This document shows, piece after piece, positions 1-64,000 of a stretch of DNA of 64,000 bases (its first letter is position 1; the number at the start of each line of letters is the position of its first letter). The notes under the pieces were generated by a model that made no database searches, had not been told where the DNA came from, and saw only the letters and a program-made list of their open reading frames with translations. The DNA is from a virus. Its lineage: Duplodnaviria > Caudoviricetes. A program made the translations under genes and the position numbers. The stretch is taken from the IMG/VR virus record IMGVR_UViG_3300036784_000120, positions 32,001 to 96,000 of that record; one strand, given 5' to 3'.

Positions 1-221
1 CACACCGGCAGCTTGATGGTGCGGTTGGAGGCGCGGCGCCCGAACGGCCGTTCCCCGTCGAGCAGCAGGCTGGCTACGAAGTCGGTGGTCGGCTGCGGTG
101 CCCCCGGGTCAGCGCCGGGCTGCAGCCGGAACATGGCACCGGGGCACAGCGGGTTGACCGACGCGACCTGACCGCCGAGCAGCTCAATAGTGTTCGCGAT
201 GACGAGAGAGTCGAACCCCAT
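1..221 (-). CDS. Minor/distal tail protein, N-terminal part (runs off the window)
   Basis: ATG at 221 abuts the TMP stop; reads MGFDSLVIANTIELLGGQV...; position directly after the tape measure. Confidence 0.6.
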   Translation of the reverse strand, partial: MGFDSLVIANTIELLGGQVASVNPLCPGAMFRLQPGADPGAPQPTTDFVASLLLDGERPFGRRASNRTIKLPV

Positions 222-3200
222 CTAGGCTCCCCCGCGCGGGTAGCGGCGGGCGTACGACGCGTCTGATGCGCTCGCGTTGATCACGCCGCCGACATGCCGC
301 CCCACCCCGGCGGGGACAGCGCCGGTGACTTCGATCAGCCGGTCGAGGCGGGCCAGGATCGCCGCCGCGGACCCGTCGCTGCCCGCGGCGGGACGGCCGC
401 CGACGGGGGTGACCATTTCGCTGCCGGCCTCGCCGAGCACGTAGCCGCGGCCGGAGTTCACGCCGTAGCCGACGACCGGCTCCGTGATCATGCCGCCCGA
501 CCCGTACCAGTGATACTGGGCCTCATGGTTCCAGGCAGCGGCCGGCGAACCGTACCGTTGCGCGATGTAGTTGAGCATGCCGGTGATCTGGCCGGCGACC
601 GTGTTCACGTTCCCGCCGTACGTGGCGTACTCCGCTGGCCCGTTGATGAACTGGGCCAGGCCGTAGGCGTTTGACGTTGGGTTCTTGGCGTTCGGGTTGT
701 AGCCGGCTTCCGCCATCTCCACGGCGTTCAGCGCCGTCCACTCCGCGCCGGTCCAGCCCTTGGCGGCGGCCATCGTCTTCATCAGCGCCATGACGCTGGC
801 CTGCGTGGCGTTCAGCGCGTAGCCGTGGACGCTGTTAATGACGGCCTTGACCGCGTTGACTACGCCGCTGGCCTTGCTGAGCCCGATGCCCAGCCCGGCC
901 ATGATGTGCTTCCCGGCGTCGATCGCCCACTGCGGCGGGCTCTTGATGCCGAGCGCGCTGAGAATGTCGCCGGGGATGCCCTTGAAAAACGACACGACGC
1001 TGTTCCACACGGATTTCACCCCGGCCAGCAGTCCGTTGATGACCCCGGCACCCCAGCTGGTCAGCACTTTCGCGGCGCTGCCGACCGCCGAGCTGATCTG
1101 GCCGGGGATGCCCTTGAAGAAGTTGACGATGGCGCCCCACACCGACGTGATCGTGTTACGGACGCTGGTCCAGCCCGCCGACAGGACCGATTCGATGGTG
1201 GCGATGGTTGACCTGAAACTGGCCACCTCGGCGTTCCACCAGCCGGTGAAGAACGAGGCGACCGCGTTCCACGCGGTTTTGAGTGCGCCGGTGATCGCGG
1301 TCCAGGCGGCGGACAGCGCATTCTCGATGGTGGTCAGGGTGGTTTTCCACCCGGTCACCTCCGTGCTCCACCAGGTGGTGAAGAACGCGGCGACCGCGTT
1401 CCACGCGGCCTTCAGCGCGCCGGTGATCGCAGCCCAGGCACCGGTGAAGAACGTCTCCACCCCGGAGATGACGGCCATGATGTCGTGCCAGATGGTGGTC
1501 CAGTGCTGGGCGAGCTCGATCGCCGCGAGGGCGAGCAGCCCGACCGGGCCGAGCAGCGGCAGCAGGTACTTGCCGATCCCGTTGTAGATGAAGTTCCAGG
1601 CGTCCTCCGCGGCCGTCTTGATCGCGCCCCACACCGTGGACCAGTGCGTGACCAGCTCAGTGATGGCGACGGTGATCAGGGCTATCGCGATGACGATCTC
1701 GGTCCACCCGGTGGCCGCCCCGATCGCTGCCACGATGGCCTCCGCGATGGCGAACGCCTTGAACGCGGCTACCAGGCCGAGCACGCCGATCACGATGGCG
1801 TTCAGCAGGCCGGGCGGGATGGCGGTGATGATCGCGGCCAGCGCGGTGGCCAGGGCGCTCACCGCAGCGACTACGGCGGCGGTGAACACCCCGGCGAGCT
1901 GCAGCAGCAGCGGCAGGACGACCGGCAGGATCGAGGCCAGCGACTGGAGCACTTTGGTGACGAGCTGGGTGAGCGGCGGCAGCAGGGCGCCGACAGCGGA
2001 GACCAGCGCACCGACGAGCAGCCCCGACAGTTTGGCGATGAAGTCGATGACTGGCGGCAGGATGGGCATCAGGCCGTGCAGGAAAGCGTTGATCAGGCCG
2101 GCGAGGGGCTTGACGAGGCCCTCCAGGGCGTCGCCCAGGATCGCGAATACGCCGGTGTTTTCCAGCACGGTGAACACGGTGGAGATCACCTGCGCGAACT
2201 GGGCCAGGGCGGGCGCGACGGCGGTCAGAAGCTGGGCTAGCGCGCCGAACGCGGCCACCAGGTCCCCGAGCACCGCCCCGGCCAGGGACGCGAACACTTT
2301 GCCAATGATCGTCAGGAACGGCAGCAGCGCCTGGATGACCCCGGCGAACTGGGTGAATACCGGGGCCAGGGTCGCCGCGAAGATGGCGGCCAGCTTGCCT
2401 ATGATCGGCAGCAGCGCCCCGATCACGTCGAATATCGCCTTGAACAGGACCGCGCTCTGGTTGATGACCGGCGCGAACGCGGAGAACACGCCGCCGATGT
2501 CCTTGCCCAGGGTGCCGAGCACCTGCGCGAACACGTTAATAGCCGGGCCTGCCACCTTGAGCAGCGTCACGATGCCGGGCAGGATGTTCGCCACCAGTGC
2601 GCCCAGGCCGTCGATAATCGGGCGGATCAGCGGGGCAGCAGCGGCGAAGCTGGAACTGAAGGCAGGCAGGACCGTCTTGGCCAGGTCGCCCAGCCCGGAG
2701 ATGAGCGGCTGCGCCAGCACGAGCGCCGACGTGAAGAAATGCTCGATCAGCGGCGTGAGGGTGACGAACAACTGGGATGCCTGCGCCAGCGGCTTGGCGA
2801 ACCCGCTGGCAATGTCCATGCCGATCTGCTGCCACTGGTTACCGATCGCGACTTCGGACTTGTAGATGCTCTGGAGCGCCGGGGACAACTGGGCGACAGC
2901 CTGGTTGAGGCTGGCGGTCTGCGCGGCCACCGCTTTCTGCTGAGCCGGGGTGACTGCCAGCGCGGCTGCCTGCTGAATTGAGTTCTGCTGCGACACCAGG
3001 CTGGAGACGTTGGAGTTGACGGCGCTGAAGCCCGCTCCGAGCGCGCCCACGCCAGCGCCGCCGATCACGCCCGCACCGCCGGCAGCCAGCAGCGGGCCCA
3101 GGCCGCCCAGCAGGGACGCGCCTCCGACACCGATCGCGCCGGCCTTGCCCAGGAAGTTGGCCCCGAGGATGTTCGGGCCGATACCTCCGGCCAGGTTGCC

Positions 3201-3983
3201 GAGGAAGCTGCCGCCGCTTCCCCCGCCGCCGCTGGCACCGGACGAGCCGCCTGCGTGGCCGCCGATGAGGCCGCCGATCGCGCTGGTGAACAGCGCGCCG
3301 ACCCCGGTCAGCATGCCCTTGAACCAGCCGGAGCCGTTGCGCCTGGCCTCGTCGGTGGCGCCCTTGTTGGCCGCGTCGGCTGCCTGCCTTCCGGCTTCCT
3401 CGGCCTGGGCTTTGACTGCGGTGCTGTCGATCTTGTCCGTGGTGGTGATGGTTCCGCCGCTAGCCGGCAGCCCGGTGACGTTCACCCGGTCCGTGGTGGT
3501 GATGTTCCCGCCGGAGGTGGGCAGCCCGGTGACGTTCACCCGGTCCTGGGTGGTCGTGTTGCCGCCGGCGGCGGTGTCGAGCACGCGGCCCACCGTGGTC
3601 TGCGACCCGCCCGCCGGCCCGCTGGCACCGCCGCCGGCAGGCGCGGACACGATCTTGCCGAGCAGCCCCTGCTGCGCGGACTGCTGCGGTGACGGCGCCC
3701 CGGTGACCGGGTGGGGGGAGAACAGCGCGTTCAGCGCCCCCAGCACCGACCCCTGCGGGGAGGACCGCAGCCGGTTCGCGGCGTCCTTGGAGATCGCGTT
3801 GTCCAGGTTCGCGAAATCCGTCCGCGCTTTCGACGATGACGCGTCGTCGAAGACAGCCGAGACCTTGACCTCGTGCCTGCCGTCCTCGAGCGCCTTGATC
3901 CTGGCCTCGATCTTGTCGAGGTCCGCGTTCGCCTTGGCGGTGCCGATGGTGAGGGTGGCTTCGATGGCGCCTGCGTCGAACAC
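222..3983 (-). CDS. Tape measure protein with C-terminal lytic transglycosylase-like domain
   Basis: 1253 aa, Ala/Gly/Leu-rich with periodic Trp; C-terminal EMAEAGYNPNAKNPTSNAYGLAQF SLT-like motif; follows the chaperones. Confidence 0.93.
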   Translation of the reverse strand: MFDAGAIEATLTIGTAKANADLDKIEARIKALEDGRHEVKVSAVFDDASSSKARTDFANLDNAISKDAANRLRSSPQGSVLGALNALFSPHPVTGAPSPQQSAQQGLLGKIVSAPAGGGASGPAGGSQTTVGRVLDTAAGGNTTTQDRVNVTGLPTSGGNITTTDRVNVTGLPASGGTITTTDKIDSTAVKAQAEEAGRQAADAANKGATDEARRNGSGWFKGMLTGVGALFTSAIGGLIGGHAGGSSGASGGGGSGGSFLGNLAGGIGPNILGANFLGKAGAIGVGGASLLGGLGPLLAAGGAGVIGGAGVGALGAGFSAVNSNVSSLVSQQNSIQQAAALAVTPAQQKAVAAQTASLNQAVAQLSPALQSIYKSEVAIGNQWQQIGMDIASGFAKPLAQASQLFVTLTPLIEHFFTSALVLAQPLISGLGDLAKTVLPAFSSSFAAAAPLIRPIIDGLGALVANILPGIVTLLKVAGPAINVFAQVLGTLGKDIGGVFSAFAPVINQSAVLFKAIFDVIGALLPIIGKLAAIFAATLAPVFTQFAGVIQALLPFLTIIGKVFASLAGAVLGDLVAAFGALAQLLTAVAPALAQFAQVISTVFTVLENTGVFAILGDALEGLVKPLAGLINAFLHGLMPILPPVIDFIAKLSGLLVGALVSAVGALLPPLTQLVTKVLQSLASILPVVLPLLLQLAGVFTAAVVAAVSALATALAAIITAIPPGLLNAIVIGVLGLVAAFKAFAIAEAIVAAIGAATGWTEIVIAIALITVAITELVTHWSTVWGAIKTAAEDAWNFIYNGIGKYLLPLLGPVGLLALAAIELAQHWTTIWHDIMAVISGVETFFTGAWAAITGALKAAWNAVAAFFTTWWSTEVTGWKTTLTTIENALSAAWTAITGALKTAWNAVASFFTGWWNAEVASFRSTIATIESVLSAGWTSVRNTITSVWGAIVNFFKGIPGQISSAVGSAAKVLTSWGAGVINGLLAGVKSVWNSVVSFFKGIPGDILSALGIKSPPQWAIDAGKHIMAGLGIGLSKASGVVNAVKAVINSVHGYALNATQASVMALMKTMAAAKGWTGAEWTALNAVEMAEAGYNPNAKNPTSNAYGLAQFINGPAEYATYGGNVNTVAGQITGMLNYIAQRYGSPAAAWNHEAQYHWYGSGGMITEPVVGYGVNSGRGYVLGEAGSEMVTPVGGRPAAGSDGSAAAILARLDRLIEVTGAVPAGVGRHVGGVINASASDASYARRYPRGGA
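3430..3560 (-). repeat. 54-nt (18-aa) tandem repeat within the TMP N-terminus
   Basis: TTTQDRVNVTGLPTSGGN / ITTTDRVNVTGLPASGGT / ITTTDKID. Confidence 0.8.
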
Positions 3984-3999
3984 CGCTACGTCACCGCCC

Positions 4000-4344
4000 T
4001 CACTGCTGTCGCCTGGCTGCCGGGTTGGCTTCCAGGTCCGCGATCATCGCGCCGAGGTCGATCACGGAGGCGCCGGTGTTCACGCCCCTCCTGACCGTCG
4101 GCCCGTCGGTTCCCGTCGCCGCTTCCGGCTCCTGCGGCCGGGGCGTGTCAGCCGCGATGCTGAACGGGATGTCTTCCTCGGCGGACAGCCCGTCCAGGTA
4201 GGTCTGCTGGGTGTCCCAGGTCATGGCGTCCCATTCGGCCCGGCTGATGTTCAGCCAGCGGCGCACGGCGTAGAGGATTACCCGGCGGCTGCGCGCCGCA
4301 GGTTCGTCACCTGCGCGTTGCCACCGCCGGGCGCGGCTTCCGGG
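4000..4344 (-). CDS. Tail assembly chaperone, -1 frameshift extension (gpT-like part)
   Basis: The -1 frame is open from C-CCG-GAA (4338-4344) through ORF 4000..4266. Confidence 0.75.
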   Translation of the reverse strand, partial: PGSRARRWQRAGDEPAARSRRVILYAVRRWLNISRAEWDAMTWDTQQTYLDGLSAEEDIPFSIAADTPRPQEPEAATGTDGPTVRRGVNTGASVIDLGAMIADLEANPAARRQQ

Positions 4345-4739
4345 GCCATCACCTCCTGCTGCAGCCAGCTGTAGAACAGGCCGCGGATCCGGATCGGGAG
4401 CTTCAGCAGGTCCTCGGCTGACGGGTCATCGGAGCAGAGTTTCGCCACCACGGCGGCGAGGCCGGCGTGGAACTCGACGACGACCTCCGGGTCCAGGTCG
4501 CCGACAGCATCGGTGAGCTCGGCGGGGCTCGCCGTCCCCGACATCAGGTCGTCGGGGAGTTTCCCGCGGAACGAGGCGACCAGCTTCTTGATCCCGGCGA
4601 GATAGTCGGCCAGCTGCCGGTCGGTCGGCTCGCGGACAGCGCCGGCCTTGTCGCAGTACGGTTTCCCGGACGGGTCCAGCAGCGTCCTGAAGCTGTAGTC
4701 CAGCGGCTCCACCACGGAGCCGGCGTCGAATCCTGGCAT
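4278..4739 (-). CDS. Tail assembly chaperone (gpG-like)
   Basis: Lies between major tail and TMP genes; slippery site near the 3' end; AGGAGG RBS. Confidence 0.85.
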   Translation of the reverse strand: MPGFDAGSVVEPLDYSFRTLLDPSGKPYCDKAGAVREPTDRQLADYLAGIKKLVASFRGKLPDDLMSGTASPAELTDAVGDLDPEVVVEFHAGLAAVVAKLCSDDPSAEDLLKLPIRIRGLFYSWLQQEVMAPEAAPGGGNAQVTNLRRAAAG

Positions 4740-4788
4740 CGTCCTCCTTAGCTAGCGGCTAACTAGTTAGCGGCTAGCCGTCGGCTAG

Positions 4789-5406
4789 TTAGCTGGTCGC
4801 CGGTGCGGTCAGTTCCGTGAACGTGATCGCGTTGTAGGGGCAGATCGCGGACAGGGTGAGCGGGTACAGGCGCTGCTGCGCGGCACGCCGGTATGCGGTC
4901 TGCACCTGACCGGCGGAGACGACCACCGGGACGGACAGCACGGTCGCGTACCCGAACGCGTTCCGGGCGATCAGCGCCACGGAAACCGTCTGGAAGGTGG
5001 TGGACAGGGTGAGGACGATCTTCCCCGGCTGCCCCGCCCCCGCCGCGGTGGTGGCCATCGACCCGCTGTTCCCCCACGCGAGGTTGATGTTGAACAGGGT
5101 CTCTTCCGACAGGTTCGTGGTGAACTGCAGGCTGGCGGTGGTGACGGCGACACCGACGGGGGTCGGCTGCTCCTCGATCATGATGTTCTGCACCGTCGGG
5201 TTGTACGTCTGCGTGACCCCGGCCTCAGTGGATCCGACGTAGGACCAGCCGAGACCCAGCCACGCGGACCCGACACCCAGGTTCGCGTCGGACGGCACCG
5301 TCGCCCCGACACCAGGGCTGGGGTTGTTCTGCACGAACATGATCCCGGTCCCGAACATGACATCGGTGGTCCCGTACGCGGGCGGAGTGTAGGGCAGGGT
5401 CGGCAT
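4789..5406 (-). CDS. Major tail (tube) protein
   Basis: 205 aa, beta-rich, GWSYVGSTEAGV motif, synteny. Confidence 0.85.
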   Translation of the reverse strand: MPTLPYTPPAYGTTDVMFGTGIMFVQNNPSPGVGATVPSDANLGVGSAWLGLGWSYVGSTEAGVTQTYNPTVQNIMIEEQPTPVGVAVTTASLQFTTNLSEETLFNINLAWGNSGSMATTAAGAGQPGKIVLTLSTTFQTVSVALIARNAFGYATVLSVPVVVSAGQVQTAYRRAAQQRLYPLTLSAICPYNAITFTELTAPATS

Positions 5407-5407
5407 G

Positions 5408-5695
5408 TCAGGTCTCCTCGGCGAGGTTGACGCCCGCCTCGCCCGCGGCTTCCATCAGCCGGGGCACAGCGTGGGCGGGCACGGGGGTGGGCTCGGTGCC
5501 CACGGTGATGCCGCCGTGGGTGAAGGCGGAATGCGGCGCCAGGACACGCAGCAGCGTCTTCGCGCCGCCGATAGCTTCGGCGCGGATCTTCGCCAGCTCG
5601 TCGACGAGCTGAGCGGCCCGGCTCGACGGGTCTTTCGGTGCTGCTGCGGGCATTGCCGCCTCCTGTCCTGCGGGCTGCTCATCGGGGATGGTCAT
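5408..5695 (-). CDS. Hypothetical virion-module protein
   Basis: 95 aa, tightly packed in the operon. Confidence 0.6.
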   Translation of the reverse strand: MTIPDEQPAGQEAAMPAAAPKDPSSRAAQLVDELAKIRAEAIGGAKTLLRVLAPHSAFTHGGITVGTEPTPVPAHAVPRLMEAAGEAGVNLAEET

Positions 5696-5704
5696 TGAGA
5701 GCTC

Positions 5705-6199
5705 CTACGGCAAGACGGAGGAGAACGAGAACGCGGCGACAAGCAGCGTGGTGGTGGTGGTGAACGACACGACGAAACAGCCGGCGTACGCGGCGGGCAT
5801 CGCCCCGGTGACGATGCTGGACGCCGGCACGGTCGCCACGTTCTGGATGTTGTAGACGGCCGGGGACAGCGGCCCGATCCATCCCGACGAGTTCGCGGCA
5901 AGCGTCATCGCCGTGGTCGCGGGAAGAACCTGCCCGGCGACCTGCTCACCGACCAGCACCTGAGTGATCCCGGCACCGGTCGCACCGCACCAGTACCAGA
6001 GCAGGACACTGCCGGTGTTGGGGACAGCGACCGCGTTCGGCGCGGTGCCCCACGCGGTCGGCGCGGTGATCGTCGAGGTGCCCGAGGTCGCGTACCCGAA
6101 CGACGCCGGCGCGGCCGGGCCGGGGTAGAACGAGCCCGTGGTGGGCGTGGAGTTGAAACTGAACGGTGCCAGCGGCACAGCGGTCCAGGTCCCGGCCAT
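5705..6199 (-). CDS. Hypothetical structural protein
   Basis: 164 aa, Thr/Ala-rich, beta-rich, in the head-tail region. Confidence 0.6.
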   Translation of the reverse strand: MAGTWTAVPLAPFSFNSTPTTGSFYPGPAAPASFGYATSGTSTITAPTAWGTAPNAVAVPNTGSVLLWYWCGATGAGITQVLVGEQVAGQVLPATTAMTLAANSSGWIGPLSPAVYNIQNVATVPASSIVTGAMPAAYAGCFVVSFTTTTTLLVAAFSFSSVLP

Positions 6200-6202
6200 G
6201 AT

Positions 6203-6637
6203 TCAGGCTCCCGTGGTGATCAGGTAGGTGGTCGTGTACTCGAACCGCCGGTCGGCGGGGTCGAGGGGAAGCGGCGCCGGCGGTGACCCGGCCCGGGTCA
6301 CCAGCGCGACGAGCACGCCGTCAACCGTCTGCGGGTAAGGCCCGTTGACGATCAGCACATCCAGCTGCGCGGCAGCCAGCTCAGGGGTCAGCGGGTCATC
6401 AGCGGGGCCGCGGACACGGGCCTGGAACGACCAGCAGTCCAGCCCCGCCTCCTCCGTCACCCACCCGGGACCCCCGGCGGGGGTGATGAACAGCGCCCGG
6501 TCGGGGGCGGTGAGGATCTCCGGGCCGGGCAGCGGCGGATACCCGGTCTCCTGGGTGCCGTCCCAGCCGAGACCGGTGATGAAATCAGCGATCAGCTGCG
6601 TCTTCGCGACCGTCGGCGGCGACAGCGGGAACGTCAT
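6203..6637 (-). CDS. Tail terminator
   Basis: GGPG...FQARVRG...DPADRRFEY pattern; synteny. Confidence 0.75.
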   Translation of the reverse strand: MTFPLSPPTVAKTQLIADFITGLGWDGTQETGYPPLPGPEILTAPDRALFITPAGGPGWVTEEAGLDCWSFQARVRGPADDPLTPELAAAQLDVLIVNGPYPQTVDGVLVALVTRAGSPPAPLPLDPADRRFEYTTTYLITTGA

Positions 6638-7323
6638 GCGCCCACCGCCTCAAGAACGCCCTGCGACAGCCTGCGGGCGGCCATCTCGGCGTACCGCTCG
6701 TCGATCTCCACCCCGACCGCCTTGCAGCCGAGGTTCCGCGCGGCCACCAGCGTTGAGCCCGAGCCCGCGAACGGGTCCGCGATCACGCCTGGCGGGCATG
6801 CGGCGATGAGCTGTTCCATCACGTCGACCGGCTTGGCGTGCGGATGGTCGTAGCGGATCCCGACGCCGCGCGGTCCCGCGACATGCGCGCCTGTGTGCAG
6901 GATCGACGAGCGGCCCCCGACCCCGGCCGGCCACGAGCCGACGAGGTAGATTTCCTCCAGGTCGCGCCGGAAGCCCGCGCGGGCACCCTTGATCCCGGCA
7001 TCGGCCGGCTTGGCGTAGGCGAGGACCTGGACGGTGCCGTCCGGGCGGGCGATAAGCGGATCGCCGAAGACGATCGCGGGCCGGCTGCCCCATCTGGCCA
7101 GGGCCTCGTCACGCACGGTGGTGTCAGAATCCCCGGCGATGCCGTCGTGAGCGATGGAACCGCGCCCGCCTCCGAAGCTGTTGGTCATGCCGGCACCCGA
7201 CCGCCAGCCGCGTCCGTACGGCGGGTCGGTGACCAGCACGTCAGCCTCAAGCCACGCCGTCACCTCGCGGCAGTCACCCAGGTACAGCGTCACCAGCTCA
7301 TCGGCGTAGTAGGGCGTTGTCAC
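6634..7323 (-). CDS. DNA methyltransferase, N6-adenine/N4-cytosine, beta-class motif order
   Basis: GDC, DPPY, HPHAKP and DPFAGSGST motifs; 4-nt overlaps with both neighbours. Confidence 0.9.
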   Translation of the reverse strand: MTTPYYADELVTLYLGDCREVTAWLEADVLVTDPPYGRGWRSGAGMTNSFGGGRGSIAHDGIAGDSDTTVRDEALARWGSRPAIVFGDPLIARPDGTVQVLAYAKPADAGIKGARAGFRRDLEEIYLVGSWPAGVGGRSSILHTGAHVAGPRGVGIRYDHPHAKPVDVMEQLIAACPPGVIADPFAGSGSTLVAARNLGCKAVGVEIDERYAEMAARRLSQGVLEAVGA

Positions 7324-7844
7324 AGCCGCCCCCGCAGCCCGTGGGGCTCGTTCTTGCCGGGGATCCGCATGACCTTCCCGCCGCGCATGAAGTAGACGGT
7401 CAGGCCCTCAGCGAGCCGCTGCCGGAGGATCGCGCGGGACTTGACGCGCAACTCCTCCTCGGTCAGCCGGCCGGCCTTCGGCGGCCGGTCATAAACGGTC
7501 CGCTCCCCCGCCGTCACCCGCGGATGCCCGGACTTGCGGAGGTCACCCCACTCGCGGGGCGCGGTGAGCTCCACCTCATCCGACAGGTGCTCCACCGACC
7601 GCTTCATGGCGGGCTGGCCGCCGTCGTGCAGCACGGTGTCCGCGTAGTCGGTGAGGTAGTCGCGGTAATGGGCGTACAGCGGCTGCTCAAGGTACTTGGC
7701 GGTGCCGCCGCGCGGGTGGTGGAACTCCATGTGCTCGTGCTGGTAGTGCGCGTACACCTGGTCCACGGTCACCGTGCCGGTGAGACGATCGGAACCGATC
7801 ATGCGTCTCAGTTCGCTGATGCGGTCCGTGAAAGTACCGGACAT
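7320..7844 (-). CDS. Neck/tail-completion protein (HK97 gp10-like position)
   Basis: Start MSGTF after GGAGGTGAT; YAHYQHE...AKYLEQPL motif. Confidence 0.7.
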   Translation of the reverse strand: MSGTFTDRISELRRMIGSDRLTGTVTVDQVYAHYQHEHMEFHHPRGGTAKYLEQPLYAHYRDYLTDYADTVLHDGGQPAMKRSVEHLSDEVELTAPREWGDLRKSGHPRVTAGERTVYDRPPKAGRLTEEELRVKSRAILRQRLAEGLTVYFMRGGKVMRIPGKNEPHGLRGRL

Positions 7845-7867
7845 GACGGCATCACCTCCTTCCCTCG

Positions 7868-8425
7868 TTAGCCCTGGTAGATGGCCCCGCCGGCGTCGGC
7901 CCAGTCGGCACCCATCGGCGCCCACTGGCCGAGCGGCACGTCCGGCTCGAGGGTGCCGGTGCGGGGGTCGAGGCGGGTGTTGGAGTTCGCGCCGGTGAAG
8001 ATCGGCGGGAGCCGGTTGATGATCGTGCCGGTTTCACTGCCGATGCCGGGCGCCACGGCCGGGTCGAGAAGGATCGTGCCGGTCCTGACCGCCTGAAGGA
8101 TCTGCATGGCGTTCTGGTAGGCGATGAACACCGGTGAGGTCGGCTCGATGGACTTCCATTTGAGATAGGTCTTGCCGGCCCAGAACACGGCGAGGTCGAG
8201 GGTCAGGTCGTGGAGGATCGCGGGTGGCTGCGCCTCCCCGCTGGACCCGTCGTAGACGTTCCCCGCATAGACGCTGACCCGGTTGGAGGCGGCGTAGAGG
8301 GCGAGGGTCAGCTGGTCGTCGGTGAGCTGCGCGGCGGTGCCGGTACCGGAGTCGGTGCCGGACATGACGTTGCGGAGGTCGGCGACGGAGGCGTACAGGG
8401 TGCCCGACGCGGCGGGGGTGGTCAT
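7868..8425 (-). CDS. Head-tail adaptor (Mu gp36-like)
   Basis: LYASVADLR...AASNRV...LHDLTLDLA...AYQNAMQIL pattern. Confidence 0.7.
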   Translation of the reverse strand: MTTPAASGTLYASVADLRNVMSGTDSGTGTAAQLTDDQLTLALYAASNRVSVYAGNVYDGSSGEAQPPAILHDLTLDLAVFWAGKTYLKWKSIEPTSPVFIAYQNAMQILQAVRTGTILLDPAVAPGIGSETGTIINRLPPIFTGANSNTRLDPRTGTLEPDVPLGQWAPMGADWADAGGAIYQG

Positions 8426-8610
8426 GGCACGACCCCGGACAGGATCCAGGCGGCGAACCCGCCGAACGCCCACGACAAGGCCGGGACGGTGCCTACCTTG
8501 TCGCCGCCGGCGGCGAACGCGGCGAGGATGAACAGGCCCCCGCCGATCACGAGCAGGACCTGCGACCAGGACACTTTCGCGGCGGGACGCGGCTGCGCTG
8601 GGCTGGTCAC
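8422..8610 (-). CDS. Small two-TM membrane protein
   Basis: 62 aa with two hydrophobic helices; overlapping start/stop codons. Confidence 0.65.
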   Translation of the reverse strand: MTSPAQPRPAAKVSWSQVLLVIGGGLFILAAFAAGGDKVGTVPALSWAFGGFAAWILSGVVP

Positions 8611-8894
8611 GGGGCCTTCCCTTCACCGGTCAGGTCAGCGCCGGCGTCCACCGTCTTCCCGGTGGCTGCGGTGCGGGGTTTGGCCGGGGCGGGTTTCTCC
8701 GCCACTGCGGGTTCCGGTTCGGGCGGCGGCTGCGCGGCTGTGGCGCCGAGCGGCACGAGATGTTCCGCGCCGATGGCGTCCTCGAGCTTGGAGCCGGGGG
8801 GCACGTCGATGACCTGGCCGCGGGGCAGCCGCTGCGACACCCCGTCCCACTCGATCGTGCGGTCTTCGGTGACGATCCGCGGGCTGCCGGCCAT
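8607..8894 (-). CDS. Small head-module protein (paralog family)
   Basis: MAGSPRIVTEDRTIEWDG...GQVIDVPPGS resembles 8894..9121 and 13352..13555. Confidence 0.65.
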   Translation of the reverse strand: MAGSPRIVTEDRTIEWDGVSQRLPRGQVIDVPPGSKLEDAIGAEHLVPLGATAAQPPPEPEPAVAEKPAPAKPRTAATGKTVDAGADLTGEGKAP

Positions 8895-9121
8895 CAGTTG
8901 CTTACGCATGCTTTGCTCAGGCACGTCTCGTTGCCGCGCTGCGCGATCGGGATGACGCCGGACAGGTTCCCGCTGCCGCCGTAGGCGGCGGCGAGCGCCG
9001 AGCCGGGCACGATGTCGACGACGGTGCCGTGCCGGGCGAACGTGGTCACCGGGACGCCGCTGGCGTGGCCGTCCCACGTGACCGTGATGTCGGTGAGGAT
9101 CCGCTGCGGGTACTGGCTCAT
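8894..9121 (-). CDS. Small head-module protein ending in VSN
   Basis: 75 aa, paralog family. Confidence 0.65.
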   Translation of the reverse strand: MSQYPQRILTDITVTWDGHASGVPVTTFARHGTVVDIVPGSALAAAYGGSGNLSGVIPIAQRGNETCLSKACVSN

Positions 9122-9762
9122 AAGTTCGATACACCCACTCCCCAGCCGGGCATGCCGGCCTCAGCGTGCGGCGCGTACGGGAGCGTGTTCAGCGCCGAGT
9201 AGCCGCCCGCCCCGGTCGGGGCGACCGTGTTCGCGGCCGAGTACACGGGGGCGTCGGAGTGGGCCACGGTCAGGTCGATCGGGTCGAGCCACGACCAGCA
9301 CACGGTGCCGGTGTAGGTGACCGCGATGACCGACCCGGCGGGCAGCGGAATGCCCGCCGTGTAGGCGACGTTCGGCTGCATGCCGGGTGCCTGGACGATG
9401 TTGGTGGTGACCCCGTTGATGCTGATCGCGGAGACGGCGCCGCCGCCGGTGAACACGACGGACAGGTTCCGGCCGGTCGTGTTCGTGGTTGAGCTGGTGG
9501 AGGCGGGCAGGACCGGGGTGCATTCGGACCAGAACCAGACGGGGACCGCGACGGTGTACTGCAGCGCGCAGGTCCCGCCGGGCGGCACCGACATCATGAA
9601 CGCGGTCGCCGTGGTGGCCACCGACGCGGCGTTGACCCAGTAGTTGGCCATCGTGCTGCCATTCGCCCCGACCGTGACTAGGGCGGTGTTGCCGGTGGTG
9701 TTGACCGCAGTGTTGGTGAGTCCGGCGGGGCTGGTTGCGGGCACTGCAGGCTGGGTGATCAC
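9118..9762 (-). CDS. Putative decoration protein with two beta-sandwich repeats and a VSN tail
   Basis: Two NTTG...vN...P...Y...WxW repeats. Confidence 0.6.
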   Translation of the reverse strand: MITQPAVPATSPAGLTNTAVNTTGNTALVTVGANGSTMANYWVNAASVATTATAFMMSVPPGGTCALQYTVAVPVWFWSECTPVLPASTSSTTNTTGRNLSVVFTGGGAVSAISINGVTTNIVQAPGMQPNVAYTAGIPLPAGSVIAVTYTGTVCWSWLDPIDLTVAHSDAPVYSAANTVAPTGAGGYSALNTLPYAPHAEAGMPGWGVGVSNL

Positions 9763-10076
9763 GGGTTCGCCTCCTGGTGGAGCTGCTCGCGCAGGAGATA
9801 GCCCTCCAGCGCCCAGATTTTGTCTCGCGCGTCGGCTCGCGCGATCTTCCGGCCGATCTCCTCGTTGAAGTTCTCCGGGCTGGCCGACGCCGACTGGCCG
9901 ATCACGCTGTAGCCGTTCTCCAAGGTCAGGCAGCAGACCGTGACCGTGGTGAAGGGGAACACGTGGTACTGCTCGCCGGTGATCTTGGAGTCGAGGTCGC
10001 TGGCGGCGATGCGCGGCGCGTTCAGGCCCTTGGCCCGCACGTCCGCTTCGATGTCTCGCTCGCCGTACTCAGGCAT
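9759..10076 (-). CDS. N4 Gp49/Sf6 gp66 family protein (candidate nucleotide-signal sponge)
   Basis: TVCCLTLENGYSVIGQSASASPENFNEEIGRKIA...KIWALEGYLLRE is the family signature. Confidence 0.85.
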   Translation of the reverse strand: MPEYGERDIEADVRAKGLNAPRIAASDLDSKITGEQYHVFPFTTVTVCCLTLENGYSVIGQSASASPENFNEEIGRKIARADARDKIWALEGYLLREQLHQEANP

Positions 10077-10612
10077 CAGTTGCTCAGCGCTCCCCAATGC
10101 CCGTGACCCACGTTGTCGGTTCCGTCGATCCACGCGCGGAGGTTCCCGCCGCCGATCGCCGCGTACAGCTGCCCGCCCGAGTCGAGCCACAGGGGCGTGC
10201 CTTGCAGGAACACGGTCTGCGGGAGCGTCCCCGCCTGCCCAGCTGGCGGGGCGGTGCCGGACACGGCCGCGGTCATCGACGAGGACCCGGACTGCGGCAG
10301 TTCCGCCGCCGTCCACGTCCACGTCGGCGTCCCCGACGGGTAAGTGAGGCTGATCGTGCCGGGATAGGGGACGATGACCGTGCCGGCGGCGGCGAGCGCC
10401 TGGGTGCCGTTGACGGTGACCGCGGTCACGGTCGCGCCGGTGACGGCCACGGTCACGGGCACGCCGGCGGCGTTGTCCGCGGCGACCGTCGTCGCTGGCA
10501 CCGCCGGGGCGGCGACAGGCGTGTTCGCTGCGCCCTGAATGATCTCCGACCAGGTGGCGGGCCAGGTGATGGTCACGTCAGCGGTCAGCACGTACCGGGC
10601 GAGCGCCGCCAT
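10076..10612 (-). CDS. Putative decoration protein (beta-sandwich inserted in the small paralog domain, ends LSN)
   Basis: RYVLTADVTITW...[insert]...LYAAIGGGNLRA...GALSN. Confidence 0.6.
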   Translation of the reverse strand: MAALARYVLTADVTITWPATWSEIIQGAANTPVAAPAVPATTVAADNAAGVPVTVAVTGATVTAVTVNGTQALAAAGTVIVPYPGTISLTYPSGTPTWTWTAAELPQSGSSSMTAAVSGTAPPAGQAGTLPQTVFLQGTPLWLDSGGQLYAAIGGGNLRAWIDGTDNVGHGHWGALSN

Positions 10613-10628
10613 GACATCACCTCCTGGG

Positions 10629-11258
10629 TTAGTAGCTGGTTGCCGGGACGGTTTCGACGCTGGACAGCAGCGGGGACGCCTGCGCGACGGTTACGAGGAC
10701 CCCGGTGAGGTGCGCCGAGTTGAGTGCGCCGACCGGCACGCTGGTGCCTGTGGGGGTGCCGTTGACGACGACGACATCGGATGTGCCGGACGGGTCGACG
10801 ATCAGCACCTGCCCCTGCGCGAAGGTGGTGCCCCACGCGGTGAACGGCAGCGCCGTCCCGCCTGCGGACACCCCGGCGCTGATCGCGGGCAGCGCCCACG
10901 CCATCGTCGGCTGCGTCGTCGCCCAGGTGATCGAGATGGTTCCGGCGACCGGGATGAACACGGTCCCGGAGGTTTGCCCGGTCGCGACCCCGTTCACGGT
11001 GATCGCGGTGACCCCGCCGGCGGTGGTGATAGTCGCGGCGACGACCGTGCCGGAGCTGTTGGTGTAGACGGTGTTGTTCACCGGGGACGCAGTGGGGACG
11101 GTCACGGTCGCCGCGGCGAGGGTGAACAGCCATTCGCAGCGGCCGCAGCGGAATGTGAGGGCCGCTGTCGGGGTGAACGGGGCCGGGAACCAGCAGCGGG
11201 GGCAGCGCAGCTGCGCTACCTCTGCCGGCTGGATCTGCGCCGTCGTGTACCCGGGCAT
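10629..11258 (-). CDS. Zn-ribbon plus beta-sandwich structural protein
   Basis: CPRC...CGRC followed by the repeat domain. Confidence 0.6.
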   Translation of the reverse strand: MPGYTTAQIQPAEVAQLRCPRCWFPAPFTPTAALTFRCGRCEWLFTLAAATVTVPTASPVNNTVYTNSSGTVVAATITTAGGVTAITVNGVATGQTSGTVFIPVAGTISITWATTQPTMAWALPAISAGVSAGGTALPFTAWGTTFAQGQVLIVDPSGTSDVVVVNGTPTGTSVPVGALNSAHLTGVLVTVAQASPLLSSVETVPATSY

Positions 11259-11261
11259 CAG

Positions 11262-11843
11262 CTACCCCTGCCTCGGGCGGCCGCGGCCGCGGGTAGGCGG
11301 CAGGTCCACCGCGTCGGCGACGACGGGGGCTGCCGTCAGGTGGGCTTCCATCTCCGACGGTTCCGCGGTCGACGCGCCGTCCGCCTCGGGGGCGCGGCCG
11401 CCGTCGTCGACGACCTGGATGCTGGAACTGCCCTGCGGGTCGGGGCGGGGCGCGTCGGAGCCGGGCGGCGGGACAGCGGGACGGAACAGGCGGCCGGACA
11501 CGTGCCGGGGCAGCAGCCTGGGGGCCGGCTCGCTGGTGCTTTCGGGGCCGGACAGCCGACGGATCACCGCGACCTGGCGGCCGTCCCGGTTCCCGTGCCG
11601 CTCAAACCAGCGGGCTTCCTCGTCGGTGAGGTACACCGTCTCGCCGGGCATCACGAGGTCGGTTTGCCGGTCCTTGTCACCCCGCCGCGGGACGGACAGG
11701 CAGATGAGCGCCTCATACGGGCTGCCGATCCGCGTCGCCGGCGTCTTGTCGGCGGACGCGCGGGCCAGCAGCTTCCCGAGGAGGTTCTGCTCGTCGGCGG
11801 TCAGCGGCGCCAGCGGCGGCGCGGCGGCGGTGGTTTCCGTCAT
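11262..11843 (-). CDS. Hypothetical protein after the capsid gene
   Basis: 193 aa in the operon. Confidence 0.6.
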   Translation of the reverse strand: MTETTAAAPPLAPLTADEQNLLGKLLARASADKTPATRIGSPYEALICLSVPRRGDKDRQTDLVMPGETVYLTDEEARWFERHGNRDGRQVAVIRRLSGPESTSEPAPRLLPRHVSGRLFRPAVPPPGSDAPRPDPQGSSSIQVVDDGGRAPEADGASTAEPSEMEAHLTAAPVVADAVDLPPTRGRGRPRQG

Positions 11844-11844
11844 G

Positions 11845-12756
11845 TCAGACGCCGCTCAGCAGGGCGATCGCCAGCGGCTGGTCCAGGCCGATCGCGCTGG
11901 ACCGCTGCGTGTCGCTGCGCCACGACTTCTGCGATTCGGCGCGGTACAGCGGCCCGGCGAGGAACGGCAGCTCGTCGGCGTAGAAGCCGCACCTGTGCCG
12001 CTGCATGATGATCGCGTTCCCGGCGGGCACCTGGCGGCTGACCAAGACATCCAGATTGAAGATCTTGTTCGGCAGAACACCCGTGTACTGGAGGTTTTCC
12101 GACGCGATGTCGCCGATGTACGGGGCGGCGAACGTGCTCGACTGCAGCAGCGTGTTCTTCGTCCCGTGGTTGATGATCAAGGTGTCGGCTTCAAAGCCGA
12201 GCCACTGCGTCACACCGGACGGCGACACGATGTTGGCGTTCTCGACGAGGTAGACGCCCTGCGCGATGTCCGACCGGGTGGTCGCCGACGCGCTGGCCCA
12301 CGGGTTCGCCACGGCGAGCGTCTGAATGGACGCGTTCGCGACTACCGCCGAGTAGAACGCGGTGTTCCAGCTGTAGACCATCGTGTTCTTGACCTGCAGC
12401 AGCTGCCTGGTCACAGGGTCGATGGCCTGGCGGCGCCGCATTTCGTCCGACACCATGACGGCCATCGCGCGTTCGTGGCTGAACACGACGCGGGGCACGC
12501 CGATCGACGTGGGGACGACCGGCACTTCACCGAACTCAGGGCGGATCTCGGGGAAGTCGTCGGCGTACAGCGGCGTCGACTCCGAGTAGCGGACAGCGCC
12601 GGACGGGGCCGCGCCGCCCATCCGCAGCACCGAGTCCATGATGAACTCGTTTTGGGTGATGTCGAGGATGAGCGCGGGAATGACCAGGGGGTCCTTCAGC
12701 AGCTCGTTGACGGTGATCCGCGGGGCATCTGAGTACCCGCGTGCGCCAGTAGGCAT
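11845..12756 (-). CDS. Major capsid protein
   Basis: 303 aa; EIRPEFGEVP, VSDEMRRR and DQPLAIALLSGV patterns; synteny. Confidence 0.88.
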   Translation of the reverse strand: MPTGARGYSDAPRITVNELLKDPLVIPALILDITQNEFIMDSVLRMGGAAPSGAVRYSESTPLYADDFPEIRPEFGEVPVVPTSIGVPRVVFSHERAMAVMVSDEMRRRQAIDPVTRQLLQVKNTMVYSWNTAFYSAVVANASIQTLAVANPWASASATTRSDIAQGVYLVENANIVSPSGVTQWLGFEADTLIINHGTKNTLLQSSTFAAPYIGDIASENLQYTGVLPNKIFNLDVLVSRQVPAGNAIIMQRHRCGFYADELPFLAGPLYRAESQKSWRSDTQRSSAIGLDQPLAIALLSGV

Positions 12757-12770
12757 CTCTCAGTTCCCCT

Positions 12771-13337
12771 TCAGAAGACCCGGGCCCGGCCCAGGAAGTA
12801 GTAGCTGTTGCCCTGGCCGCCGATCTGCTGCGTGAGCATCGCGGACGACACCCCGCCGGGCTGGGTGCAGCGGGCCACGATCGTGTTCGGCGTGAACGAC
12901 GTGATCGCCGTGCTGGTGAAGAACGGGGTGCCGGCGATGCCGGTCACGCATCCGGCGACCACATGACCGGACGTGCCGGTCCCGATGACCAGCAGTTCCC
13001 CGGCCGCGGCGGGCCCGCCGTACCACACCCAGATGTCGACGCCGCCGTACCAGACGCCCACGTAGTCGCCGAGCACGCTGATGTCGATGAGCGGCTGCCC
13101 GTAGGAGTTGGCGGCACCGGTCTGGGTGGTGATCACGTTCGCGTCGGTGCCCGCCACCCCGAGGACGTTGGGGACGCCGGTCGCCGCGGCGGCGAGGCCG
13201 TTCGGCGCGACCGCCACCGTCAGGTCCGTGGTCCCTGCCGTGATCGTGTTGGGGACCACAAACTGGCCGCCGTAGATGAGACCCGCCGCCTGGTAGTTGG
13301 CCGGGCCGGTCTTGTAGTGCGGCAGGACCGCAGTCAT
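12771..13337 (-). CDS. Capsid decoration/cement protein
   Basis: Gly/Ala-rich VLGVAGTDA; lies between scaffold and capsid genes. Confidence 0.65.
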   Translation of the reverse strand: MTAVLPHYKTGPANYQAAGLIYGGQFVVPNTITAGTTDLTVAVAPNGLAAAATGVPNVLGVAGTDANVITTQTGAANSYGQPLIDISVLGDYVGVWYGGVDIWVWYGGPAAAGELLVIGTGTSGHVVAGCVTGIAGTPFFTSTAITSFTPNTIVARCTQPGGVSSAMLTQQIGGQGNSYYFLGRARVF

Positions 13338-13351
13338 CGGCGCGTTCCCTT

Positions 13352-13555
13352 CTAGTTGCCGTTGCTCACGCTGGCGGATTCGCCGAGCTGGTCATGCAGG
13401 GTTGAGGTGGTGACGGCGCGCAAGTTCTGGGCGCCGATCGCGGTCACCTCCGCGGCGGACAGTTCCACCACGGCGCCTTTCGGCAGCGGCCTGGCCGGCT
13501 GCCGGTACCCGGACGCGGCCACCGTCACCGGGGCCGCGACGACGTAACGGGTCAT
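13352..13555 (-). CDS. Small head-module protein (paralog family, ends VSNGN)
   Basis: MTRYVV...KGAVVELSAAE...IGAQNLRA. Confidence 0.65.
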   Translation of the reverse strand: MTRYVVAAPVTVAASGYRQPARPLPKGAVVELSAAEVTAIGAQNLRAVTTSTLHDQLGESASVSNGN

Positions 13556-14872
13556 CTACTTGAGGCCGGTCACGGTCTTGAACCGGGACACGAGGTCGTC
13601 CCGGGAGGTGGCCGCCTGCCCGCCGTCGCCGGCGTCGTCCGGCTCGTCGTGCGGCGAGCCCATCTCATCGGACAGGTCGAGGAGGCGGGCCTGCCGCGCG
13701 TACTCGGTCAGGACCTTGCGGGTGATCGCGCCCGCATCAACGGTTTTGCCGTTGGCGAGCTCCACCGCCCGCCCGGCGCCCTCGAGCAGCGGCCTGGCCA
13801 GCTCCGTAATGTACGGGGGGACACCCAGGTCGGCGAGGTGCCGCTTCTCCGCCTGATAGTCCTCTTCGCGGAGCCGCGCGGTGACAACCGCGAGTTCCCT
13901 GGCGGTCTCCTCCTGCCGCGCGTTCGCCAAGTCGATCGCGAACTGGGCCTCAGCCGTCAGTCCTGCTGTCACGGGCTCCCCCTCTGGTACGTAATCCGGT
14001 GTGGCATCCGGGGTCCCGGACTCCGCTGCGGCCCATTCGGCTTCCAGCGCGGCGAGCTCGCCGTCGGACATGGCGGCGATCTCGTCAGCCAGCTCGTCGG
14101 CAGCCGCGTCCTCGCCCTGGCCGCCGTCCCCGTCGTCGCCCTCGTCCCCGGTGTCGCCGGGGTCGGTGAGCGCTTCCAGTTCCTCCGGGGTGACCACCGT
14201 GCCGCCCGCCGCGAGCGCGTCGAGAACGTCGTCAGGCAGGTCGAGCAGCTTCGTCAGCCGCTGCTTGTCCGCATCGCTGAGGCTGGTCAGGTCCGGCATG
14301 CCGTCTGTCCCTTCCGGGGGCTGGGTGATCTGGATGGCCGGCGCCTCGCCGGCGAAGTGCAGGGCGGACAGGTCAACTACCTGTTCCGGGACCGGGGTGG
14401 CGGCTTCGATCGCCGTCCATGCGCCGAGCCCGGGGATACGCGGGTCCAGGGTGCCGAGGACATGCTGGATCGCGGCCGGGAAACGCCTGCCGTCGGAGCG
14501 GGCGTAGTCCTCCACGATCCGCGCCGACACACCGAGGTTGGGGTTCTCGGTCAGCACCTTGTTCCCGGCCTCGGTCGGCTGCAGGGTGAGCCACAGGCCG
14601 TCAGGCTCGGCGTCCATCCCCACGATGTCGCCGCGGAACCGTTCGGGGTCGTTCGTGTGCGTGTTCTGCGCGTCCGCCAGCTGGAACGCCACCTGGTCAT
14701 AGGCGCGGTCCCGGAACGCCTGCGCGAGCTGCCCGAGGTAGTCCTTCGTGAAGTGCAGCAGCCGCCCCTTGTACTCCACGTCGCCGACGGGCAGCACCTT
14801 CTTGCGCCACAGCCGGTTGCCGAGCTCCACCGCCTCGCCGGAGGTGAACGGGGTCAGGACCGCGGCGGTCAC
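13556..14872 (-). CDS. Prohead protease-scaffold fusion (Mu gpI-like)
   Basis: N-terminal HTNDPE...GLW...GVSARI...HVLGTLDP domain plus acidic coiled C-terminal half. Confidence 0.8.
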   Translation of the reverse strand: MTAAVLTPFTSGEAVELGNRLWRKKVLPVGDVEYKGRLLHFTKDYLGQLAQAFRDRAYDQVAFQLADAQNTHTNDPERFRGDIVGMDAEPDGLWLTLQPTEAGNKVLTENPNLGVSARIVEDYARSDGRRFPAAIQHVLGTLDPRIPGLGAWTAIEAATPVPEQVVDLSALHFAGEAPAIQITQPPEGTDGMPDLTSLSDADKQRLTKLLDLPDDVLDALAAGGTVVTPEELEALTDPGDTGDEGDDGDGGQGEDAAADELADEIAAMSDGELAALEAEWAAAESGTPDATPDYVPEGEPVTAGLTAEAQFAIDLANARQEETARELAVVTARLREEDYQAEKRHLADLGVPPYITELARPLLEGAGRAVELANGKTVDAGAITRKVLTEYARQARLLDLSDEMGSPHDEPDDAGDGGQAATSRDDLVSRFKTVTGLK

Positions 14873-14875
14873 CGG

Positions 14876-15847
14876 TCAGCCGGCCTTGCCGAACGAGCCG
14901 GCCTTCGTCTTCTGGCTGTTCTTCGCGAACGCCAGCGCCCGCGCGGCGGGGAACCCCTTCGCGATCAGCTTCTTGTAGATGGCCTGCCCCTTCGGGGTGA
15001 GACCGTTGTCGTCGGTGCTGTCACCTGACCCGCCGGCCGTGGTCATCTTCGGCCCGTCGCTGGCACCCGCAGTGGGGGTGGCGAACCCGGCGGAACGCAT
15101 CGCGGGGATGCCGTAGGTGGCCATCAGCGGTGTCTGCACCGGTTCCGGCTGCAGCGGCGCCGCGTCGTGCTCGGGGGTGACAGCGGACCGGATCGCGCCG
15201 TTCCACTGCCCCACCGCCTCCATCAGCGCGGTCCGCTGATGATCACGGGGGGTGAGGTCACGGCCGTTGACAGACGCGACCCACTGGCCGCCTTCGGTTT
15301 TGCGGAGCGACGCGATCGTCGCGCCGCCGTGCCGGTGCCGCAGCACCGCGGTCCCGTCAGCGCCGCGGGCGACAAGCACGTCCATCGGGCCGTGGATGGG
15401 GCGGCGCACTGTCCCGGTCGCCAGCTCGACGGCGCTGCGGGTGCCCGCGAGGGCGTGCGCGGCACCGGTTTTGACGGTCAGCGGCACCCCGTCACGCACA
15501 TACCCGGTGGACGGGGCGGGAGTTTGGAGGTCACCCGGACTGGAGTCCAGGGACGCGCCGCTGGCACCGAACCGGTTCGCGGGCCCCGAATAGCTGCATT
15601 CAGGGCAGGTCAGGGTGAGGCCCTGCTCGTCTTTCGCGGTTTCCGCGAGGTAGATGCCGAGGTCCGGGTTGGCGAGATGCTTGCCGTGCGACAGGCGCCC
15701 CATGCCGCCGGCGCCGTACTTGCGGCGGCCGATGAAAGCGGCGAGCGCGTCCGGGTTGCTGGCACCGCGGGCGGCGAGGGTCGCCGACAGTTTCTTGAAG
15801 CGGGTGCCAGAGCCGAGTTTTGGTGCGGCAAGATCCAGGGATGCCAA
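14876..15847 (-). CDS. Modular basic head-associated protein
   Basis: 323 aa, CPEC motif, modules preceded by LDLA / VELA. Confidence 0.6.
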   Translation of the reverse strand: MASLDLAAPKLGSGTRFKKLSATLAARGASNPDALAAFIGRRKYGAGGMGRLSHGKHLANPDLGIYLAETAKDEQGLTLTCPECSYSGPANRFGASGASLDSSPGDLQTPAPSTGYVRDGVPLTVKTGAAHALAGTRSAVELATGTVRRPIHGPMDVLVARGADGTAVLRHRHGGATIASLRKTEGGQWVASVNGRDLTPRDHQRTALMEAVGQWNGAIRSAVTPEHDAAPLQPEPVQTPLMATYGIPAMRSAGFATPTAGASDGPKMTTAGGSGDSTDDNGLTPKGQAIYKKLIAKGFPAARALAFAKNSQKTKAGSFGKAG

Positions 15848-15899
15848 CGGAATGCCTTCCCGACTGGCAACCCCTGCCTAGCGCATAGCATAGCCCGCG

Positions 15900-15921
15900 T
15901 GCACGTGCAGATGCACGTGCA
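15900..15921. promoter_or_regulatory. TGCACGTGCA-N2-TGCACGTGCA operator, copy 1
   Basis: Upstream of the head operon; minus-strand TATGCT -10-like hexamer nearby. Confidence 0.75.
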
Positions 15922-15939
15922 CGCGGCTAGAGTTTTCGG

Positions 15940-16043
15940 GTGAGGCCGGGCGTAATGGGCTGGCTACCCCTGCCGGCAAGTACGCCCGGCCTCACCGCCG
16001 GAAACGCAAACGGCCGGGGCAGCAGACCACCCCGGCCGTTTCG
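15940..16043. terminator. Two GC-rich stem-loops
   Basis: gtgaggccgggcgta...tacgcccggcctcac and aaacggccgggg...ccccggccgttt. Confidence 0.6.
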
Positions 16044-16314
16044 CATCCCCATGCTCACGCTCAGGCCCGTTCCCGGACCTAAATAGATGTGGACGAACTA
16101 GACCCGATCGAAGACCTGACCGCCGCCATCACCGACGAGCACATCGAAGTCGAACTGTTCCTGCTGACGATGAAGTGGCTCGGGTACCTGGACTAACCGG
16201 ACCGGTGCTGGCGGGCCTTGGCCGCCGCGTACCTCGCGTCCCTCCGCCGCACCCTCGCAGCGGCCCGCGCCAGCCGCCGCCCCGCCAGCCACGCCCTGAC
16301 CTTGCCGATCGGGG

Positions 16315-16914
16315 TCACTCCCCGGCGGCGAGGTGACCCGGCGGGGCCGCCCGGCCGTCTGCGGCGTCATCCGCGACCCACCTCGTCACCTGCTTCTCCA
16401 ACGGCTCGAGGGCACCCACCGCGCCGCGGATCACGGTCAGCAGGTAGGCCAGCTGGTTCGGGTGCACCGGCGCGGCCGCCAGGATCTTCGCCACCTGCCG
16501 GCCCGCTTCCTCCCCGGCCACGGTGATAACCCGGTCCCGTTCAGCGACACCCTCCTGCACGATGCCGTTCCGTTCGGTCACCGCGTCCTGCACGATCACG
16601 TCGAACTGGTGCCGGGCGGCCTCCACGATCTGCCCGCCCTGGATCCGTGCGCTGGTGATGGTGCCGTCAGCGGTCCGCTGCGCGGCGACCAGGATCCGTT
16701 CACCGTGGCTGGTCACCGCCGACCGCAGATCATCCATCTCCGCGGTGAGCCGGGTGATCTCAGCGAGCCGCGCGTCCAGTTCACGCGCCACGTCGAGCTG
16801 GAACGCATGCACCTCGGCTGCGGAAATCCCGCCGAAGCGCACCGCCTGAAACGTGATGCCCCGGATGTCGCCGGGAGTCAGCCGTCTCTGGCCAGAAGGC
16901 CCGGTGTGTCCCAT
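16315..16914 (-). CDS. DivIVA-domain coiled-coil protein
   Basis: LTPGDIRGITFQAVRFGGISAAEVHAF plus coiled coil. Confidence 0.8.
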   Translation of the reverse strand: MGHTGPSGQRRLTPGDIRGITFQAVRFGGISAAEVHAFQLDVARELDARLAEITRLTAEMDDLRSAVTSHGERILVAAQRTADGTITSARIQGGQIVEAARHQFDVIVQDAVTERNGIVQEGVAERDRVITVAGEEAGRQVAKILAAAPVHPNQLAYLLTVIRGAVGALEPLEKQVTRWVADDAADGRAAPPGHLAAGE

Positions 16915-17004
16915 GTTCGCTTCGCGGCCGGCCCGCCCTCCTCGCTCCCCTTGCCGGCGGCCGCTTCCTCCCTTCTCGGGTGATCGCATGACAGGTGTCA
17001 TGCG

Positions 17005-18144
17005 CTATTGCGGCGCCGATCTGAAGTCTTCGGTGAGGATGTGTTCCGCGGGCACGCCGCGGGCGGTGAGCTGCTCGACAGCGGACGCCGCCATGGCGGA
17101 CGGGCCGGCGGCCAGGACATCATGGCCGCGCCAGTCGCCTGCCTGCGCCGCCACGACAGCGACCGGGCCGTGTTCCCCGCGCCAGCCGGGGGTGACCGCC
17201 GGGCCGGCGGCAACCGCATAGGTGACGGTCAGCCACGGGTACCGTTCCGCGAGCGCGTCGAGTTCCGGGGCGGCGTACAGGTCACGGGGGATCCCGGCGC
17301 CGAAGAACAGGTTCACGGGAAGCACGGTCTGGCGCCGTGCTGCGAGCTCGTAGATGATCGCGAGCATCGGCGCGACCCCGGAGCCTTCCGCGATCATCAG
17401 CAGGGGCCGCGGCGATGCCGGGTCAGCGTAGAGAGAGCCGCCGGTCCGGCCGAGCCGCAGCCGGTCACCGGGCCCGGCATGCAAGGCGAGAGACGGTGCC
17501 ACAAGAGCCCCCTCGGTCATCTGCACGTGGAAAATGATGTCCCGGCGGCCGGGGAGGGTCGCAGGCGCGAACCACTGCCAGTACCGGGGTGCCCCCGCCG
17601 GGAACTGGACGTGGATCCGCTGCCCGGCCCGCCACATCACCGGCTGCTCCGGGCGGGCATGGAGGATAGTGACATCCGCGGTGACCCGTTCCGCGCTGGT
17701 GACCTCCGCTTCCTGCCAGCGGGGCACCCCGGCGTTCACGGCGTCTTTCGCGCCGTTCTGCATGATGTCGGCGATCACCCCGTACGCCTCCGCCCACGTC
17801 GCCTCGAGTTCCGGGGTCCAGGCGTCCCCCGCGAACTTCGCCAGCGTTGCGAGGAGGGCTTCGCCGACCATCGGGTAATGCTCGGGGAGCACCTCATGCT
17901 CAAGGCCGTGGTGGGTGCCGAGCTTGGCCAGGTAGCCGCTGAGGGCTTCCGGGTCGTCGACAGAAGTGATGATGCGGATCAGGGCCTGCAGCAGCACGTC
18001 CCGCTGTTCGGTCATCCCTGCCGGGAACATTCTGCGGACCGGTTCCCCGCCGAGGAGGAACAGCCGGGCGTAAAACACTTCAGCGAGTTCCCCGGCCTGC
18101 GGGGCGACGAGCGCGAAACTCTTCTTGAGTAGCTCGGTGTCCAC
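17005..18144 (-). CDS. Flavohemoglobin-like protein (globin plus FAD/NAD reductase)
   Basis: FYARLF...RRMFP...LGTHH...EHYPMVGEALL globin followed by an FNR-like domain. Confidence 0.85.
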   Translation of the reverse strand: MDTELLKKSFALVAPQAGELAEVFYARLFLLGGEPVRRMFPAGMTEQRDVLLQALIRIITSVDDPEALSGYLAKLGTHHGLEHEVLPEHYPMVGEALLATLAKFAGDAWTPELEATWAEAYGVIADIMQNGAKDAVNAGVPRWQEAEVTSAERVTADVTILHARPEQPVMWRAGQRIHVQFPAGAPRYWQWFAPATLPGRRDIIFHVQMTEGALVAPSLALHAGPGDRLRLGRTGGSLYADPASPRPLLMIAEGSGVAPMLAIIYELAARRQTVLPVNLFFGAGIPRDLYAAPELDALAERYPWLTVTYAVAAGPAVTPGWRGEHGPVAVVAAQAGDWRGHDVLAAGPSAMAASAVEQLTARGVPAEHILTEDFRSAPQ

Positions 18145-18422
18145 GGCGACTCCAGCTGCACAGGCCACCCGGTGCCTGAAACCAAGGTGACGATGCCACC
18201 GGACACTAACACTGACGGCACGTCCCGTCACTAGCAGTTTGCCGAAAAGACACCTGCGGCCGGGACAGACTGTCCCGGATGGGAAAGACACCCGGCCCCC
18301 GGCTAAGCGCTGGTCACCGGAGGCCGGGCGTTCCCGGGATGCGGCACGCGCAACCGCGCTGCCGGGCCGTGACCAGGAAACACGGTTTCAGGCTGCTCGC
18401 GCCGCGCCACGATCGCGGTTCT

Positions 18423-19085
18423 TCAGACTAGCGTGCCGTGCGCCTCCCACAAGGTGCCCTGCTGGTTGACTTCCCGCAGCCATCCCAGCACCTCGGGCAG
18501 GTTCACGTCCGGCGCGAACGCCAGGTGCGTGCCGTCGGCTGAATCGCAGCCGATCGCGCGGGCGTACCTCAGCCGGGCCAGCGAGTTGACCCGCCCCATG
18601 TGGACATGCTTCCCGCGGGCCTTAGCCTCCGCGGTCAGGGCCCGCGCCGCGGCACCCAGCTTCCACTCGGTTGACCCGCCGAGGAACAGCGCGTCGAACC
18701 AGGTCCACGGCACGTCCAGGTCCTCGAGCCCGTCCTGCGCGACCAGCGCCACGGGCAGCCCGAACCACGCCCGGACCCGGTACACGAACCGGGCTGACCG
18801 CTCGATCGTCGCCGCGGCGTCGCCGAGCACGTCCGGCGCGGTCGCGAACACGCACCGCCGCCGTGACTGCGCCGACAGGTGCGACAGGAACTGCAGGTAC
18901 GCCCGGTCACCCGGGTAGCCGGTGCCGGCCTGACCGTCTTTCCCCGGCCCGCAGTTGTTGTCGATGCAGAACAGCGCGCCGGCCGGCAGCCGGTTACGCT
19001 GCCGCGGGGTCAGGATCGCCCCGAGAGACCCCGTGGCCATCGCCGCGCGGACCCGGGGTGTTGAGGGGTTCGCGAAGTACAGCAC
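18423..19085 (-). CDS. TGT-fold/DpdA-like base-exchange protein
   Basis: IDN, APDVLGD, VAQDG, LFLGGSTEWK, HMGRVNS and CDSADGT motifs. Confidence 0.65.
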   Translation of the reverse strand: MLYFANPSTPRVRAAMATGSLGAILTPRQRNRLPAGALFCIDNNCGPGKDGQAGTGYPGDRAYLQFLSHLSAQSRRRCVFATAPDVLGDAAATIERSARFVYRVRAWFGLPVALVAQDGLEDLDVPWTWFDALFLGGSTEWKLGAAARALTAEAKARGKHVHMGRVNSLARLRYARAIGCDSADGTHLAFAPDVNLPEVLGWLREVNQQGTLWEAHGTLV

Positions 19086-19086
19086 G

Positions 19087-19923
19087 TCACGCCGCCAGCA
19101 GCGGACTGTCCCGTTTCGGGTACGGGCCCGGCTCCATCGCGACCTTGACCGCGTTGCGGGCAGCCTTAGTGGTGCCGAGCGCGCACGCGTACCGCAGGTT
19201 GCCGTGGTGGCGGAACTTGACTGCGCCGATGTCTTCCAGCTGGTCAGCGAGCCACGTCGTAGGGTTCTCGCCGGCGCGGACCGGCCGGGCCCCGAGCGCG
19301 ATGAGCTGCTTCTCGGCGTACTCGTGGCCTCGGTCCTGCGCGCGGATCTTCTGCGCGGCCCGGTCAGACAGCACGGTCGCGTCAGGCAGCATCGTCAGCG
19401 TGCGGGGTGTGGAGCGGCCGAGGTACAGCGCGTTGCTGGCCTGGTAGATCGTGCCCCAATGCCCCGGTTTGAAGACTGTCCCGTCCGTCAGGCACCGTTC
19501 AACCGGGTCGGCGAACATGACCGCCCCGCGGAACCCCGCCTCAGCGGCCAGCCGCCGCACTTCCCCGATCATCCAGCTTTCCCCGTTCGCCGGCACTTCC
19601 GGCAGCAGGCAGAACCGGCCCAGGTCAGCGCTCTCCGTGTACGGCTCGAGGCCCGGGAACACTGACGTGAGCACCGACCGCTGCGCGGGCACTGACAGCA
19701 CCGCGACACCGACCAGTCGGCCGGTGTCAGCCTCGAACATGCCGTAGTTCCTCAGCGACGCCGGGAACGTCCCGGCGTAGTGGACAGACTCAATGAACGG
19801 CTTCGCCAGCGCCTGCACAATCTCGGTGACGTAGTAGCGGGATGCGTCGAACCCGCCGTCTTCCGGCCGCCGCCACGACGGGCGGCGGCCGAAATCCCAG
19901 CGCTGGCACGCAATGTTCTGCAT
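19087..19923 (-). CDS. Mom-family adenine modification enzyme (GNAT)
   Basis: LVGVAV, LGRFCLLPEVPANGESW, FADP and GHWGTIYQASN motifs. Confidence 0.8.
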   Translation of the reverse strand: MQNIACQRWDFGRRPSWRRPEDGGFDASRYYVTEIVQALAKPFIESVHYAGTFPASLRNYGMFEADTGRLVGVAVLSVPAQRSVLTSVFPGLEPYTESADLGRFCLLPEVPANGESWMIGEVRRLAAEAGFRGAVMFADPVERCLTDGTVFKPGHWGTIYQASNALYLGRSTPRTLTMLPDATVLSDRAAQKIRAQDRGHEYAEKQLIALGARPVRAGENPTTWLADQLEDIGAVKFRHHGNLRYACALGTTKAARNAVKVAMEPGPYPKRDSPLLAA

Positions 19924-20062
19924 GGATATCAGCCCCCCTCGGGGCAAGCGGTGTCCCGAGTGGTCGAGGTGGTCGAGAGTGGCGGTCTCCCTGGTGGAGT
20001 ACCGCCAGCCCTTCTCATACCACTTGCGGTACTCCGGGTTGGCGGCTTGAGCCTGCGCATCG

Positions 20063-20380
20063 TCATGACGGCACCTCGCACAGCGTGCACTTGGCGCGGC
20101 CGGACTTCGACGCGAGCCGGCGGCATGGCGTCTTCACTGTCGGCCCTATGGCCGTCTCTTGCGTCCACACCGCGATCGGCGCACCGAGAGCACCCTTGAT
20201 GTACAGGCCGGGCACGGTGCCGAACACCTCGCGGCCGTCAAGATCGTCATGGTTGCGGAGCACGTCGCCGCCCCGCCCGCCGGTCACCCGATATTCGGTC
20301 CGCTCGTGCTGGCCGTTCCACAGGTCGGTGTACACGAGCCTCAGCTCGCCTGACTCGTCGTGTGCCAGGAACTTCCTCAT
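20063..20380 (-). CDS. Hypothetical protein
   Basis: MRKFLAHD..., overlapping start/stop. Confidence 0.55.
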   Translation of the reverse strand: MRKFLAHDESGELRLVYTDLWNGQHERTEYRVTGGRGGDVLRNHDDLDGREVFGTVPGLYIKGALGAPIAVWTQETAIGPTVKTPCRRLASKSGRAKCTLCEVPS

Positions 20381-20679
20381 TGCTCGCCCTCCGTGATCTG
20401 GTCGCAGTCGTGTGGCTGGCCGGCACCGTCGACGAGGTCGACGGCCTGGCCGTCCGTGCCGGGCTTCGGCTTCAGGAGCGTGCCGCAGTGCGGGCACGGG
20501 GTCCCGGCGTCGCCGATGATTTCCAGGCAGTCGGGGCACGGGCGCTGCGATGTGCAGCCTGGCCGTGAGCAGGACACCCGGATGTTGATGCCGATCAGGT
20601 CCTCGCGCGGGAGGTCAGGCATTGCAAGCCGCCTCATGGCTTCGCGCTGCAGCCGCTTGATGCCCTCGTCCGTGGTCAT
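20377..20679 (-). CDS. Cys-rich Zn-finger protein
   Basis: CSRPGC, CPDC, CPHC. Confidence 0.6.
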   Translation of the reverse strand: MTTDEGIKRLQREAMRRLAMPDLPREDLIGINIRVSCSRPGCTSQRPCPDCLEIIGDAGTPCPHCGTLLKPKPGTDGQAVDLVDGAGQPHDCDQITEGEQ

Positions 20680-21062
20680 ATCCATCTCCTGACGCTCTTG
20701 CTGAATGCCTCCGGGCCGCCGGCGACGGCGATGAGCCGTTGCACCAGCGAGTCCAGGGAGCGGGCGGCGGACAGGTAGCCCAGCCGCTCGCCGGGGCTGT
20801 TCATCGAGTCGCCGGCGTTGTCGGCCGGGATGTCCCGGCTGGACGTGACCCGGTACAGGGCGGCGTCCAGGTTCTGCTGCCCGGCCCGGATGGTGAGCAC
20901 GGCCGGGCCCCTGCTCGTGCGGCCGGTCCAGGCCAGCTCGCCCCAGTCCGGGTTGCCACCGGCGGCGTCGATGTCCAGGCCGTGATCGACTTCGGCGGCC
21001 TGGAACGGCGTCAGCCGCATGGTGATCGTGCCGTCGTCTAGCCGGTGGTCGTTCGTGTTCAT
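20676..21062 (-). CDS. Hypothetical protein, paralog of 44717..45091
   Basis: Near-identical protein. Confidence 0.75.
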   Translation of the reverse strand: MNTNDHRLDDGTITMRLTPFQAAEVDHGLDIDAAGGNPDWGELAWTGRTSRGPAVLTIRAGQQNLDAALYRVTSSRDIPADNAGDSMNSPGERLGYLSAARSLDSLVQRLIAVAGGPEAFSKSVRRWI

Positions 21063-21076
21063 ATCCCACTCCTACT

Positions 21077-21367
21077 TCAACGGCTGAGCGGGGCCACGGC
21101 GAGGTATTCGTCGCTGCCCGGCTCACCGCCGGTGTCGAATGCCGTCCGGTCGTCGCCTTGCTCGGCCAGCAGCATCCTGTCGTCCACGAGCAGGAACACA
21201 TCGGCCATGTCGTCGCCGGGCTCAGCCCATGCGGCTACGGCGGTGAGCTGCTCGCAGGTGACGGTGATCTGCTTGCCAGCTGCAGTCAGGGTGACATCGC
21301 CGGAGGCGGGCAGCGCAACTGTCCGGTCTCGCAGGTCTTGGACGGTAAGGCGCAGGTCGTACAGCAT
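21077..21367 (-). CDS. Hypothetical protein
   Basis: MLYDLRL..., first gene of the leftward unit. Confidence 0.55.
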   Translation of the reverse strand: MLYDLRLTVQDLRDRTVALPASGDVTLTAAGKQITVTCEQLTAVAAWAEPGDDMADVFLLVDDRMLLAEQGDDRTAFDTGGEPGSDEYLAVAPLSR

Positions 21368-21430
21368 TTTTCGGGGATCCCTTCGGGTCCGGACTTTTTT
21401 GCTTACATGACCATTATATGTCAAGTCCGC

Positions 21431-21460
21431 TTGCATGTACAGGGGGACGTACTGTACAAT
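21431..21460 (+). promoter_or_regulatory. Housekeeping-sigma promoter TTGCAT-18-TACAAT with two TGTACA boxes (leaderless)
   Basis: ATG 6 nt after the -10; near-identical copy at 27407-27436. Confidence 0.75.
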
Positions 21461-21466
21461 TAAGTT

Positions 21467-21706
21467 ATGACAGGGACAAGGAAGCCGATGTTCGCGAACC
21501 TCACCGGCGACGAGCTGGCTGAGCTGGCGGACACGCTGAAGCGGTCACTGTCGGACACCGACCCGGCCACGCTGCCGGTGTCGTGGGTCTTTGAACTTTC
21601 ACTTCTGATCAAAGACGTTGAGGGCGCGCAGCGAGCCGCCCGGATGCGTGACGCAATACCGAGGAAGGCAGACGAGCACGATGACCGCAACCAAGCAGCG
21701 GCGTAA
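21467..21706 (+). CDS. Hypothetical protein
   Basis: 79 aa, leaderless start. Confidence 0.55.
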   Translation: MTGTRKPMFANLTGDELAELADTLKRSLSDTDPATLPVSWVFELSLLIKDVEGAQRAARMRDAIPRKADEHDDRNQAAA

Positions 21707-22241
21707 CGAGCGGCCGAAGGGCCGCAGCACTGAGGAACGGCAGGCAGCCGCGCAGGCACTGCGCGACCGGCTCTCCAAGTTCACCGAAGAGGCCGACCCC
21801 GCCCTGCTGGCGATGCTCGCCGCCCGGTTCGCCGGGTACAGCGAGCGGAACGCATGGCTGATCGGCATGCAGGATCCGGACGCGACCGTCGTCCGCGGGT
21901 ATGAGGCGTGGCGCGCTGAAGGCCGCCAGGTCACCGCGGGCCCGAACGGCATCCAGATCATCTCCTACGCCGGCGATGACTCCCCCAAGGGTGAGGAGGC
22001 CGCGAAGGCACCGGCGAAGGAAGGCGAGGAAACCGAGAAGGTTAACCGCTGGTTCCGGCCCGCCTACGTGTTCGACATCCGGAACACCGAGCCGATCGTG
22101 TGCGAATGCGGCGAGCCGATCCGGCGGACCGGTTACGACAAGGCCACCCGCCGCAACATGTGGGTCCACTTCGACGCCGCGATCACCGGGCATGACGCCC
22201 GCCCGCCGCGCCGCGAGACCCCCGCGGAGGTGGCGGCATGA
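21681..22241 (+). CDS. ArdC N-terminal-like ssDNA-binding protein
   Basis: RFAGYSERNAWLIGMQDPDATVVRGYEAWRAEGRQV...YVFDI. Confidence 0.75.
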   Translation: MTATKQRRNERPKGRSTEERQAAAQALRDRLSKFTEEADPALLAMLAARFAGYSERNAWLIGMQDPDATVVRGYEAWRAEGRQVTAGPNGIQIISYAGDDSPKGEEAAKAPAKEGEETEKVNRWFRPAYVFDIRNTEPIVCECGEPIRRTGYDKATRRNMWVHFDAAITGHDARPPRRETPAEVAA

Positions 22242-22687
22242 CCTGCTGCCCGTGGCAGTTCCACGGTGCCGTCCGGGCGGAGAACCCGGACGGCACCGTC
22301 ACCTTGACGCTCACCGGCTGGAACTACACCAGCCACGAGCAGCGGCACCACGGCGACACTGCGACGTGCCGCTGGTGCAGGCAGCCCATCCACCGGGCCG
22401 GGCCAGTCGGCTGGGAAGCGGACACGCCGGGCGACTGCCCCGACGCCGGCCCGCTGCTGCCCGACCACTCACCCGAGCCGCTGCCGCAGGTGGTGCACGC
22501 CACAGAGCCGTGCATGACCCGCACCGTCCCGCTGCAGTTCTCCGGGAACGAGCAGGTGATGGAGTCCGGGACAGTCGCCGACATGGTGCACGAGCACGTG
22601 AGCGAGGACTACACGGTCGTGTGGCAGGGCCGCGGCTGGACTGTTGAGATCCGCAGCGACTACCCGCTGTGGCAGATGACTGGCTAG
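22238..22687 (+). CDS. Hypothetical protein
   Basis: ATGA overlap, CRWC. Confidence 0.5.
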   Translation: MTCCPWQFHGAVRAENPDGTVTLTLTGWNYTSHEQRHHGDTATCRWCRQPIHRAGPVGWEADTPGDCPDAGPLLPDHSPEPLPQVVHATEPCMTRTVPLQFSGNEQVMESGTVADMVHEHVSEDYTVVWQGRGWTVEIRSDYPLWQMTG

Positions 22688-22698
22688 GGAGACGAGCG

Positions 22699-23397
22699 AT
22701 GGGATGCACCAGGCCTGACCACGCGGGAGTCCCGCAGGACGGCTGCACAGGCTGCGCCAGGGAATGCGAGGCTGAACTGACCCGGCTGGGCGACCAGCAG
22801 GCACGCAGCATCACTGACCGGCGCGGGTGGGAGGAACGCACCACGGCCGCGGCCCGCCGCGCCGCCCAGGATCACATGCGTACCTGGGCTGGCCTGTACT
22901 ACCTGCAGCCGGCGTTGACGGACCTGACCTTCCCGCTGGAAGAGACACTGGGCCGGGCTGCGAACGTTGACCCGGCCTGGGGCCGGACTAAGGATCAGCG
23001 GGCCCTGCTCGAAACGCTGAAGGTGCGCGCCGGGCAGGCGCAACAGCAACTGCAGGAGGTCGCGGCCGGCGCTGAGCCAGCCTGGCAGGCCGACCCGCGC
23101 GAGGCTGAAATCACCCGGCTGCGGCAGGTCATCACCGACCATGCGCAGGCGCTGCACAAGCAGTACGCCCCGCCGTCCGACGGGTTCACCGCATGCACCT
23201 GCCCCGGCTGCGAACTGATCCGCGCCATGGACACGGAGGTGACCTGCACTCACGCCGGTTCGGCGTGCGGAGGGTACAAGTGCCCCAACTGCCGGCGAGC
23301 GTCAGACACCCCGTTCAGTTGCCCGTGCGGCGCTGGCCGGGCTGACCACGTTCTCATCATCCCGGATGCCGTCGAGGCGGTGACCGAAGATGCCTGA
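22699..23397 (+). CDS. Cys-rich hypothetical protein
   Basis: Several CxxC motifs. Confidence 0.55.
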   Translation: MGCTRPDHAGVPQDGCTGCARECEAELTRLGDQQARSITDRRGWEERTTAAARRAAQDHMRTWAGLYYLQPALTDLTFPLEETLGRAANVDPAWGRTKDQRALLETLKVRAGQAQQQLQEVAAGAEPAWQADPREAEITRLRQVITDHAQALHKQYAPPSDGFTACTCPGCELIRAMDTEVTCTHAGSACGGYKCPNCRRASDTPFSCPCGAGRADHVLIIPDAVEAVTEDA

Positions 23398-23662
23398 CCG
23401 CCCGCCCGCCAAGCTGGCGAACGAGTCAGCGCTCGGCACCTACTCATTCACCTGGACCAGCGCCGACGGGGCGCGGATGGGAGTCATGTGGGGTGACGGC
23501 ATGGCCGCCCCGATGGCGTTCCGCGGCAAGGCGACCCGCGACGTGGTGAACCCGGAACGGTTCGGCTGGAAACCGCCGAAGAAAGCCGCCGACTTCAAGC
23601 AGTTCGCGCAGGCGTTCGCCGACGAGTTCGAGGCCGGCTACGACGAAGAGGAACCGGCGTGA
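23390..23662 (+). CDS. Hypothetical protein
   Basis: 90 aa in the operon. Confidence 0.55.
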   Translation: MPDRPPAKLANESALGTYSFTWTSADGARMGVMWGDGMAAPMAFRGKATRDVVNPERFGWKPPKKAADFKQFAQAFADEFEAGYDEEEPA

Positions 23663-23946
23663 TGATCATCGACCAGTCCAGGATCAACGCGCCGGACTTC
23701 CCCCGCAGCCAGGAATGGTGGCGGCGGTTCGTACCGGAATGGGTGACCGTCACGGTGCGCGACGACGGCACCGTGACGCTGGAACCCAGCAGCCTCGTCA
23801 TGCGCTACACCGCCGAACGGGGCACCTGGTGGGAACCCGGCGACCTGAAAGCAGCAGCACTCAGACATCGCGCGAAGTCGCTGGCCCAGTGGGTCGGCGG
23901 CCTCCCGCGCCTATCAGTAGCGATCGTGGAAGAGACAGGACAATGA
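23659..23946 (+). CDS. Hypothetical protein
   Basis: 95 aa, overlaps neighbours. Confidence 0.5.
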   Translation: MMIIDQSRINAPDFPRSQEWWRRFVPEWVTVTVRDDGTVTLEPSSLVMRYTAERGTWWEPGDLKAAALRHRAKSLAQWVGGLPRLSVAIVEETGQ

Positions 23947-25892
23947 CACTAGAAAGGCTCCCCCATCCGGCGATTGTGTGCTCAGGCACGCAACTGCTGA
24001 AGGTCATAACCGAACTCGAGGCAGGGACGTACCCGCAGCCCGACGATGCGATCTGGCGCGACGACCTGCCCCGCGACCTGGCGGTGCGGCTCGCGCTGGC
24101 CACCGGCGCGACCGCCGAGCAGATCGCGGAGATCACCAGCCAGCCCGCCGCCGGTGCCACCATCGCGGGGACGGCAGCCGACGGCAGCCTGGCCGTGGTC
24201 GCGGAGACACGCCACACGGACATCACGGAACCCGCGGCCGACCCGCCGGACATCATCATCCGGCACACGCACGAAGACGGGACACTGGTCCTCGGCACCA
24301 GCAAGAACGACGGGGTGTACGAACTGATCGGCCCTAAGACCGCCGCCCGGTTCCGGTACTTCCCGTCGATCAAGATGATCGGGATCCCGCAGTCCCGCGA
24401 CCACCTCGCCAAGCGGTGGCAGATCGACATGGCGCGTAAGGCGCTGGAAGCGGCCGGGTTCACCGTCGCCGTGGAGATCGACGACACGCCCCGCGACGTG
24501 GCCCAGGCCAAGGCGGACCGGGCCGGCCGGCTCGACGACCGCTACGACCGGCTGACCGCCGCAGCGGACCGGAATCAGCAGGAGGGCGACGCGCGGTGGG
24601 CACGCGCCACCGAGATCGTCGACGCGCGCAACGGCCAGCCTCGCCTCGCCGGGCATCACTCGACGCGGCGCTGGGACGCCGACGCGAAGCGCATCGACCA
24701 GAACGAGCAGGGAGCGAAGACCGCATACCGGAAGGCAGCGCGGGCCGCCACCGCCGCGAGCGTGGTCGGCGACGCCGACGCCTACCGGGAACTTCCCCCG
24801 GTGATCATCCGCCGCATCGACAAGAACGAGGCCGAACTGCGGCAGACCATGCACTACATCAACGGGACCCGGCCGGCGAACGACTGGCGCGGTGCCTACA
24901 GCATGGACCGCGAGCCCGCGACCGGTGACTGGCTCGAGCAACTGACCGCCCGCAAGACGTTCATTGAGCACCAGCTGGAAGCCGACCGCGCCGCGCTCGC
25001 CGAGCATGAGAAGAACGGGTACGTGCGGCTGACCCGCGAGACGGTGCACAAGGGCGACACCGTGACCTGGGCGGGAGGATGGGGCGGCAACAGCGCCACC
25101 GTGACCCGCGTCAACCCGAAAACGGTCACCCTCAACAGGGACCGCTACCCGCGGACCCTGCCGTATGAGCAGATCAGGACGGTGGAATGCCCGCACGCCG
25201 ACCTGGACGGCAGCCCGGAGACCGTCACGGTCACCCGGCCGCGCAGGCAGCGGCGGCGGGACCGGGTGGAGGTCAGCGAGCAGGCGCGTGCCGTTATCGG
25301 TCAGCAAGTGCGGCTCGAGGAACCGCTGACGGTGGCCGCGTCAACGGAATGCTTCCAGACCCCGCCCGCCGTGGTCGCCGAGATGATCAGCGCCGCCGCG
25401 CTCGAGCCGCACATGACGGTCCTGGAACCGTCCGCCGGCCTGGGAGCGATCGCGCTCGCGGTCGCGCCGCTGGTCGCCGCTGTCGACTGCATCGAAAACG
25501 AAAGCCAGCTAGTGGGGCGGCTGCTCGCCGCCTGGAACCCGGAGAAGGGCGCGGTGGAATACGCGGACTTCCTCGAGATCCAGCCGAACCCGATCCGGAT
25601 GTATGACCGGGTGCTGATGAACCCGCCGTTCAGCCGACAGGCCGACATCAAGCATGTCCTGCATGCGCTCGGGTTCCTGCGGCCCGGCGGGCTGCTCGTG
25701 GCGGTCATGTCCGCCGGGGTCGAGTTCCGGCAGGACAAGACGGCGACCGCGTTCCGGGAACTGGTCGCTGCCCGCGGCGGCCGGATCGAGCGGCTCGACG
25801 ACGACGCGTTCGCCGGGGCCGGGATCAGTGTCCGCACCGTGCTGGCCATCATCCCGGCCAGCACAGAGACAGAACAGGAGGAAGCGGCATGA
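23943..25892 (+). CDS. DUF3560-like domain fused to an N6-adenine methyltransferase
   Basis: IIIRHTHEDGTLV, GQPRLAGHHS; VLEPSAGLGAI and MNPPF. Confidence 0.82.
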   Translation: MTLERLPHPAIVCSGTQLLKVITELEAGTYPQPDDAIWRDDLPRDLAVRLALATGATAEQIAEITSQPAAGATIAGTAADGSLAVVAETRHTDITEPAADPPDIIIRHTHEDGTLVLGTSKNDGVYELIGPKTAARFRYFPSIKMIGIPQSRDHLAKRWQIDMARKALEAAGFTVAVEIDDTPRDVAQAKADRAGRLDDRYDRLTAAADRNQQEGDARWARATEIVDARNGQPRLAGHHSTRRWDADAKRIDQNEQGAKTAYRKAARAATAASVVGDADAYRELPPVIIRRIDKNEAELRQTMHYINGTRPANDWRGAYSMDREPATGDWLEQLTARKTFIEHQLEADRAALAEHEKNGYVRLTRETVHKGDTVTWAGGWGGNSATVTRVNPKTVTLNRDRYPRTLPYEQIRTVECPHADLDGSPETVTVTRPRRQRRRDRVEVSEQARAVIGQQVRLEEPLTVAASTECFQTPPAVVAEMISAAALEPHMTVLEPSAGLGAIALAVAPLVAAVDCIENESQLVGRLLAAWNPEKGAVEYADFLEIQPNPIRMYDRVLMNPPFSRQADIKHVLHALGFLRPGGLLVAVMSAGVEFRQDKTATAFRELVAARGGRIERLDDDAFAGAGISVRTVLAIIPASTETEQEEAA

Positions 25893-26173
25893 GCACCGAC
25901 ACCCAGCCGGCCGAGGCAGAGTGCATTGCTGTCCGTGATGCGATTACTGCGTGGCAGAACGGCGAGGAGGGCGCGCGGGACCGGCTCAACACCATCTTCG
26001 CGAGCTGGGCAGCCAACAGCTTGCCGCTCACCCTGAAGGACCGGTACGACATCGCCGACTCCATCGCGATGACCATCACGGCCGGCATCTCCCCGTACCT
26101 GGAAGCCACGGTGCTACGGCTGGCTGCACGGACGCGTGAGTGCCCCGGGGACTCAGACGGGAGCAAGGCATGA
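25889..26173 (+). CDS. Hypothetical protein
   Basis: 94 aa, ATGA overlap. Confidence 0.55.
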   Translation: MSTDTQPAEAECIAVRDAITAWQNGEEGARDRLNTIFASWAANSLPLTLKDRYDIADSIAMTITAGISPYLEATVLRLAARTRECPGDSDGSKA

Positions 26174-26439
26174 GCGATCCGTTTACCCGCAAGGTCCCGA
26201 CTCTGGCCGAGCAGACCGCGCTGACGGCGCAGGCCGTCGACACCGACCCGCGGCTGCTGTACCGCCCGCGTACCCGTTCCTATGCGCTGTACGTCGAGGG
26301 GCGCGAGCTGGGCCCGTGCCACATCTGCGGCGGCGAGGCTGACGGCGAGTGCGTGATCTGCGACCGGCCGGTGTGCGACGAGGACGCGCGGATGAAGGAT
26401 CACGACCGGTACTGCACGGGTTGCGCGCCACACCCATAA
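26170..26439 (+). CDS. Zn-finger protein
   Basis: CHIC, CVIC, CTGC. Confidence 0.6.
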   Translation: MSDPFTRKVPTLAEQTALTAQAVDTDPRLLYRPRTRSYALYVEGRELGPCHICGGEADGECVICDRPVCDEDARMKDHDRYCTGCAPHP

Positions 26440-26443
26440 GGGG

Positions 26444-26495
26444 AAAAGCCCCGGAGGACCGAGACCCAGCGGGGGGTCTCGGTCCTCCGGCTTTC
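26444..26495. terminator. Bidirectional terminator
   Basis: ccggaggaccgagaccc...gggtctcggtcctccgg between convergent genes. Confidence 0.8.
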
Positions 26496-26501
26496 TGGCG
26501 C

Positions 26502-26981
26502 TCAGGCGGCGTGGCTGAACAGCGCGCGGAGCGCCGCGGCCTGCGCCGGGGTGTAGCCGGCGGACAGCCGCAGGATCGCGGTGCCGGCGCTGTAGTCGTA
26601 CCCGTCACCGAACGGGGCGGTGAACACCCGCAGGTAGGACAGCCGTTCCTGCATGGCTTCCGCGGCGGGGAACACTTCGATGCTTCCCCCGGCGACCCCG
26701 GTCGTGGTTTCGGGCTGGGCGGTGTAGCCTCCCCAGCTCGCTTTGCTGGTGTAGCCGTTCTGGCGGCCGAGCAGGTGGTTCGGGTCGGTCGCGGCGTTGT
26801 AAACCGTGTATCCGGCCTGCTGGGACAGTCCCATCTGCTGGGCTATGGCACCCGCGGTCGGGGTGCCGTGGCTGGCCTGCGCCGCGGCCGGCGGCGGGCT
26901 GCTTGTGCCTGCCGTCCCGCATCCGGCCAGCGGTGCCGCCGCCGCTATGGCCAGCGCCGCCGCTGCCGCCAGTTTCCTCAT
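26502..26981 (-). CDS. Lipoprotein (superinfection-exclusion candidate)
   Basis: MRKLAAAAALAIAAAAPLAG-C lipobox. Confidence 0.75.
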   Translation of the reverse strand: MRKLAAAAALAIAAAAPLAGCGTAGTSSPPPAAAQASHGTPTAGAIAQQMGLSQQAGYTVYNAATDPNHLLGRQNGYTSKASWGGYTAQPETTTGVAGGSIEVFPAAEAMQERLSYLRVFTAPFGDGYDYSAGTAILRLSAGYTPAQAAALRALFSHAA

Positions 26982-27157
26982 GACGACGCGCGGCGGCGGG
27001 TGGCGCGGCGGCGGTAGAGGCGGAAGTTTGACCACCAGGCTGCGGCTGCCAGCGCCACGCCGAGCAGGTACAGCGGCTGCCCGCGCCACACCGCGAGCGC
27101 GATGAAGAACAAGGCCAGGACCGTGCTGGAAGCCGCAGCCAGCAGGTTCACTTTCAT
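26978..27157 (-). CDS. Small two-TM membrane protein (59 aa, not in ORF track)
   Basis: MKVNLLAAASSTVLALFFIALAVWRGQPLYLLGVALAAAAWW..., ATGA overlaps at both ends. Confidence 0.65.
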   Translation of the reverse strand: MKVNLLAAASSTVLALFFIALAVWRGQPLYLLGVALAAAAWWSNFRLYRRRATRRRASS

Positions 27158-27384
27158 GACGACGCCTCAAGGCGGGAGAGAAGCAGCTGCGTGACCGCAT
27201 CGGGGCCGCCGGCGGCGTGCACTGCCTCGCCGAGCTCGGCGGGGACGAGCGCGGCCTGCGGCTTGTCTCGCCGGGTGAGGATGATCACCGTCCGGCGGAT
27301 GCGTACCTGGGCGGTGATCTCTGACAGGTTGGCCCGCGCGGTCGCGACCGGTTCCCTCGCGATCGGTTCCTCGTTGATGTCCAT
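27154..27384 (-). CDS. Orphan Phd/YefM antitoxin-family DNA-binding protein
   Basis: PVATARANLSEITAQV...IILTRRDKPQAALVP. Confidence 0.8.
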   Translation of the reverse strand: MDINEEPIAREPVATARANLSEITAQVRIRRTVIILTRRDKPQAALVPAELGEAVHAAGGPDAVTQLLLSRLEASS

Positions 27385-27406
27385 GCCGTTTAGGGTACCA
27401 CTCCGC

Positions 27407-27436
27407 TTGCATGTACAGGGCGACGTATTGTACAAT
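27407..27436 (+). promoter_or_regulatory. Second TTGCAT-18-TACAAT promoter with TGTACA boxes
   Basis: Two mismatches versus 21431-21460. Confidence 0.75.
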
Positions 27437-27464
27437 TGGATCATACGGAGAGGATCCATCAGCC

Positions 27465-28607
27465 ATGACAATGATTCAGGTAAACCGCAAGGAACTCGCC
27501 GACGCGATCGCGTTCGCGAGCCTCGCCCTGCCGCGGCACCCCGTGGTGCCCGTGCTCGCCGCCCTGCGGGTGGACGTGCTCGCGGGAACCGTCACCTTCT
27601 CGGCGTTCGACTATGAGGTGTCCGCCCGCGTCAACGTGACCGGGCAGGGCGACGGGCCCGCCACGGGGACGCTCGTGTACGGCAAGGAACTAGCCGCCGC
27701 AGTCAAGAGCCTGCCGAAGGGCAAGGCCGGCACCACGGCGGAACTGGAAGTGACCGGCGCGGGCGTCACCGTCCGCTGCGACGGCGTTGAGGCGTTCGCC
27801 GCGGCGCTGCCCGCCGAAGCGCACACCGAGTACCCGAAGCTGCCCGACCTGCCCGATGAGGCAGGCGTCGTCGACGCCGCCGCGTTCGCGCGGTCCGTCG
27901 CCAGGGTCGCCGCCGGTGCCGGCAGGGACGACACGCTGCCCGTGCTGACCTGCGTCAACCTGACCAGCGACGGTGGCGTGCTCGAGCTGGCCAGCACCGA
28001 CCGGTACCGGCTGTCCGTCGATCAGCTCGACTGGAACGGCCCGGACATGGACGGTGTGAAGGTGCCCGCCGTGATCCTCGCGAAGTACGCGAAGGCAGCC
28101 GGCAAGGCCGGGAAGGTGTCGCTGTACTTCGGCGGCGAGGCCGACAGCGAGTTCGCCGGGTTCAGCGACGGGACACGGACCCTGACCGTCCGCACCAACT
28201 CGGGCGAGTTCCCCAGGTACCGGAGGCTGCTGCCGACGCGGGCCGACGCCAGCACGACCGTGACCGGCGACGCGCAGACGCTGCGCGCCGCTGTGGACCG
28301 GGCCGGGAAGCTGACGGCGCGCGGCGAGCGGATGGGGTTCGCCGTCGCCGACGGCAAGGTCACCGTCACCGCCGTTAAGGACGGCAACACGGTGAGCACC
28401 CAGCATGTCACCGCCACCGTGGACGGCCCGGATGTGGACGCCGGATTCAACGCCGCCTACCTCGCGTCAGTGCTCGCCGGGTTCGACGGTCCCGTCACGA
28501 TCGGCCTGAACGCGAACGATGAGGGCGTCGTGCTCAAGCCCGCGCTGCTGACCGCCGACGGTGACAAGTTCACCGCCGTGGTCATGCCGATCCGCAAGGC
28601 GGCGTGA
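27465..28607 (+). CDS. dnaN: DNA polymerase III beta sliding clamp
   Basis: PVVPVLAA, FSAFDYEVS, GRDDTLPVLT, STDRYRL, GEFPRYRRLLP, FNAAYL, VVMPIR. Confidence 0.92.
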   Translation: MTMIQVNRKELADAIAFASLALPRHPVVPVLAALRVDVLAGTVTFSAFDYEVSARVNVTGQGDGPATGTLVYGKELAAAVKSLPKGKAGTTAELEVTGAGVTVRCDGVEAFAAALPAEAHTEYPKLPDLPDEAGVVDAAAFARSVARVAAGAGRDDTLPVLTCVNLTSDGGVLELASTDRYRLSVDQLDWNGPDMDGVKVPAVILAKYAKAAGKAGKVSLYFGGEADSEFAGFSDGTRTLTVRTNSGEFPRYRRLLPTRADASTTVTGDAQTLRAAVDRAGKLTARGERMGFAVADGKVTVTAVKDGNTVSTQHVTATVDGPDVDAGFNAAYLASVLAGFDGPVTIGLNANDEGVVLKPALLTADGDKFTAVVMPIRKAA

Positions 28608-28625
28608 CCGGGTGGCGCAAGGTCG

Positions 28626-28658
28626 TCAGGGCCGGGGAGGAACACTCCCCGGCCCTGA
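28626..28658. terminator. Stem-loop between convergent units
   Basis: tcagggccgggga...tccccggccctga. Confidence 0.7.
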
Positions 28659-28772
28659 CATTTCTGCTGCCAGCCGAGTTGCTGCCTTCTCCGCGGCCTC
28701 CGGGGGTACGCCCGCCTGGGTCATGCAGGAAATCAGGAAGTCGATGCCCTGCTGCCGCTGCTGGTCATCCAT
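28626..28772 (-). CDS. Small protein (48 aa)
   Basis: MDDQQRQQGIDFLISCM..., TGATG-coupled to the upstream gene. Confidence 0.45.
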   Translation of the reverse strand: MDDQQRQQGIDFLISCMTQAGVPPEAAEKAATRLAAEMSGPGSVPPRP

Positions 28773-30073
28773 CAGGTGCTCCGCACGTAGTCGTCGATGA
28801 TCTGCGCCATCGGCGCGATGGCGGCGACAATGGCCGCGGCGATCGGCGCGATGCCGGTCACGATCCCGGCGATGGCCAGGCCCACCCCGGCCGTCACGAA
28901 CAGTGAGTACGCCACCAGGTGGACACGATCTTGCCGGTTGGCCTCGTTGTCGCCGTCGATCGCCTGCTTGCGAAGGAACGAGATCGTCCGCTGCTGGCTC
29001 TTGTGAAGCGCGGTGAGCTGCTTCTCCACCTCGTCATGCTGCTGCTGGGTGATCTGCCCGACCTGCCTGGCCACTTCCGCCGCGACCCGCGCATCGACGT
29101 ATGCCTTGAGCGCTGCCTGGCTGGCTCCGGGCGCTGCCAGGCTGGCCAGGGCAGGGTCGGTCTGCTGTAGCTTCTCCCCCACGGTGCCCGGCGTCGTCTT
29201 GAGAGCCTGGCCCCTGGCGACCGCTTCCTGGTGAGCAGGCGTCGGCACAGCCGCGAACACGGCAGCCGCCTGCGCCGCCGTGTCAGGCTGCCCGCTCGGC
29301 TCCGGGCGCGGCGCCACTGCCGCCTCCCTCGGGCGGAGCAGCTCGTTCATCGCCTCGGGAGCGACCCGTCCGTGCTGCCTCTCAGCCGGCGGGACATGGT
29401 ACGCCGGAACTGACGTGTGCACGGACGCACGATGCGTGGCCGGGGTTCCGGCGGCGGTTCTCGGCGTAGCCGGGCTGACTGCCTTCTCCGCTGCCCGCTG
29501 CGCCCGCACGATCTTCGCGGTGTGCTGACGGACCAGTTCCTCCTGATCAGGCGTCAGCTGGCGGCCCTGCGCGCTGGACACCGTGGCGTACCTCTTGGCC
29601 ACGAGCGCCGGGGACTCCCCGCGCTGCACGGCAGCGGCTTTAGCTTCCACGACCTTCTCGGCACGTCGTGCCTTGTTCTTCTCCCATTGCGCCGCCACCG
29701 CCGCCGACGTGTCGTTGAGCTGCTGGCCGATCAGCGGGAGCCAGCCGTGCCGGTACGTGAAGCTGGTGCCGGGGATGTGGTGACCGTGGATGGCCGCCAG
29801 GTCGAGTTGCTCCCAGATGGTCACCGGCTGGGACAGTTGCGCGCTGATCGGCACGGCGACCGTGGCCGCGGGGGCAGGCGGCCTCAGCGTGCCCACGAGG
29901 CGGGACAGCATCACCGACGCATCCCCGAGCTCGTTCGCCTCCGCGCCGTCCGCTCCGGCCGCCATCTCCCGGACGGCTTCCAGGGCGGCCGCGGCCCGCT
30001 GCTGCGGGTCCCGCCACGCCCAGCGCATGATCGAGCGCGCTTCCTCGCCCGCCGCCGTCAGCTGGACGCTCAT
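28772..30073 (-). CDS. Modular protein with C-terminal TM hairpin (ejection/cargo candidate)
   Basis: LDLAAIHGHHIPGTSFTYRHGW motif shared with 34724..38080; hydrophobic C-terminus. Confidence 0.6.
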   Translation of the reverse strand: MSVQLTAAGEEARSIMRWAWRDPQQRAAAALEAVREMAAGADGAEANELGDASVMLSRLVGTLRPPAPAATVAVPISAQLSQPVTIWEQLDLAAIHGHHIPGTSFTYRHGWLPLIGQQLNDTSAAVAAQWEKNKARRAEKVVEAKAAAVQRGESPALVAKRYATVSSAQGRQLTPDQEELVRQHTAKIVRAQRAAEKAVSPATPRTAAGTPATHRASVHTSVPAYHVPPAERQHGRVAPEAMNELLRPREAAVAPRPEPSGQPDTAAQAAAVFAAVPTPAHQEAVARGQALKTTPGTVGEKLQQTDPALASLAAPGASQAALKAYVDARVAAEVARQVGQITQQQHDEVEKQLTALHKSQQRTISFLRKQAIDGDNEANRQDRVHLVAYSLFVTAGVGLAIAGIVTGIAPIAAAIVAAIAPMAQIIDDYVRST

Positions 30074-33000
30074 GCCGCCTTCCCCTCCTCGGCCTGGAGC
30101 TGCTGAAGTTTCTGGGCAGCGGCGGCACGGAGATCAGCAGGCGTAGACGCATGGCCCTGATCCCAGTCGTCAGCGATATTCGCGGCTGCGGCAACCGTCA
30201 TCGCGTACGCCTGCTGCTGGTTGGCAGGGAGCATGTCACCGATCACCTGCCTGGCCATGACGTTCGGCTTGTCCAGCGTCCCGACCGCGTTCACCTGGTC
30301 CGCGATGTCCCTGATCGCAGCCATGGTGGCCGGGTCATTCTCCGGCTTGCCGGTTTTCATCTGCGCGGTCATCGACGCCCACTCGAACGCCTGCGCCGTC
30401 TGCTGCGGGTAGTGGCCCCACGAGTCCCCGGTCCTGATCGCGTCCGGTGACGACTTGTTGGCGGCCAGGTCAGACATGGTGGCACCAGGCGGGGCGTGCG
30501 GCGCGTCCGTGCCCGGTCCCCTGGCTATCGGCCTGTCCCCGATGCCCAGCTTGCCGAAATACTCACCGGCATGCTGAATAGCGCCCAGCTCAGTGAACCC
30601 CTCCTCTATATCGGCATTGCCCATGGACATGTTGTACGCTTCCTTGTCCCCGTTGGTTTCGCGGCTCTGCCCTTCGGGCACTACGGCGTGGATCAGCTCG
30701 TGCAGGTTCACCGCGTATGCGCCGGGCACCTTGACCGGCTGGTCAGGGTTATTCTCCGCGTCGGCTATCCCGGCGGCCACGTCGTTGCGCATGTCCATGT
30801 GGCCGTTCCAGTCCATGATCGCCAGGTCATTGCCCATGCTCGGGGACCACTTGCTGTACGTCGTGGGCGGCTTGCCGTCCCAGTCCAGGTGCGTGTCCGG
30901 GCCGAACATGTGCGGCACTATGGGAGCCGACCTGGCAATCAGCCTCCCGGCAGTTGCCTCGTCGCTCTTGCTTATGTGCTCAGTCCGGGAAATCTGGTTT
31001 TCTAGCTTGGTTATCTCATCCCCTTCGCCGCTCTTGACCCACTCCCCGCGGTGCCCGCGCAGTTCCGCCCGCCAGGCGTCACGCCAGCTCAGTTCCACTC
31101 CGGAAGACGGCACTTCACGAATGATGCGGACCGGGGATTTCGTTTGATGCTGGTCAGAACCGGCGGCGATTGGCCAGTGCTTCCCCGTGGGCTCAACCTC
31201 ATACACGTGCGGGTCACCCAGGCCGCCCCGGTCCCGTTCTGCGTAGTGCAGGGCATGCCGGACAGATCCCGCGATGTAAACAGACTTCGGGTCACTGTGC
31301 TCGGGACCGAAATTAGCCCGGTGCCCCACGGCCGGGTCAATAACGTCGCCCGGCTTGTGCACGTCACTGGTGCCATGGAACCATCGGCCGCCCGGCCCGC
31401 GATCCTCAGTCTCCCAGTCCAGTTCGATGACCTGCCCGGAGATCGAGTTGCTCGCGGAGATGATCCCGGCCGGCGGCTCGGTGTCCTCGTCTGCCCCGGT
31501 GTCTTCGGGTTCGTCGTGGGGCTGCTGCACTGCGACGGCCTGGGAGTGCCAGTGGCCGGGCCCGCGGAAGTGGTGGCCGCTGCCCACCGGGGTGCTCATC
31601 GCAGCTGCGGCGTGCTCGGGGACGTGCGGTGGCCAGAACCCGTCGCCGGACGCGAAATGGTAGGCGCCGCCGATCGCATGGGTGTACGCGCCGATCGTCT
31701 CCACCTGCCGCAGGCTGTCGAGCACCGTCACCGGGTCGATGTCGATCCGGTTCAGGTCATCGTCGTGGAACACCCCCAGGTACGAGCCGCCCTTGGCGAG
31801 CTGCTTGCCGTACTTGGACAGCGCGATGTTCATCGCCTCGTCGAACTGCTCGCGGCTGGCATGCTCGTCGATCGAGGTGGTGTCCAGGCCGGTCGGCTTG
31901 ATGCTCATCGCGTACTTGTCGGCGCCCTGCGGCAGGTCCTGCCCGGACCGCGGGTCGATGGTCGCGCCGCCCCACGACTTCTGCACCTCAGCGTAGGTGC
32001 GTGCCTTGATAGCCTCCCAGTTTTTGCGCATCCCCTCGGTGGTCCACGGCTGATGCTGAATGTCGTGGAGCCGGTCGCGGCCTTCCGCCGCCATCTGATG
32101 GAACTCGTCTTCGCTGACCGGCCTCGAGTTACCCCGCGCGCCTTCACCGCGGATCGGCTCAGTGACCTTCTCGAGCAGGCCCGCGCCGCCGCGGGTCCAC
32201 CGGCCGTCACGGTCGCGGGGCTCATCCCGCCACCCTTCCCAGCCGCGCAAGTCGATCAGGCGGGCCTGCCCGCTGACTGTCATGTCCTGCTCAGGTGCCA
32301 CCTCACGGACAACGCGCACCGGATGCGTGGTGCGGAAATCCTCCCCAGGCCGCCCGTCTGGATCCGCTTCCACTGGCCCGGTGGGTTCTACCTCATAGAC
32401 ATGCGCAGCCGCGTTCTCGTCCCGGGCCGCGCGCAGCCGGCCGATGCGATTGTGGGCGACGGTCGCGGCACGGTCGGCGTAGCGGGTAGCTACCTTGACG
32501 CTACGAGACACATGGTTGTACTGCCCCTGCAGACCGTTCACGTTCTCAAGACGGGGATCACGGGATGTGGCTGGGTGCCCTGTCTCAACTAGATCCCCGG
32601 GCTTCAGTACCGCGCTGGTGCCGTGGAAAAACTGGCCGTGCTCGTCCCGCGGTTCTGTCCGCCAGCCTTCCCAGTCGGATGCCGCCAGCTGCGCGGTCCC
32701 GCCGTACCGGGCATGCTGCTTCCCGCCGCCTTCCTCAGCGTCGGCCGTGACCTTATCCAGCCCGGCCAGCCATTTCGCCTCGGCCGGGTAGTTGTCGGTG
32801 AAGTGGACGGCGAGTTTCCCCGCATGCTCCACCGCGCCGGCGAGGTGCTTCTCGCAGTGGTCGGCGTTGAACTCCCATTCGGCGCCGTCCGGATCGGTGT
32901 CGGCTGTCATCGCTTCGGCGTGCCGGGATCCGTGGGTGAGCTCGTGGAGCGTTGTCTCGAGGAGATGCGCGGTGGTGGCGCTCTTGGCGGCGCTGCTGAC

Positions 33001-34089
33001 TGCCTTCGCCAGCCCGATCACGTTCCAGTCGTCAGCTACTGCCATGTCGGCTGGATAGTCAACGAAACCGGTCACGGGGCGGACACCTGCCACCATCTTC
33101 GCGGGGATGTCCTTCTTCAGCGCATAGGCAGCCCCGCCCATATGATCTTGCGCGGGCCACAGGAACTCGCTGGCCCTCGACTTCGGGATGCGGATCTTTA
33201 CGGTGGCGCGGTCACCTGCGCCGCGGCTGGCGTACGCATCGGCTGTCTGCCGGTTTACGGTAGTGACGGGCCATTTCGCGGGATAGATGTGCCCTTCTGA
33301 GACATGCAGGCCGGTTTTGGCGATGGAGTCGGCATTCTCCCGGCTCGTACCGTGGTAGAGCGTGATCCACTCGCCGTGCCCCCCCCGCGCCTCGTGTTCC
33401 CATGCGGCCAGGTCCAGTGCCGCGGCCTGCTGCCCGGTCAGCCCGACCGCCTGGCGGACCTGCTCGAGTTCCGCCGCCTCAGCGGGGTAATGCTCGCGGA
33501 GGTTCGCGGTGAGCCAGTGCGCGTCGTCGAGGGCGGAGGCCAGGTGCCGGGCGACATGCGTGCAGTGATACGCGCGCAACGCCCCGGCCGCGGCCCGGGC
33601 GGCGGTCATCCGGCCGGCGGCGTGCGCGAGGTTATGCAGGATCCCGTCGACACGGTGGGCGGTGAACATGGCGATCGCCGCACGATCGCCGGGGACGGGC
33701 AGGCCGGGTGCTGTCATCGCCGCCGGGGCAACCGTCACCGCGGCGGCCAGGTCCAGCGCCTGGGCGGTGATACTGGCGTGCTCCTGGCCGGGCTGCGGGT
33801 CGTTGCGGCGTTCGATCAGCTCGTGGGCGATCTCAAGCCAGTCAACTGCGGCCGGGTCACCGCCGGACGCTGCGAGGTCCTCGAGCACGGCACGGGGCAC
33901 CAGGTGCTCGTGCAGCGTGTCCGCGACAGTGTGCGGGTTACCCGGGTATTCGCGGGCCACGTCGAGGGCCTGCCGCAGCACATCCTCGTTGGTGAAGATC
34001 CACTTCACCAGGTGCATGGTTTCCTGGGTGTGCCAGCCTTGCCCGGTGAAACCGGGGACATGGCCGTCAATCTGAGCGGTGATCGTCAT
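30070..34089 (-). CDS. Polyvalent protein: three ADP-ribosyltransferase-like domains, a HEXXH metallopeptidase and His-rich repeats
   Basis: YHGT once and FHGT twice, VYEVEPTG twice, LHELIH...EEGFTE. Confidence 0.78.
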   Translation of the reverse strand: MTITAQIDGHVPGFTGQGWHTQETMHLVKWIFTNEDVLRQALDVAREYPGNPHTVADTLHEHLVPRAVLEDLAASGGDPAAVDWLEIAHELIERRNDPQPGQEHASITAQALDLAAAVTVAPAAMTAPGLPVPGDRAAIAMFTAHRVDGILHNLAHAAGRMTAARAAAGALRAYHCTHVARHLASALDDAHWLTANLREHYPAEAAELEQVRQAVGLTGQQAAALDLAAWEHEARGGHGEWITLYHGTSRENADSIAKTGLHVSEGHIYPAKWPVTTVNRQTADAYASRGAGDRATVKIRIPKSRASEFLWPAQDHMGGAAYALKKDIPAKMVAGVRPVTGFVDYPADMAVADDWNVIGLAKAVSSAAKSATTAHLLETTLHELTHGSRHAEAMTADTDPDGAEWEFNADHCEKHLAGAVEHAGKLAVHFTDNYPAEAKWLAGLDKVTADAEEGGGKQHARYGGTAQLAASDWEGWRTEPRDEHGQFFHGTSAVLKPGDLVETGHPATSRDPRLENVNGLQGQYNHVSRSVKVATRYADRAATVAHNRIGRLRAARDENAAAHVYEVEPTGPVEADPDGRPGEDFRTTHPVRVVREVAPEQDMTVSGQARLIDLRGWEGWRDEPRDRDGRWTRGGAGLLEKVTEPIRGEGARGNSRPVSEDEFHQMAAEGRDRLHDIQHQPWTTEGMRKNWEAIKARTYAEVQKSWGGATIDPRSGQDLPQGADKYAMSIKPTGLDTTSIDEHASREQFDEAMNIALSKYGKQLAKGGSYLGVFHDDDLNRIDIDPVTVLDSLRQVETIGAYTHAIGGAYHFASGDGFWPPHVPEHAAAAMSTPVGSGHHFRGPGHWHSQAVAVQQPHDEPEDTGADEDTEPPAGIISASNSISGQVIELDWETEDRGPGGRWFHGTSDVHKPGDVIDPAVGHRANFGPEHSDPKSVYIAGSVRHALHYAERDRGGLGDPHVYEVEPTGKHWPIAAGSDQHQTKSPVRIIREVPSSGVELSWRDAWRAELRGHRGEWVKSGEGDEITKLENQISRTEHISKSDEATAGRLIARSAPIVPHMFGPDTHLDWDGKPPTTYSKWSPSMGNDLAIMDWNGHMDMRNDVAAGIADAENNPDQPVKVPGAYAVNLHELIHAVVPEGQSRETNGDKEAYNMSMGNADIEEGFTELGAIQHAGEYFGKLGIGDRPIARGPGTDAPHAPPGATMSDLAANKSSPDAIRTGDSWGHYPQQTAQAFEWASMTAQMKTGKPENDPATMAAIRDIADQVNAVGTLDKPNVMARQVIGDMLPANQQQAYAMTVAAAANIADDWDQGHASTPADLRAAAAQKLQQLQAEEGKAA

Positions 34090-34337
34090 CCCGTCGCCGC
34101 CCTCGATCGTTTCCCTGTCCCGCTGCAGTGCTCGCAGGGCACGGTGTCATCCACCGTCGCGGCGGCCCGGGCGCGTTCCTGCCGCCGCCATTCGAGGTAC
34201 TCGTTCGACAGGACCCGGATGCTGGTCGGGACGGGGCGCCCGCACCGCCACAGCCGCACATGGGTGGCGCGGGCCTCACGCAGCACAGCGATACGGTCCT
34301 CGTCGATCGTGGTGGTCTCGGCGGGCTGGGTGGTCAC
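34086..34337 (-). CDS. Hypothetical protein with C-terminal CEHC
   Basis: 83 aa, overlaps neighbours. Confidence 0.55.
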   Translation of the reverse strand: MTTQPAETTTIDEDRIAVLREARATHVRLWRCGRPVPTSIRVLSNEYLEWRRQERARAAATVDDTVPCEHCSGTGKRSRAATG

Positions 34338-34714
34338 AGCGCCCGCCGTTCCTGCCCGGCGGCGGGCAGTTCCCGGTCTGCGTTCTCCCAGTTCCGCCAG
34401 ATAGTCATCAGCTCAGCGAGGCATTCCGCATAGGTCGGCTTGGTGATGATGAGCATCCGCTGCATGACGGTGGTGAGGTGCCAGCCGTCGAGCGCCTGAA
34501 CGGCATCGACCGCGGCCTGGAACGCGGATCCTTTCAGGTCTTTGCTCGCGTACAGCCGTTTCCCGGCGGGCACGTCGACACCGACCATGACCCATTCGGG
34601 GTCCAGTTCACCCGCTGGCCGGGGCGGCTGGTAGCTGCCGCTGCCCCGTTGCCGCCTGGGGGCGTCCGCCGCGGCGGCGGAGCCCGGTCGGCTGTACCGT
34701 TCGACCTCGGTCAT
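34334..34714 (-). CDS. Hypothetical protein
   Basis: 126 aa. Confidence 0.6.
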   Translation of the reverse strand: MTEVERYSRPGSAAAADAPRRQRGSGSYQPPRPAGELDPEWVMVGVDVPAGKRLYASKDLKGSAFQAAVDAVQALDGWHLTTVMQRMLIITKPTYAECLAELMTIWRNWENADRELPAAGQERRAL

Positions 34715-34723
34715 GCCGGCTCG

Positions 34724-37700
34724 CTAAAGTTTCGCGGCCTGCGCGGTGAGCGCGGCCGCCTGGGTCAGCAGGGCGGTGACCTGCTTGGTCAGCGCGGTGA
34801 TCTGCGCCTTGATCTGCAGCTGCGACATGCTCTTTTGCAGCGCGGCGGTCTGCGCCGGGGTGACCGCGCTCGCGGCGGCCTTCACTCCGGCGGTGACCTG
34901 GGAGGCGACCGTGGACGCGGCGGTGGCGGTCTTGGCGGCGGTGGTGGTCTTGGCTGCCGTCGTCTTCGCCGCGGTCGTGGCGGTGGTGGCTTTCTTGGCG
35001 GCGGTCGTGGCCCCGGCCTGCTTGGTGGTGGTGCCCTTGAGCGCGGCTTTCAGCAACGCGAGCTGCTTCATCTTGGCCGCAGCCTGCGCCCGCAGCGCGG
35101 CGGCCTGCTTGTTGAGGGCCGCCTTCTGGCTGGCCTTTGAGTTAGCACCGCCGCCGGCCCCGCTAGCTCCACTGCCGCCGCTGCCGAACTGGCCGCCGCC
35201 GAGCTGCCCGGCCGCGATCCGCGGGTCTTGCGCCGCCCCCGCCGCCGTGCCCGTCAGCTCAACCACCACCGAGGACAGGTCATCCCAGGTGCGGCCTCTC
35301 CTGGCAGTCGCCGGCCGGCTGGCCGTCAACTCAACCACCGATGCCACGTTGTCCCATGTCACGGTCATCATCTTCGCCGCCTGTGCCTGTGTCTGCCACG
35401 CTGATGCGAGCAGGTCGCTGATCTGGGTGTTGAGCAGCGCGACCCGCTGCCCGTCGCCGCCGGTTTTGCGCAGCGCGTCCCGCTGCCTGATCAGTGCGGC
35501 GGCCTTCGCCTGCCCCTCCTGGGCGGTGACCATCGCCTCCGCCTCCGCCGTGGACACGCCGTTAGCCTGCGCGACGCGGGCGACCTTCTTCGCGCGGGCG
35601 GCCTGCGCCTTGGCCGGCACGGCGGCGGGCTTCGCCGGCGCGGCGGTCTGCGCGGCGGGCTTCACCGGCGCGGCAGCCGCAGCAGCCGGGTCCGGCGCGG
35701 CGGCCTTCACCGGCACGGCAGCCGGGGCCGGAGCGGCAGCCTGGCCGCCTTTGACAGCGCCCTTCGGCGGGTTGAGCACCGCCGCGAACTCGAGCGCGGC
35801 GGTCTGCGAGCTGAACTGGCCGGGATCATCGAGGCGGTTGCCCGGACCCTTGGCTATGGCCCGCTGGTTGGCGGCCAGGGGGTTGGACGTAACCGCGCGG
35901 ATAGCGTTAGCCATGCCAGCAGCCCGGCCACTTCGCTTTTGGAACCCGAAACTGGGATTCGGCCAGCCGGACTTGACCTCGAACTGTTCCTTCCGGCCGC
36001 CGGGGAACTCCATCAGGACGCGCTGCGGACCCTTGGGGCTGACCAGCTTGCCCTGCTTGTTCCTCACGGGCAGCATGTTGCGGCTGCCGCGCACGACTCC
36101 CCGCCCGTACTTCGGGTGGGTGTGTATGGTGCCCGGCTCCGTCTCGGTGATCCCGCCGACCAGGACCCACCCGTGGTGGTACGTGTACCCGGTCCCCGGA
36201 AGGTGGTGCCCCGCGATCGAGGCCAGCTCGATCACCCGGTCGAGGTCACGCCAGGTCCAGCTCAGTTCGTCCATGCCGCCGTTAGGCCCTCCGCCGTAGC
36301 CGCCGCTGTCGACCAGTTCCTGCTGGATCTTGCGACTGGAGAGTGTCGGCGGCCCGTACGAGCTGAGTGCCGCGTTGTCCTTGAACTCCTGGATCTTCGC
36401 TGCCGCCAGGTCAGACGCCTGCATCCACAGCTGATGCGACCGTTGCATGTCACCGGCTGCCGCCGCCGCGCGGGACTGCCTCACCAGCCGCACGACATCC
36501 GGGTGCTTGTTGGCCGCCGCCCTGGCCTTCTCGTCCAGCGAATTCGGGTCGGGGGCACTCGTGTCAGACCAGGCAGCCCCGCCGCCGGACCACTCGCCGC
36601 GACGGTTACGCCGCTGCGCCGGGTTGAAATGGCTGAGGAAACCCAGTTCGATCGGGTCGAAGCGCCAGGCCAGTTCAACCACTGCCGCGACATCATCCCA
36701 GGTCGCGGCGTGACCGTGGATGGCCCTGGCTGCCGCGCCTTTCGCTTTCTCCTCCGCCAGCGCTCCCGCCGCCGCAGCACGGACCTCCGGGTGGGCGTGA
36801 CCGCCGCCCCGCGACCATTTCCGCAGCGCCCCGTACGCGATCGCCGACGCGCGGCCCTTGTCCATGCCCCGCTTCTCCATCAGGGCCTTGACGACCTGCT
36901 CGAAGTAGTCGGAATGCTTCATGCCCTTGACGCCGTACAGGCCGGGTCCGCCCGGCTTCCCGTACGGCGCCGGGGTGACCGCCAGCCGGCCTGTCTGGGC
37001 ACTGAACTCGAACAGCGGTGCGCCGTTCCTGGTGGGACCGTATCCGTACTTTTTCGTGCTCTTGCGGATCGCCTTGGGCAGCGGCTGCCCTATGATGCGC
37101 GCCAGGCTGGCGATGTCCGCCTTGCCCACCTTGGACCGGCTGGAGTTGCGCTCGCGCTCGCGCATGGCCTTCACGCTGTGACTGGTCGCGCCCTTGGTCA
37201 GCCTCTTAACCAGCGCGTTCACCAGATCGTCACTGGACCACTCGCCGTGCTTGCCGCGCTTCTCGCCCGGGTCGTAGTGGTGCCCCAGCCCGATCACGCG
37301 GTCAAGGTCACCCCACCCGTATGCCGCGAACTGCTTAGAACCGTTCGGCTGCCCGCGCTGCGGGTCCGCCACGGCCGGGTCACTGCCGCCGCTGCTGGTC
37401 CGGTCCGGGGCGTTCAGGGCCCGGTCACCGCCCGGCTGCCTCGCGGTTGGCCTGGCGGCGAGCGCTCCCGGACCGTACCCGGCGTTCGGGTCGCGGCCCG
37501 GCGGGGCTGACGCGTCGTCACCGTAGGAGTCCCGCCGGAGCGCCGCCTGGTTCCGCTCCGCCACATCGGCGATGTCTTTGACGAGCAGCAGGTGCCGGTG
37601 GACGCCGTGCATCGTCAGGCGGGCGGCGGTGTGCGCGTCGTCGGTGTGCAGGCCGTGCCGCATCAGCGACTGCGGGGTCAGGGAGAACATGGCGGCCCGC

Positions 37701-38080
37701 AGATGCCGCTGGGCGGCTTCCTCGTTCCCCGCGCGGAGCGTCCTGGCTGCGTCCCGGACATGCTGGTGGACGATCATGTCGGGATGGTCGGCGGCGATGT
37801 GGTCGGCGAGTTTGCTCATCGACTTCGCGGCCTGCACCCGCATCGGGGTCAGCGGCGTGTGCCTCGAGCGGCGGAACGCCGGCGGCGGGACGGCGGCAGG
37901 AGGTACGGAATTGGCTCCCCGCGCGCCTACCGTTTTCGCCGGAGTTGAACCGGTCCCTGCTCTTACCTGCGGATTGACCGCCGTCCTCCGCCCGCCGCGG
38001 CTGCGTGAGACAGCGCCAGCCGGCTTACCCAGCGGACGGCCAGGGGGCGCCTTCTTGACTGCTGCCGGGGAAGCGGTCAT
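34724..38080 (-). CDS. Large basic modular protein with repeated WxD..V[VI]EL motifs and a histone-H1-like tail
   Basis: 1118 aa; AAKKATT repeats. Confidence 0.7.
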   Translation of the reverse strand: MTASPAAVKKAPPGRPLGKPAGAVSRSRGGRRTAVNPQVRAGTGSTPAKTVGARGANSVPPAAVPPPAFRRSRHTPLTPMRVQAAKSMSKLADHIAADHPDMIVHQHVRDAARTLRAGNEEAAQRHLRAAMFSLTPQSLMRHGLHTDDAHTAARLTMHGVHRHLLLVKDIADVAERNQAALRRDSYGDDASAPPGRDPNAGYGPGALAARPTARQPGGDRALNAPDRTSSGGSDPAVADPQRGQPNGSKQFAAYGWGDLDRVIGLGHHYDPGEKRGKHGEWSSDDLVNALVKRLTKGATSHSVKAMRERERNSSRSKVGKADIASLARIIGQPLPKAIRKSTKKYGYGPTRNGAPLFEFSAQTGRLAVTPAPYGKPGGPGLYGVKGMKHSDYFEQVVKALMEKRGMDKGRASAIAYGALRKWSRGGGHAHPEVRAAAAGALAEEKAKGAAARAIHGHAATWDDVAAVVELAWRFDPIELGFLSHFNPAQRRNRRGEWSGGGAAWSDTSAPDPNSLDEKARAAANKHPDVVRLVRQSRAAAAAGDMQRSHQLWMQASDLAAAKIQEFKDNAALSSYGPPTLSSRKIQQELVDSGGYGGGPNGGMDELSWTWRDLDRVIELASIAGHHLPGTGYTYHHGWVLVGGITETEPGTIHTHPKYGRGVVRGSRNMLPVRNKQGKLVSPKGPQRVLMEFPGGRKEQFEVKSGWPNPSFGFQKRSGRAAGMANAIRAVTSNPLAANQRAIAKGPGNRLDDPGQFSSQTAALEFAAVLNPPKGAVKGGQAAAPAPAAVPVKAAAPDPAAAAAAPVKPAAQTAAPAKPAAVPAKAQAARAKKVARVAQANGVSTAEAEAMVTAQEGQAKAAALIRQRDALRKTGGDGQRVALLNTQISDLLASAWQTQAQAAKMMTVTWDNVASVVELTASRPATARRGRTWDDLSSVVVELTGTAAGAAQDPRIAAGQLGGGQFGSGGSGASGAGGGANSKASQKAALNKQAAALRAQAAAKMKQLALLKAALKGTTTKQAGATTAAKKATTATTAAKTTAAKTTTAAKTATAASTVASQVTAGVKAAASAVTPAQTAALQKSMSQLQIKAQITALTKQVTALLTQAAALTAQAAKL

Positions 38081-38628
38081 GTGATCCTCACCTTCCCGCG
38101 CATGGCGAGCGTCACCAGCGCAGACTCCCAGCCCGTGTCACCCAGCGTCTCAACCCCGATCGGGCGGCCTTCGCCGTCCACGTCAACCATCAAGTCATCA
38201 CCGACGGGAATGGTGCGCGCTACCGGTGTCTTCTCCGGCAGCAGGTACACGTAGCCGAGCCGCAATCCGTTCCCGGTTTCCTCCCGTGCCTTAGCCAGCG
38301 CCGGCCGCAGGTCGAGGATGCCGACCACCCGGCCGTCCGGCAGCGGCACTTTCGCCAGCATCGGATGCCCGTGGTGGAGCCGGTTCGATTCGGCCCACAC
38401 GTCAGCTGCCTCATCGTCCCGGTAGATGGACGCATACACGTCGTCGGCGGTGACAGCCGGGTCGACGGGAACCTGCGTGGTCCTGGCCAGCGCCAGGGCG
38501 TCAGCACCAGCGATGTGCTCTGGCATGCCGTACTGCGCGGCCATCCCGGCACGCCGGGCGCTGCGCTCCACTACCCCGGCGGCCCGCGCCGGGTCGGCGT
38601 AGAACTCGTACGCCTCGTCATCGCTCAT
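38077..38628 (-). CDS. Protein with C-terminal DUF2283-like domain
   Basis: GYVYL...VARTIPVGDDLMVDVDGEGRPIGVE. Confidence 0.65.
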   Translation of the reverse strand: MSDDEAYEFYADPARAAGVVERSARRAGMAAQYGMPEHIAGADALALARTTQVPVDPAVTADDVYASIYRDDEAADVWAESNRLHHGHPMLAKVPLPDGRVVGILDLRPALAKAREETGNGLRLGYVYLLPEKTPVARTIPVGDDLMVDVDGEGRPIGVETLGDTGWESALVTLAMRGKVRIT

Positions 38629-39140
38629 GCGGCCACCGCCAGCGGCCCGCAGATCCCGCAGGCAGCGTCCGTGACGTTGCCGACGGACAGGTGCGGGCAG
38701 GAGAACGTCCGGCCGGCGCCGGACAGCGACGTGCCGAGCGTCTTCGGCTCGCCCATCCGGCCACTGCCCTTGATCAGTCCCGTGGGACGCGCGGCACCGA
38801 GACGCAAGTCAACCTGCCCGTACCTGACGAGGACGGGCAGCAGCGCCGCAGCGACCTGCTCGAGCGCGCCAGCCGGGATCCGCAGCGGCTCGTCGAAGCC
38901 TTCCACGGCCAGTTCGGTGGCGGCCGGCACGTCGAGCTCCCGGCGCACCAGCCGCCTGATCCACGATCCCACAGTGACCCCTTCCCCGGACGCGCGTTCC
39001 TTCACTGCCTCGATGACCTCGGGCGCGAACCGGACCGCGGTCATGGCGGTGAGCCGCTGCCCCTGGCGTTTGCGGCCCGGCCCGGTGATCTGCAGGTGCT
39101 CCGGGTTGGCGTAGAACTCGTACGCCTCGTCATCGTTCAT
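38625..39140 (-). CDS. Ribbon-helix-helix (CopG/antitoxin-like) protein
   Basis: TAVRFAPEVIEAVKERASGEGVTVGSWIRRLV. Confidence 0.75.
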   Translation of the reverse strand: MNDDEAYEFYANPEHLQITGPGRKRQGQRLTAMTAVRFAPEVIEAVKERASGEGVTVGSWIRRLVRRELDVPAATELAVEGFDEPLRIPAGALEQVAAALLPVLVRYGQVDLRLGAARPTGLIKGSGRMGEPKTLGTSLSGAGRTFSCPHLSVGNVTDAACGICGPLAVAA

Positions 39141-39261
39141 GAGGCGCACCATCCGCAGGTCGTGGTGTGGCGGCGGCCCAGCGGACGCCACCGGCAGCCG
39201 CACCGGCAGTCATGCCGCCGCCAGACAGCGAGCCGGACCAGCCGCCGCTCAAACGTGACGC

Positions 39262-40746
39262 TCATGCTGCCCTCGCATATCTCGCGCCGCGGCTCGGCAG
39301 CAGCGCCGCACCCGGCCAGGGCGGGCCCGGATAGCAGCGGCAGTTGTGAACTAGAATGCTATTGGCGGTGTACCAGCCGGTCGTGGTCTGGAGGTTGTAG
39401 ACGTGCGTCGAGTCCCGGAACCTGCGGACCTGCCTAACCTGGTCGAACGCTACGACAGAGGCCAGAGCGTCAAGGCGCTCGCCGACGATCTCGGCATGAG
39501 CCGGATGGCGCTGACCAGGTTCCTCCGCGAGAACGGCGTCCAACTCCGCGGCATCACCGACGCTAACCGCCTGCTGGCGGCTAACCGCAGCCCCGAGGAG
39601 CATGCGCGCAACGCCGAGGCGGCTCACGCCGCCGTGCGCGGAAGCCGTCAGACGATCGGGCACCGGACCAAGATCGCCCGCGCCAAGCACGGCCAGGCGA
39701 CCGGGAGCCCCACGGAAATGCTCTATGCCGAGTGGCTGGCCGACCTGCACCCGGTGCATCAGTTCGCGGTCGGCCCGTACAACTGCGACCTGATGATCGA
39801 GCCCGTCGCCGTGGAAATCAACGGCGGCCACTGGCACGGTTCCGGTCGCCACGCGGCCAGGGCCCGCGCCCGCACCGAGTACATCCTCGATCAGGGCTAC
39901 AACATCGTGTTCGTATGGGTCACCGGCCGCACAGGCGGCGCCCGGATCGAGAGCGCGAACTACATACGATCTGTCGTCGAGTTCGCCAGCAGCCCGGTAC
40001 CCCTGCGGGGTAAGTATTGGGTGGTTTGGGGTGACGGTGAGGTCGTACCCATCGGCGGTTACGATCTCGACGAACTCGCCGACGTACCGACGCGCGGCCC
40101 CAAGCAGCACTGACGGCGACACCACCTTGGTGCCCGCCGGGAAGCAGTGCGGGTGGACAGCACCGGGGAACCCTATGTGCGGCATGGCCGTGGCGTAGAA
40201 GTTTTTCCGGTCCGCGGCCATGCACTCGGCGCTGGTCCGGTCGTCGAGCACCGTGTTCCAGCCGAGCAGCGGCCCGTGCTCCACCGCGGCCATATCCGTT
40301 TTCCCTGCCGCAGTGGCCCGGTTCCACATGGCTGCCTGATGCTGCGCATAGAAACGGCGTTCGGTGGCGAGCTGATCCCGGATCGCGGCGGTCACCGGGG
40401 TGCCTTTCGCCCGCGCGTCCCGCGCCGCCCCCATCACCCGGCGGGTCGCGGCGATCACGTACTGGGCGCGGCGGGCCGCGTTCATCCTTGAGGTTTGCTC
40501 CGATGCCGCCCCGATCACCCCGGTCACCGGCGGCGGGGTCTGCATCACGTCGGTGAGGACCCCGCCGAGCGCCTGCCACGTCGCGGCGGGCAGGGCGAAC
40601 CGCCGTTTCAGCAGCGCGACCGCGGAGGCCGCGGATACGGCGGTGACGAGCACCGCGGCGACAGCGACGGCGAGGGCAGCGTCACCCAGGCCGTCATCAC
40701 CCGCCGGCGGCGGCGGGGGCTGCTGCTGCGGTGCCGGGGTGGTCAT
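39262..40746 (-). CDS. MuF/SPP1 gp7-like minor head protein containing an intein
   Basis: WNTVLDDRTSAEC; HPH|CRC is restored after splicing. Confidence 0.88.
   Translation of the reverse strand: MTTPAPQQQPPPPPAGDDGLGDAALAVAVAAVLVTAVSAASAVALLKRRFALPAATWQALGGVLTDVMQTPPPVTGVIGAASEQTSRMNAARRAQYVIAATRRVMGAARDARAKGTPVTAAIRDQLATERRFYAQHQAAMWNRATAAGKTDMAAVEHGPLLGWNTVLDDRTSAECMAADRKNFYATAMPHIGFPGAVHPHCFPAGTKVVSPSVLLGAARRYVGEFVEIVTADGYDLTVTPNHPILTPQGYRAAGELDDRSYVVRALDPGAACAAGDPYEHDVVALIEDVLGAGAGPGRVATGTVPVAAVDFHGDGLDHQVAVVRADRELMHRVQVGQPLGIEHFRGAPGRLAVLGAGDLGPVPDRLTASAHGGVSRLGVARMLLGAAVSRQQAVSVGDAAELDAVLAEEPGQRHPAHAEIVGERLDALASVVAFDQVRQVRRFRDSTHVYNLQTTTGWYTANSILVHNCRCYPGPPWPGAALLPSRGARYARAA
39343..40146 (-). 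mobile_element. Intein (268 aa) inserted in the MuF HPxCRC motif
   Basis: C1 CFPAGTKV, block B TPNHP, block F HVYNL, terminal VHN followed by Cys+1. Confidence 0.92.
39403..40113 (+). CDS. HTH plus Vsr/DUF559-like endonuclease, antisense inside the intein
   Basis: HTH SVKALADDLGMSRMALTRFL; SPTE...QFAVGPYNCDL...AVEINGGHWH...GYNIVFVW; GGAGG 8 nt before the GTG. Confidence 0.82.
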   Translation: MRRVPEPADLPNLVERYDRGQSVKALADDLGMSRMALTRFLRENGVQLRGITDANRLLAANRSPEEHARNAEAAHAAVRGSRQTIGHRTKIARAKHGQATGSPTEMLYAEWLADLHPVHQFAVGPYNCDLMIEPVAVEINGGHWHGSGRHAARARARTEYILDQGYNIVFVWVTGRTGGARIESANYIRSVVEFASSPVPLRGKYWVVWGDGEVVPIGGYDLDELADVPTRGPKQH

Positions 40747-41005
40747 GTCGAGGCTGCCCCGGTGTCTTCCGGGCTGGCCGGCGGGCGCCTGATCACGTCC
40801 GGGTCACCGCCGAGCTTCGACACAAGCCACGCCACCATCCGGCCGACGCCCTGCACCTGGTCCTGCAGTTCCCAGATGATGTCGTCGGTGACGTTAACAG
40901 CCACAAGCCCACCAGCTTTCCCTAACATGTCCGGCCGTAAACGCTCCTTATTGTGGCCTCACTGGTCACCCTCGCGCACCTGGTCATGTCCTTCGGTGTC
41001 CCGGT

Positions 41006-41338
41006 TCACGTGCCCACCAGGATGTGCGTGTCGTCGTCGCCGTCCATCCACGTGAACTCGCCCTCGGCACCCACTGGCCTATGGAGCCGGCAGCCGGCGC
41101 AGTAGGTGGAACCGTAGAACGCGGGGTTCCGCGCGTACGTTTCGCACAGCGCGAGCCCCATCGTGGTCACCACACCGCATTCCGGGTCGTGGTGAATGTA
41201 GGCGCGGTACAGCGGCCGGACGAACCCCTTCGCCCGTTCCTCCTCCGAGAGGACGAGGTAGACCTCGTGCTGGTCCCGGGGTTCCCGGTCGGCGCCGTGG
41301 CCGAGCCGCGGATCGTGCGGGTCGGTGGTGAGGCTCAC
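41006..41338 (-). CDS. Conserved Zn-binding phage protein
   Basis: VLSEEERAKGFVRP...H..CG...YARNP.FYGSTYCAGC..H. Confidence 0.65.
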   Translation of the reverse strand: MSLTTDPHDPRLGHGADREPRDQHEVYLVLSEEERAKGFVRPLYRAYIHHDPECGVVTTMGLALCETYARNPAFYGSTYCAGCRLHRPVGAEGEFTWMDGDDDTHILVGT

Positions 41339-41688
41339 GGCGGGAACCCGAGTTTCGTCATCGTTTCCAGGGCTTCCGGCATCTTCATGCTCATCCCGTC
41401 GGCCACCGACCGCCACCCGGGGTAGGTCTCCTCATAGTCGTGGTCGAGGCGTTTGGCTTCCGCCTCGAGCGCGGCCCCGAACTCCTGCTCGGTGAAGACG
41501 CCTTTGCTGATCAGCAGCCCGGTCAGCGCGGTGACCTCGGCGCGCAGCAGGATCGACAGTTCCCGGTGGTGGACGATCGCACGGAACTCGCCGTCGCTGG
41601 GCAGGCGGGAGCCGAGCTGCCAGCTGGCGAAGAACCTGCGCCACTTGGTCAGTTTCTCCAGCGCGGCCATCATGGTTTTCTCGCTCAT
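41335..41688 (-). CDS. Hypothetical protein
   Basis: MSEKTMM..., overlaps neighbours. Confidence 0.6.
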   Translation of the reverse strand: MSEKTMMAALEKLTKWRRFFASWQLGSRLPSDGEFRAIVHHRELSILLRAEVTALTGLLISKGVFTEQEFGAALEAEAKRLDHDYEETYPGWRSVADGMSMKMPEALETMTKLGFPP

Positions 41689-41897
41689 CCCGCTCCCTCC
41701 GCTGCGGCCTGCATCAGCCACTGCGCGGCCGGCATTCCGTCGACCGTCACCTGCGGGCCGCTGCCGTCCGCGGCGGCGAGCTCGGCGGCCATCGACAGCG
41801 GCAGCCGTCCCGCATACCGGCATTCGAGCCGGCCGCCGCGTTCCTCCACCCAGATCGTGCCGGCGTCGATGGCGAGCACCGCGACCGTCTCAGCCAC
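41685..41897 (-). CDS. Hypothetical protein
   Basis: 70 aa. Confidence 0.45.
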   Translation of the reverse strand: MAETVAVLAIDAGTIWVEERGGRLECRYAGRLPLSMAAELAAADGSGPQVTVDGMPAAQWLMQAAAEGAG

Positions 41898-41912
41898 CGG
41901 GCATCTCTGGGG

Positions 41913-42464
41913 TCAGGCTGACGGCGGGGCGGCGGGCGGCTGGTCCTCAGCGGTGCCCTCGCTGATCACCAGGCTCGTCGCCGCCGACGACACGACGGTG
42001 ACGCTGCCGGTGCCGGTCAGCGGCGGGTTCACCGTCGAGTCGGTCACCGTGTAGCCGGCGGTGCCGTCGGCCACGCCGACGATCAGCGCCGAGTACCCGT
42101 CCGCTGCCGGGGTGAGCGTCGCAACCGCCGGGTTGTCGATCGTCCAGGCGAGGTTGTCGCCGGTGACCGGCTGGGCCTTGGAGTCCTGCTCGCCGACAGT
42201 TGCGGTGTACTGCTGCGTGTCAGTGATCTGCACGGTGTTTCCTTTCCTGATGGTTGGCGTCCCCGGGCCTTCCGGGGCAGCCTGGTCAAACGTTTCCGGG
42301 TCCACGGTCAGGAACAGGACCGCCGGGCCGTCAAGCCACCGCCAGAAAACCTGGGCGACGGTAGTGATAGCCGCCGCCTGCTCTGCGGTCGCGGGAAGGT
42401 TCCCGTCCTTGGCCACAGCCTCGATGGCGTACTGCAGCGCGAGGACACGGTTCTCCGCGGTCAC
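41913..42464 (-). CDS. Protein with C-terminal Ig-like domain
   Basis: LAWTIDNPAVATL...GTAGYTVT. Confidence 0.65.
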   Translation of the reverse strand: MTAENRVLALQYAIEAVAKDGNLPATAEQAAAITTVAQVFWRWLDGPAVLFLTVDPETFDQAAPEGPGTPTIRKGNTVQITDTQQYTATVGEQDSKAQPVTGDNLAWTIDNPAVATLTPAADGYSALIVGVADGTAGYTVTDSTVNPPLTGTGSVTVVSSAATSLVISEGTAEDQPPAAPPSA

Positions 42465-42628
42465 GGCGAACTCCCTCCGTAGGTGTCCCGGATGTACGCC
42501 AGTCCCCGCCGGATCTGCTCGGCGGGATCCGGTGCGGTGAAACCGTGCGGGCCAGCGTCGAAACGGGCGAAGATCACGGCCGGGTCCTCGTCATCCTCGC
42601 GGAAGCCCGCAGCCTCTTCCGGGGTCAC
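42461..42628 (-). CDS. Small hypothetical protein
   Basis: GTGA overlaps at both ends. Confidence 0.45.
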   Translation of the reverse strand: MTPEEAAGFREDDEDPAVIFARFDAGPHGFTAPDPAEQIRRGLAYIRDTYGGSSP

Positions 42629-42951
42629 TGTGCGGCCCCCGGTGTCCCATGCACCGCTGCCGTCCACGCCGTGATCACGGCCGTCACGAACCGGGGATCC
42701 TGGCTCATCAGCCCGTCCAGGTCGGCAGGCACCGGATGACCGTCGTCGTCCTCCACGTTCCACGACTCCAGGGCGTAGCCGAGCGTCGCGGTCATATGGC
42801 GGAACGCCGCCAGGTCACCGGAGGCGACCGCAGCAGCAGTGTCGAGCATCACCGACATGGGCACCGGCCGGACCGTGATCTCCAGCCCTTCATACTCGGT
42901 GCCGGTGAAGTCCAGCTTGAACGGGGCGCGTTTCGGCCGGAAACCTGTCAC
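42625..42951 (-). CDS. Tail-chaperone-like protein
   Basis: YEGLEITVR...LESWNVEDDDGHPVPADLDGLMSQD. Confidence 0.5.
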   Translation of the reverse strand: MTGFRPKRAPFKLDFTGTEYEGLEITVRPVPMSVMLDTAAAVASGDLAAFRHMTATLGYALESWNVEDDDGHPVPADLDGLMSQDPRFVTAVITAWTAAVHGTPGAAQ

Positions 42952-44557
42952 TGTGCCGCTCCCGGTAGTCCGCCTGCTGCGGGCGGGTTCTGCGGTGGCC
43001 GCGGCGGGCCCGCGGCGGCGGGACGCATCTGCGGTGCCGACGGCGGCCGTGGCCCCTGCTGCCCGCCGCCGGCCCTGGCGGCGGCCTGCTGCGTGATCGC
43101 CGTGCCCGCCTGCGCGAGTCCCTGCAGCTGGCCGAGCCCCGCCGCGGCCTCCGGCGGCATGCCAGGCGGCGGATTGCCAGCTAGCTGTTCGGCACGTTGC
43201 GAAGCGGTAGACACCAGCGCGTCATGCACCTGGTCCACGTCCAGCTGCAGAATCGACGCCATCCGTTCGGTGATCAGGTCAAACACCTGCAGCGGCACGT
43301 GCAGCACCGGCGCCGCCGACATCTGCCCGAACATCGTCAGCAACTGCTGCGCCTGCTCATCCTGAAGCGGACCGAACTTCGCCTGCGGATACGATGCGCC
43401 GGTACCGAAGTTGAGCATCACCAGCGGCCGGATCACGTCGTAGGAGATGGATTCGGCGATTTCCTTCGCCACACCCTGACGCGACTTCAGGTAGAAGTCG
43501 GACTGGTCCTGCGACAGGCTGTAGGCGCCCTTCCCGCCGGTTGACGCGGACGCGAGGCCGAGGAACCCGGCCAGCACACTGCTGATCGCCCACGACGACA
43601 GGAACGACAGCGCCTGGGAGAAGAACAGGCCCGCATCCGCGGACGACGGGATCGCCTCGAACGCCTTCTGCCCGTCGATCGGGTGCACCAGCCCGACGAC
43701 ACCGGAGCCGCGGAGCTGGGAAATGTCGTCGGCGCGGGCGGTGGCTTCCGGCTGGTCGTTGCCGTAGACGACAAGCCGCTGCAACGCCATGTTCTCCAGG
43801 TAGTAGTACCAGAGATACAGCAGCTTCATCTGGGTCGAATGGCACCAGTACGCCACCTCAACCTCGGACACGCCCGTCAGCGGCTCCCGGTGCTTCCCGT
43901 GGGTGTAAATGTAGGAGCGGATCTTCGGGATATCCACATACCCCGGCACCTTCTGCCGCCTGGACAGCATCAGGTTCCCGCCGAACAGCCACACCTGCTG
44001 CCGGAACCCGTTCGCCTCCCCCGACCTGTCGTTATACCGGGCCTGGCACGTGGCAGGCGGGCGGAACGCGATCTTGTCGTAAACGATCTTCCCGTCCGAC
44101 TCGCGGACCTTGAACGTCTTCTCGAAAAACGCCCGCCGGTACAGCTGACCCGACGTGATCTGGCCGAGCAGCTCCGTCATCGGCGTCCGCATGCCGCCCT
44201 CAGTGTCCGGCGTCATCAGCACGCTGCGGATGAAGTCGCATTCGCCTTTGTCGCCCTTGCCGGGCTCAATCGAGAAGTCGGCTTCGCGGATCGGGAGGGT
44301 CAGCACCAGCTCGAGGGCCTGCGCGGTGCCGTTGCGGGAGAACATGGTCTTCAGGTCACGAGACGACCATTCGCCATATTCTTAAATCGAAGACATCACC
44401 CTCGCCGTAGTAGGCGAACAGCCGCTGACCGTAGTCAAACGAGGTCTAAAGTCCCGATCTCAGGACCCATCAGGGTCCGCTTGCCGCCCGGGCCGCGGGA
44501 GCCCTTGGGGGGGAGATCGGGGAAGGCGATCACGTTAGCGTCTTTACCGGATGCCAT
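42948..44557 (-). CDS. Portal protein (about 531 aa), interrupted by two 7-nt TTA-containing inserts
   Basis: Mu gp29/DUF935-like core; N-terminus MASGKDAN...GPEIGT|SFDYGQ...DVFD|YGEWSSRDLKTMF is restored by removing 2x7 nt. Confidence 0.82.
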
Positions 44558-44609
44558 CTTCTTGCATCACCCCCTCTCCGCTGCCAGGGGCGCACAAGGG
44601 CGCCGGTGA

Positions 44610-44631
44610 TGCACGTGCATATGCACGTGCA
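44610..44631. promoter_or_regulatory. TGCACGTGCA-TA-TGCACGTGCA operator, copy 2
   Basis: Perfect 24-bp palindrome 44609-44632 upstream of the portal. Confidence 0.78.
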
Positions 44632-44716
44632 TGGGGCCACGATACCGCCTGCCCGCATGCCGGGCATAGCCACGTACCGCTGTACGCCATGCCGACATGT
44701 GTGGTATGATGTACTT

Positions 44717-45091
44717 GTGGATGAGAAGACGAACGACGGCACGATCACCATGAGGCTGACGCCGTTCCAGGCCACCGAGATCGAGCACGGCCTGGACATC
44801 GACGCCAGCGACGGCAACCCCGACTGGGGTGAGCTGAAGTACGCCGGGCGCCGCACCGGCCCGGCCGTGCTCACCATCCGGGCCGGGCAGCAGAACCTGG
44901 ACGCTGCCCTGTACCGGGTCACGTCCAGCCGGGACATCCCCGCCGACAACGCCAGCGACCCGATGGCCAGCCCCGGCGAGCGGATGGGCTACCTGTCCGC
45001 CGCCCGCTCCCTGGACTCGCTGGTGCAGCGGCTCATCGCCGTTGCCGGCGGCCCGGAAGCATTCAGCAAGAACGTCAGGCGATGGATATGA
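44717..45091 (+). CDS. Hypothetical protein, paralog of 20676..21062
   Basis: Leaderless GTG 6 nt after TATGAT. Confidence 0.72.
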   Translation: MDEKTNDGTITMRLTPFQATEIEHGLDIDASDGNPDWGELKYAGRRTGPAVLTIRAGQQNLDAALYRVTSSRDIPADNASDPMASPGERMGYLSAARSLDSLVQRLIAVAGGPEAFSKNVRRWI

Positions 45092-45342
45092 CCGCCTCCC
45101 CGATCTCGCCGGAGACGATGCGCGAGCACCGTGCCCGCTGGTTCGTCTACGCCGGCAGGGAGAAGATCCGGCACACCGCCACCATGCGCGGCCAGTGGGG
45201 CTACGACGTTGAATGCTCATGCGGGTGGAAGACCCGGACCGGCGGCGGCGTCCGCAGCTACGTAGAGGACGAACTGTTCGCGCACCGTTTCAGCGCCCAG
45301 TGCGACGCTGAGCGGGCCGCGACCGCAGGGGAGACCCGATGA
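45088..45342 (+). CDS. Hypothetical protein (CSCGW)
   Basis: In operon. Confidence 0.55.
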   Translation: MTASPISPETMREHRARWFVYAGREKIRHTATMRGQWGYDVECSCGWKTRTGGGVRSYVEDELFAHRFSAQCDAERAATAGETR

Positions 45343-45632
45343 GCGCCGAGCGAATGCAGGCACCATACCTTCCGTCCGGCGGCACCCGCGTGCCGCTGCC
45401 ATGCGGCCACCACAATGCGCGGCTCCGCCCCGGCGAGCGCACAGCGGAGCGGCGCTGCCGGACCTGCCGCAACTACTACCTCATCGAGTGCTCGGATACT
45501 GAGACCGCGCTGGTCTCGGACATCACGTGCCCGGCATGCGGAGCGAGCATGAACAGCGAGGGTGACATGTGGTGGTGCCCGGGTTGCGGCGACGAATGGG
45601 ACGACGAGACGGTACGGGGAGTGGTGCGCTGA
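45339..45632 (+). CDS. Zn-ribbon protein
   Basis: CRTC, CPAC, CPGC. Confidence 0.6.
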   Translation: MSAERMQAPYLPSGGTRVPLPCGHHNARLRPGERTAERRCRTCRNYYLIECSDTETALVSDITCPACGASMNSEGDMWWCPGCGDEWDDETVRGVVR

Positions 45633-45967
45633 TGGCGACACACGAGTCCGTGGAGATGATCTGCGGGCACAGTGCCCAGCTCACACCTGACAATGCTAGG
45701 CAGGCGCGCAGGAACGGCTCGCTGTTCTGCCCCACATGCGGGCACAAGCAGCCCCTAACGCCTGACTGGCCGGACCGTTCCTGGGTCACGGCCGCCGAGC
45801 TCGCCGCGATCGCGCGGCGCAACGAACGCACCATCCACCGCGAAATCGAACGCAGGAACCTGCACGCCGAACGCGCCGGCGGCGCCCCCTCCCCGTGGAT
45901 CATCGAACGCGCCGAGGCAGAACGGTGGCTGCGCGAGTACAAACCGGAAAGGACGGCAGAACGATGA
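45632..45967 (+). CDS. Zn finger plus excisionase/MerR-like HTH protein
   Basis: WVTAAELAAIARRNERTIHREI...WII. Confidence 0.65.
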   Translation: MATHESVEMICGHSAQLTPDNARQARRNGSLFCPTCGHKQPLTPDWPDRSWVTAAELAAIARRNERTIHREIERRNLHAERAGGAPSPWIIERAEAERWLREYKPERTAER

Positions 45968-46188
45968 CGCGACTGCAGCAGGAGATAGCCGACTACCTGC
46001 ATAGCCCGGTAACCGCCGCCGAAGTCCAGACCGCCGCATACGTGAGGTTCGCGGCATGGATGGCCGCGCACGATACCGGGCCGCGCAGCGTCACGGTCGG
46101 GCAGATCGGCCGGGAATTCCAGAACCTCAGCTACGAGACTATCTGCCGGTGGATCAGGCACTACCGGGGAGGGGAGCAAGAGCAGTGA
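45964..46188 (+). CDS. Small HTH-like protein
   Basis: VGQIGREF..LSYETICRWI. Confidence 0.5.
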   Translation: MTRLQQEIADYLHSPVTAAEVQTAAYVRFAAWMAAHDTGPRSVTVGQIGREFQNLSYETICRWIRHYRGGEQEQ

Positions 46189-46451
46189 GTGACTACATTC
46201 CGCCTGAGCCGTCGTCTCGCGACAAGGTGCTCCACCGGGTGCAAGGCGGCCGGTGGGTGGCCAGCGGGTACGACATGGGACTGGTGCTCAACGACCAGCC
46301 CGAGCACGAAGACGGGGTTCTCGGCGTGGCGGAGTACGAAGGCGGCCCGGTCCTTGAGTTCATCAACGGGCACGCCTACGACACCGGCGTGACCGTGACG
46401 ATCATGATCATCACCACCGAGGCATCCATCCGGACGGAGGACAAGCGATGA
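46185..46451 (+). CDS. Hypothetical protein
   Basis: GTGA overlap. Confidence 0.5.
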   Translation: MSDYIPPEPSSRDKVLHRVQGGRWVASGYDMGLVLNDQPEHEDGVLGVAEYEGGPVLEFINGHAYDTGVTVTIMIITTEASIRTEDKR

Positions 46452-46744
46452 GGTTCCGTGACACGTACGGCGGGTCATGGCCGGGCCCGTACCCCGGCAC
46501 CCGCCGGTGGGCGAGTAGGTCCGTCTCCTACGGGCCGGGCACCGCACTCGCCTACCTGACCGTCAAGACCCTGCTGTGGGTGTTCCTGCTCGGCCCGCTG
46601 TGGATCGTCGCTGAATGCTGGACGGTCCTCATCTCCGCGGCCGCGGTCATGGCCGGCTGGTGGATCACCAAGACGATCCCGCAGTACGACGTGCGGTTCA
46701 TCCCCGGCCGGTTCCGCCTGTGGTACTTCACCGGGAGGCCATGA
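46448..46744 (+). CDS. Membrane protein
   Basis: Hydrophobic core. Confidence 0.55.
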   Translation: MRFRDTYGGSWPGPYPGTRRWASRSVSYGPGTALAYLTVKTLLWVFLLGPLWIVAECWTVLISAAAVMAGWWITKTIPQYDVRFIPGRFRLWYFTGRP

Positions 46745-47034
46745 TGAGCAAACGGCAGGTATTCCGGTACACCGTCCCCATCGACGAACAGCCCCACGTC
46801 ATCCAACTCACCGGTGACCCGCTGCACGTCGCGAACGGCACCCTGATTGATGAGGTTGAGTTCTGGGCTGAGCACGACATGGACGCGCCTGAGTACCCGG
46901 CGGTGTTCCAGGTAGTCGGCACCGGGGATCCGGTGCCCGACGGCGCGGTGCACGCGGGGACGACACCGAGGGATGCAGTCGGCGGCGTGTGGCACCTTTA
47001 CCGGCTTCCGCTAGACGCCGGGAGGCAGTCATGA
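46741..47034 (+). CDS. Conserved small phage protein
   Basis: VFRY...FWAE...FQVVGTG..VP...HAGT...VWHLY. Confidence 0.6.
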   Translation: MMSKRQVFRYTVPIDEQPHVIQLTGDPLHVANGTLIDEVEFWAEHDMDAPEYPAVFQVVGTGDPVPDGAVHAGTTPRDAVGGVWHLYRLPLDAGRQS

Positions 47035-47264
47035 CGGCCACCCGGTGCCGTGGCCGCGCCCGGCACTGGCGGATCGCGTTCGGCACCGTCGGGCTCCGCA
47101 CCCCCGTGTGCGTGTACTGCGGCGACCCGAACCCGAAACCGCTCACCGACCAGGAGTGGGCCGAGCTGATCTACTACAGCACGACCGTCCGCAACGCCGG
47201 CGGCCAGTACGTACGGGCGGCGATTGAGGCGCGCGAGGCGGAGAAAGCCGGGAGGCCGCAGTGA
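47031..47264 (+). CDS. Hypothetical protein
   Basis: CVYC. Confidence 0.5.
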   Translation: MTATRCRGRARHWRIAFGTVGLRTPVCVYCGDPNPKPLTDQEWAELIYYSTTVRNAGGQYVRAAIEAREAEKAGRPQ

Positions 47265-47566
47265 ACGGCCCCGCTAGGGACGGAGAAACCGTGATGCAGG
47301 ACGACGACCCGAGGAAGATTGAGATCAAGCCCGGTGACCGGGTGGCGATCCACTACCCGTCCAGCGGTCCGGGCAGGGCCGCGTCGGAGTCGGCTGAGAC
47401 GATCGCGGCCGCCATGGACGTGGTGGAGAAACTGGTGCCCGGCTGCACCTGGCGGCGGTACCCGGCGGAGTTGGCCGAGCCGACCCGCGCCCAGGCGGTC
47501 GTGCTGAACTGCCACAAGCCTGACGGCAGTTACACCGGCTACCAGGTCCACTGGATTCGGCGGTGA
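47261..47566 (+). CDS. Hypothetical protein
   Basis: Overlaps neighbours. Confidence 0.5.
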   Translation: MNGPARDGETVMQDDDPRKIEIKPGDRVAIHYPSSGPGRAASESAETIAAAMDVVEKLVPGCTWRRYPAELAEPTRAQAVVLNCHKPDGSYTGYQVHWIRR

Positions 47567-47790
47567 CCGAGCATGAGGGGCCGGGTCACGGGGACGTGAC
47601 GCTGAGCCTCACCGAGGAAACCAAGGACGGCGGGCGGCTGTTCCAGTCGTGGAAGGTCTGTGAATGCACCGCCGTCGCGCTGCGAGCCCGGCTAGGGCCC
47701 GCGCAGCATGAGAGCATCGCCACCGCTGAGGCTGTCCGCGCGACCGCGGAAGCGGTCCTGAACCAGCCGGGTGCCGTACACCGCCTGTGA
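47563..47790 (+). CDS. Hypothetical protein
   Basis: GTGA overlap. Confidence 0.5.
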   Translation: MTEHEGPGHGDVTLSLTEETKDGGRLFQSWKVCECTAVALRARLGPAQHESIATAEAVRATAEAVLNQPGAVHRL

Positions 47791-47810
47791 TGATGGGGGC
47801 CGGGGGCGGG

Positions 47811-47885
47811 GCGGGAGCCGGCCCCTGTACCGTTCAATTGGGGACTCAAGCGGTACAAGGTTAGACGGGGTTAGCCGGCTCCCGC
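47811..47885. terminator. Long interrupted hairpin (terminator or structured RNA)
   Basis: gcgggagccggc...tgtaccg...cggtaca...gccggctcccgc. Confidence 0.55.
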
Positions 47886-47977
47886 CGGCTAAAGGCAACC
47901 ACCCAGCAGCATCACCGCCCTAAGTTACGAGGCGTGTCCGCTTCCAGCATGACACACGCATGGCATACTGCAAGCCC

Positions 47978-48229
47978 ATGAATGAGGAGAGCGAGGCGCT
48001 GGCCCTCGCCCGGGTCCGCGCCCAACTCCGTACCGGGGAAGCACGGGCGATCCGGAAACAGGCCGGCCTGTCCCAGGCAGACGTAGGCCGTGCGGTGGGC
48101 AGTGACGGGCCGCAAGTGTCCCGCTGGGAGACGCAGAAGTCGGTGCCGCGGCGGGAGTCGGCGCTGAAACTCGCCCGGCTGCTCGACGATCTCGACGCGA
48201 TGAACCGCAGCGGCGACGGTGGTGCCTAA
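47978..48229 (+). CDS. XRE/Cro-like HTH protein
   Basis: IRKQAGLSQADVGRAVGSDGPQVSRWE. Confidence 0.8.
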   Translation: MNEESEALALARVRAQLRTGEARAIRKQAGLSQADVGRAVGSDGPQVSRWETQKSVPRRESALKLARLLDDLDAMNRSGDGGA

Positions 48230-48466
48230 CTCCGGCCACCGCCCGGCCTGCTTCAGCAGGTCCAGGTCGTGGGGTGACAGGAACCCGAGATCGTTCATCA
48301 GCCGCAGCTCGTGATCGCTGAACATGGCGGTCATCGCGCCGACCCAACATGAGGTCGGCCTGCCGTCGGCACCTGTCACGCTCGCGCTCAAATCGGCCGG
48401 CCACGTCGGGGACCTGCCGGGACCTGAACGGGTCAAGGACCGGCCCTACGTTGACGGTGCCGTCGC

Positions 48467-49297
48467 TCACCGGGCACCTGCCCATGCGCGCTGGTAGGCG
48501 CTGACCAGCCACCGGTTAGCCACGTCGTAGTTCGGATGCTCAGGCAGCGGCGACGCCAGCGGCGACGCCAGCAGGTCCCTGATCCGTGCCTCGAGCTGGT
48601 CGGCGAGCATCAGCGCCCGGTCCATCGGGACCAGCCCCGTGCGGATGTCGCGGACGATCTCCCGCTGCCACTCCGGCATGGGAAGCGTGATCTGGCCGGT
48701 TTCCAGCAGCTCCACGCCCTGGAAGCCGAGCCGGACCATGTGGCCGCCGAACTTGGTGTCCCAGCCGTAGGCCGCGATCAGTTCGGGGCGGGTGACATCG
48801 CGGCCTTTCCCGTCGTGGGACAGCATCGACCGGCGCTGCGCGTGCAGGTACCCGGCGAACCGGTGCCCCGCCTGCCTTGAGACGATCAGCGGGGTGAGGT
48901 CCCGCAGGTCCGCGCCGAGCGGCGTGATCGTGACGATCTCCGCGGGCGGGACGAACAGGGGGATCAGGATCGACGGGTTCCCGGCCAGCGCGAGACGCAG
49001 GTACTTGCGCAGCGAGTAGATCGTGATGTCCAGGTCGCCGGGGCCGGACCGGTTGGCGAGCCCGCCGGGGCGTTCCCACGCGGTGTGATGCTCGTACTGG
49101 TCGAACTCGCGGAGCCCGATCACGTACTCGGCCGGCTCAGTGCAGATGCCCATCTCGTCGCGGTCGTCGTGGCCGGTGATCGCGGTGCCGTGGACACCGG
49201 AGCCGACCTGGCAGCGCAGGATGGTGGCCGATTCGGCGAGCTCGCGGAACTCCGCGCTGCCGTGCTTGCCGGGACTGCGGTATTCCGTGTCGCTCAT
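48467..49297 (-). CDS. Pol-beta superfamily nucleotidyltransferase (YcgL/RlaP-like)
   Basis: VGSGVHG...DDRDEMG, GNPS, GWDTK...HMVRL. Confidence 0.85.
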   Translation of the reverse strand: MSDTEYRSPGKHGSAEFRELAESATILRCQVGSGVHGTAITGHDDRDEMGICTEPAEYVIGLREFDQYEHHTAWERPGGLANRSGPGDLDITIYSLRKYLRLALAGNPSILIPLFVPPAEIVTITPLGADLRDLTPLIVSRQAGHRFAGYLHAQRRSMLSHDGKGRDVTRPELIAAYGWDTKFGGHMVRLGFQGVELLETGQITLPMPEWQREIVRDIRTGLVPMDRALMLADQLEARIRDLLASPLASPLPEHPNYDVANRWLVSAYQRAWAGAR

Positions 49298-49347
49298 GCA
49301 CCCCAGCATACCCGTTCGGCTACATAGGGCATAGTAGACTACTGGTC

Positions 49348-49815
49348 ATGTCGAAGACTCGCATGACGCTCCAGGCGAAGACGGTGCTCCGCATGCTCGC
49401 AGCCGACCCCGGCCGTGAGGTGTACGGCCTGGAAATCATACGCGCGACCGGGCTGATCAGCGGTTCCGTCTACCCCCTCCTGGGCCGCCTGGAATCGAGC
49501 GGCTGGCTGACATCACGGGCCGAGCAGATCACCCCGGCCACCGAGGGGCGGCCGCCGCGCCGCTACTACCGGATCACGCCGGCAGGCATCGCGCAGGCAC
49601 GCGCACTACCACCCGCGCAGGCATCCCCCGCAGAAAAAGCCCTGGCGCGCGGGATGCTCCAGATCGCTGACACTGCGGACATGCCAGACTCGTTCTGGCA
49701 GGCCGACAGGCGCATCAGGCTAGCCCGTGAGGTCCTCGGCGTGCCCGACGACGGCCGGTACACCCACAGCGCACTATGGGAAGCGGAAACCAGAGACGAG
49801 GCGGCCAGAGCATGA
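49348..49815 (+). CDS. PadR-family regulator
   Basis: YGLEI...SGSVYPLLGRLESSGWL...RRYYRITPAG. Confidence 0.88.
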   Translation: MSKTRMTLQAKTVLRMLAADPGREVYGLEIIRATGLISGSVYPLLGRLESSGWLTSRAEQITPATEGRPPRRYYRITPAGIAQARALPPAQASPAEKALARGMLQIADTADMPDSFWQADRRIRLAREVLGVPDDGRYTHSALWEAETRDEAARA

Positions 49816-49967
49816 CCGGCGAACATGAAATGGTCACGGTTCGCCGCGATGACCTGGCGGTGTTCCTGGCCGCAGTGGATACCGACTACGTAAGCACCGA
49901 TGACCTGCCGGACCTTCAGGACCGGATCGAGCGGCTCTATGCGGCCATCGGCGAGGAGACCGGATGA
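49812..49967 (+). CDS. Small hypothetical protein
   Basis: ATGA overlaps. Confidence 0.45.
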   Translation: MTGEHEMVTVRRDDLAVFLAAVDTDYVSTDDLPDLQDRIERLYAAIGEETG

Positions 49968-50513
49968 CTGACGACAATGTGACGCCGTTCCGGCGGCCCG
50001 GCCAGGCTCCGCCGCCGGCCGGTGAGCTGAGCCGTGCCCGCGCGCTCGCCGCCGAGCAGAACGCCGGCCCCCGGGAACGCTACGGGGCTGCGATCAGCCG
50101 GCAGCGCGCCGAACGGCTCATCGCGACCGGGAAAGTTGTCCCGGCCCGCATCACCATGGCGCTCGACATCCGTGACCTCGAGGGCCCCGAAGTTGACATC
50201 GCATGCGGCGCCGCCGAGCCGGACGTGGACATGTGGGAGCTGGGCCTGGCCGTCCCGTCGCCGGAACAGGTGACGCTGCTCGCCGAGCTGACCGGATTCC
50301 AGCCCGCGTTCTTCTACAATCCGATCGAGCCCGGTCCGCTCGCCGCGTCGGCGATATTCATGTGCAGCGGCCCGCACCTGCACGGTCACCGCGCCGGACG
50401 TGGTGGATGAGAACGGGGTGCTGCTGTACGAAGGGAAGCCCCGCAATCTGCCCGCCGCCGTGCTCCGCAAGATGCGCAAACAGCCGCCCGCCGGGCAGGG
50501 AGCACTGTTCTGA
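49964..50513 (+). CDS. HTH protein with an apparent 1-nt frameshift near 50371
   Basis: PARITMALD...VDMWELG HTH; coding-like continuation in another frame to ...GQGALF. Confidence 0.55.
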
Positions 50514-50680
50514 TGACGAGACCCGTCCCGGAAGAGACACCGGAGGACTGGCTGCTTTCCGCTCGGCAGCATTCCCTACCTGGATAGCAGCGGCGAGATC
50601 CTGATCAGGACGCCGTACGGTGACACGATCGGCAAGAACGGACTAGCGACAGCAGGGGGACGGCCCTGGGGGGTTCATCC

Positions 50681-50765
50681 GGCTAGGGGAAGAGTCGAAC
50701 TTCTCCCCCCGAAGGGGGCCTGGCATCCCGTATCCACCGGGCCACTCCTGTCCTGGTGGTTAGCC
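50681..50765 (-). ncRNA. tRNA-like structured RNA (degenerate)
   Basis: GGCTA/TAGCC terminal stem, T-arm GAAG-TTCGACT-CTTC, cUUCGg hairpin. Confidence 0.4.
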
Positions 50766-50816
50766 AAGTCACAAGTCCCGGACACCGCAGCCGAATGCTC
50801 GCCAGCATAACCCGGG

Positions 50817-51026
50817 TCATGCCCGCCGGGCCACCGCGTGCAGCGCATACACGAACGCGAGGTGATACCCGTCTTCGGCGAGCAGCTTGTCCAGCCGGTC
50901 GGTGTAGCCGTCGTCGCGGCCGACGGCGAGGCGGAACATTGCGGTCTGGGCCAGCACCCGCGCCGCGCGCTGCGGCGTCATGATCTGCTCCATCCGCGCC
51001 ACCGTCATGTACTCCTCGGGTTTCAC
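50817..51026 (-). CDS. Hypothetical protein
   Basis: 69 aa, AAAGG RBS. Confidence 0.5.
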   Translation of the reverse strand: MKPEEYMTVARMEQIMTPQRAARVLAQTAMFRLAVGRDDGYTDRLDKLLAEDGYHLAFVYALHAVARRA

Positions 51027-51165
51027 CCGGCCACCTTTCAGTTCACCGCCATGATTTGACGTTGCCCCGGCCGGAAGTTCACGCCCCAGGGGTGCTGACC
51101 GGGCATCCTACCGCCACGATCGGACATTCCCCCCGTATCACCGGGTACAGGTTAAACTAGATCCC

Positions 51166-51591
51166 ATGCCGTATGCCGATCCAGAGAAGCACAGAAAATG
51201 GCAGCGTGAGTGGATGGCTCGGCGGCGTGCCGAGTGGATAGCTGCGCACGGCCCTTGCGTGGACTGCCGCACTTGGGACGATCTACAGGTAGACCATGTT
51301 GACGCCTCGACAAAGGTCACTCACCGGGTCTGGTCCTGGGCCAAAGAGAGGCGCGAGGAGGAGCTGGCTAAGTGCACCGTCCGGTGTGCCCCGTGTCACG
51401 AAGCGAAGACGACAGCCAGCCGCGAGGATCCCCGCGGCGAGCAGCACTGGGCCGCGAAGCTGAAAGACGACCAGATACCGGACATCCGCGCCTCACAGCT
51501 TTCGATTTCACACCTGGCTAGGGTTTACGGCGTCAGCCGGAAGGCTATCCGCAATGTGCGCCAGGGAAAGACCTGGCTTCACGTCGCTTAG
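51166..51591 (+). CDS. HNH endonuclease with C-terminal HTH
   Basis: CVDC...QVDHVD...CAPCHEAKT; leaderless after TAAACT. Confidence 0.85.
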   Translation: MPYADPEKHRKWQREWMARRRAEWIAAHGPCVDCRTWDDLQVDHVDASTKVTHRVWSWAKERREEELAKCTVRCAPCHEAKTTASREDPRGEQHWAAKLKDDQIPDIRASQLSISHLARVYGVSRKAIRNVRQGKTWLHVA

Positions 51592-51594
51592 TCC

Positions 51595-53287
51595 CTATCG
51601 CCACGACTTGACGTTGCCCCGGCCGCGGTCCGGTTGCGCCTGGTCATCGTCGTCTGGCGAAAAGCCGTCCAGGTCCCACGGGGCCGCATCCATGTTCTGC
51701 TGCGCCTTCTCCATGATTTCCCGCATCCTGCGATGCCCGCGTGCTTCCTCCCCGATGCCCATGTCCGCGAGGTTCTGCGCGCCTGCCCACTTCCGTACGG
51801 CACCCGGCCCGTACTCGCCGAGGTGCGGCACGAACGCCTGCACCACGGCGTCGCCGTCGTCGGTGGACCGGCCGAGCCGCTCCCGGATGTCGTCTTTGCC
51901 TTCCACCTGGATCCGGCCGCTTGACGTGACATCCCACTGCGGTGTCGACAGGTCACCGAGCAGCATCTCGTCGTCCGGCAGGCAGATGTCCGGGCGGGCC
52001 GACGGGTCCAGGGCCTGCCGCAGCGTCCACCACGCTTCACTCCTGCGGTTGGCGAACCCGAACTCGCGGGTGGAGTCTTTCGCCTTCGACCCGCGGGACG
52101 CGTTGAACGCCAGCACCCTGGCGTGCTGCTCGCGGAGCCGGTCGACGACACCCGCGCCGATACCGATCACGTCAACCACGGCGGTGCGGGAATCGTCAGC
52201 GGACAGGATCGCGTTCACCCGCCCCGTGGTTTTCATCGTGTCTTCCCGCACGAACCGGCGCAGCTCCGTGATCACGGGCCCGTTACGGATCGCGAGGACA
52301 GTGCGGTCCTCACCGGTCCTGGCCACGTCCACCCCGACGGTGCGGGGCCTGCCCAGGTCCGGCTTGCCCGCAGCCTCCCACTCATGCCAGCGGGCCACCG
52401 CCGCCTCAGCCCACGCCAGCGGGATAACCGAATCCTCGTCGCCGGCGTGGAACTCGCCGAGCACCCGGTTCACGTAGATCGCTGACGTTTCACCCCACTG
52501 GCGGAGCCGCTGCGCCGCCCAGTCCCTGGTGACCCGCCCCGCCGTGATCGCGTCGTCGAGGGTGACATGGACCGGATACCAGTCCTCGTACCCCTGCCGG
52601 CGTGACTGAATGTCGTAGAACCGGCCCTGCGGTGCCCCCGGCGTCGACAGTGCCAGCGCGAACGCTTCCCTCGTGCCGTCCCCGGCGCCGGAGAACGCGC
52701 CTTCGCACGCGTCGAACGTGCCCGCCGGGATCGCCTTGCTCTCGTCGTAGACGAACAGCAGCGAATCGGCGTGCGCGCCTTCGATCAGCGCCGCGTTAGC
52801 TGACGCGCCGGCGAACGCATGCCCGTAACTGAGCCGCAAGTTCAGGTTCTGCAGCTCCGCCCGGGTGAACGGGTGGCCGTCACGGACCCTCCCCCATTTG
52901 ATCCGGCCGGCCCACTTGTGGATTTCCGGCCACAGGTACTGGGTCAGCTGATGCCATGACCCGGCGGTCGTCGCGACCTTCCAGTCCACGCCGGCGGCGT
53001 CCCGGGTCAACGCAAACCACAGCACCGTCACCGCCGCGATGGTGCTTTTGCCCAGTCCTTAATCCATGGGGGCCGCGGACCGCTTCGCGTTTCCGCTGCG
53101 GCAGGCCCCCAATGATTTCCTCCTGGTATCCGGTCAGCCCCTCGCCGCGCCAGTCGATGCAGTCCGCGGCGAAGCCGAGCGGGTCATCGTAGTAGCGGGC
53201 GACGCCCTGCTTGATTTTCGCTGCGCGCCGCTGCAGTTCCAGCAGGTAGCGCAGCCGGTCAGCCGGCGCCTGTATCTGCGGGGTCAT
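51595..53287 (-). CDS. terL: Terminase large subunit (about 561 aa), interrupted by a 7-nt TTA insert in Walker A
   Basis: GPHG|LGKST restored; VYDE Walker B, LSTP, VGVDVARTGED, STDDGDA. Confidence 0.9.
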
Positions 53288-53855
53288 TATCGGCCAGCTG
53301 CGATTCCAGTTCGGTGATCCGCGACTCGATCATGTCGGCGGTGATCACCTCGACACGGGACTTGGCGGGCGCGTCGTACCCGAAGATCCTCGCCCGCCGC
53401 TCGAGCAGGCTGCGGATCGTCGCTATCGCGGCCAGCTTCGGGCCGTCGTCGAACACGTCCTCGAACACGGGGATCGTCTTGCCGGTCAGCGGGTCGAGAC
53501 GCTCAATACCGTCAGCGTCGCGTTCCACGCCGACGAAACGGCGGACGACCCGGCCGTTGGCGTGCGCCAGGTGCGGTGTGAGCATCACCTGCCACGCCTG
53601 CTCGATCAGCCGGTCGAGGCGCTCAAGGTCAGCCTGCCGCGCCGCCCCGGCCTTCTCGGTCGCCATGTCGGCGTAGGCGCGCGTGACGGCATTGCATGCG
53701 GCGCCCTTCGACGCGAAGCCGAGCTCGTCAGCGATCCGCTGATAGGACCAGCCCTGCCCGTGCAGCTCGGCGGCGTGGTAGTCGCGTCTGCGGGTGCTGT
53801 CGGTGCGGGTGTAGCGGCCGCCGCCGCCGCGTCCCGGCGGGGTTTTCGCGGTCAT
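53259..53855 (-). CDS. terS: Terminase small subunit (HTH)
   Basis: GWSYQRIADELGFAS...ERRARIFGYDAP; adjacent to terL. Confidence 0.78.
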   Translation of the reverse strand: MTAKTPPGRGGGGRYTRTDSTRRRDYHAAELHGQGWSYQRIADELGFASKGAACNAVTRAYADMATEKAGAARQADLERLDRLIEQAWQVMLTPHLAHANGRVVRRFVGVERDADGIERLDPLTGKTIPVFEDVFDDGPKLAAIATIRSLLERRARIFGYDAPAKSRVEVITADMIESRITELESQLADNDPADTGAG

Positions 53856-53961
53856 GGGTTTTCGCGGTCCTCACCGCCGGGCAGGTCGACGATGTTGCTG
53901 CCGTCGCGGGCAGCGTGCAATGTCATGGCGGCTGGCTCCCTTAGCGCTGGTTGGGTCATGA

Positions 53962-54267
53962 TCACTCCCGTCCCTGGTTCCGCTGGGTGCGCCAGATCAT
54001 GACCGCCCGCCAGGCCACTACCGCGCCCGCCCCGAAGACGGCCGCCACCTGGAACCAGGCCAGGAACGACCCGTACGGCACGCCGAACATGGCATGCAGC
54101 GGGGCAGGCAGCAGTGACACGCAGATACAGGCGTCGAACAGGACAATGTTGAGGCCCCAGTCGCTCCGCCACCACGGCCAGAACAGTGACGTGACCAGCG
54201 GGAAGGCGAAGCTGATCCAGAACGTGAATATCGAGCCAGCTTCCAGCAGTACCGGGACGGGCTGCAC
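53962..54267 (-). CDS. Three-TM membrane protein (putative holin paralog)
   Basis: FWPWWRSDWGLN. Confidence 0.6.
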   Translation of the reverse strand: MQPVPVLLEAGSIFTFWISFAFPLVTSLFWPWWRSDWGLNIVLFDACICVSLLPAPLHAMFGVPYGSFLAWFQVAAVFGAGAVVAWRAVMIWRTQRNQGRE

Positions 54268-54268
54268 A

Positions 54269-54628
54269 TCAACCGTCCCCTCGCCGCTCTCGCTCGCGCA
54301 GCTCCACGGCAGCCCGCTCGCTGGCCCCGGCCTGCTGCGCCCGGTAGATGAGCCAGGTCCGCCAGGTCAGCACGATAGGGATCAGCGTGACCGCCGCCAC
54401 CGCGACCCACTCCAGCGCGAGGCCAGGCTGGATGCCGAACTCGTAGTGCAGGGTGGTGGCCAGCAGGGCGGCGGCGATCAGCTCGGTCTTGAGGACCATG
54501 TTCCAGCCCCACTCGTCCCGGTACCAGGGCCAGAACGTGCGGACCACCAGCGGCCAGGACAGGCACACCCAGAAGGCGATGCCCGATGCCCAGACCACCC
54601 AGTCATGAAGGAACTGCATCTGCGTCAT
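54269..54628 (-). CDS. Three-TM membrane protein (putative holin paralog)
   Basis: FWPWYRDEWGWN. Confidence 0.6.
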   Translation of the reverse strand: MTQMQFLHDWVVWASGIAFWVCLSWPLVVRTFWPWYRDEWGWNMVLKTELIAAALLATTLHYEFGIQPGLALEWVAVAAVTLIPIVLTWRTWLIYRAQQAGASERAAVELRERERRGDG

Positions 54629-54840
54629 GTCCCCGCCGACCCCCCGATTTCCCTTGCCTTGCGCTGGATCAGCCGGTTCAGCCGCGGGGCGACATGGTTC
54701 TCCTGGCGCAGCTCGGCCAGGGGGATGATCACGTGCTCGCGGGCGTGCTCTAGCCGCTGCTCGGCTGCTTCCAGCTCGCGCGCCGTGTCAGCGCGTTCTG
54801 CTCTCATGTCCGTCCTGCGCCTCCAGCGGAAAACCCTCAT
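54625..54840 (-). CDS. Small lysis-cassette-associated coiled-coil protein
   Basis: LAELRQENHVAPRL. Confidence 0.55.
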   Translation of the reverse strand: MRVFRWRRRTDMRAERADTARELEAAEQRLEHAREHVIIPLAELRQENHVAPRLNRLIQRKAREIGGSAGT

Positions 54841-55080
54841 TCACTCCAGCTCCTTACGGAGACCGAGCATCACGTCCCTCACGATGGCTCCCGTCGCCAC
54901 CCCGGCCTCGGCTCTGGCTCTTTCCAGCTCGGCGATCCGTTTCCAGTCGTCACGGTCGGCGCGCATCTCGTCGTAGGCGTTCTTGGAGAAGATCTGCCCC
55001 GTGACGAACAGGACGCAGAACACGATCGCGGTGCCCCCGCTGGCACCCCCGAACAGCGTGAGCAGGTCCCCAGCTGACAT
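54841..55080 (-). CDS. One-TM plus coiled-coil protein (lysis cassette)
   Basis: IVFCVLFVTGQIFS...RADRDDWK. Confidence 0.6.
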   Translation of the reverse strand: MSAGDLLTLFGGASGGTAIVFCVLFVTGQIFSKNAYDEMRADRDDWKRIAELERARAEAGVATGAIVRDVMLGLRKELE

Positions 55081-55099
55081 CCCCGGCCTCCTGTCAGGT

Positions 55100-55456
55100 T
55101 CATGGCCTGCTCGTCCCCGTCTGCCCGAGGTGGTGCCGCAGCCGGTCCTCAACATGCCGCTTGATCCTGGCCTCGGCCGCAGCCACATGAGCACCGGCGA
55201 GACCGCCCGTGAACAGGCTGAACGTGGCCGCGAACAGCGGCACGACAAGCACGTACTCCGCCACGTTGATCCAGTGGCCCGCCGCGGTCGCCGGAGTGGT
55301 GCAGGCACCTTCGGTCACCGCGTTGCCGACCGCGCAGTACAGGCCGTGCGCCGCCCCGGTGTGCTCGGCGGCGGCGTAGAGCAGCCCGCATGCCACGTCG
55401 GCCGCGACGGCGACCACGATGGTGATAAGGGCGGTCCGGTGGTGGCTCATGCTCAT
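55100..55456 (-). CDS. Two-TM potassium-channel-like pore protein with degenerate filter
   Basis: GLLYAAAEH...GLYCAVGNAVTEGACTTPATAAGH. Confidence 0.6.
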   Translation of the reverse strand: MSMSHHRTALITIVVAVAADVACGLLYAAAEHTGAAHGLYCAVGNAVTEGACTTPATAAGHWINVAEYVLVVPLFAATFSLFTGGLAGAHVAAAEARIKRHVEDRLRHHLGQTGTSRP

Positions 55457-55474
55457 GCCCGCCGCCCGCGCAGA

Positions 55475-56017
55475 TCAGGCTTGCTGTTGCCTCCGGGGCT
55501 TCTTCCACTGCGCGTAGTAATGACGGTCGCACAGCCCCCGGCATACAGCATGCTCGCCGCAGTCCGGCTCAGAGCATGTGCCGCCGTTGATGAGTACCCG
55601 TTCCCGCTGATTTTCCCGCTGCTGCGCAGGTGTCGCCCACCGGCAGTTGCCCGGCTCGTAGTTCCCGTCGTTGTCGATGCGGTCAAGCGACGTGCCGGGC
55701 GGGCGTTCCCCCATGTCGGCCGCGAAGTTGTCGAACGAGTTCCACCGCTCACAGACGGTGATGCCCCGGCCGCCGTACAGTTCCCATCCGATGAAGTTCG
55801 GGTTCGTGCACCGCGTCCGCATCGAGCACCAGCTCTGGTACTCAGGCGAGGCGCGGTCACCGCTCCTGCGCCCCGGCCCCCACGATTCGAGCGGATCGCC
55901 GTGCCTGCGGTAGTTCGACAAGTGCTCCATGCACCAGCGCCCGTACCGGCTCTGCGAGAACTCGCCGCACCCGTCGATGATGCAGATCGTCCAGTCACCA
56001 TCGCGTTCAACTGCCAC
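55475..56017 (-). CDS. HNH homing endonuclease
   Basis: WCSMRTRC...YGGRGITVCERW...SLDRIDNDGNYEPGNCRWAT. Confidence 0.88.
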   Translation of the reverse strand: MAVERDGDWTICIIDGCGEFSQSRYGRWCMEHLSNYRRHGDPLESWGPGRRSGDRASPEYQSWCSMRTRCTNPNFIGWELYGGRGITVCERWNSFDNFAADMGERPPGTSLDRIDNDGNYEPGNCRWATPAQQRENQRERVLINGGTCSEPDCGEHAVCRGLCDRHYYAQWKKPRRQQQA

Positions 56018-56020
56018 GTG

Positions 56021-56386
56021 TCAATTGTAGTAGTCATGATGCCTCCGGTGAAGCGCTTCCTCGGAGAGGCCATCACGTACATGAGAGTCGGGGTGGTGCT
56101 TCCTGCACACGCTGAACTGGCCGCCGGCCACCGGATACCGCGCCAAGCGCGGGCAGTTGTCGACATGGCAGGTGTGCCGCCAGTAGAGCGAGAACACTCC
56201 GCCGAACAGGGACAAGACAGTCAGCGCGGGGATAAACCCCGACCACAATTGATACGACCATGGTGTTCCGGGCGGGACGGGCCAGATGCCGATGGCGAAC
56301 CGGGCGGCGTACGGGTGGACGGCCATGTACGTCCCGGCCCAGGCCAGCAGCGCCGCGGCGGGGAACAGCAGCCAGCGGCGGTTCAC
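56021..56386 (-). CDS. Membrane protein with Cys/His C-terminus
   Basis: Two TM segments then CHVDNC...CRKHHP. Confidence 0.6.
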   Translation of the reverse strand: MNRRWLLFPAAALLAWAGTYMAVHPYAARFAIGIWPVPPGTPWSYQLWSGFIPALTVLSLFGGVFSLYWRHTCHVDNCPRLARYPVAGGQFSVCRKHHPDSHVRDGLSEEALHRRHHDYYN

Positions 56387-56844
56387 CCGGTGCCGCCGGG
56401 CAGCAGCCGCGCGCATGCGAACGCGACGGCGACAGCGGCGAGCATCAGCCCCGCCGTCTCGGCGAGGGCCAGGCCGAGGCCGCGGTCTTCGCGCAGCGCC
56501 GCGACGACCACCACGACCGCGACGCAGATGACGACGCATTCAGCGACAGCGAGGGGGCCGTGACCGAACGCGAACGGGATCGCTGGCATCAGGGCGCCGG
56601 TGAACGTGGCGGCGGCCATCACGGCGGACGCTGCCCAGCCGCAGTCACTGTCGCAGAGGAACTCGCCGCCGCCCATCGACACGGCCGCGGTGAGGGCACC
56701 GGACAGGGCGGCGGGGAACACGAGCGCGGGGTGGGTGGCCAGCAGGTAGATGACGACGCCGATCAGTGACGCGCAGCCGTCGAAGCCGCCGAGGATCGCC
56801 GGCGGCATGAGGCTGGCGCGGGCGGCGGGGCGGGCGGTGGCCAT
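56383..56844 (-). CDS. VIT1/CCC1-family transporter-like protein
   Basis: ILGGFDG...GALTAAVSMGGGEFL...PAIPF. Confidence 0.75.
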   Translation of the reverse strand: MATARPAARASLMPPAILGGFDGCASLIGVVIYLLATHPALVFPAALSGALTAAVSMGGGEFLCDSDCGWAASAVMAAATFTGALMPAIPFAFGHGPLAVAECVVICVAVVVVVAALREDRGLGLALAETAGLMLAAVAVAFACARLLPGGTG

Positions 56845-56861
56845 ACCCGAAGCGTAACGGC

Positions 56862-56883
56862 TGCACGTGCATATGCACGTGCA
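56862..56883. promoter_or_regulatory. TGCACGTGCA doublet operator, copy 3
   Basis: Followed on the minus strand by TACGCT and an ATG 6 nt later. Confidence 0.78.
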
Positions 56884-56942
56884 TCAGGTGTTCAGTCGGG
56901 CCATTTCCGCTTCGTAGATATCCAAGCCCCGCTCCCGGTGGG

Positions 56943-57020
56943 CTAGATCGCCCCCACCAGCGCCAGGATCACCAGGACCAGGACAATCACCACCAGGACG
57001 CCCACCAGGTCGTAGCGCAT
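56943..57020 (-). CDS. 25-aa single-TM peptide
   Basis: MRYDLVGVLVVIVLVLVILALVGAI after GGAGGTGA. Confidence 0.55.
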   Translation of the reverse strand: MRYDLVGVLVVIVLVLVILALVGAI

Positions 57021-57213
57021 CAGTGCTCACCTCCGCTGACCCCACTGCCCGGATCACCGCCTTATATCCTCCGTTTTCCCCTGACCGCGGCGAGACCCTT
57101 CCAGTCGACGCGGGGCGGTGGCCTGTCGGCGTCGGCGTGTGCCTTCTCGGCTCATCCCGGACGATCACCTCCCAGTAATCCCCCCTCGCCTGCCCAGGGG
57201 TGCTCTATCCGGG

Positions 57214-57645
57214 TCACTGTGCCTTCTCCAGTTCGGTCCATGGTCGCAGCCCGGTGATCAGCGGCCGGGTGGTACCGAGGACATGCTGCAAGACAACCGG
57301 GAACACCAGCGGGCCACCGGAAACGCGGTAGACCTCAATGAGGCGCGGCGCGGCCGCGAGGCCCGGTACCGACCGGATCGCGTCGTCCCCCTCCGGGGTC
57401 GCGGCTATCACGGCGTCCAGGCCGTCCGTGACCTCGAGGTCGCGGACCTCACCGCGGCACCTGCATGGGTCGCTGGTGTGCTCTCCGCTGTCATCCTCCG
57501 CCAGCTGGAAGGGCACCACGCCGAACACGCCTGCGTTGAACGCCCCCACGATGCCGCCCAGGTACTCGGGAGTGAAGTCCAGGTCGATGCGGTCCCGGTA
57601 CCTGAACGGCCCGGACGGCAGCACCTGCACACGCCACAGGCTCAC
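57214..57645 (-). CDS. Hypothetical protein
   Basis: GTGA overlap. Confidence 0.5.
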   Translation of the reverse strand: MSLWRVQVLPSGPFRYRDRIDLDFTPEYLGGIVGAFNAGVFGVVPFQLAEDDSGEHTSDPCRCRGEVRDLEVTDGLDAVIAATPEGDDAIRSVPGLAAAPRLIEVYRVSGGPLVFPVVLQHVLGTTRPLITGLRPWTELEKAQ

Positions 57646-58076
57646 GGGACCTGCACCCACTCCCCGGCCGCAGCCCGCCAAGCGAACGCCCGCTTCTCCC
57701 CGCCGGTCTCCCGGAGGATCGTGCCGTCTTCCCGCCCCGGCACGGCCTTGGCCGCCTTGAGGGCCCCGGGGGTGACGTACTCCACCGGCACCTCACGGAG
57801 CCCGTCGAGCTCGGCGCGGAGCCGGGCGATCTCCGCGTCCTTCTCGCTCAGCTGGCCGCGCAGGAACGCCAGGGCACCGCCGGCCGCCCGCCGCATCCAC
57901 GGCCGGGCGGTGACCTCAGTCCCGGCCACCGCCGTGTCGGCTGCCTCCTGGCCGTCGAACGGGACGATGATCTCGCTGATATTGCTCAGGTACCCGCCGG
58001 CCACGTAGATGTCGAAGGGGCGGCCGAAGCGGATGACTAGCTCGTGTGAGCCGTCGGGAATGGAGTCAGTCACCAT
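57642..58076 (-). CDS. Hypothetical protein
   Basis: GGAGG RBS. Confidence 0.55.
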   Translation of the reverse strand: MVTDSIPDGSHELVIRFGRPFDIYVAGGYLSNISEIIVPFDGQEAADTAVAGTEVTARPWMRRAAGGALAFLRGQLSEKDAEIARLRAELDGLREVPVEYVTPGALKAAKAVPGREDGTILRETGGEKRAFAWRAAAGEWVQVP

Positions 58077-58296
58077 CGCCTCCGCGTCGCCAGACAGGAT
58101 CTGCGAAGTTGCGCCCGATCGGCACCCGGCACCACGTGCATGTGCTTTCCCGGTTCCCGCGGTTCCAGTCTTCCAGCTGCGGCCGGTGCCATCCGGTAGG
58201 TCCGGGGCACTGCTCGGCCGGAACGTCACTCGGCGGCGGGTAAGGGGGACGCTCCTGCGCTAGCCGGTCGGCCTGCTCAACGGTAAGCCTCGCCAT
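58066..58296 (-). CDS. Hypothetical protein
   Basis: TAATG coupling; CTWC. Confidence 0.5.
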   Translation of the reverse strand: MARLTVEQADRLAQERPPYPPPSDVPAEQCPGPTGWHRPQLEDWNRGNRESTCTWCRVPIGRNFADPVWRRGGDGD

Positions 58297-58679
58297 TAGT
58301 GATCGCGTACCCCTCTCATCGCGTTGCAGCGGCGCATGGTGTGCTTCCGCCATGGTCCCGGCTCCCAGATCGCGGGTTTCGGATGATCCCGCAGCCTGGT
58401 CGTCTCGGGGACCATGGTGACGAGTGTCCCGCAGCATTCGCAGGGAATCGGGTCGGTTGCCTCACCGGAATACGTGAAGTAGTCCTGCGACTCGGCCAGC
58501 GACCGGAACTCCTCGACGAGCTTCGGGTCACCGTTGAGGAAACGCTGCCGCAGCGCCTCCTCCGTCGCGCTGGGGAGCAGCGTCCGGAGACGCTGGTCCC
58601 CAGACCGCAGCTCAACCGTGCCGGGCGGCATGTCCGGGTCAAAGTTGAGGAGGCCCGCGAGCGGGTTTTCGTCAGCCAT
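58296..58679 (-). CDS. Hypothetical protein
   Basis: GGAG RBS; CECC. Confidence 0.55.
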   Translation of the reverse strand: MADENPLAGLLNFDPDMPPGTVELRSGDQRLRTLLPSATEEALRQRFLNGDPKLVEEFRSLAESQDYFTYSGEATDPIPCECCGTLVTMVPETTRLRDHPKPAIWEPGPWRKHTMRRCNAMRGVRDH

Positions 58680-59093
58680 CGCGTACGACTCCCTCCGCGA
58701 TCTGGCCGTCATCACCGATGATCCGCCACCACCCGTGGGGCAGGTTCGCCAGGACCATAACCGGGATCTGCGGTTTCAGCAGGTCCTCACCGGTGTTGAG
58801 GCTCGCGGTGAACTCGGCGAGGCCCGGCACGTACAGCTGCTGCAGCGCGGACGGCACCGCCGGGTGGCATTCCAGCCGGACACCGGCCGGCAGCCGCATC
58901 GGCCACACAGCATCACGGCACATCTTGTCCAGGCGGGCAGCCAGCCAGGTCGCGTCGGCTTCCTGCTGGGTCCAGCCGGGACACCGGACAGCCTCGCCCT
59001 GGCGGTGGGGGAAAAACTCGTGGTCGCCATGCGGGTGCCCGGACTTGTCCGTCCCGTACACGGCGTTCCGGCAGGCAGGCTGACGCAGCTCAC
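58672..59093 (-). CDS. Hypothetical protein with an apparent 1-nt frameshift near 59077
   Basis: The GTGA-coupled start is out of frame with the coding body. Confidence 0.45.
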
Positions 59094-59395
59094 CCACCAG
59101 TGCCTCCCGGCCGGCAGCGGGGGCAGAAATCCCCGTCAGGCAGTTCACGCCACCCGTCCGGGTAGCGCGGCGCGTCGAAGTCGAGTTCCGCTCGAGCACC
59201 GCAGCCGTTGCAGATGAGGACCGCGAGCCGCGTCGCTGCCTCGCCGATGTCCGGCAGCGACGCCTTCAGCTCGGCGGCCCGCTGCGCGAATCCCGCGGCG
59301 GGCAGCAGCTCCTCACGGAACTCGGCGGCGCCGGTCACGCGGTTGACTGTGAGGCGCTGCCGCACCCTCATCCCGTCACGCTCCTCACCCGTCAT
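59090..59395 (-). CDS. Zn-finger protein
   Basis: CNGC, CPRC. Confidence 0.55.
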   Translation of the reverse strand: MTGEERDGMRVRQRLTVNRVTGAAEFREELLPAAGFAQRAAELKASLPDIGEAATRLAVLICNGCGARAELDFDAPRYPDGWRELPDGDFCPRCRPGGTGG

Positions 59396-59823
59396 TCGTC
59401 GCCGTCCTCTGCTCGCAGTCTCGCAAGTTCGGCGCGGGCGGCGTCACTCATCAGTCCTTGGTTGCGTTCGGTGTATTCCAGCAGTTCACGGCGGCGGCGG
59501 CGGGAACGCTCTACAGTCAGCCACTCAGGCGTCGGCGGGGTAACGGCCTGATCCTCCGGCACGTCCATGGTGCGCTTGATGACCCGCACACGGTCGCCCT
59601 CAATGCTGTAGACCAGGCAGAGTACCCAGCCGTCCGCGCGCATAGCCGGGGTGAGTTCCTGCTCACCGGGCACGTGCTCCACCTGATCCGGGGTCACGCC
59701 CTCGGGAAGGGACATGTCTCCCGCCTGCCCGCGGGCGGCCTCGATCGCGGCTTCCTCAGTGCTGAACGGCAGCGCGTCCACATCATCATGCCGGTCCTCA
59801 ATGAGGACTATCCAGGTGTCCAT
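59392..59823 (-). CDS. Hypothetical protein
   Basis: MDTWIVLIEDRH... Confidence 0.55.
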   Translation of the reverse strand: MDTWIVLIEDRHDDVDALPFSTEEAAIEAARGQAGDMSLPEGVTPDQVEHVPGEQELTPAMRADGWVLCLVYSIEGDRVRVIKRTMDVPEDQAVTPPTPEWLTVERSRRRRRELLEYTERNQGLMSDAARAELARLRAEDGDE

Positions 59824-59957
59824 TGGGCTCACGGCACCTGCTCCCATCCGTGGATCTCAGCGAGGCGCGGCAGTTCGGCGGCCTTCAGCCCGTGGCAGGG
59901 TGCTTATCAGGTGCCGGGCACCGCAGCAGCAGCCGTCAACCTCAGACAGCATGCCCA

Positions 59958-60344
59958 TCAGATCAGGTCCTCCCCCTGCCCAGCTGCGGCGCGGATCCGC
60001 TGCTGCCAGTGCTCGCTCATCTCCACCGGCCACAGCCATTCGCGTGTGTCCGGGTCCTGACCGTACTCGGTCAGGGCGACATGACCGCGCCACGGCTGAC
60101 TGATCCGGCCCTGGGACAAGGCGGTGATGATCCGCTGCGCGGCCAGGTTCGCGGCGAACCGTTCCGGCATGGCAAGCGCGATGTCGGAGGCCAGCAGCCG
60201 CAGCGGCGCAGCGACCTGGGCGCCGGCCAGCGCGCCCGCGAACCCGCCCACGATCGTCTCCACCTCGCGTGTCGCCGTCAGCGGATACCAGGACAGGTCA
60301 CCGGACGGGGCGATGACTGCCCACCCCGGCGCGGCCCCGGTCAC
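59958..60344 (-). CDS. Hypothetical protein
   Basis: GTGA overlap. Confidence 0.55.
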   Translation of the reverse strand: MTGAAPGWAVIAPSGDLSWYPLTATREVETIVGGFAGALAGAQVAAPLRLLASDIALAMPERFAANLAAQRIITALSQGRISQPWRGHVALTEYGQDPDTREWLWPVEMSEHWQQRIRAAAGQGEDLI

Positions 60345-60676
60345 TGCGCCACTTCCCCGGCGAGGTCGTAGAACCGCTGCCACTCCTCGTCGTCGGCGTC
60401 GTACAGGAAGTCGTGCCCGGAACTGTAGGCGAGGTGGCGGCCCGGCTCAACCGTCTCGTACTCAATCCGCGACGGGTGATCATCGTAGGACCGCTTGTAC
60501 CGGACCACCAGCACCGGACCGGACGGGAACGTTACCTCGGCCAGTTCGGCGCGGGAGTCGGCCATGCGGGCGACGGCCGTAAGGTCGTTGAGTGGCTGGC
60601 CCGGCTCGTACCGTGCCGCGAACGAATCTTCCCTGCTGACCGGATCAGGCTTACGCCGGTAACGCCGCACGCTCAT
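60341..60676 (-). CDS. Hypothetical protein
   Basis: 111 aa, overlaps neighbours. Confidence 0.6.
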   Translation of the reverse strand: MSVRRYRRKPDPVSREDSFAARYEPGQPLNDLTAVARMADSRAELAEVTFPSGPVLVVRYKRSYDDHPSRIEYETVEPGRHLAYSSGHDFLYDADDEEWQRFYDLAGEVAQ

Positions 60677-61137
60677 CGCTGCTCGCCTTCCTCGCCGGCC
60701 AGGTGGGTGATGATCAGCGCGTACCCGTCCCGCCCGCCTGGGCGGCCGCCCTTGCCGACCTCTACCTCAACCTCGTCGGGCAGGTCGGCGGCGTCGAGGG
60801 AGTTGACCCGGATCTCGCCGGGCTCACCGTTCGACACCACGTACCCGTTGGGGTTGATCTTGCGGCCGAGGTGCGCGCGGGTGAACACCGCATCCCCTTG
60901 CCCGATCCAGCCGTGCCCGGCGCCCGCGCCCTGAAGCACGATGTCGACGCGGACGGCACGAGGCGGCTTGACCCACGTGCCGCTGCTGTCGAAATACTGG
61001 ATGTCAGGCCCAAGCGCGGCCGCGACGAATGCGCGGACAGCGTTTTCTGCACCCGGCTTCAGGCCGGCCGGGACACGCACCTGAAGCAGCGTGTTCCGGT
61101 TCCGGGCCGCCTGCGTTTCCCTGTCACGGTCAGGCAT
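60673..61137 (-). CDS. Hypothetical protein
   Basis: 154 aa. Confidence 0.55.
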   Translation of the reverse strand: MPDRDRETQAARNRNTLLQVRVPAGLKPGAENAVRAFVAAALGPDIQYFDSSGTWVKPPRAVRVDIVLQGAGAGHGWIGQGDAVFTRAHLGRKINPNGYVVSNGEPGEIRVNSLDAADLPDEVEVEVGKGGRPGGRDGYALIITHLAGEEGEQR

Positions 61138-61429
61138 TTGCTGCGCTCCTCATCCAGCCGCCGTCCTTCCAGACGTGGCCGCGTACCTGAACGAATCCGC
61201 CGGTGCTCAGCGGGGTGCCGCCCGCATCGGCTTCGGTGACCGCGCCGTCCGGCCATTCGTACTCAACCGGCTGCAGCTTCTGGTTGCGGCGGTGCGACCC
61301 GTGCCACACGTGCTGCATGCTCATCCGCGCTGCCCGCTTTTTCGGCCGGTCGCCGCACTGGCAGCCGATCACGATCCCGAGACCGGGAACCTTCACCCAC
61401 ACCGGCCAGTGGCCGTCTGCCGTGGTCAT
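61130..61429 (-). CDS. Hypothetical protein (CQCG)
   Basis: 99 aa. Confidence 0.5.
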   Translation of the reverse strand: MTTADGHWPVWVKVPGLGIVIGCQCGDRPKKRAARMSMQHVWHGSHRRNQKLQPVEYEWPDGAVTEADAGGTPLSTGGFVQVRGHVWKDGGWMRSAANA

Positions 61430-61677
61430 GGCGTCACCGGGTATTCGGTCAGCGTGCCGTCACGGCTGATGACCGCGACACCCAGCAGGGTGTCGTCGCC
61501 GTCCAGTGCCGGGTCGCCGACTGCGGCGGAGCGTGCCGTCTCGTGCGCGCCTTCCTCGCTGCTCACGCAGTAGGACAGGCCTTCGGCGGCGTAGATCATC
61601 ACCAGGGCGGCTTCGCGCGGCCCGCACAGGGCGGCGACAGCGCCGGTGAACTGCGGCGCGGTCATGGCGGCGGTCAT
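61426..61677 (-). CDS. Hypothetical protein
   Basis: 83 aa. Confidence 0.5.
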   Translation of the reverse strand: MTAAMTAPQFTGAVAALCGPREAALVMIYAAEGLSYCVSSEEGAHETARSAAVGDPALDGDDTLLGVAVISRDGTLTEYPVTP

Positions 61678-61688
61678 CGCGCTCTCCC

Positions 61689-62036
61689 TCAGAAGTTATG
61701 GTCATAGAATTCGTGGCGTCCGGGGGTGACCCGCTGCCCGTTGCTCATCCAGCCGTGCTTGGTGAACCGCACCGTGCGGGTAACACCGTCGGGGTCCCGC
61801 TCGAACGTCCACCGCTGGTCGCGGTCGTTGGAGGTGTGACCGAGGAAACCGCCGGGGTGAAAGTCTGGCTTCCACGCTGGGTCGATGGTGGCCTTGTCCC
61901 GCTGGATGGTGACGGTCTTCCCGCTCGCCGAGACGGCGGTCACGGTGTAGGCGTGCGCGTCCGTCATGTAGTGCAGCGTGGCGCCGCCGCCGACCTCGAA
62001 TGTGACTGGCGTCTGCTTGGTAGCGGTAGTGCTCAT
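61689..62036 (-). CDS. Conserved hypothetical phage protein
   Basis: VGGGAT..YMTDAHAYTV...GRHEFYDHNF. Confidence 0.65.
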   Translation of the reverse strand: MSTTATKQTPVTFEVGGGATLHYMTDAHAYTVTAVSASGKTVTIQRDKATIDPAWKPDFHPGGFLGHTSNDRDQRWTFERDPDGVTRTVRFTKHGWMSNGQRVTPGRHEFYDHNF

Positions 62037-62053
62037 GGTTCCTGCTTTCCTCG

Positions 62054-62095
62054 GCGGTATACCCACACCATAGCCGGGCGGTATACCGCTGTCAA
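62054..62095 (-). promoter_or_regulatory. Promoter TTGACA-17-TATGGT with paired GCGGTATACC operators
   Basis: Palindrome GCGGTATACCGC at 62078-62089 in the spacer; second copy at 62054-62064. Confidence 0.75.
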
Positions 62096-62122
62096 GCGGG
62101 GCACGCTGATACGCTGAACCGC

Positions 62123-62527
62123 ATGGGATTCCCGGTCGGTCCGTACGTCCCCGTGCTCATGGTGAGCTTGAGCTCAGAGCCGCTCTACCAGGCCGCTTGG
62201 TCGGGCCGTCTCCCGAATGTCGCAATCGGTGAGGCGTTCTGGGCGTCATCCCGCGACGTTCCCGGCCTCCTCGCCGCCGGGCTCGCTGAACTGGCGCCGG
62301 AAGGCACCCCGGCCCCGCCGGCCGAACCCGCGTGGACTGCGCACGGCCAGCCGGGGTTCGCGGCGGGCACGTCGAACTCGTCGCACCAGTGGGTGCCTTC
62401 CGCCGGGGGGACGGCGGACGGCGGCGGCCCCGCCCCGGCCGGGCAGCAGGACTATGGCGGGGTGATCGACGGGGGTCCGCCTGACGGGGGCACCCCGGCG
62501 GGGACGCTGGACGGCGGCAGCCCCTAA
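62123..62527 (+). CDS. Putative virion adaptor (SN motif plus DGG repeats)
   Basis: HGQPGFAAGTSN; ADGG, IDGG, PDGG, LDGG. Confidence 0.55.
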   Translation: MGFPVGPYVPVLMVSLSSEPLYQAAWSGRLPNVAIGEAFWASSRDVPGLLAAGLAELAPEGTPAPPAEPAWTAHGQPGFAAGTSNSSHQWVPSAGGTADGGGPAPAGQQDYGGVIDGGPPDGGTPAGTLDGGSP

Positions 62528-62537
62528 ATTCACCTGA

Positions 62538-62559
62538 TGCACGTGCATCGGCACGTGCG
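62538..62559. promoter_or_regulatory. TGCACGTGCA doublet operator, copy 4 (degenerate)
   Basis: TGCACGTGCA-TC-GGCACGTGCG, 11 nt before ATG 62571. Confidence 0.65.
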
Positions 62560-62570
62560 AAAATCAGGTC

Positions 62571-64000
62571 ATGATCGAGACCATCCGGCTGCGCCGGGGC
62601 ACCGCCGCGACCTGGACAGCAGACAACCCGGTCCTGAGCAGCGGCGAACCCGGGTATGAGACTGACACCGGGAAGGCAAAGGTCGGCGACGGGGCCACAG
62701 CATGGAACTCGCTGGGCTACTGGTCACCCGGTGGTGCCGGCTCCGGCGGCGGCTCCGGCACGGTCACCAGCGTGTCGGTCGCCACCGCGAACGGCTTCAC
62801 AGGCACCGTCGCTAACCCCACCACCATCCCGGCGGTCTCGGTTGGCACCAGCGTCACGGGGCTGCTGAAGGGCAACGGGACCGTCGTGTCCGCTGCGACG
62901 GCAGGCACCGACTACCTTGCGCCGAACGGCTCAGGCGCGGCGCTGACCGGCATCACGGCCGCGCAGGCGGGGGCGGACGCGGCCGGGGCAGCTGCCGCCG
63001 CGCAGGCGGCGGCGGTCGCCGCGTCAGCTCGGCTGCTCACCCCCACCGCCGTCAAGACATCCGGCTACACCGCCGCAGCCGGCGATTTCGTGCCGTGCGA
63101 CACCACTGGCGGATCGTTCACTGTCACCCTGCCCACGGCCCCGGCGGACCTGACTGCCGTCGGGATCAAGCAGGTCACCCAGGGCGGCACGAACACCGTC
63201 ACGGTCGCCTGCGGCGGGTCCGACGTATTCAACAAGGCGGGCGGCTCCGCATCGGGCACGCTGGCACTGCTCGCCCAGGGGATGCTGCTGCAGTACAAGG
63301 CGTCGCTGGGCGTCTGGTACGTCATGTCCGACGACCTGCCGCTGCCGCAGCTGGACGGCCGGTACCCCCAGCGGTCGAACAACCTGTCCGACCTGGCCAG
63401 CCTGACCACGGCCAACACCAACCTCGGCGCCCCCGTCAACGTGATCGCCTACGGTGCCAAGGGCGACGGCACCACCGATGACACGACCGCCATCCAGAAC
63501 GCTCTCAACGCAACCCGGACCGGGGGACGCTGCGTCTTCCCGCAGCCCGCCAGCTTCTACCTCATCAGCGCCGCACTCCAGGTCCCCAATGGCGTCTCAG
63601 TCCTCGGCCCCGCCGTCTCCCGCCCCGGCAAGAGCCGCACCGCGTCCACTGCCACTCCTGCCGTCATCAAAGTCGCCAACGGCGCGAACCTGAACGCGGT
63701 CATCACTGACAAGGTGTACCTCGCCGGCGGCACCGCGCCCGTCGCGCCCTCGGCGTCCATCCTCATCCGCGGCCTCGTCATCGACGGCAACAGCAGCAAC
63801 CAGGCCGGCGGCAACGGGCACGGCATCATCCTCGTCACCGAAGGCTCCTCGGTCGAGGAATGCGGGGTGCAGAACGTCCGCGGATCCGGCATCGTCATCG
63901 CCGACCAGAACGCCGCCGGGAACAACACCAGCAGCAGCCTCAACCAGCCCGAGAACGGCGTCTACCGCTGCAACGTCTATCAGCCCGGGGTGTCCGGCAT
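62571..64000 (+). CDS. Tailspike/fiber with Mtd-N-like N-terminus and pectate-lyase-like beta-helix (partial; not in ORF track)
   Basis: IRLRRGTAATWTADNPVLSSGEPGYETDTGKAKVGDG; VNVIAYGAKGDGTTDDTTAIQNALN. Confidence 0.85.
   Translation, partial: MIETIRLRRGTAATWTADNPVLSSGEPGYETDTGKAKVGDGATAWNSLGYWSPGGAGSGGGSGTVTSVSVATANGFTGTVANPTTIPAVSVGTSVTGLLKGNGTVVSAATAGTDYLAPNGSGAALTGITAAQAGADAAGAAAAAQAAAVAASARLLTPTAVKTSGYTAAAGDFVPCDTTGGSFTVTLPTAPADLTAVGIKQVTQGGTNTVTVACGGSDVFNKAGGSASGTLALLAQGMLLQYKASLGVWYVMSDDLPLPQLDGRYPQRSNNLSDLASLTTANTNLGAPVNVIAYGAKGDGTTDDTTAIQNALNATRTGGRCVFPQPASFYLISAALQVPNGVSVLGPAVSRPGKSRTASTATPAVIKVANGANLNAVITDKVYLAGGTAPVAPSASILIRGLVIDGNSSNQAGGNGHGIILVTEGSSVEECGVQNVRGSGIVIADQNAAGNNTSSSLNQPENGVYRCNVYQPGVSG

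Follow-up and report, generated by a model that had tools for sequence, protein, structure and literature searches.

Three long modular proteins are encoded among the head genes of an uncultured soil actinophage with a genome of ~128 kb (127,789 bp), and a short motif recurs at the boundaries of their modules. The question raised by this locus is what that motif does. An earlier, sequence-only reading of the window, the stretch of 64,000 nucleotides analysed here, proposed that the proteins are packaged into the prohead and cut at the motif into individual effectors for ejection. Coordinates refer to the window, and all features given lie on its minus strand.

Three modular proteins in the head operon

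P0001 (28772..30073, 433 aa) has one variant of the boundary motif, here called the header; it continues as a long stretch that is helical and rich in Ala/Pro, and its C-terminus forms a hydrophobic hairpin. P0002 (30070..34089) is a 1339-aa polyvalent protein with a helical N-terminal region and then five header-delimited modules, the last of which is a zinc peptidase. P0003 (34724..38080) is a modular protein of 1118 aa, with a basic N-terminus, several small modules, an Ala/Pro-rich spacer and a Lys/Thr/Ala-rich coiled-coil tail. The three ORFs are real, and their GC3 is 0.82-0.87. Their products are polyvalent (multi-effector) proteins of the phage type, and the earlier description as multi-module chains stands: they are modular multi-enzyme proteins encoded in the head-assembly operon.

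Searches of Pfam, PHROGs and NCBIfam gave no match for P0003, which has no Pfam domain, for the 438-aa and 323-aa proteins of the head module, or for P0001 beyond a weak Pfam match of its hydrophobic end to DUF3040. A PDB sequence search with P0003 and the 438-aa protein gave no usable match, P0003 had no match in the protein atlas, and tblastn with P0002, P0003 and two single headers found no relative among 50,697 cultured-phage records. P0001 is conserved in locus L001 and in other loci, and the homologs of P0002 are polymorphic. The P0003 family comprises 88 homologs, some of them with Arr, ADPrib_exo_Tox, PG-binding or PI3/4-kinase cassettes.

The gene contexts of relatives were taken from IMG/VR. 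Among the 25 relatives for which 7 kb or more of upstream sequence is available, 24 have the order portal-MuF-P3-like-P2-like-(P1-like)-g323-protease-g188-MCP, and all header ORFs (33/33) lie upstream of the major capsid protein gene on the same strand. The source phage encodes a Mu-type portal protein (42948..44345; PF06074, phrog_113), a MuF-like minor head protein (39262..40746; phrog_15127 head protein) and the major capsid protein (11845..12756; phrog_1650 with E 1e-67, PF25209). The MuF gene is interrupted by an intein (Intein_splicing match; flanks HPHC...HNCRCY). It is separate and unfused to effectors, and P0001-P0003 have no MuF domain in Pfam.

A bipartite header

The boundary motif of the sequence-only reading proved to be part of a conserved unit of ~30 residues, which also heads single-module proteins. 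It is bipartite: block A, [ST]-I-[ST]-x-Q-h-x-[ED]-L-[ASG] or, in the P0003 family, W-D-D-L-x-x-V-I-E-L, is followed by block B, W..E-x-R-[DG]-x-H-G-[RE]-W, with variants ending in G-x-[WF]. The Q, L, W, E, R, G and W positions of the logo are conserved to 84-100%. With the header profile, about 280-288 copies are detected in 111 of the 114 related metagenomic proteins, most often 2-7 to a protein, and the median module has 264 aa (header HMM). An exhaustive profile search for the header gave 100 cluster representatives at E <= 1e-3. In 63 of the 114 proteins a header stands at the extreme N-terminus and begins with block A (M-TTISEQhx[ED]L...), and in single-module proteins (165-380 aa) one copy lies close to the N-terminus. 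When fused and split gene forms are compared, the break points fall exactly at headers, and neighbouring genes in relatives also begin exactly at a header (L027, L042, L062, L074, L075 and L077). Because the header precedes unrelated folds and is predicted to be disordered, it is a linear motif and not part of a domain; from its placement in the sequences, it behaves like an N-terminal tag. Large proteins found elsewhere in the search use block B alone (DEPRDxHGRW) as junction motif, and such sequences suggest that the general function of the header may sit in block B rather than in block A. The context recovered for P0097 is a 9-kb low-GC fragment only, which matches the ART domain.

Within the 127,789-bp genome, the header HMM run over 1816 six-frame ORFs is significant only in P0002 and P0003, with i-E values down to 1e-10. 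Among the 76 predicted proteins of the window, R...G.[WF] occurs five times in P0002, twice in P0003 and four times, free of header context, in the remaining 74. All motif strings quoted earlier are present, their recurrence is far beyond chance, and W.D[LV]..V[VI][EG]L was rightly reported to occur five times in the 1118-aa protein P0003; it occurs nowhere else among the 76. The tetrapeptide [VIL][ED]L[ASG] that had been assigned to the module boundaries does not strictly fit P0002 headers 2-4, which read LAASD, IDLR and IELD, with R or D right after [ED]L in headers 3-4. In six proteins of the head module, [VIL][ED]L[ASGT] is ~9-fold enriched (17 occurrences in 3718 aa versus 16 in 31,879 aa, Fisher p = 4.5e-9), a value to be read in the light of a head-protein set picked after the motif had been seen and of homologous header copies that are not independent. 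The major capsid protein, portal and MuF protein contain no [VIL][ED]L-type site.

Headers and modules of the chain proteins

Header 1 of P0002 (33361..33462, aa 210-243; HMM i-E 4e-10) directly precedes a YHGT-type module, which its motif marks as a candidate ADP-ribosyltransferase (ART). Header 2 (32623..32703, aa 463-489; i-E 3e-4) has a degenerate block A without [ED]L and reads RDEHGQF in block B, of which the GQF adjoins the first Arr strand in alignments to Arr-2 and 2HW2. The Arr-like ADP-ribosyltransferase module that follows (32296..32631, aa 487-598) matches Pfam PF12120 with 62 bits against a cutoff of 25, as well as the PDB entries for Arr-2 (9iba) and Arr (2hw2). Against the NCBIfam rifampin_ARR equivalog NF033144 it scores 57.7 bits, below the cutoff of 130, and the exception models are also far below. 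By these sequence comparisons the module is Arr-like in fold and falls outside the true rifampin-resistance equivalog, and rifampin is not to be presumed its substrate. Header 3 (32191..32298, aa 598-633; i-E 1.6e-9) is followed by a conserved module (aa 634-875) with homologs in P0004-P0007 and P0032, and header 4 (31375..31464, aa 876-905; i-E 1.4e-10) by a second Arr-like ART module (31180..31383, aa 903-970), which is a second Pfam Arr-ms stretch and is matched over 903-970 by NCBIfam rifampin_ARR_Sa below its cutoff. Header 5 (31033..31134, aa 986-1019; i-E 1.2e-7) is predicted to be flexible, with AF2 pLDDT values of 35-52.

Header 1 of P0003 (37232..37324, aa 253-283) reads WGDLDRVIGL ... 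RGKHGEW, and header 2 (36584..36691, aa 464-499) reads WDDVAAVVEL, followed by a duplicated block ending in RNRRGEW. A header variant further on (36161..36253, aa 610-640), WRDLDRVIEL ... GHHLPGTGYTYHHGW, recurs in homologs. It is followed at some distance by a tandem pair of A blocks and then DPRIAAGQLGGGQF (35186..35356, aa 909-965), for which the family variant is RVPAGQAGGGQF. The header variant of P0001 (29741..29815, aa 87-111), WEQLDLAAIHGHHIPGTSFTYRHGW, is conserved in L001.

The modules found behind headers include Arr-like and exotoxin-type ART (ADPrib_exo_Tox), Abhydrolase_8, DUF7178, Zeta kinase, ParB, NUDIX, GNAT, 2H and gluzincin domains. With at least 10 unrelated folds following headers, the possibility that the header is part of the ART fold was rejected. 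A 2A-like or Asp-Pro self-cleaving element was rejected as well, as an NP/DP dipeptide is present in one header subtype only.

The commonest module, found in 55 of the 114 family proteins and usually the last, is the gluzincin-like metallopeptidase at the C-terminus of P0002 (30073..30972, aa 1040-1339). Its HELIH and downstream EE correspond to an HExxH + EE signature that is invariant in 30 homologs. The AF2 model has a pLDDT of 87 and a pTM of 0.81, and VIA-align superimposes ~190 residues with Z-scores of 8-10 on M1 aminopeptidases, LTA4 hydrolase, DPP III and thermolysin; Foldseek against the PDB gave no significant match for this module, and the gluzincin core is seen with VIA-align only. 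This embedded gluzincin, which the sequence-only reading had overlooked, is a second candidate processing enzyme.

The protease and its linker sites

The 438-aa protein encoded at 13556..14872 had been taken for a protease, and AF2 and Foldseek indeed reveal a T4 gp21/assemblin-like prohead protease domain, followed by a helical scaffold-like C-terminal region. The top Foldseek match is T4 gp21 (5jbl; E 1.4e-4, prob 1.00, TM(target) 0.50-0.57), and next come the proteases of HCMV, KSHV and EBV. His72, Ser116 and His137 (H72, S116, H137) are invariant in 43 homologs and are candidate catalytic residues on the basis of this conservation.

The motif was also said to recur in this protease/scaffold, and h-h-[DE]-L-[ST] sites resembling block A are in fact conserved in its disordered linkers. 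Directly after the protease domain, in a region with pLDDT < 50 (AF2, aa 144-191), lies the site PxxVVDLSA (14363..14395, aa 160-170), a candidate self-release site. Its D167 is invariant, L168 and S169 are conserved to at least 90%, and the site persists down to 45% identity. It is also the top header-HMM match in the genome outside the polyvalent proteins, at a non-significant score. A candidate maturation site, LLDL[SD]xE[LM]G (13655..13690, aa 395-406), is conserved before the last helix. We take these two linker sites to occupy the same positions as the R and M sites of herpesvirus assemblin. Over the whole 438-aa protein [VIL][ED]L[ASGT] occurs at five sites, where shuffled sequences lead one to expect 0.57. 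Of the five [VIL][ED]L sites, three are in predicted strands or helices (AF2), so the tetrapeptide alone is insufficient to define a cleavage site. Within the clade, every protease site and header fits h-[DE]-[LF]-[AGS]. The 323-aa head-module protein g323 (14876..15847) starts with MASLDLAAPK, a block-A-like N-terminus. Close relatives retain its N-terminal SLD[LF], and distant ones have MATYAGA instead.

Possible roles of the header

Our preferred reading, held tentatively and at slightly less than an even chance, is that P0001-P0003 are capsid-loaded cargo and that the header is an address and cut-here tag processed by the prohead protease. In its favour speak the conservation of the header ahead of unrelated folds, its N-terminal placement, its location in the head module, the block-A-like sites of the protease and the motif enrichment. 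Against it speak the three [VIL][ED]L sites in strands or helices of the protease/scaffold, the P0002 headers that deviate in block A, the lack of such sites in the major capsid protein, portal and MuF protein, the loss of the block-A-like N-terminus of g323 in distant relatives, and the use of block B alone as junction motif elsewhere. From the analyses above we infer packaging, cleavage, a scissile bond, a division of labour between blocks A and B, and ejection. Each enzyme or structural module would be a self-contained cassette behind a flexible header of ~30 residues. Block A would serve the gp21/assemblin-like protease-scaffold first to recognize cargo in the procapsid and next to cleave it, and the 438-aa protease would also cleave its own linkers where they have block-A-like sites. 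Block B would stay as the new N-terminus of each freed module, where it could serve in retention or in exit through the tail; alternatively, it could be an extended docking site for the protease. Ejected together with the DNA, the freed enzymes, ADP-ribosyltransferases among them, would act early in infection, like T4 Alt and the internal proteins.

Three other explanations can be set against this reading, and the most serious of them, though still unlikely, is that headers are not cleaved. The header would then be a flexible linker and docking peptide for a common partner (the capsid interior, scaffold, portal or MuF, or a host factor), or a recombination junction for cassette exchange, and the chains would act intact. 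Both blocks are conserved over ~25 positions, which is more than a typical protease site has, and block A is maintained even where a header opens the protein and a cut would free nothing of use. Gain, loss and replacement of modules among relatives also break at headers, and full-length transfer has precedents in N4 vRNAP and the plasmid proteins ArdC and TraC1 (PMC5512222). However, split genes that start at headers show that modules work apart, and the likeness of block A to the protease's own linker sites is left unaccounted for. For a recombination junction, header copies within one gene share only ~30-50% of their residues, which at the residue level would make them poor substrates for homologous recombination within the genome.

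Cleavage of the headers, in cis and in trans, by the embedded gluzincin, the constant C-terminal module of the P0002 family, is quite improbable, whether in the head or after injection. Its confident gluzincin-like fold with invariant HExxH...EE and its frequent final position in the chains speak for it, and zincin peptidases were proposed as processors of polyvalent proteins (PMC5512222). Yet a complete relative of 72,872 bp with terminal repeats encodes a three-header protein without a zinc-peptidase module, which argues against the embedded peptidase as general processor. Other portal-to-MCP loci likewise have headers and no detectable peptidase, although a very divergent one could be missed, and the P0003 and P0001 families carry headers without it. 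Header 5 is disordered in the AF2 model and not docked in the active site, and the block-A-like sites in the linkers of the serine protease remain unaccounted for. Least probable of all is that the proteins are non-virion, late cytoplasmic or lysis-released toxins or host-takeover enzymes that are merely placed in a late operon. The head module of the source phage also harbours a 13-kb block of non-structural genes (DnaN, methyltransferase, Mom, flavohemoglobin), and the two small genes between P0003 and P0002 (126 and 83 aa) might encode immunity proteins or chaperones, as is the case in loci of polymorphic toxins. Against this, relatives without the 13-kb insert strictly keep these genes between MuF and protease, the N-terminal tag logic and the protease-like shared sites are unaccounted for, and the set of domains agrees with that of proteins for which transport with the DNA is predicted (PMC5512222).

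Capsid loading and processing by the prohead protease could be one instance of a portable two-part code, which we consider rather doubtful: a widespread block B (+F[ND]PxExRDxHG+W) shared across unrelated phage lineages would be combined with a lineage-specific block A matched to each phage's own prohead protease. If so, any header-bearing cassette, alone or chained, would be loaded, cut free and ejected; this would explain why modules are freely fused, split and swapped, and capsid cargo could be found or engineered through one common feature. In a newly infected cell, polyvalent proteins are predicted to act before all other phage proteins, and a header on each cassette together with a protease that has similar linker sites opens the question of their loading and separation to simple experiments. 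If the header is a loading and processing tag, injected effectors would become discoverable in metagenomes, with anything behind a header a candidate. The shuffling of effector cassettes would be explained, and the header could become a tool for packaging foreign proteins into actinophage heads.

Comparison with known systems

The herpesvirus R and M sites have the sequence V/L-x-A↓S. As in herpesvirus assemblin, the protease is fused here to a scaffold, with one short conserved site directly behind the protease domain and a second a little ahead of the C-terminal tail. The likeness is one of position only; the site sequence differs, and cleavage in the actinophage protein is predicted.

The capsid targeting sequence of T4 consists of 10 residues ending in a gp21 site. 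It has a role in targeting to the prohead core (PMC10052503). Similarities to this sequence and to IPI-III and Alt are a gp21-like protease fold adjoining the capsid gene, an ADP-ribosyltransferase as proposed cargo, a short tag at the N-terminus that closes with a candidate protease motif, and a motif common to protease/scaffold and proposed cargo. In contrast to T4, where the motif is L/I-x-E, the tag sequence is dissimilar, the tag is repeated within multi-module chains, and a second block, RxxHGxW, follows. Host and phage lineage are also unrelated. In phiKZ and SPN3US the prohead proteases gp175 and gp245 recognize a short consensus in many head-internal and ejection proteins and cut there, some proteins more than once (PMC10052503, PMC5694885). 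Those cuts remove N-terminal propeptides at an A/S/G-x-E motif, whereas here strings of enzymes would be separated.

The MuF polymorphic toxins of temperate phages carry variable toxin cassettes, ART toxins among them, on a head-morphogenesis module (Jamet et al. 2017, PMC5576092); a term search of that paper gave no wording on a linker, cleavage, a conserved motif or a central domain. Unlike these toxins, the actinophage has a separate, intein-bearing MuF, its effectors are without a MuF domain, and there are several cassettes per protein.

Literature searches with the header strings and with DUF7178 returned nothing, and no published description of the header motif itself was found; the header-led chains as such are polyvalent proteins. 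As described by Iyer, Burroughs, Anand, de Souza and Aravind 2017 (PMC5512222), polyvalent proteins combine several conflict enzymes per polypeptide and are predicted to be delivered together with DNA and processed proteolytically; a term search of that paper gave no 'linker', and an inter-module header is absent from the passages considered. The chains studied here agree with them in joining unrelated conflict enzymes (ARTs, ParB, NUDIX, kinases, hydrolases), with two Arr-like ARTs and a gluzincin in P0002, in having a zincin-like metallopeptidase hub with HExxH and a downstream Glu, and in their linkage to MuF and portal genes in relatives. They differ in that every module, the first included, has a conserved bipartite header, and in that a serine prohead protease, rather than the embedded peptidase, is favoured as the processing enzyme.

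Header family

The homologs of P0002, the 1339-aa head-operon protein encoded at 30070..34089 on the minus strand, form a polymorphic family in which a header of about 30 residues precedes every module, the first one included. Seven header copies, taken from the window and one relative, served as queries for an exhaustive profile search over 1.84 billion representatives, which returned 100 clusters at E <= 1e-3, most with 2-7 copies per protein. With a purpose-built header HMM, 111 of 114 proteins were positive, carrying 288 copies at a median spacing of 264 residues, and in 63 of the 114 a copy begins within the first 12 residues. The logo of 280 copies reads [TSG]-I-[ST]-x-Q-x-h-[ED]-L-[ASG] (block A) ... 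[AG]-W-[RE]-x-[HFT]-(NP)-x-E-x-R-[DG]-x-H-G-[RE]-W-[TVI]-[RK] (block B), with Q, L, W, E, R, G and W conserved at 84-100%.

Block A is longer (W-D-D-L-x-x-V-I-E-L) in the family of P0003 (1118 aa; 34724..38080, minus strand), where the second block may be VGPKGYIHGW, RVPAGQAGGGQF, GHHIPGTxYTYxHGW, the P0002-type block or SAxTxxLxVTPAPYGKPGGPGLY; all except the last end in G-x-[WF]. The GHHIPGT form is common to this family and P0001 (433 aa; 28772..30073, minus strand). Five large proteins of other phages (P0076, P0095, P0097, P0090 and P0111) carry block B alone before each module, as [KF][AF][GD]PxDEPRDxHGRWT, 4-7 times per protein, and several of these copies immediately precede YHGT-type ADP-ribosyltransferase (ART) modules.

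Every motif string quoted in the sequence-only reading was found in the translations of P0001, P0002 and P0003. Among the 76 proteins of the window, all five occurrences of W.D[LV]..V[VI][EG]L are in P0003; of R...G.[WF], P0002 has five copies and P0003 two, and four further occurrences elsewhere are without the upstream context. Across the genome's 1816 six-frame ORFs the header HMM was significant in P0002 and P0003 only, with five copies in P0002 (i-E 3e-4 to 1e-10). The motif [VIL][ED]L[ASGT] was enriched in head-module proteins (17 in 3718 aa vs 16 in 31,879 aa, p = 4.5e-9), in a protein set chosen once the motif was known and with repeated headers that are not independent.

Modules carried

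P0002 contains two Arr-like ADP-ribosyltransferase domains (Pfam, 62 bits) that align to Arr structures and score under the NCBIfam rifampin-Arr equivalog cutoff, a third, YHGT-type module that from its sequence is a candidate ART, and one further conserved module without assigned function. Its C-terminal module, modeled by AF2 at pLDDT 87, has an invariant HExxH...EE and aligns with M1 aminopeptidases, LTA4 hydrolase, DPP III and thermolysin over about 190 residues (Z 8-10). Pfam assigned DUF7178 (26), Abhydrolase_8 (7), ADPrib_exo_Tox (7), ParB_N (4) and PI3/4-kinase (3) over 56 family members, as well as Zeta toxin, NUDIX, GNAT and 2H phosphoesterase. The cassettes in P0003 relatives include Arr, exotoxin-type ART, peptidoglycan-binding and kinase modules. 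The module at aa 284-460 of P0003 (36700-37230, minus strand; TPAPYGKPGGPGLYGVKGxKHSDYF...AIAYGALRKW) stands behind a header in many of these relatives and gave zero library matches. In repertoire and architecture the header proteins are phage-type polyvalent proteins (Iyer et al. 2017, PMC5512222).

Gene order

The virus record is 127,789 bp long, and its bases 32001-96000 make up the window, with a G+C content of 69%. Late genes lie on the minus strand in the order terminase, portal, MuF, effectors, protease, capsid, tail: the large terminase at 51595..53031, a Mu-type portal at 42948..44345, and a MuF-like head protein at 39262..40746 with an intein inserted between HPHC and HNCRCY. The effector genes are followed by a non-structural block of about 13 kb (16315-28607) that splits the head module and encodes a 228-aa ORF, a flavohemoglobin, a Mom-like protein, a DUF3560-methyltransferase (725 aa) and a DnaN clamp. 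Beyond it are the minus-strand genes for proteins of 323, 438, 67 and 188 aa (g323, the protease, g67 and g188), the major capsid protein (MCP; 11845..12756, minus strand) and the tail genes, the last being the tape measure (222..3983, minus strand).

Two small minus-strand genes of 192 and 183 aa between MuF and P0003 (38077-39203) look paralogous, having the N-terminal motif DDEAYEFYA[ND]P in common; DUF2283 was matched by the second. Genes of 126 and 83 aa between P0003 and P0002 (34086-34714, minus strand) could provide immunity to, or chaperones for, the toxic modules, and the 126-aa gene keeps its position in several relatives. The flavohemoglobin-like gene (17005-18291, minus strand; Globin and oxidoreductase NAD-binding domain) may be of host origin and serve as an auxiliary gene in NO or oxidative stress. 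The 725-aa protein (23715-25892, plus strand, opposite to the late genes) has a C-terminal adenine-methyltransferase-like domain and, given its matches to stretches of very large PHROG families (as long as 3431 positions), looks like a polyvalent-protein fragment. Between the terminase and portal regions, at 48467-49309 on the minus strand, is an RlaP-type nucleotidyltransferase (RNA repair pathway, DNA polymerase beta family). A plus-strand tail fibre or spike gene with an Mtd_N domain (major tropism determinant N-terminal) and a pectate-lyase-like beta-helix (62571-63998) continues past the window end.

Relatives were collected through the capsid protein in IMG/VR (best 80 of 185 loci analyzed, 87-97% identical). 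Of the 25 loci that extend 7 kb or more upstream, 24 have the order portal-MuF-P3-like-(g126)-P2-like-(P1-like)-g323-protease-(g67)-g188-MCP. The 13-kb insert is not present in these loci, and effector genes abut g323 and the protease in most relatives; one locus (L028) has the methyltransferase at the same place. All 33 header-bearing ORFs share the strand of the capsid gene and lie upstream of it. Cassettes vary among close relatives: in one locus (L001) an R-S-E-type ART takes the place of the window's Arr-like domains, and the same peptidase module comes after it. Breakpoints of homology coincide with headers, and in several loci successive genes begin exactly at a header, so that the same modules occur fused or split.

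Prohead protease

For the 438-aa protein, over 800 homologs were found and library searches gave zero annotation. In the AF2 model, based on a 43-sequence alignment in which H72, S116 and H137 are invariant, aa 1-143 fold confidently into an N-terminal beta domain, a disordered linker spans aa 144-191, and the C-terminal half is helical. Foldseek ranked the prohead protease gp21 of T4 first (E 1.4e-4, probability 1.00) and herpesvirus assemblins next. The protein has five [VIL][ED]L[ASGT] sites vs 0.57 expected from shuffles. A near-invariant PxxV-I-D-L-S-A lies in the linker and a second site, L-L-D-L-[SD]-x-E-L-G, immediately ahead of the last helix; both are kept in relatives down to 45% identity, at the positions where assemblin-type protease-scaffold fusions self-cleave. 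The linker site is the top non-polyvalent header-HMM match genome-wide, and alone is not significant.

Possible mechanisms

The reading we prefer, to which we give slightly less than an even chance, is that headers are load-and-cut tags of capsid cargo processed by the prohead protease. The header would render each cassette autonomous for loading into the head. Block A would be recognized, and afterwards cut, by the protease-scaffold protein within the procapsid core, block B would be kept as the new N-terminus of every released module, and the released enzymes would exit together with the DNA. The T4 capsid targeting sequence has 10 residues with the gp21 site at its end, and the role proposed for block A would by analogy follow the same logic.

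Cutting of the headers could instead be due to the embedded zinc peptidase, as proposed for polyvalent proteins by Iyer et al. 2017 (PMC5512222). This is improbable, since the sites common to headers and prohead protease favor the latter, the P0003 and P0001 families bear headers but have no peptidase, and in a complete 72.9-kb relative neither the three-header protein nor the whole genome has a detectable peptidase module. Against any cleavage model, several tetrapeptide sites fall in structured regions of the 438-aa model, some headers depart from the consensus, copies of block A at N-termini are conserved as well, and block B alone is used in other lineages. Headers might remain uncleaved and act as docking or recombination junctions, which we regard as unlikely; that the enzymes are made late and are not packaged seems the least probable explanation.

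Neither a literature string search nor term searches of Iyer et al. 2017 and Jamet et al. 2017 turned up the bipartite header or its match to the linkers of the protease. Polyvalent proteins as a class, like the concept of head cargo that undergoes processing, are already known.

Follow-up and report, generated by a model that had tools for sequence, protein, structure and literature searches.

An intein in a phage MuF-like gene with a Vsr-like endonuclease gene on the opposite strand

The MuF-like locus and its intein

We analysed a stretch of 64,000 nucleotides from a virus of the Caudoviricetes (positions 32,001 to 96,000 of IMG/VR record IMGVR_UViG_3300036784_000120), hereafter called the window, with a GC content of 70%. 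On the minus strand it carries a gene for a MuF-like head-morphogenesis protein; upstream of this gene, at 42948-44345, lies a portal gene of the Mu type (Portal_Mu, E 2.8e-24). The host protein matched PHROG 15127 'head protein' (E 2e-24) and, weakly, Pfam Phage_Mu_F (15.2 bits, cut-off 29.6), while the hosts of homologous inteins in other phages scored 36-43 bits and exceeded this cut-off. The exteins have a GC content of 0.87 at third codon positions. The features of the locus are collected in Table 1.

Table 1. Features of the MuF-like gene, its intein and the opposite-strand gene (positions in the window).
Feature	Position	Strand	Basis or remark
MuF-like head-morphogenesis precursor gene	39262..40746	-	494-aa ORF, intein included; ~226 aa when mature
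N-extein, ends ...GFPGAVHPH	40147..40746	-	ORF reading and intein-less relatives
C-extein (CRCYPGPPWPG...ARAA) and stop codon	39262..39342	-	ORF reading
Class-1 intein, 268 aa, Cys1...His-Asn, then +1 Cys	39343..40146	-	Pfam, motifs, AF2
Hint N-lobe (intein residues 1 to ~70); contains block B TPNHP at 40018-40032	39937..40146	-	pLDDT 81-97
In-frame linker, intein residues ~71-229 (~160 aa), antisense of the endonuclease gene	39460..39936	-	
Hint C-lobe, intein residues ~230-268	39343..39459	-	pLDDT 89-95 and motifs
Block F HVYNLQT, His codon 39403-39405	within Hint C-lobe	-	
Block G SILVHN	39343-39360	-	
Putative homing-endonuclease gene, 236 aa and stop, HTH and Vsr-like (EDxHD-type) core	39403..40113	+	
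Helix-turn-helix DNA-binding module, residues 12-56	39436..39570	+	
Vsr-like nuclease core, residues 100-220	39700..40062	+	
N127	39781-39783	+	invariant in the nuclease alignment
D129	39787-39789	+	invariant in the nuclease alignment
E138	39814-39816	+	conserved in at least 90% of the aligned nucleases
Candidate Shine-Dalgarno GGAGG, 8 nt before GTG 39403	39390..39394	+	antisense of block F Asn-Leu-Gln codons
Candidate -10-like hexamer TAGAAT, 45 nt before the start codon	39352..39357	+	antisense of block G codons ATT CTA

An initial reading of the DNA letters (the original prediction) had placed an intein inside the HPH-CRC motif of the MuF protein, and all of its features were found where it had put them. 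The minus frame reads HPH/CFPAGT...TPNHP...HVYNLQT...SILVHN/CRC and contains the hallmarks of a class-1 intein (C1, T39-P-N-H42, H267-N268 and the +1 Cys), with C1, T39, H42 and N268 being invariant in an alignment of 43 inteins. A search with Pfam Intein_splicing matched this frame across the split (residues 218-468) with an E-value of 1.7e-6, though at 28.4 bits it stayed below the cut-off of 35.8. AF2 modelling provided confident, beta-rich Hint lobes at both intein ends. Since its catalytic residues are intact and MuF has to be functional, the precursor is probably spliced.

Between the lobes the picture is different. The pLDDT was 51-86 over intein residues 71-128 and fell below 50 over residues 129-219, and no Pfam domain was found in the in-frame centre of the intein. 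This is in agreement with the original view of the centre as antisense filler.

A Vsr-like nuclease encoded antisense to the intein

Opposite the intein the plus strand holds the 236-aa frame listed in Table 1. The start coordinates of both ORFs equal 1 modulo 3, such that both strands are read in the same triplets. The predicted composition of its product, a helix-turn-helix part followed by a Vsr-like nuclease, was borne out by profile searches: Pfam HTH_58 matched above its cut-off, and a profile of the nuclease alignment found PDB entries 3r3p (E 9.5e-6) and 3hrl (E 1.2e-4). For Pfam MTES_1575 a score of 20.8 bits was obtained at a cut-off of 38.2. The AF2 model had a pLDDT of 88.6, and its catalytic domain adopts a Vsr-type, PD-(D/E)XK-like fold. 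Foldseek returned nothing from the PDB at E<=1e-3, with 3r3p ranked top at 2.5e-3; a VIA-align comparison clarified the 3r3p match.

The nuclease family comprises 1852 cluster representatives at E<=1e-3. The window copy is a full-length ORF with N127, D129, E138 and the GGHWH motif intact, and the closest relative found was only 69% identical. Since only short matches were obtained when phage records were searched with the gene by blastn, the window copy has no close relative among the deposited phages. A search of the 127.8-kb viral record found this single nuclease copy. Longer forms, in which the nuclease would be fused in frame, were absent from the matches at E<=1e-3, which is weak evidence. 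As predicted, the plus ORF also runs over intein block B: TPNHP is encoded opposite nuclease residues 206-210 (VWGDG).

Open frames on both strands

We compared 88 related loci, of which 7 came from phage records or metagenome contigs and 80 from IMG/VR, the window itself being the last. The opposite-strand frame was open in register 0 in all 88, at GC contents from 40 to 73%, with an ORF of 286-1317 aa covering the match. The original prediction had depended on conservation of the antisense ORF in homologues; beyond the open frames, N127 and D129 were unchanged throughout the nuclease alignment.

In register 0 only three codons, TTA, CTA and TCA, are read as a stop from the other strand. Each can be replaced by a synonymous codon, and it is by avoiding them that the two frames are kept open; writing a Leu or Ser as TTA, CTA or TCA would knock out either gene while remaining silent for the other. 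In 51 loci we expected 221 such codons within the plus ORFs and 282 within the minus frame and observed none, which corresponds to log10 probabilities of -107 and -136, respectively. For the window alone, two open frames arise by chance with a probability of about 0.42-0.48 at 70% GC and are not significant. The case for dual coding therefore rests on the relatives and on evidence at the protein level.

This chance level is one argument for regarding the plus ORF as a shadow ORF produced by high GC content and conservation of the sense strand, with the intein holding a novel or degenerate in-frame domain. Antisense frames in register 0 are indeed often open in GC-rich genomes, and conservation is high for some sense-strand motifs, DFHGDG among them. 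However, the frame is also kept open in phages whose GC content is only 40-51% and for which 8-13 stop-making codons per locus would be expected. Moreover, the plus product has a confidently predicted fold where the sense centre has none, independent Pfam and PDB profile matches speak for it, and its frame is the more conserved one with the third position varying most (see below). Taken together, low-GC open frames, plus-frame conservation, fold and profiles effectively refute a shadow ORF, and we regard it as almost certainly wrong.

The minus frame bears on a second alternative, in which MuF is made as two polypeptides whose split-intein halves trans-splice around a free-standing endonuclease gene, i.e. 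a 'fractured gene'. In its favour, Vsr-like endonucleases were first described in this context (Dassa et al. 2009, PMC2677866), and the linker appears structureless. The known cases, however, consist of three ORFs on one strand separated by stops (PMC2677866), whereas here the minus ORF is continuous and the nuclease lies on the opposite strand. The lack of any stop across the nuclease in the minus frame of 88 loci, set against the 282 stop-making codons expected in 51 of them, shows selection for read-through of the minus strand. A fractured gene is thus very improbable.

Strand-specific selection

To compare the two readings of the shared triplets, we determined conservation per frame. Over plus residues 1-192 the plus frame had an identity of 0.39 and the minus frame one of 0.25, with variation being highest at plus position 3. 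Over plus residues 193-236, which face part of the Hint N-lobe, the pattern reversed and the minus frame was more conserved. For the overlap as a whole the plus frame was the more conserved one with either alignment guide.

Substitutions among 8 Jersey-like phages gave the same division. In the nuclease part 738 changes were synonymous in the plus frame versus 253 in the minus frame, while over the Hint N-lobe the numbers were 70 versus 112 and the exteins had a normal minus-strand pattern; these are pairwise counts and as such phylogenetically non-independent. Selection thus changes strand near intein residue ~57, favouring the plus frame in the nuclease part and the minus frame over the Hint N-lobe. 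In a short stretch near block B both strands are under constraint. The base composition of the window copy is in line with this: along the in-frame linker the GC content by plus codon position is 0.70/0.49/0.86, and over plus residues 1-192 third positions have 0.86 in the plus frame and 0.70 in the minus frame. We conclude that the plus ORF encodes a real protein family and that the sense centre of the intein is filler.

Candidate expression signals within intein codons

The original prediction had further pointed to a GGAGG ribosome binding site and to a TAGAAT box created by the intein codons ATT CTA. Both are present in the window, and a comparison of codon usage across the loci provided support for them. 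TTA and CTA make up just 1.4% of the Leu codons in the neighbouring genes. At the homologous position of block G, TANNNT was found in 34/63 loci and TATAAT in 16, and the TANNNT rate at this site was 61% compared to 4.6% at control dipeptides (p 4e-27). The ATT codon was strongly enriched (p ~1e-11), as was the Thr codon ACA, which provides the TGN of an extended -10 element and occurred in 19/30 loci against a background of 12% (p 9e-11).

Block F had comparable biases. Its Leu codon was CTC in 47/56 loci versus 32% in the background, and exact GGAGG occurred in 24/50 loci with a 4-of-5 match in 20 more. Its His codon was CAT, which reads ATG on the other strand, in 40/50 loci versus 18.5 expected (p 6e-10). 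The window has a GTG start antisense to this His codon where most relatives have ATG. These biases indicate that the putative endonuclease expression signals are under selection. The candidate signals would be drawn from intein blocks G and F: Ile-Ile/Leu-Thr of block G, spelled ATT-NTA-ACA, would provide the extended -10, Asn-Leu-Gln of block F the Shine-Dalgarno sequence and the CAT codon for the block F His the start.

A scan of 39150-40350 for promoter and terminator consensus sequences found no site, with neither a sigma-70-type promoter nor a -35 element, which leaves the -10-like hexamer alone. The window's TAGAAT is not preceded by the extended -10 motif.

Distribution and mobility

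The layout was found in phages of Salmonella, E. coli, Klebsiella, Pseudomonas and Vibrio, and the window nuclease matches the Gordonia phages Vivi2, Angelicage, Fosterous and Affeca, which belong to the actinobacteriophage data set of bioRxiv 10.1101/2025.01.02.630785. Occupancy of the site varies. In E. coli phage EC3-1 precisely the 816 bp of the intein are missing, and among Jersey/Kaguna records ~70 contain it and ~420 do not. Two relatives of the window (L097 and L099) have no intein at this site and read through as VHPS/CRC and PHVG/CRC. Since their exteins are 72-73% identical to those of the window, intein gain or loss must have occurred on that timescale.

These data also bear on the state of the window copy. 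It could be a vertically inherited, immobile relic of a layout that is genuine in the family, with a nuclease that is unexpressed or inactive and an ORF kept only by the high GC content. A GTG instead of ATG start, the plain TAGAAT and the missing -35 element would fit such a relic, as would the chance probability of ~0.42 for an open antisense frame at 70% GC and the distance to the nearest nuclease relative. Some VSR-type inteins also look vertically inherited (bioRxiv 10.1101/2025.01.02.630785). On the other side stand the full-length ORF with intact N127, D129, E138 and GGHWH, the plus-frame third-position GC content, the presence of Shine-Dalgarno and -10 elements and the intein-less relatives. 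Overall we consider a relic unlikely.

Relation to known systems

The predicted dual coding was upheld by the conserved frames, but the layout is not without precedent: it is already published, and the window is a further example and not a new kind. Antisense VSR-like endonucleases were described in minor-capsid inteins of actinobacteriophages (Gosselin, Arsenault & Gogarten, bioRxiv 10.1101/2025.01.02.630785). The window element shares with them the full, unsplit intein, the minor capsid/MuF extein, the antisense Vsr-like endonuclease with its 3R3P (EDxHD) match and an in-frame endonuclease region without recognisable structure. It differs in coming from an IMG/VR record and not from PhagesDB, and the preprint is limited to actinobacteriophages. 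Antisense LAGLIDADG endonucleases in inteins were reported even earlier (Gorbalenya 1998; Gogarten et al. 2002, cited in the same preprint). There, too, the homing endonuclease lies on the strand opposite a full intein, but the nuclease here is Vsr-like, and the hosts of the LAGLIDADG type are dnaX, SpoVR-like and some minor capsid proteins.

Fractured genes with GIY-YIG or Vsr-like endonucleases (PMC2677866) resemble the window in that a Vsr-like ORF of its own sits at the usual endonuclease insertion point and has short overlaps with intein parts; unlike the antisense gene and single polypeptide found here, they are same-strand, stop-broken and trans-splicing. I-Bth0305I, a member of the EDxHD family (Taylor et al. 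2011, PMC3239194; PDB 3r3p), resides in a group I intron of phage recA, is ~16% identical and has a different N-terminal DNA-binding part, the window nuclease having HTH repeats. With canonical LAGLIDADG or HNH inteins the element has in common the Hint domain, a conserved host motif as its insertion point and a presence/absence polymorphism typical of homing. In those inteins, however, splicing and nuclease domains belong to one polypeptide, whereas the window has an antisense gene of its own for the nuclease and an in-frame insert that is filler with no predicted fold.

Proposed mechanism

An intein with an endonuclease gene on its opposite strand is thus confirmed at this locus. Its most likely interpretation, which we hold with good confidence, is a composite selfish element: a class-1 intein and a separate antisense gene for a Vsr-like homing endonuclease of the I-Bth0305I (EDxHD) type that share the same triplets at the MuF HPx/CRC site. 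On the minus strand, the 494-aa precursor would be translated straight through, with the ~160 aa antisense reading of the nuclease gene serving as an unstructured linker between the two Hint lobes, and splicing would join ...VHPH back to CRC.... On the plus strand, the -10-like box, GGAGG and GTG, all provided by block G and block F codons, may allow transcription and translation of the 236-aa nuclease independently of the MuF gene. The most likely targets of the nuclease are MuF alleles that lack the intein, carried by co-resident phage genomes, and recombinational repair would then copy intein and nuclease gene together. The element may be mobile at present.

Furthermore, we marginally favour the view that intein and nuclease form one co-adapted module, with the signals hard-wired in the most conserved intein codons, always in register 0 and always at MuF HPx/CRC, that has spread over phages of Actinobacteria and Gammaproteobacteria; the nuclease gene may then be more than a passenger. 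No such co-adapted organisation was found in the preprint by Gosselin et al. (bioRxiv 10.1101/2025.01.02.630785), whose text has no analysis of promoters, ribosome binding sites, start codons or stop-avoiding codon usage. What may be new here are the embedding of expression signals in the intein, the fixed register and the extension to phages of Proteobacteria.

The locus is a case of long (~700 nt) sense/antisense double coding in which the functional domain of each strand faces the filler of the other. The layout with an antisense endonuclease is also relevant to the 'splicing first' model of how inteins arose. The last beta-strand of the nuclease core shares its codons with block B. In deposited sequences, the nuclease gene is annotated in Salmonella phage PK2 only, as a hypothetical protein; most phage annotations miss or mislabel it, and metagenome gene callers often call the nuclease instead of MuF.

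Intein and nuclease reading frames in the MuF-like gene

The MuF-like head gene of the window is interrupted by a class-1 intein where the original prediction had placed a canonical intein splitting the HPH-CRC motif. The minus-strand product reads ...GFPGAVHPH / CFPAGT...TVTPNHP...STHVYNLQT...NSILVHN / CRCYPG... and matches PHROG 15127 'head protein' (E 2e-24) as well as, weakly, Pfam Phage_Mu_F and Intein_splicing; several Pfam matches of the window's own proteins fall under curated cut-offs. A Mu-type portal gene lies upstream. The start coordinates of both ORFs equal 1 mod 3, such that the same triplets serve both frames in the exact codon register that had been claimed, with plus codon position 1 corresponding to minus codon position 3 in the overlap. 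The predicted GGAGG, GTG and TAGAAT were each found in place.

Features of the MuF-like gene and the opposing nuclease gene in the window
Feature	Position	Strand	Remark
MuF-like precursor ORF, 494 aa	39262-40746	minus	ORF reading
Class-1 intein, 268 aa	39343-40146	minus	within conserved HPx/CRC motif
Nuclease ORF, 236 aa	39403-40113, stop included	plus	ORF reading
GGAGG	39390-39394	plus	ahead of nuclease start
GTG start of nuclease	39403	plus	
TAGAAT	39352-39357	plus	antisense of ATT CTA

A real gene opposite a filler

The plus-strand ORF is a real gene. In the profile search its product matches Pfam HTH_58 (29.3 bits, cut-off 23.8) and, weakly, the REase family MTES_1575, and an exhaustive phmmer search returned 1852 matching cluster representatives at E<=1e-3, 1111 of them passing E<=1e-10. 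In an alignment of 34 nuclease sequences N127 and D129 are invariant and E138 is kept in at least 90%; further motifs are AAHAAVRG, GPYNxD, VAVEIxGGHWH and YILDQGW. From this alignment AlphaFold2 predicted a fold with at least three helices at the N-terminus and an alpha/beta core after them (mean pLDDT 88.6).

The in-frame centre of the intein is filler, as had been proposed. No Pfam domain was found in the intein centre of the window. In a model from 43 sequences both Hint lobes are predicted confidently (residues 1-70, pLDDT 81-97; residues 231-268, pLDDT 89-95), and residues 129-219 have pLDDT below 50. Over plus residues 1-192 the GC content is 0.86 at plus codon position 3 and 0.70 at minus position 3; with an extein GC3 of 0.87, the composition of the window tracks the plus frame. 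The sense-frame motif DFHGDG (intein residues 101-112) overlaps the putative catalytic antisense motif VAVEIxGGHWH (plus 137-148; window 39811-39846) and is almost equally kept (identity 0.62 vs 0.66). It may either have a role of its own or be a mere by-product of the antisense motif.

Conservation and distribution of the antisense layout

The layout is conserved far beyond chance across loci. With tblastn the nuclease matched 93-99 phage records, from Salmonella, Gordonia, Pseudomonas, Klebsiella, E. coli, Vibrio and Idiomarinaceae phages. In all records inspected (Snoke, Vivi2, Malisha, seven Jersey-like phages and one each from Pseudomonas, Vibrio and Klebsiella) the match lies antisense to an annotated MuF/head-morphogenesis gene. 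Four long metagenome contigs have the same layout, the gene callers having annotated the nuclease in place of MuF. All 88 loci compared, of which IMG/VR supplied 80 (drawn from at least 510 matching stretches), have on the opposite strand a long ORF in register 0 that spans the entire match.

In register 0 an opposite-strand stop needs TTA, CTA or TCA. Given the extein codon usage of each locus, the expectation for 51 non-redundant loci was 221 such codons in the nuclease ORFs and 282 in the intein frame, and both observed counts are zero (log10 P -107 and -136). The window by itself, at 70% GC, has no power (P about 0.42-0.48 for open frames).

Alleles with and without the element would be a signature of mobility. 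E. coli phage EC3-1 is without exactly the 816-bp intein and has a continuous AHPN-CRS; among Jersey/Kaguna records the element is present in about 70, and about 420 match the flanks only. In relatives of the window's N-extein (72-73% identity) this site holds no intein.

Selection on the two strands

Substitution patterns show selection on both strands, on each in its own part of the element. In a comparison of about 1890 pairs, identity was 0.37 for the plus and 0.29 for the minus product, whichever protein guided the alignment, and plus position 3 was the most variable. Along the element constraint switches sharply between strands: over plus residues 1-192 (intein 57-248) identity is 0.39 for plus and 0.25 for minus, with plus position 3 most variable, while from plus residue 193 to 236 (Hint N-lobe with block B) identity is 0.42-0.63 for minus and minus position 3 is most variable. 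Single-base changes among eight Jersey-like phages (77-93% identical), whose pair counts are not phylogenetically independent, gave 738 plus-only against 253 minus-only synonymous changes in the nuclease part, the reverse (70 against 112) in the Hint N-lobe, and the usual minus-strand pattern in the exteins. Compared strand by strand, as originally suggested, the plus frame is more conserved over the nuclease and the minus frame over the Hint N-lobe. The claimed overlap with block B was recovered: block B lies opposite the final beta-strand of the nuclease core (plus 205-209, pLDDT about 90), leaving about 20 codons under constraint on both strands.

Candidate expression signals in intein codons

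Putative expression signals of the nuclease are written in intein codons. For its start the nuclease uses the antisense of block F His; 40 of 50 loci write this residue as CAT, which makes ATG, where 18.5 would be expected (p 6e-10), and in the window CAC gives GTG. Block F Leu is CTC in 47/56 loci (background 32%), which places GGAGG 8 nt upstream of the start; this Shine-Dalgarno sequence is exact in 24/50 loci. A candidate -10 box, antisense to block G residues -5/-4, lies exactly 45 nt 5' of the start, reading TANNNT in 34 and TATAAT in 16 of 63 loci. The TANNNT rate is 61% at this site vs 4.6% at other [IV][ILV] dipeptides of the same ORFs (p 4e-27). Ile -5 is ATT in 36/51 loci (background 25%), and Thr -3 is ACA in 19/30 (background 12%), yielding an extended -10 TGN. 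The TAGAAT of the window is the homologue of this site; a promoter scan found no -35 and no TGN with it. Across 39325-39474 GC drops to 0.61.

Relation to known inteins

Gosselin, Arsenault and Gogarten (bioRxiv 10.1101/2025.01.02.630785) described full inteins in the minor capsid proteins of actinobacteriophages that carry anti-sense VSR-like endonucleases, with an in-frame endonuclease region without recognisable structure, and cite work of 1998 and 2002 on antisense LAGLIDADG inteins. The kind is therefore already known and the window is another member. Same-strand Vsr-like endonucleases occur between split-intein halves (Dassa et al. 2009, PMC2677866). The preprint's set comprises actinophages only, whereas the layout here reaches Proteobacteria phages, and its text mentions neither a promoter nor ribosome binding nor a start codon. 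What may be added here is the signal architecture, the constant register together with codon usage that avoids stops, and the occurrence in phages of Proteobacteria.

Variants, annotation and neighbouring genes

An apparent free-standing nuclease variant was seen in locus L071 (IMGVR_UViG_3300050821_012663, 2183-3711). Its MuF-like ORF of 178 aa has an intein-less end (...AHPRCRCSLGLPGDAGS, stop) and is followed on the opposite strand by an HTH and Vsr-like nuclease gene (2306-3178, plus). The frame antisense to the nuclease is still open for 344 aa, has only degenerate intein blocks and no TPNHP, and closes with a second C-extein copy (…SHCRCSLGLGDDNG, stop). Possibly this locus is an intermediate state, with the host gene back in its uninterrupted form and the nuclease freed from the intein. 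Klebsiella phage RCIP0054 (L102, 1192-2928) has a MuF intein and antisense nuclease with GGHWH replaced (VAVELTTKCPNRF), and it matches the window's nuclease over only 55% of its length. This nuclease may be decaying or divergent, both frames still being open.

The antisense gene is missing from nearly all deposited annotations: it is annotated in 1 of 14 inspected phage records, as 'hypothetical protein' in Salmonella phage PK2 (PV446483.1; L092, 611-1420), and in E. coli phage Snoke (L001) the intein is annotated and the nuclease is not. Metagenome gene callers often take the nuclease and omit MuF, leaving an apparent portal-scaffold gap (loci L004 and L006).

The head-gene block downstream of MuF in the window includes a minus-strand ORF of 1118 aa (34724-38080) with long Ala/Pro/Thr-rich low-complexity stretches, for which a Pfam match was not found. 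Just downstream of MuF, two adjoining minus-strand ORFs (38077-38628 and 38625-39203) both start ...DDEAYEFYA(D/N)P... and look like tandem paralogues; the first matches DUF2283 (23.4 bits vs a cut-off of 23.0). A gene resembling them also comes after MuF in L099, an intein-less relative of the window's MuF gene.

Follow-up and report, generated by a model that had tools for sequence, protein, structure and literature searches.

Two 7-nt coding gaps in the portal gene of an uncultured phage are probably skipped by translational bypassing

The portal gene found in a 64,000-nucleotide stretch of viral DNA (positions 32,001 to 96,000 of the IMG/VR record IMGVR_UViG_3300036784_000120, hereafter the window) raises the question of how its product is made. 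The source record has 127,789 bp and 69.6% G+C, and is rated 100% complete. The gene can be assigned to the Mu-type portals by its match to the PF06074 profile (86.8 bits, the curated cut-off being 23.9), and it also matches the phrog_113 portal; matches to solved portal structures are weak, and a blastn search of the portal region against cultured phages gave zero matches. Its coding sequence is divided into three segments by two 7-nt blocks, each of which begins with an in-frame TTA. Standard decoding ends at a TGA near each of these blocks, and thus a full-length portal requires recoding. The elements of the gene are as follows.

42948-44557, minus strand: whole portal gene (Mu-type, PF06074 / phrog_113), predicted to be read as 36 + 19 + 476 codons via two 7-nt hops, giving 531 aa
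44566-44574, minus strand: Shine-Dalgarno (SD) sequence GGGGGTGAT, with an 8-nt spacer to ATG 44557 (ATG at 44557-44555)
44450-44557, minus strand: coding segment 1, 36 codons, the last of which is the putative take-off codon ACT (44452-44450)
44443-44449, minus strand: gap 1, TTAGACC, composed of the in-frame TTA (44449-44447), G (44446) and the putative landing codon ACC (44445-44443)
44435-44437, minus strand: TGA that terminates a 40-aa ORF if the first TTA is read as Leu
44386-44442, minus strand: coding segment 2, 19 codons, SFDYGQRLFAYYGEGDVFD, the last of which is the putative take-off codon GAT (44388-44386)
44403-44395, minus strand: SD-like sequence GAGGGTGAT, inside segment 2 and 6 nt upstream of the second take-off codon
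44379-44385, minus strand: gap 2, TTAAGAA, composed of the in-frame TTA (44385-44383), A (44382) and the putative landing codon GAA (44381-44379)
44356-44358, minus strand: TGA that terminates translation if the second TTA is read as Leu
42948-44378, minus strand: coding segment 3, the portal core, 476 codons plus stop, restarting at TAT 44378

A preliminary description of this locus had read ACT TTA G ACC at 44452-44443 and GAT TTA A GAA at 44388-44379 on the minus strand. Both the coordinates and the letters are exact, and a TGA does follow soon after each site, as it had stated (44437-44435 and 44358-44356). The same description had noted that each take-off codon has a near-cognate landing codon 7 nt further on. 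This was borne out, ACC being synonymous with ACT, and GAA matching GAT at two of three positions with the mismatch at the third. For tRNA-Asp, GAA is only a near-cognate landing site, a feature of the second gap that counts against a bypass reading. In the +1 frame, the sequence across the TTA reads TAG in gap 1 and TAA in gap 2.

Whether the short segments preceding the core are part of the portal can be judged from homologues. Uninterrupted relatives, many of which consist of a single ORF of ~540 aa, display the consensus ...FPDL...MGxEIGTQFDWGQRLFAYYGEGDVFDYGEW.... The preliminary description had expected homologues to read EIGTSFD and DVFDYGEW, free of inserts; in the alignment to these relatives, the homologues do read EIGT(S/Q)FD and DVFDYGEW uninterrupted. 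Once both gaps are removed, the portal of the window aligns with ~30 uninterrupted homologues without indels. For the portal comparison, a frameshift-aware protein-to-DNA aligner was written. Applied to an uninterrupted homologue, it returned two jumps of exactly 7 nt and zero other frame breaks, in line with the proposal that two 7-nt skips bring the N-terminus in frame with the portal core, to yield 531 aa. The two-hop product contains EIGTSFDYGQRLFAYYGEGDVFDYGEW, which is collinear with the homologue consensus. Alignments with portals of cultured Streptomyces phages (35% identity; among them Intolerant and Crosby) begin at residue 33-38 of the read-through translation and fall within annotated portal genes. 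The GGGGGTGAT ribosome binding site and the ATGGCATCC start are common to portal relatives. Taken at the level of sequence, these comparisons indicate that the first 70 residues form part of the portal.

According to the preliminary description, homologous portals that begin at Met 44345 would have spoken against the double hop. The comparison did not bear this out: homologues extend through the N-terminal region, and inspection of the sequence upstream of Met 44345 showed no SD motif.

Are the two gaps peculiar to this record? A scan of IMG/VR retrieved 74 related loci, and a catalogue was made of the 72 loci that include the N-terminus. Its sources are IMG/VR and MAG contigs, with 5 of the 72 loci coming from independent MAG assemblies, in which the same kinds of gaps are found. 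Gaps are present in 45 of the 72 loci, and amount to 47 distinct gaps at 7 sites; the related contigs are phylogenetically non-independent, so that such counts are higher than the true number of independent events, and the 7 sites together with the distinct gap strings give a more reliable measure. Six of the sites lie after IGT, AYY, DVF, VFD, DYG and (A/S)RD, and the seventh, after (A/S)FF, lies in the body of the protein. The 7-nt form of gap 1 also occurs in loci L015, L042/43 and L046, with variants of 5, 8, 9 and 10 nt at the same site. At the site of gap 2, L009 has 8 nt and L030 has 9 nt, both landing on GAA. In the portal tree, the window belongs to a clade of 42 loci, each of which carries one to four gaps in mosaic combinations. 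Sister clades are gap-free, and one or two gaps are seen in three outliers. Even close relatives differ in their gap content, which is mosaic and subject to rapid turnover.

The gaps, variable as they are in position and length, share a composition. The first codon of the gap is in frame with the upstream segment in 47 of 47 cases, and is TTA in 43 and TGA in 4. The last triplet of the gap equals the take-off codon at two or more of the three positions in 42 of 47 gaps. In a shuffle control of this landing match (2000 trials), the mean was 14 and the maximum 24, and six shifted registers gave 0-8. If wobble is allowed, the landing triplet would pair at two or more positions in 47/47, and it is fully cognate in 18/47. 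In none of these 18 cases does a cognate triplet occur earlier in the gap than the landing codon. The remaining 29 of 47 pair at just two of three positions, and earlier triplets with a 2/3 match exist, a point that counts against the bypass reading. Landing at the earliest matching triplet was therefore rejected as a rule: it holds for the 18 fully cognate landings and fails for the 2/3-match gaps. Gap lengths are 4, 5, 6, 7, 8, 9, 10, 11, 13, 14, 15 and 19 nt, and are distributed over all three classes modulo 3 (5 / 24 / 18). Five gaps that keep the reading frame contain stop codons, as in the 9-nt gap of L033 and the 15-nt gaps of L012 and L046/L055-59.

This composition bears on the way in which the gaps are dealt with. 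The simplest form of recoding would be a +1 frameshift, or the reading of a quadruplet, at UUA-G and UUA-A. Both gaps of the window are of the 3n+1 type, and an open frame is obtained if TTAG and TTAA are each read as one step; the product would be a portal of 535 aa with an extra Leu-Thr and an extra Leu-Glu. These additional residues would, however, sit in the most conserved N-terminal motif, where ~30 uninterrupted homologues have 0 indels. At the same sites, the gap lengths of relatives also include 3n and 3n+2, in some cases with in-frame stops. Given the in-frame gaps with internal stops, no single-nucleotide frameshift rescues the whole gap set. For a +1 slip, ACU would have to re-pair with CUU and GAU with AUU, neither of which is feasible, and the +1 frame is in any case closed by the TAG or TAA that overlaps the TTA. 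Quadruplet reading would call for a tRNA with an extended anticodon loop, and the genome does not encode one: tRNA genes were found neither in the window nor in the whole 127,789-bp genome, which rules out a phage-borne suppressor or quadruplet tRNA. A +1 step at the two sites is thus an improbable explanation.

Removal of the 7-nt blocks from the mRNA, by splicing or an editing step before translation, would be compatible with the DNA sequence alone. To our knowledge, no bacterial mechanism excises segments of 4-19 nt. Moreover, the rules that govern the gaps, with an in-frame TTA or TGA first and a codon-like triplet last, matter to a translating ribosome only. In the related case of the phage phiHau3, discussed below, the bypass junction peptide came from an unprocessed reporter in Escherichia coli (PMC10732093). 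Processing of the mRNA therefore appears very improbable. An A-site codon that is slow or a stop, followed by a landing triplet like the P-site codon, suggests re-pairing of peptidyl-tRNA after a stall, rather than RNA processing or random damage.

Damage deserves consideration of its own, and gene callers would indeed split this gene. If the gene were decaying or mis-assembled, the inserts would be errors or inactivating events, and either the phage would be defective or a portal would be made from Met 44345. The ORF starting there has 465 aa and contains the entire Pfam portal domain, which speaks in favor of such a view. Several observations argue against it. The same class of insert is found in 45 contigs, including MAG assemblies, and the record is rated complete. 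As noted above, Met 44345 lacks an SD sequence, whereas ATG 44557 has a strong one, and the N-terminal 70 residues are kept in homologues. In addition, across the gap-bearing region (six of the sites), differences at codon positions 1, 2 and 3 number 2678, 2029 and 8280, respectively, and between the 19-codon middle segment and its counterpart in L015 there are 11 synonymous differences against a single non-synonymous one. As judged from these substitution patterns, the gap-bearing region is under purifying selection in all three segments. A decaying or mis-assembled gene is accordingly an extremely improbable account of the locus.

The use of TTA elsewhere sets the gaps apart. As a sense codon, TTA is found 0 times in 31,618 aligned portal codons, which comprise 2,741 other Leu codons; five apparent exceptions in the alignment turned out to be gap starts. 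Genome-wide, a crude gene call gives 2 in-frame TTA in 35,513 codons. Taken together, recurrence in 45 of 72 loci, a hop product collinear with homologues and the near absence of TTA from the genome point to more than chance.

We consider it likely, on the strength of these sequence features, that the two gaps are short coding gaps of the phiHau3 type, skipped by translational bypassing; the mechanistic core of the preliminary description thus has strong comparative support. What we infer here is that a hop takes place, how efficient it is and what it serves. The following course of events can be proposed. Translation would start at ATG 44557 and proceed until ACU (Thr36) occupies the P site and UUA the A site. 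There the ribosome would stall, UUA being presumably very slow to decode in a high-GC actinobacterial host. The stalled peptidyl-tRNA-Thr would then quit ACU, the mRNA would slide by 7 nt, and re-pairing with ACC would allow UCG to be decoded next. After 19 further codons, a second hop would take the ribosome from GAU to GAA, with UAU decoded next. The outcome would be a 531-aa portal collinear with its uninterrupted homologues, and tryptic digestion of this product would give the junction peptides TLMGPEIGTSFDYGQR and LFAYYGEGDVFDYGEWSSR. Ribosomes that read either UUA as Leu would soon meet a UGA, to release a useless peptide of 40 aa or ~65 aa. Two successive inefficient hops would result in a low yield of portal, tolerable only as 12 portal copies are needed per virion. 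Concerning RNA structure, hairpins abut the take-off codons, and fold energies have z values of -0.2 to -1.9 relative to shuffles, none being significantly more stable (three sites of the window and two of phiHau3).

Several recoding systems can be compared with this model. In T4 gene 60, the ribosome crosses a 50-nt gap between identical GGA codons with UAG at the A site, assisted by a take-off stem-loop, a nascent-peptide signal and a 5' stem-loop. The insert is tied to the mobA homing endonuclease, and disrupts the MobA target site. The portal gaps resemble it in that a slow A-site codon (UAG there, UUA here) would lead peptidyl-tRNA to re-pair at a downstream match, one phage protein being made from two frames. 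Membership of the gene 60 type was nevertheless rejected for the portal: the gaps have 7 nt, the A-site codon is UUA and not a stop, the codon pairs are non-identical and there is no significant structure. Furthermore, unlike gene 60, the portal and terminase genes of the window have no HNH / HNH_3 endonuclease gene nearby.

The mitochondrial 'byp' elements of Magnusiomyces capitatus, of 27-55 nt, have a take-off codon followed by unassigned or rare codons. As here, many short bypassed inserts are found per gene or genome, they vary between relatives, and take-off and landing codons are matched. The differences are the yeast mitochondrial setting and the length, 27-55 nt compared with 7 nt in the window. 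Frameshifting by +1 of the prfB type depends on a P-site codon whose tRNA can pair again one base further on (CUU U). It resembles the present case in that slow decoding at the A site, together with an SD-like sequence upstream, can bring about a shift of frame. A prfB-type shift was rejected for the portal, where ACU U and GAU U cannot re-pair, the +1 frame is closed and the gaps of relatives include 3n and 3n+2 forms. Finally, the TTA codons of Streptomyces genes such as adpA, which depend on bldA (tRNA-Leu-UAA), share the use of a rare UUA as a point of dependence on a scarce tRNA. In adpA, however, the TTA must be decoded for the protein to be made, whereas decoding of TTA in the window would abort the portal. 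The logic would be inverted, as proposed for phiHau3.

The closest precedent is indeed the terminase of the Streptomyces phage phiHau3, for which UUA bypass was proposed by Smith et al. in 2013. The full-length product was later obtained in Streptomyces, and a junction peptide was identified by mass spectrometry in E. coli for one site (Antonov et al., 2023; PMC10732093). Only three UUA bypass genes were found among 100 terminases, those of phiHau3 and of two prophages, and the authors, whose hypothesis for phiHau3 is the sensing of charged tRNA-Leu(UAA), still regard UUA bypassing as a candidate to which little attention has been paid (PMC10732093). In the phiHau3 terminase DNA, we read GGC followed by a 10-nt gap ending in GGT, and TCT followed by a 10-nt gap ending in TCC; one of these gaps is nearly identical in string to the portal gap of L002.

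The window shares with phiHau3 an in-frame TTA right after the last sense codon, a short block and a last triplet like the take-off codon. In each case, moreover, a single essential packaging gene is interrupted twice, the zero frame is soon closed by a stop, and the rest of the genome is nearly free of TTA. The gaps have 10 or 7 nt in phiHau3, and 7 + 7 nt in the window portal. The two cases differ in that the gene here is a portal (the window terminase being gapped too) and the second landing is near-cognate only. Furthermore, the phage of the window is uncultured, has a 128-kb genome and probably infects a host other than Streptomyces. The only hints about the host come from the MAG bins of relatives, namely Streptosporangiaceae (three), Kineosporiaceae and Mycobacterium sp. 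Compared with the three published cases, relatives of the window are more varied, with 7 sites, lengths of 4-19 nt and TGA-led forms. In a literature search, neither portal gaps nor a family-wide catalogue of gaps were found.

The terminase gene of the window carries a companion gap.

51595-53287, minus strand: terminase large subunit gene (phrog_2), with a gap in its Walker A region
53056-53065, minus strand: GGA TTA A GGA, a putative 7-nt hop between identical GGA codons in the terminase

Hopping at this site would restore the Walker A motif GPHGLGKST, and the +1 frame across the TTA again reads TAG or TAA, as at both portal sites. In five related terminases, the corresponding position is likewise gapped, by 7 or 11 nt, with GGA or CGA as the putative landing codon. 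Most other related terminases read VRGPHGLGK(S/T), uninterrupted. A scan for further gaps that took the 5' ends of gene calls as its anchors, and was blind to gaps between very short segments, gave no convincing sites beyond those of the terminase and the portal. Scans with codon log-odds and GC3 frame scores were too noisy, antisense shadow frames scoring well.

What would be the purpose of such gaps? Three are compatible with the data: a sensor of tRNA-Leu(UAA) charging, an attenuator of packaging proteins, and a selfish insert that is tolerated or protective. A regulatory gate of the bldA type, which the preliminary description had favored as a 'double gate' tied to tRNA-Leu(UAA) level or developmental stage and which agrees with the published phiHau3 hypothesis (PMC10732093), is possible but rather doubtful. 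It is also conceivable, though again unlikely, that the hop is real and serves another end. The inserts would then be tolerated or would protect against homing endonucleases or inteins, or they would act as attenuators that limit low-copy packaging proteins. The mosaic gap content with its quick turnover among close relatives is in keeping with this, as is the fact that the gap-bearing genes encode low-copy proteins (portal and terminase). The terminase gap also lies 3 codons upstream of the point at which relatives carry a mini-intein (GLGK | intein | S), and a LAGLIDADG intein is present in the portal of some relatives. Protection is made less plausible by the absence of HNH / HNH_3 genes near portal or terminase in this genome and in the four related records searched, and by one complete relative that has a portal gap and no HNH / HNH_3 gene anywhere. 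In the 7-kb island from terminase to portal, the ORFs gave matches to RlaP and PadR only, and no nuclease domain was found in them. A neutral insert is less in keeping with the retention of at least one gap in 42/42 portals of the window's clade. That every portal of this clade keeps a gap while the sites shift suggests selection for having a gap, with its position turning over.

If the bypass reading is right, the portal, with two consecutive hops, adds a second type of essential gene to the published terminase cases. With the dozens of natural variants in its relatives, frameshifting becomes untenable, and the features under constraint come to light. In annotation, portal or terminase genes that appear split in metagenomes of high-GC phages ought not to be labelled as pseudogenes. 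Research on recoding would gain rules that can be tested, and cassettes of a mere 7 nt for use in reporters. With regard to phage biology, one may ask if packaging is linked to the tRNA state of the host. We tentatively suggest, while holding it at somewhat less than an even chance, that short UUA- or UGA-led gaps may be an obligatory, fast-turnover trait of a clade of ~125-130 kb soil actinophages, in which 'at least one hop' in the packaging genes is selected. If this is true, the 47 natural variants would constitute a ready mutational series for the rules of short-range bypassing, namely a slow A-site codon, landing by pairing at codon positions 2 and 3, and a tolerance for gaps of 4-19 nt.

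The gene for the large subunit of the terminase (51595-53287) carries a gap, that is, a short block absent from homologues, with a take-off codon before it and a matching landing triplet at its end:

53056-53065, minus strand: take-off codon and gap, GGA TTA A GGA, in the terminase large subunit gene

The GGA TTA A GGA sequence breaks the Walker A motif, and the predicted hop, in which 7 nt are skipped between the identical GGA codons, would restore GPHGLGKST. At the same position of the Walker A motif, a gap of 7 or 11 nt is found in five related terminases. Three codons downstream of the TTA gap lies the point where related terminases are interrupted by a mini-intein of about 150 residues (related loci L004 (271-2457), L091-L093, L096 and L130). 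This mini-intein is inserted after GLGK and ends with ...THN, followed by S; a Pfam search with it returned no match. Among the few loci inspected, none has both the gap and the mini-intein. BroPlease and GreenWeasel (ON526970.1, ON526974.1; phages collection) are close relatives of the Streptomyces phage phiHau3, whose terminase gene has published UUA-led gaps. In these two Streptomyces phages, the terminase is annotated as two features, "terminase" and "hypothetical protein", at the g6/g7 junction. It is probable that their terminase genes also contain UUA gaps like those of phiHau3.

The terminase and portal genes are 7 kb apart in the window, as compared with about 0.3-1 kb in relatives. 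The extra stretch looks like an inserted island, and its small ORFs have no counterpart in the flanks of relatives:

44600-51500: extra stretch between terminase and portal, small ORFs mostly on the plus strand
48467-49309, minus strand: RlaP nucleotidyltransferase, within this stretch
49348-49815, plus strand: PadR regulator, within this stretch

In the called genes of the whole genome, an in-frame TTA occurs only twice (window positions, or, where marked C1, positions in the whole phage genome):

9121-9123, minus strand: AAC TTA TGA, end of a 214-codon gene
C1:114172-114174, minus strand, outside the window: GGC TTA CGG GGC in a called gene

The first is the final sense codon of its gene, whose TGA stop overlaps the ATG of the next gene; it may be an ordinary TTA or a further recoding site. 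The second has two possible readings: plain Leu-Arg-Gly, or an in-frame hop of 9 nt from one GGC codon to the other.

Several related portal genes contain an insert of about 1 kb near core residue 170-175:

L063:1385-3298 and L065:1382-3211, also in L067, L068 and L073: portal insert with Hint and LAGLIDADG_3 matches

These matches identify the insert as an intein with a homing endonuclease. Downstream of the L063/L065-type intein, the remainder of the portal appears to lie in a different frame. Finally, at the site after AYY, one of the seven portal gap sites, named by the residues preceding the gap, the gap is led by TGA instead of TTA in L054, L079, L030, L037 and L044, with lengths of 4, 5, 7 or 8 nt; L079 comes from a MAG binned as Kineosporiaceae. 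This replacement of TTA by TGA at the gap start suggests that, in the candidate portal bypass system, a stop codon can also act as the slow A-site codon.
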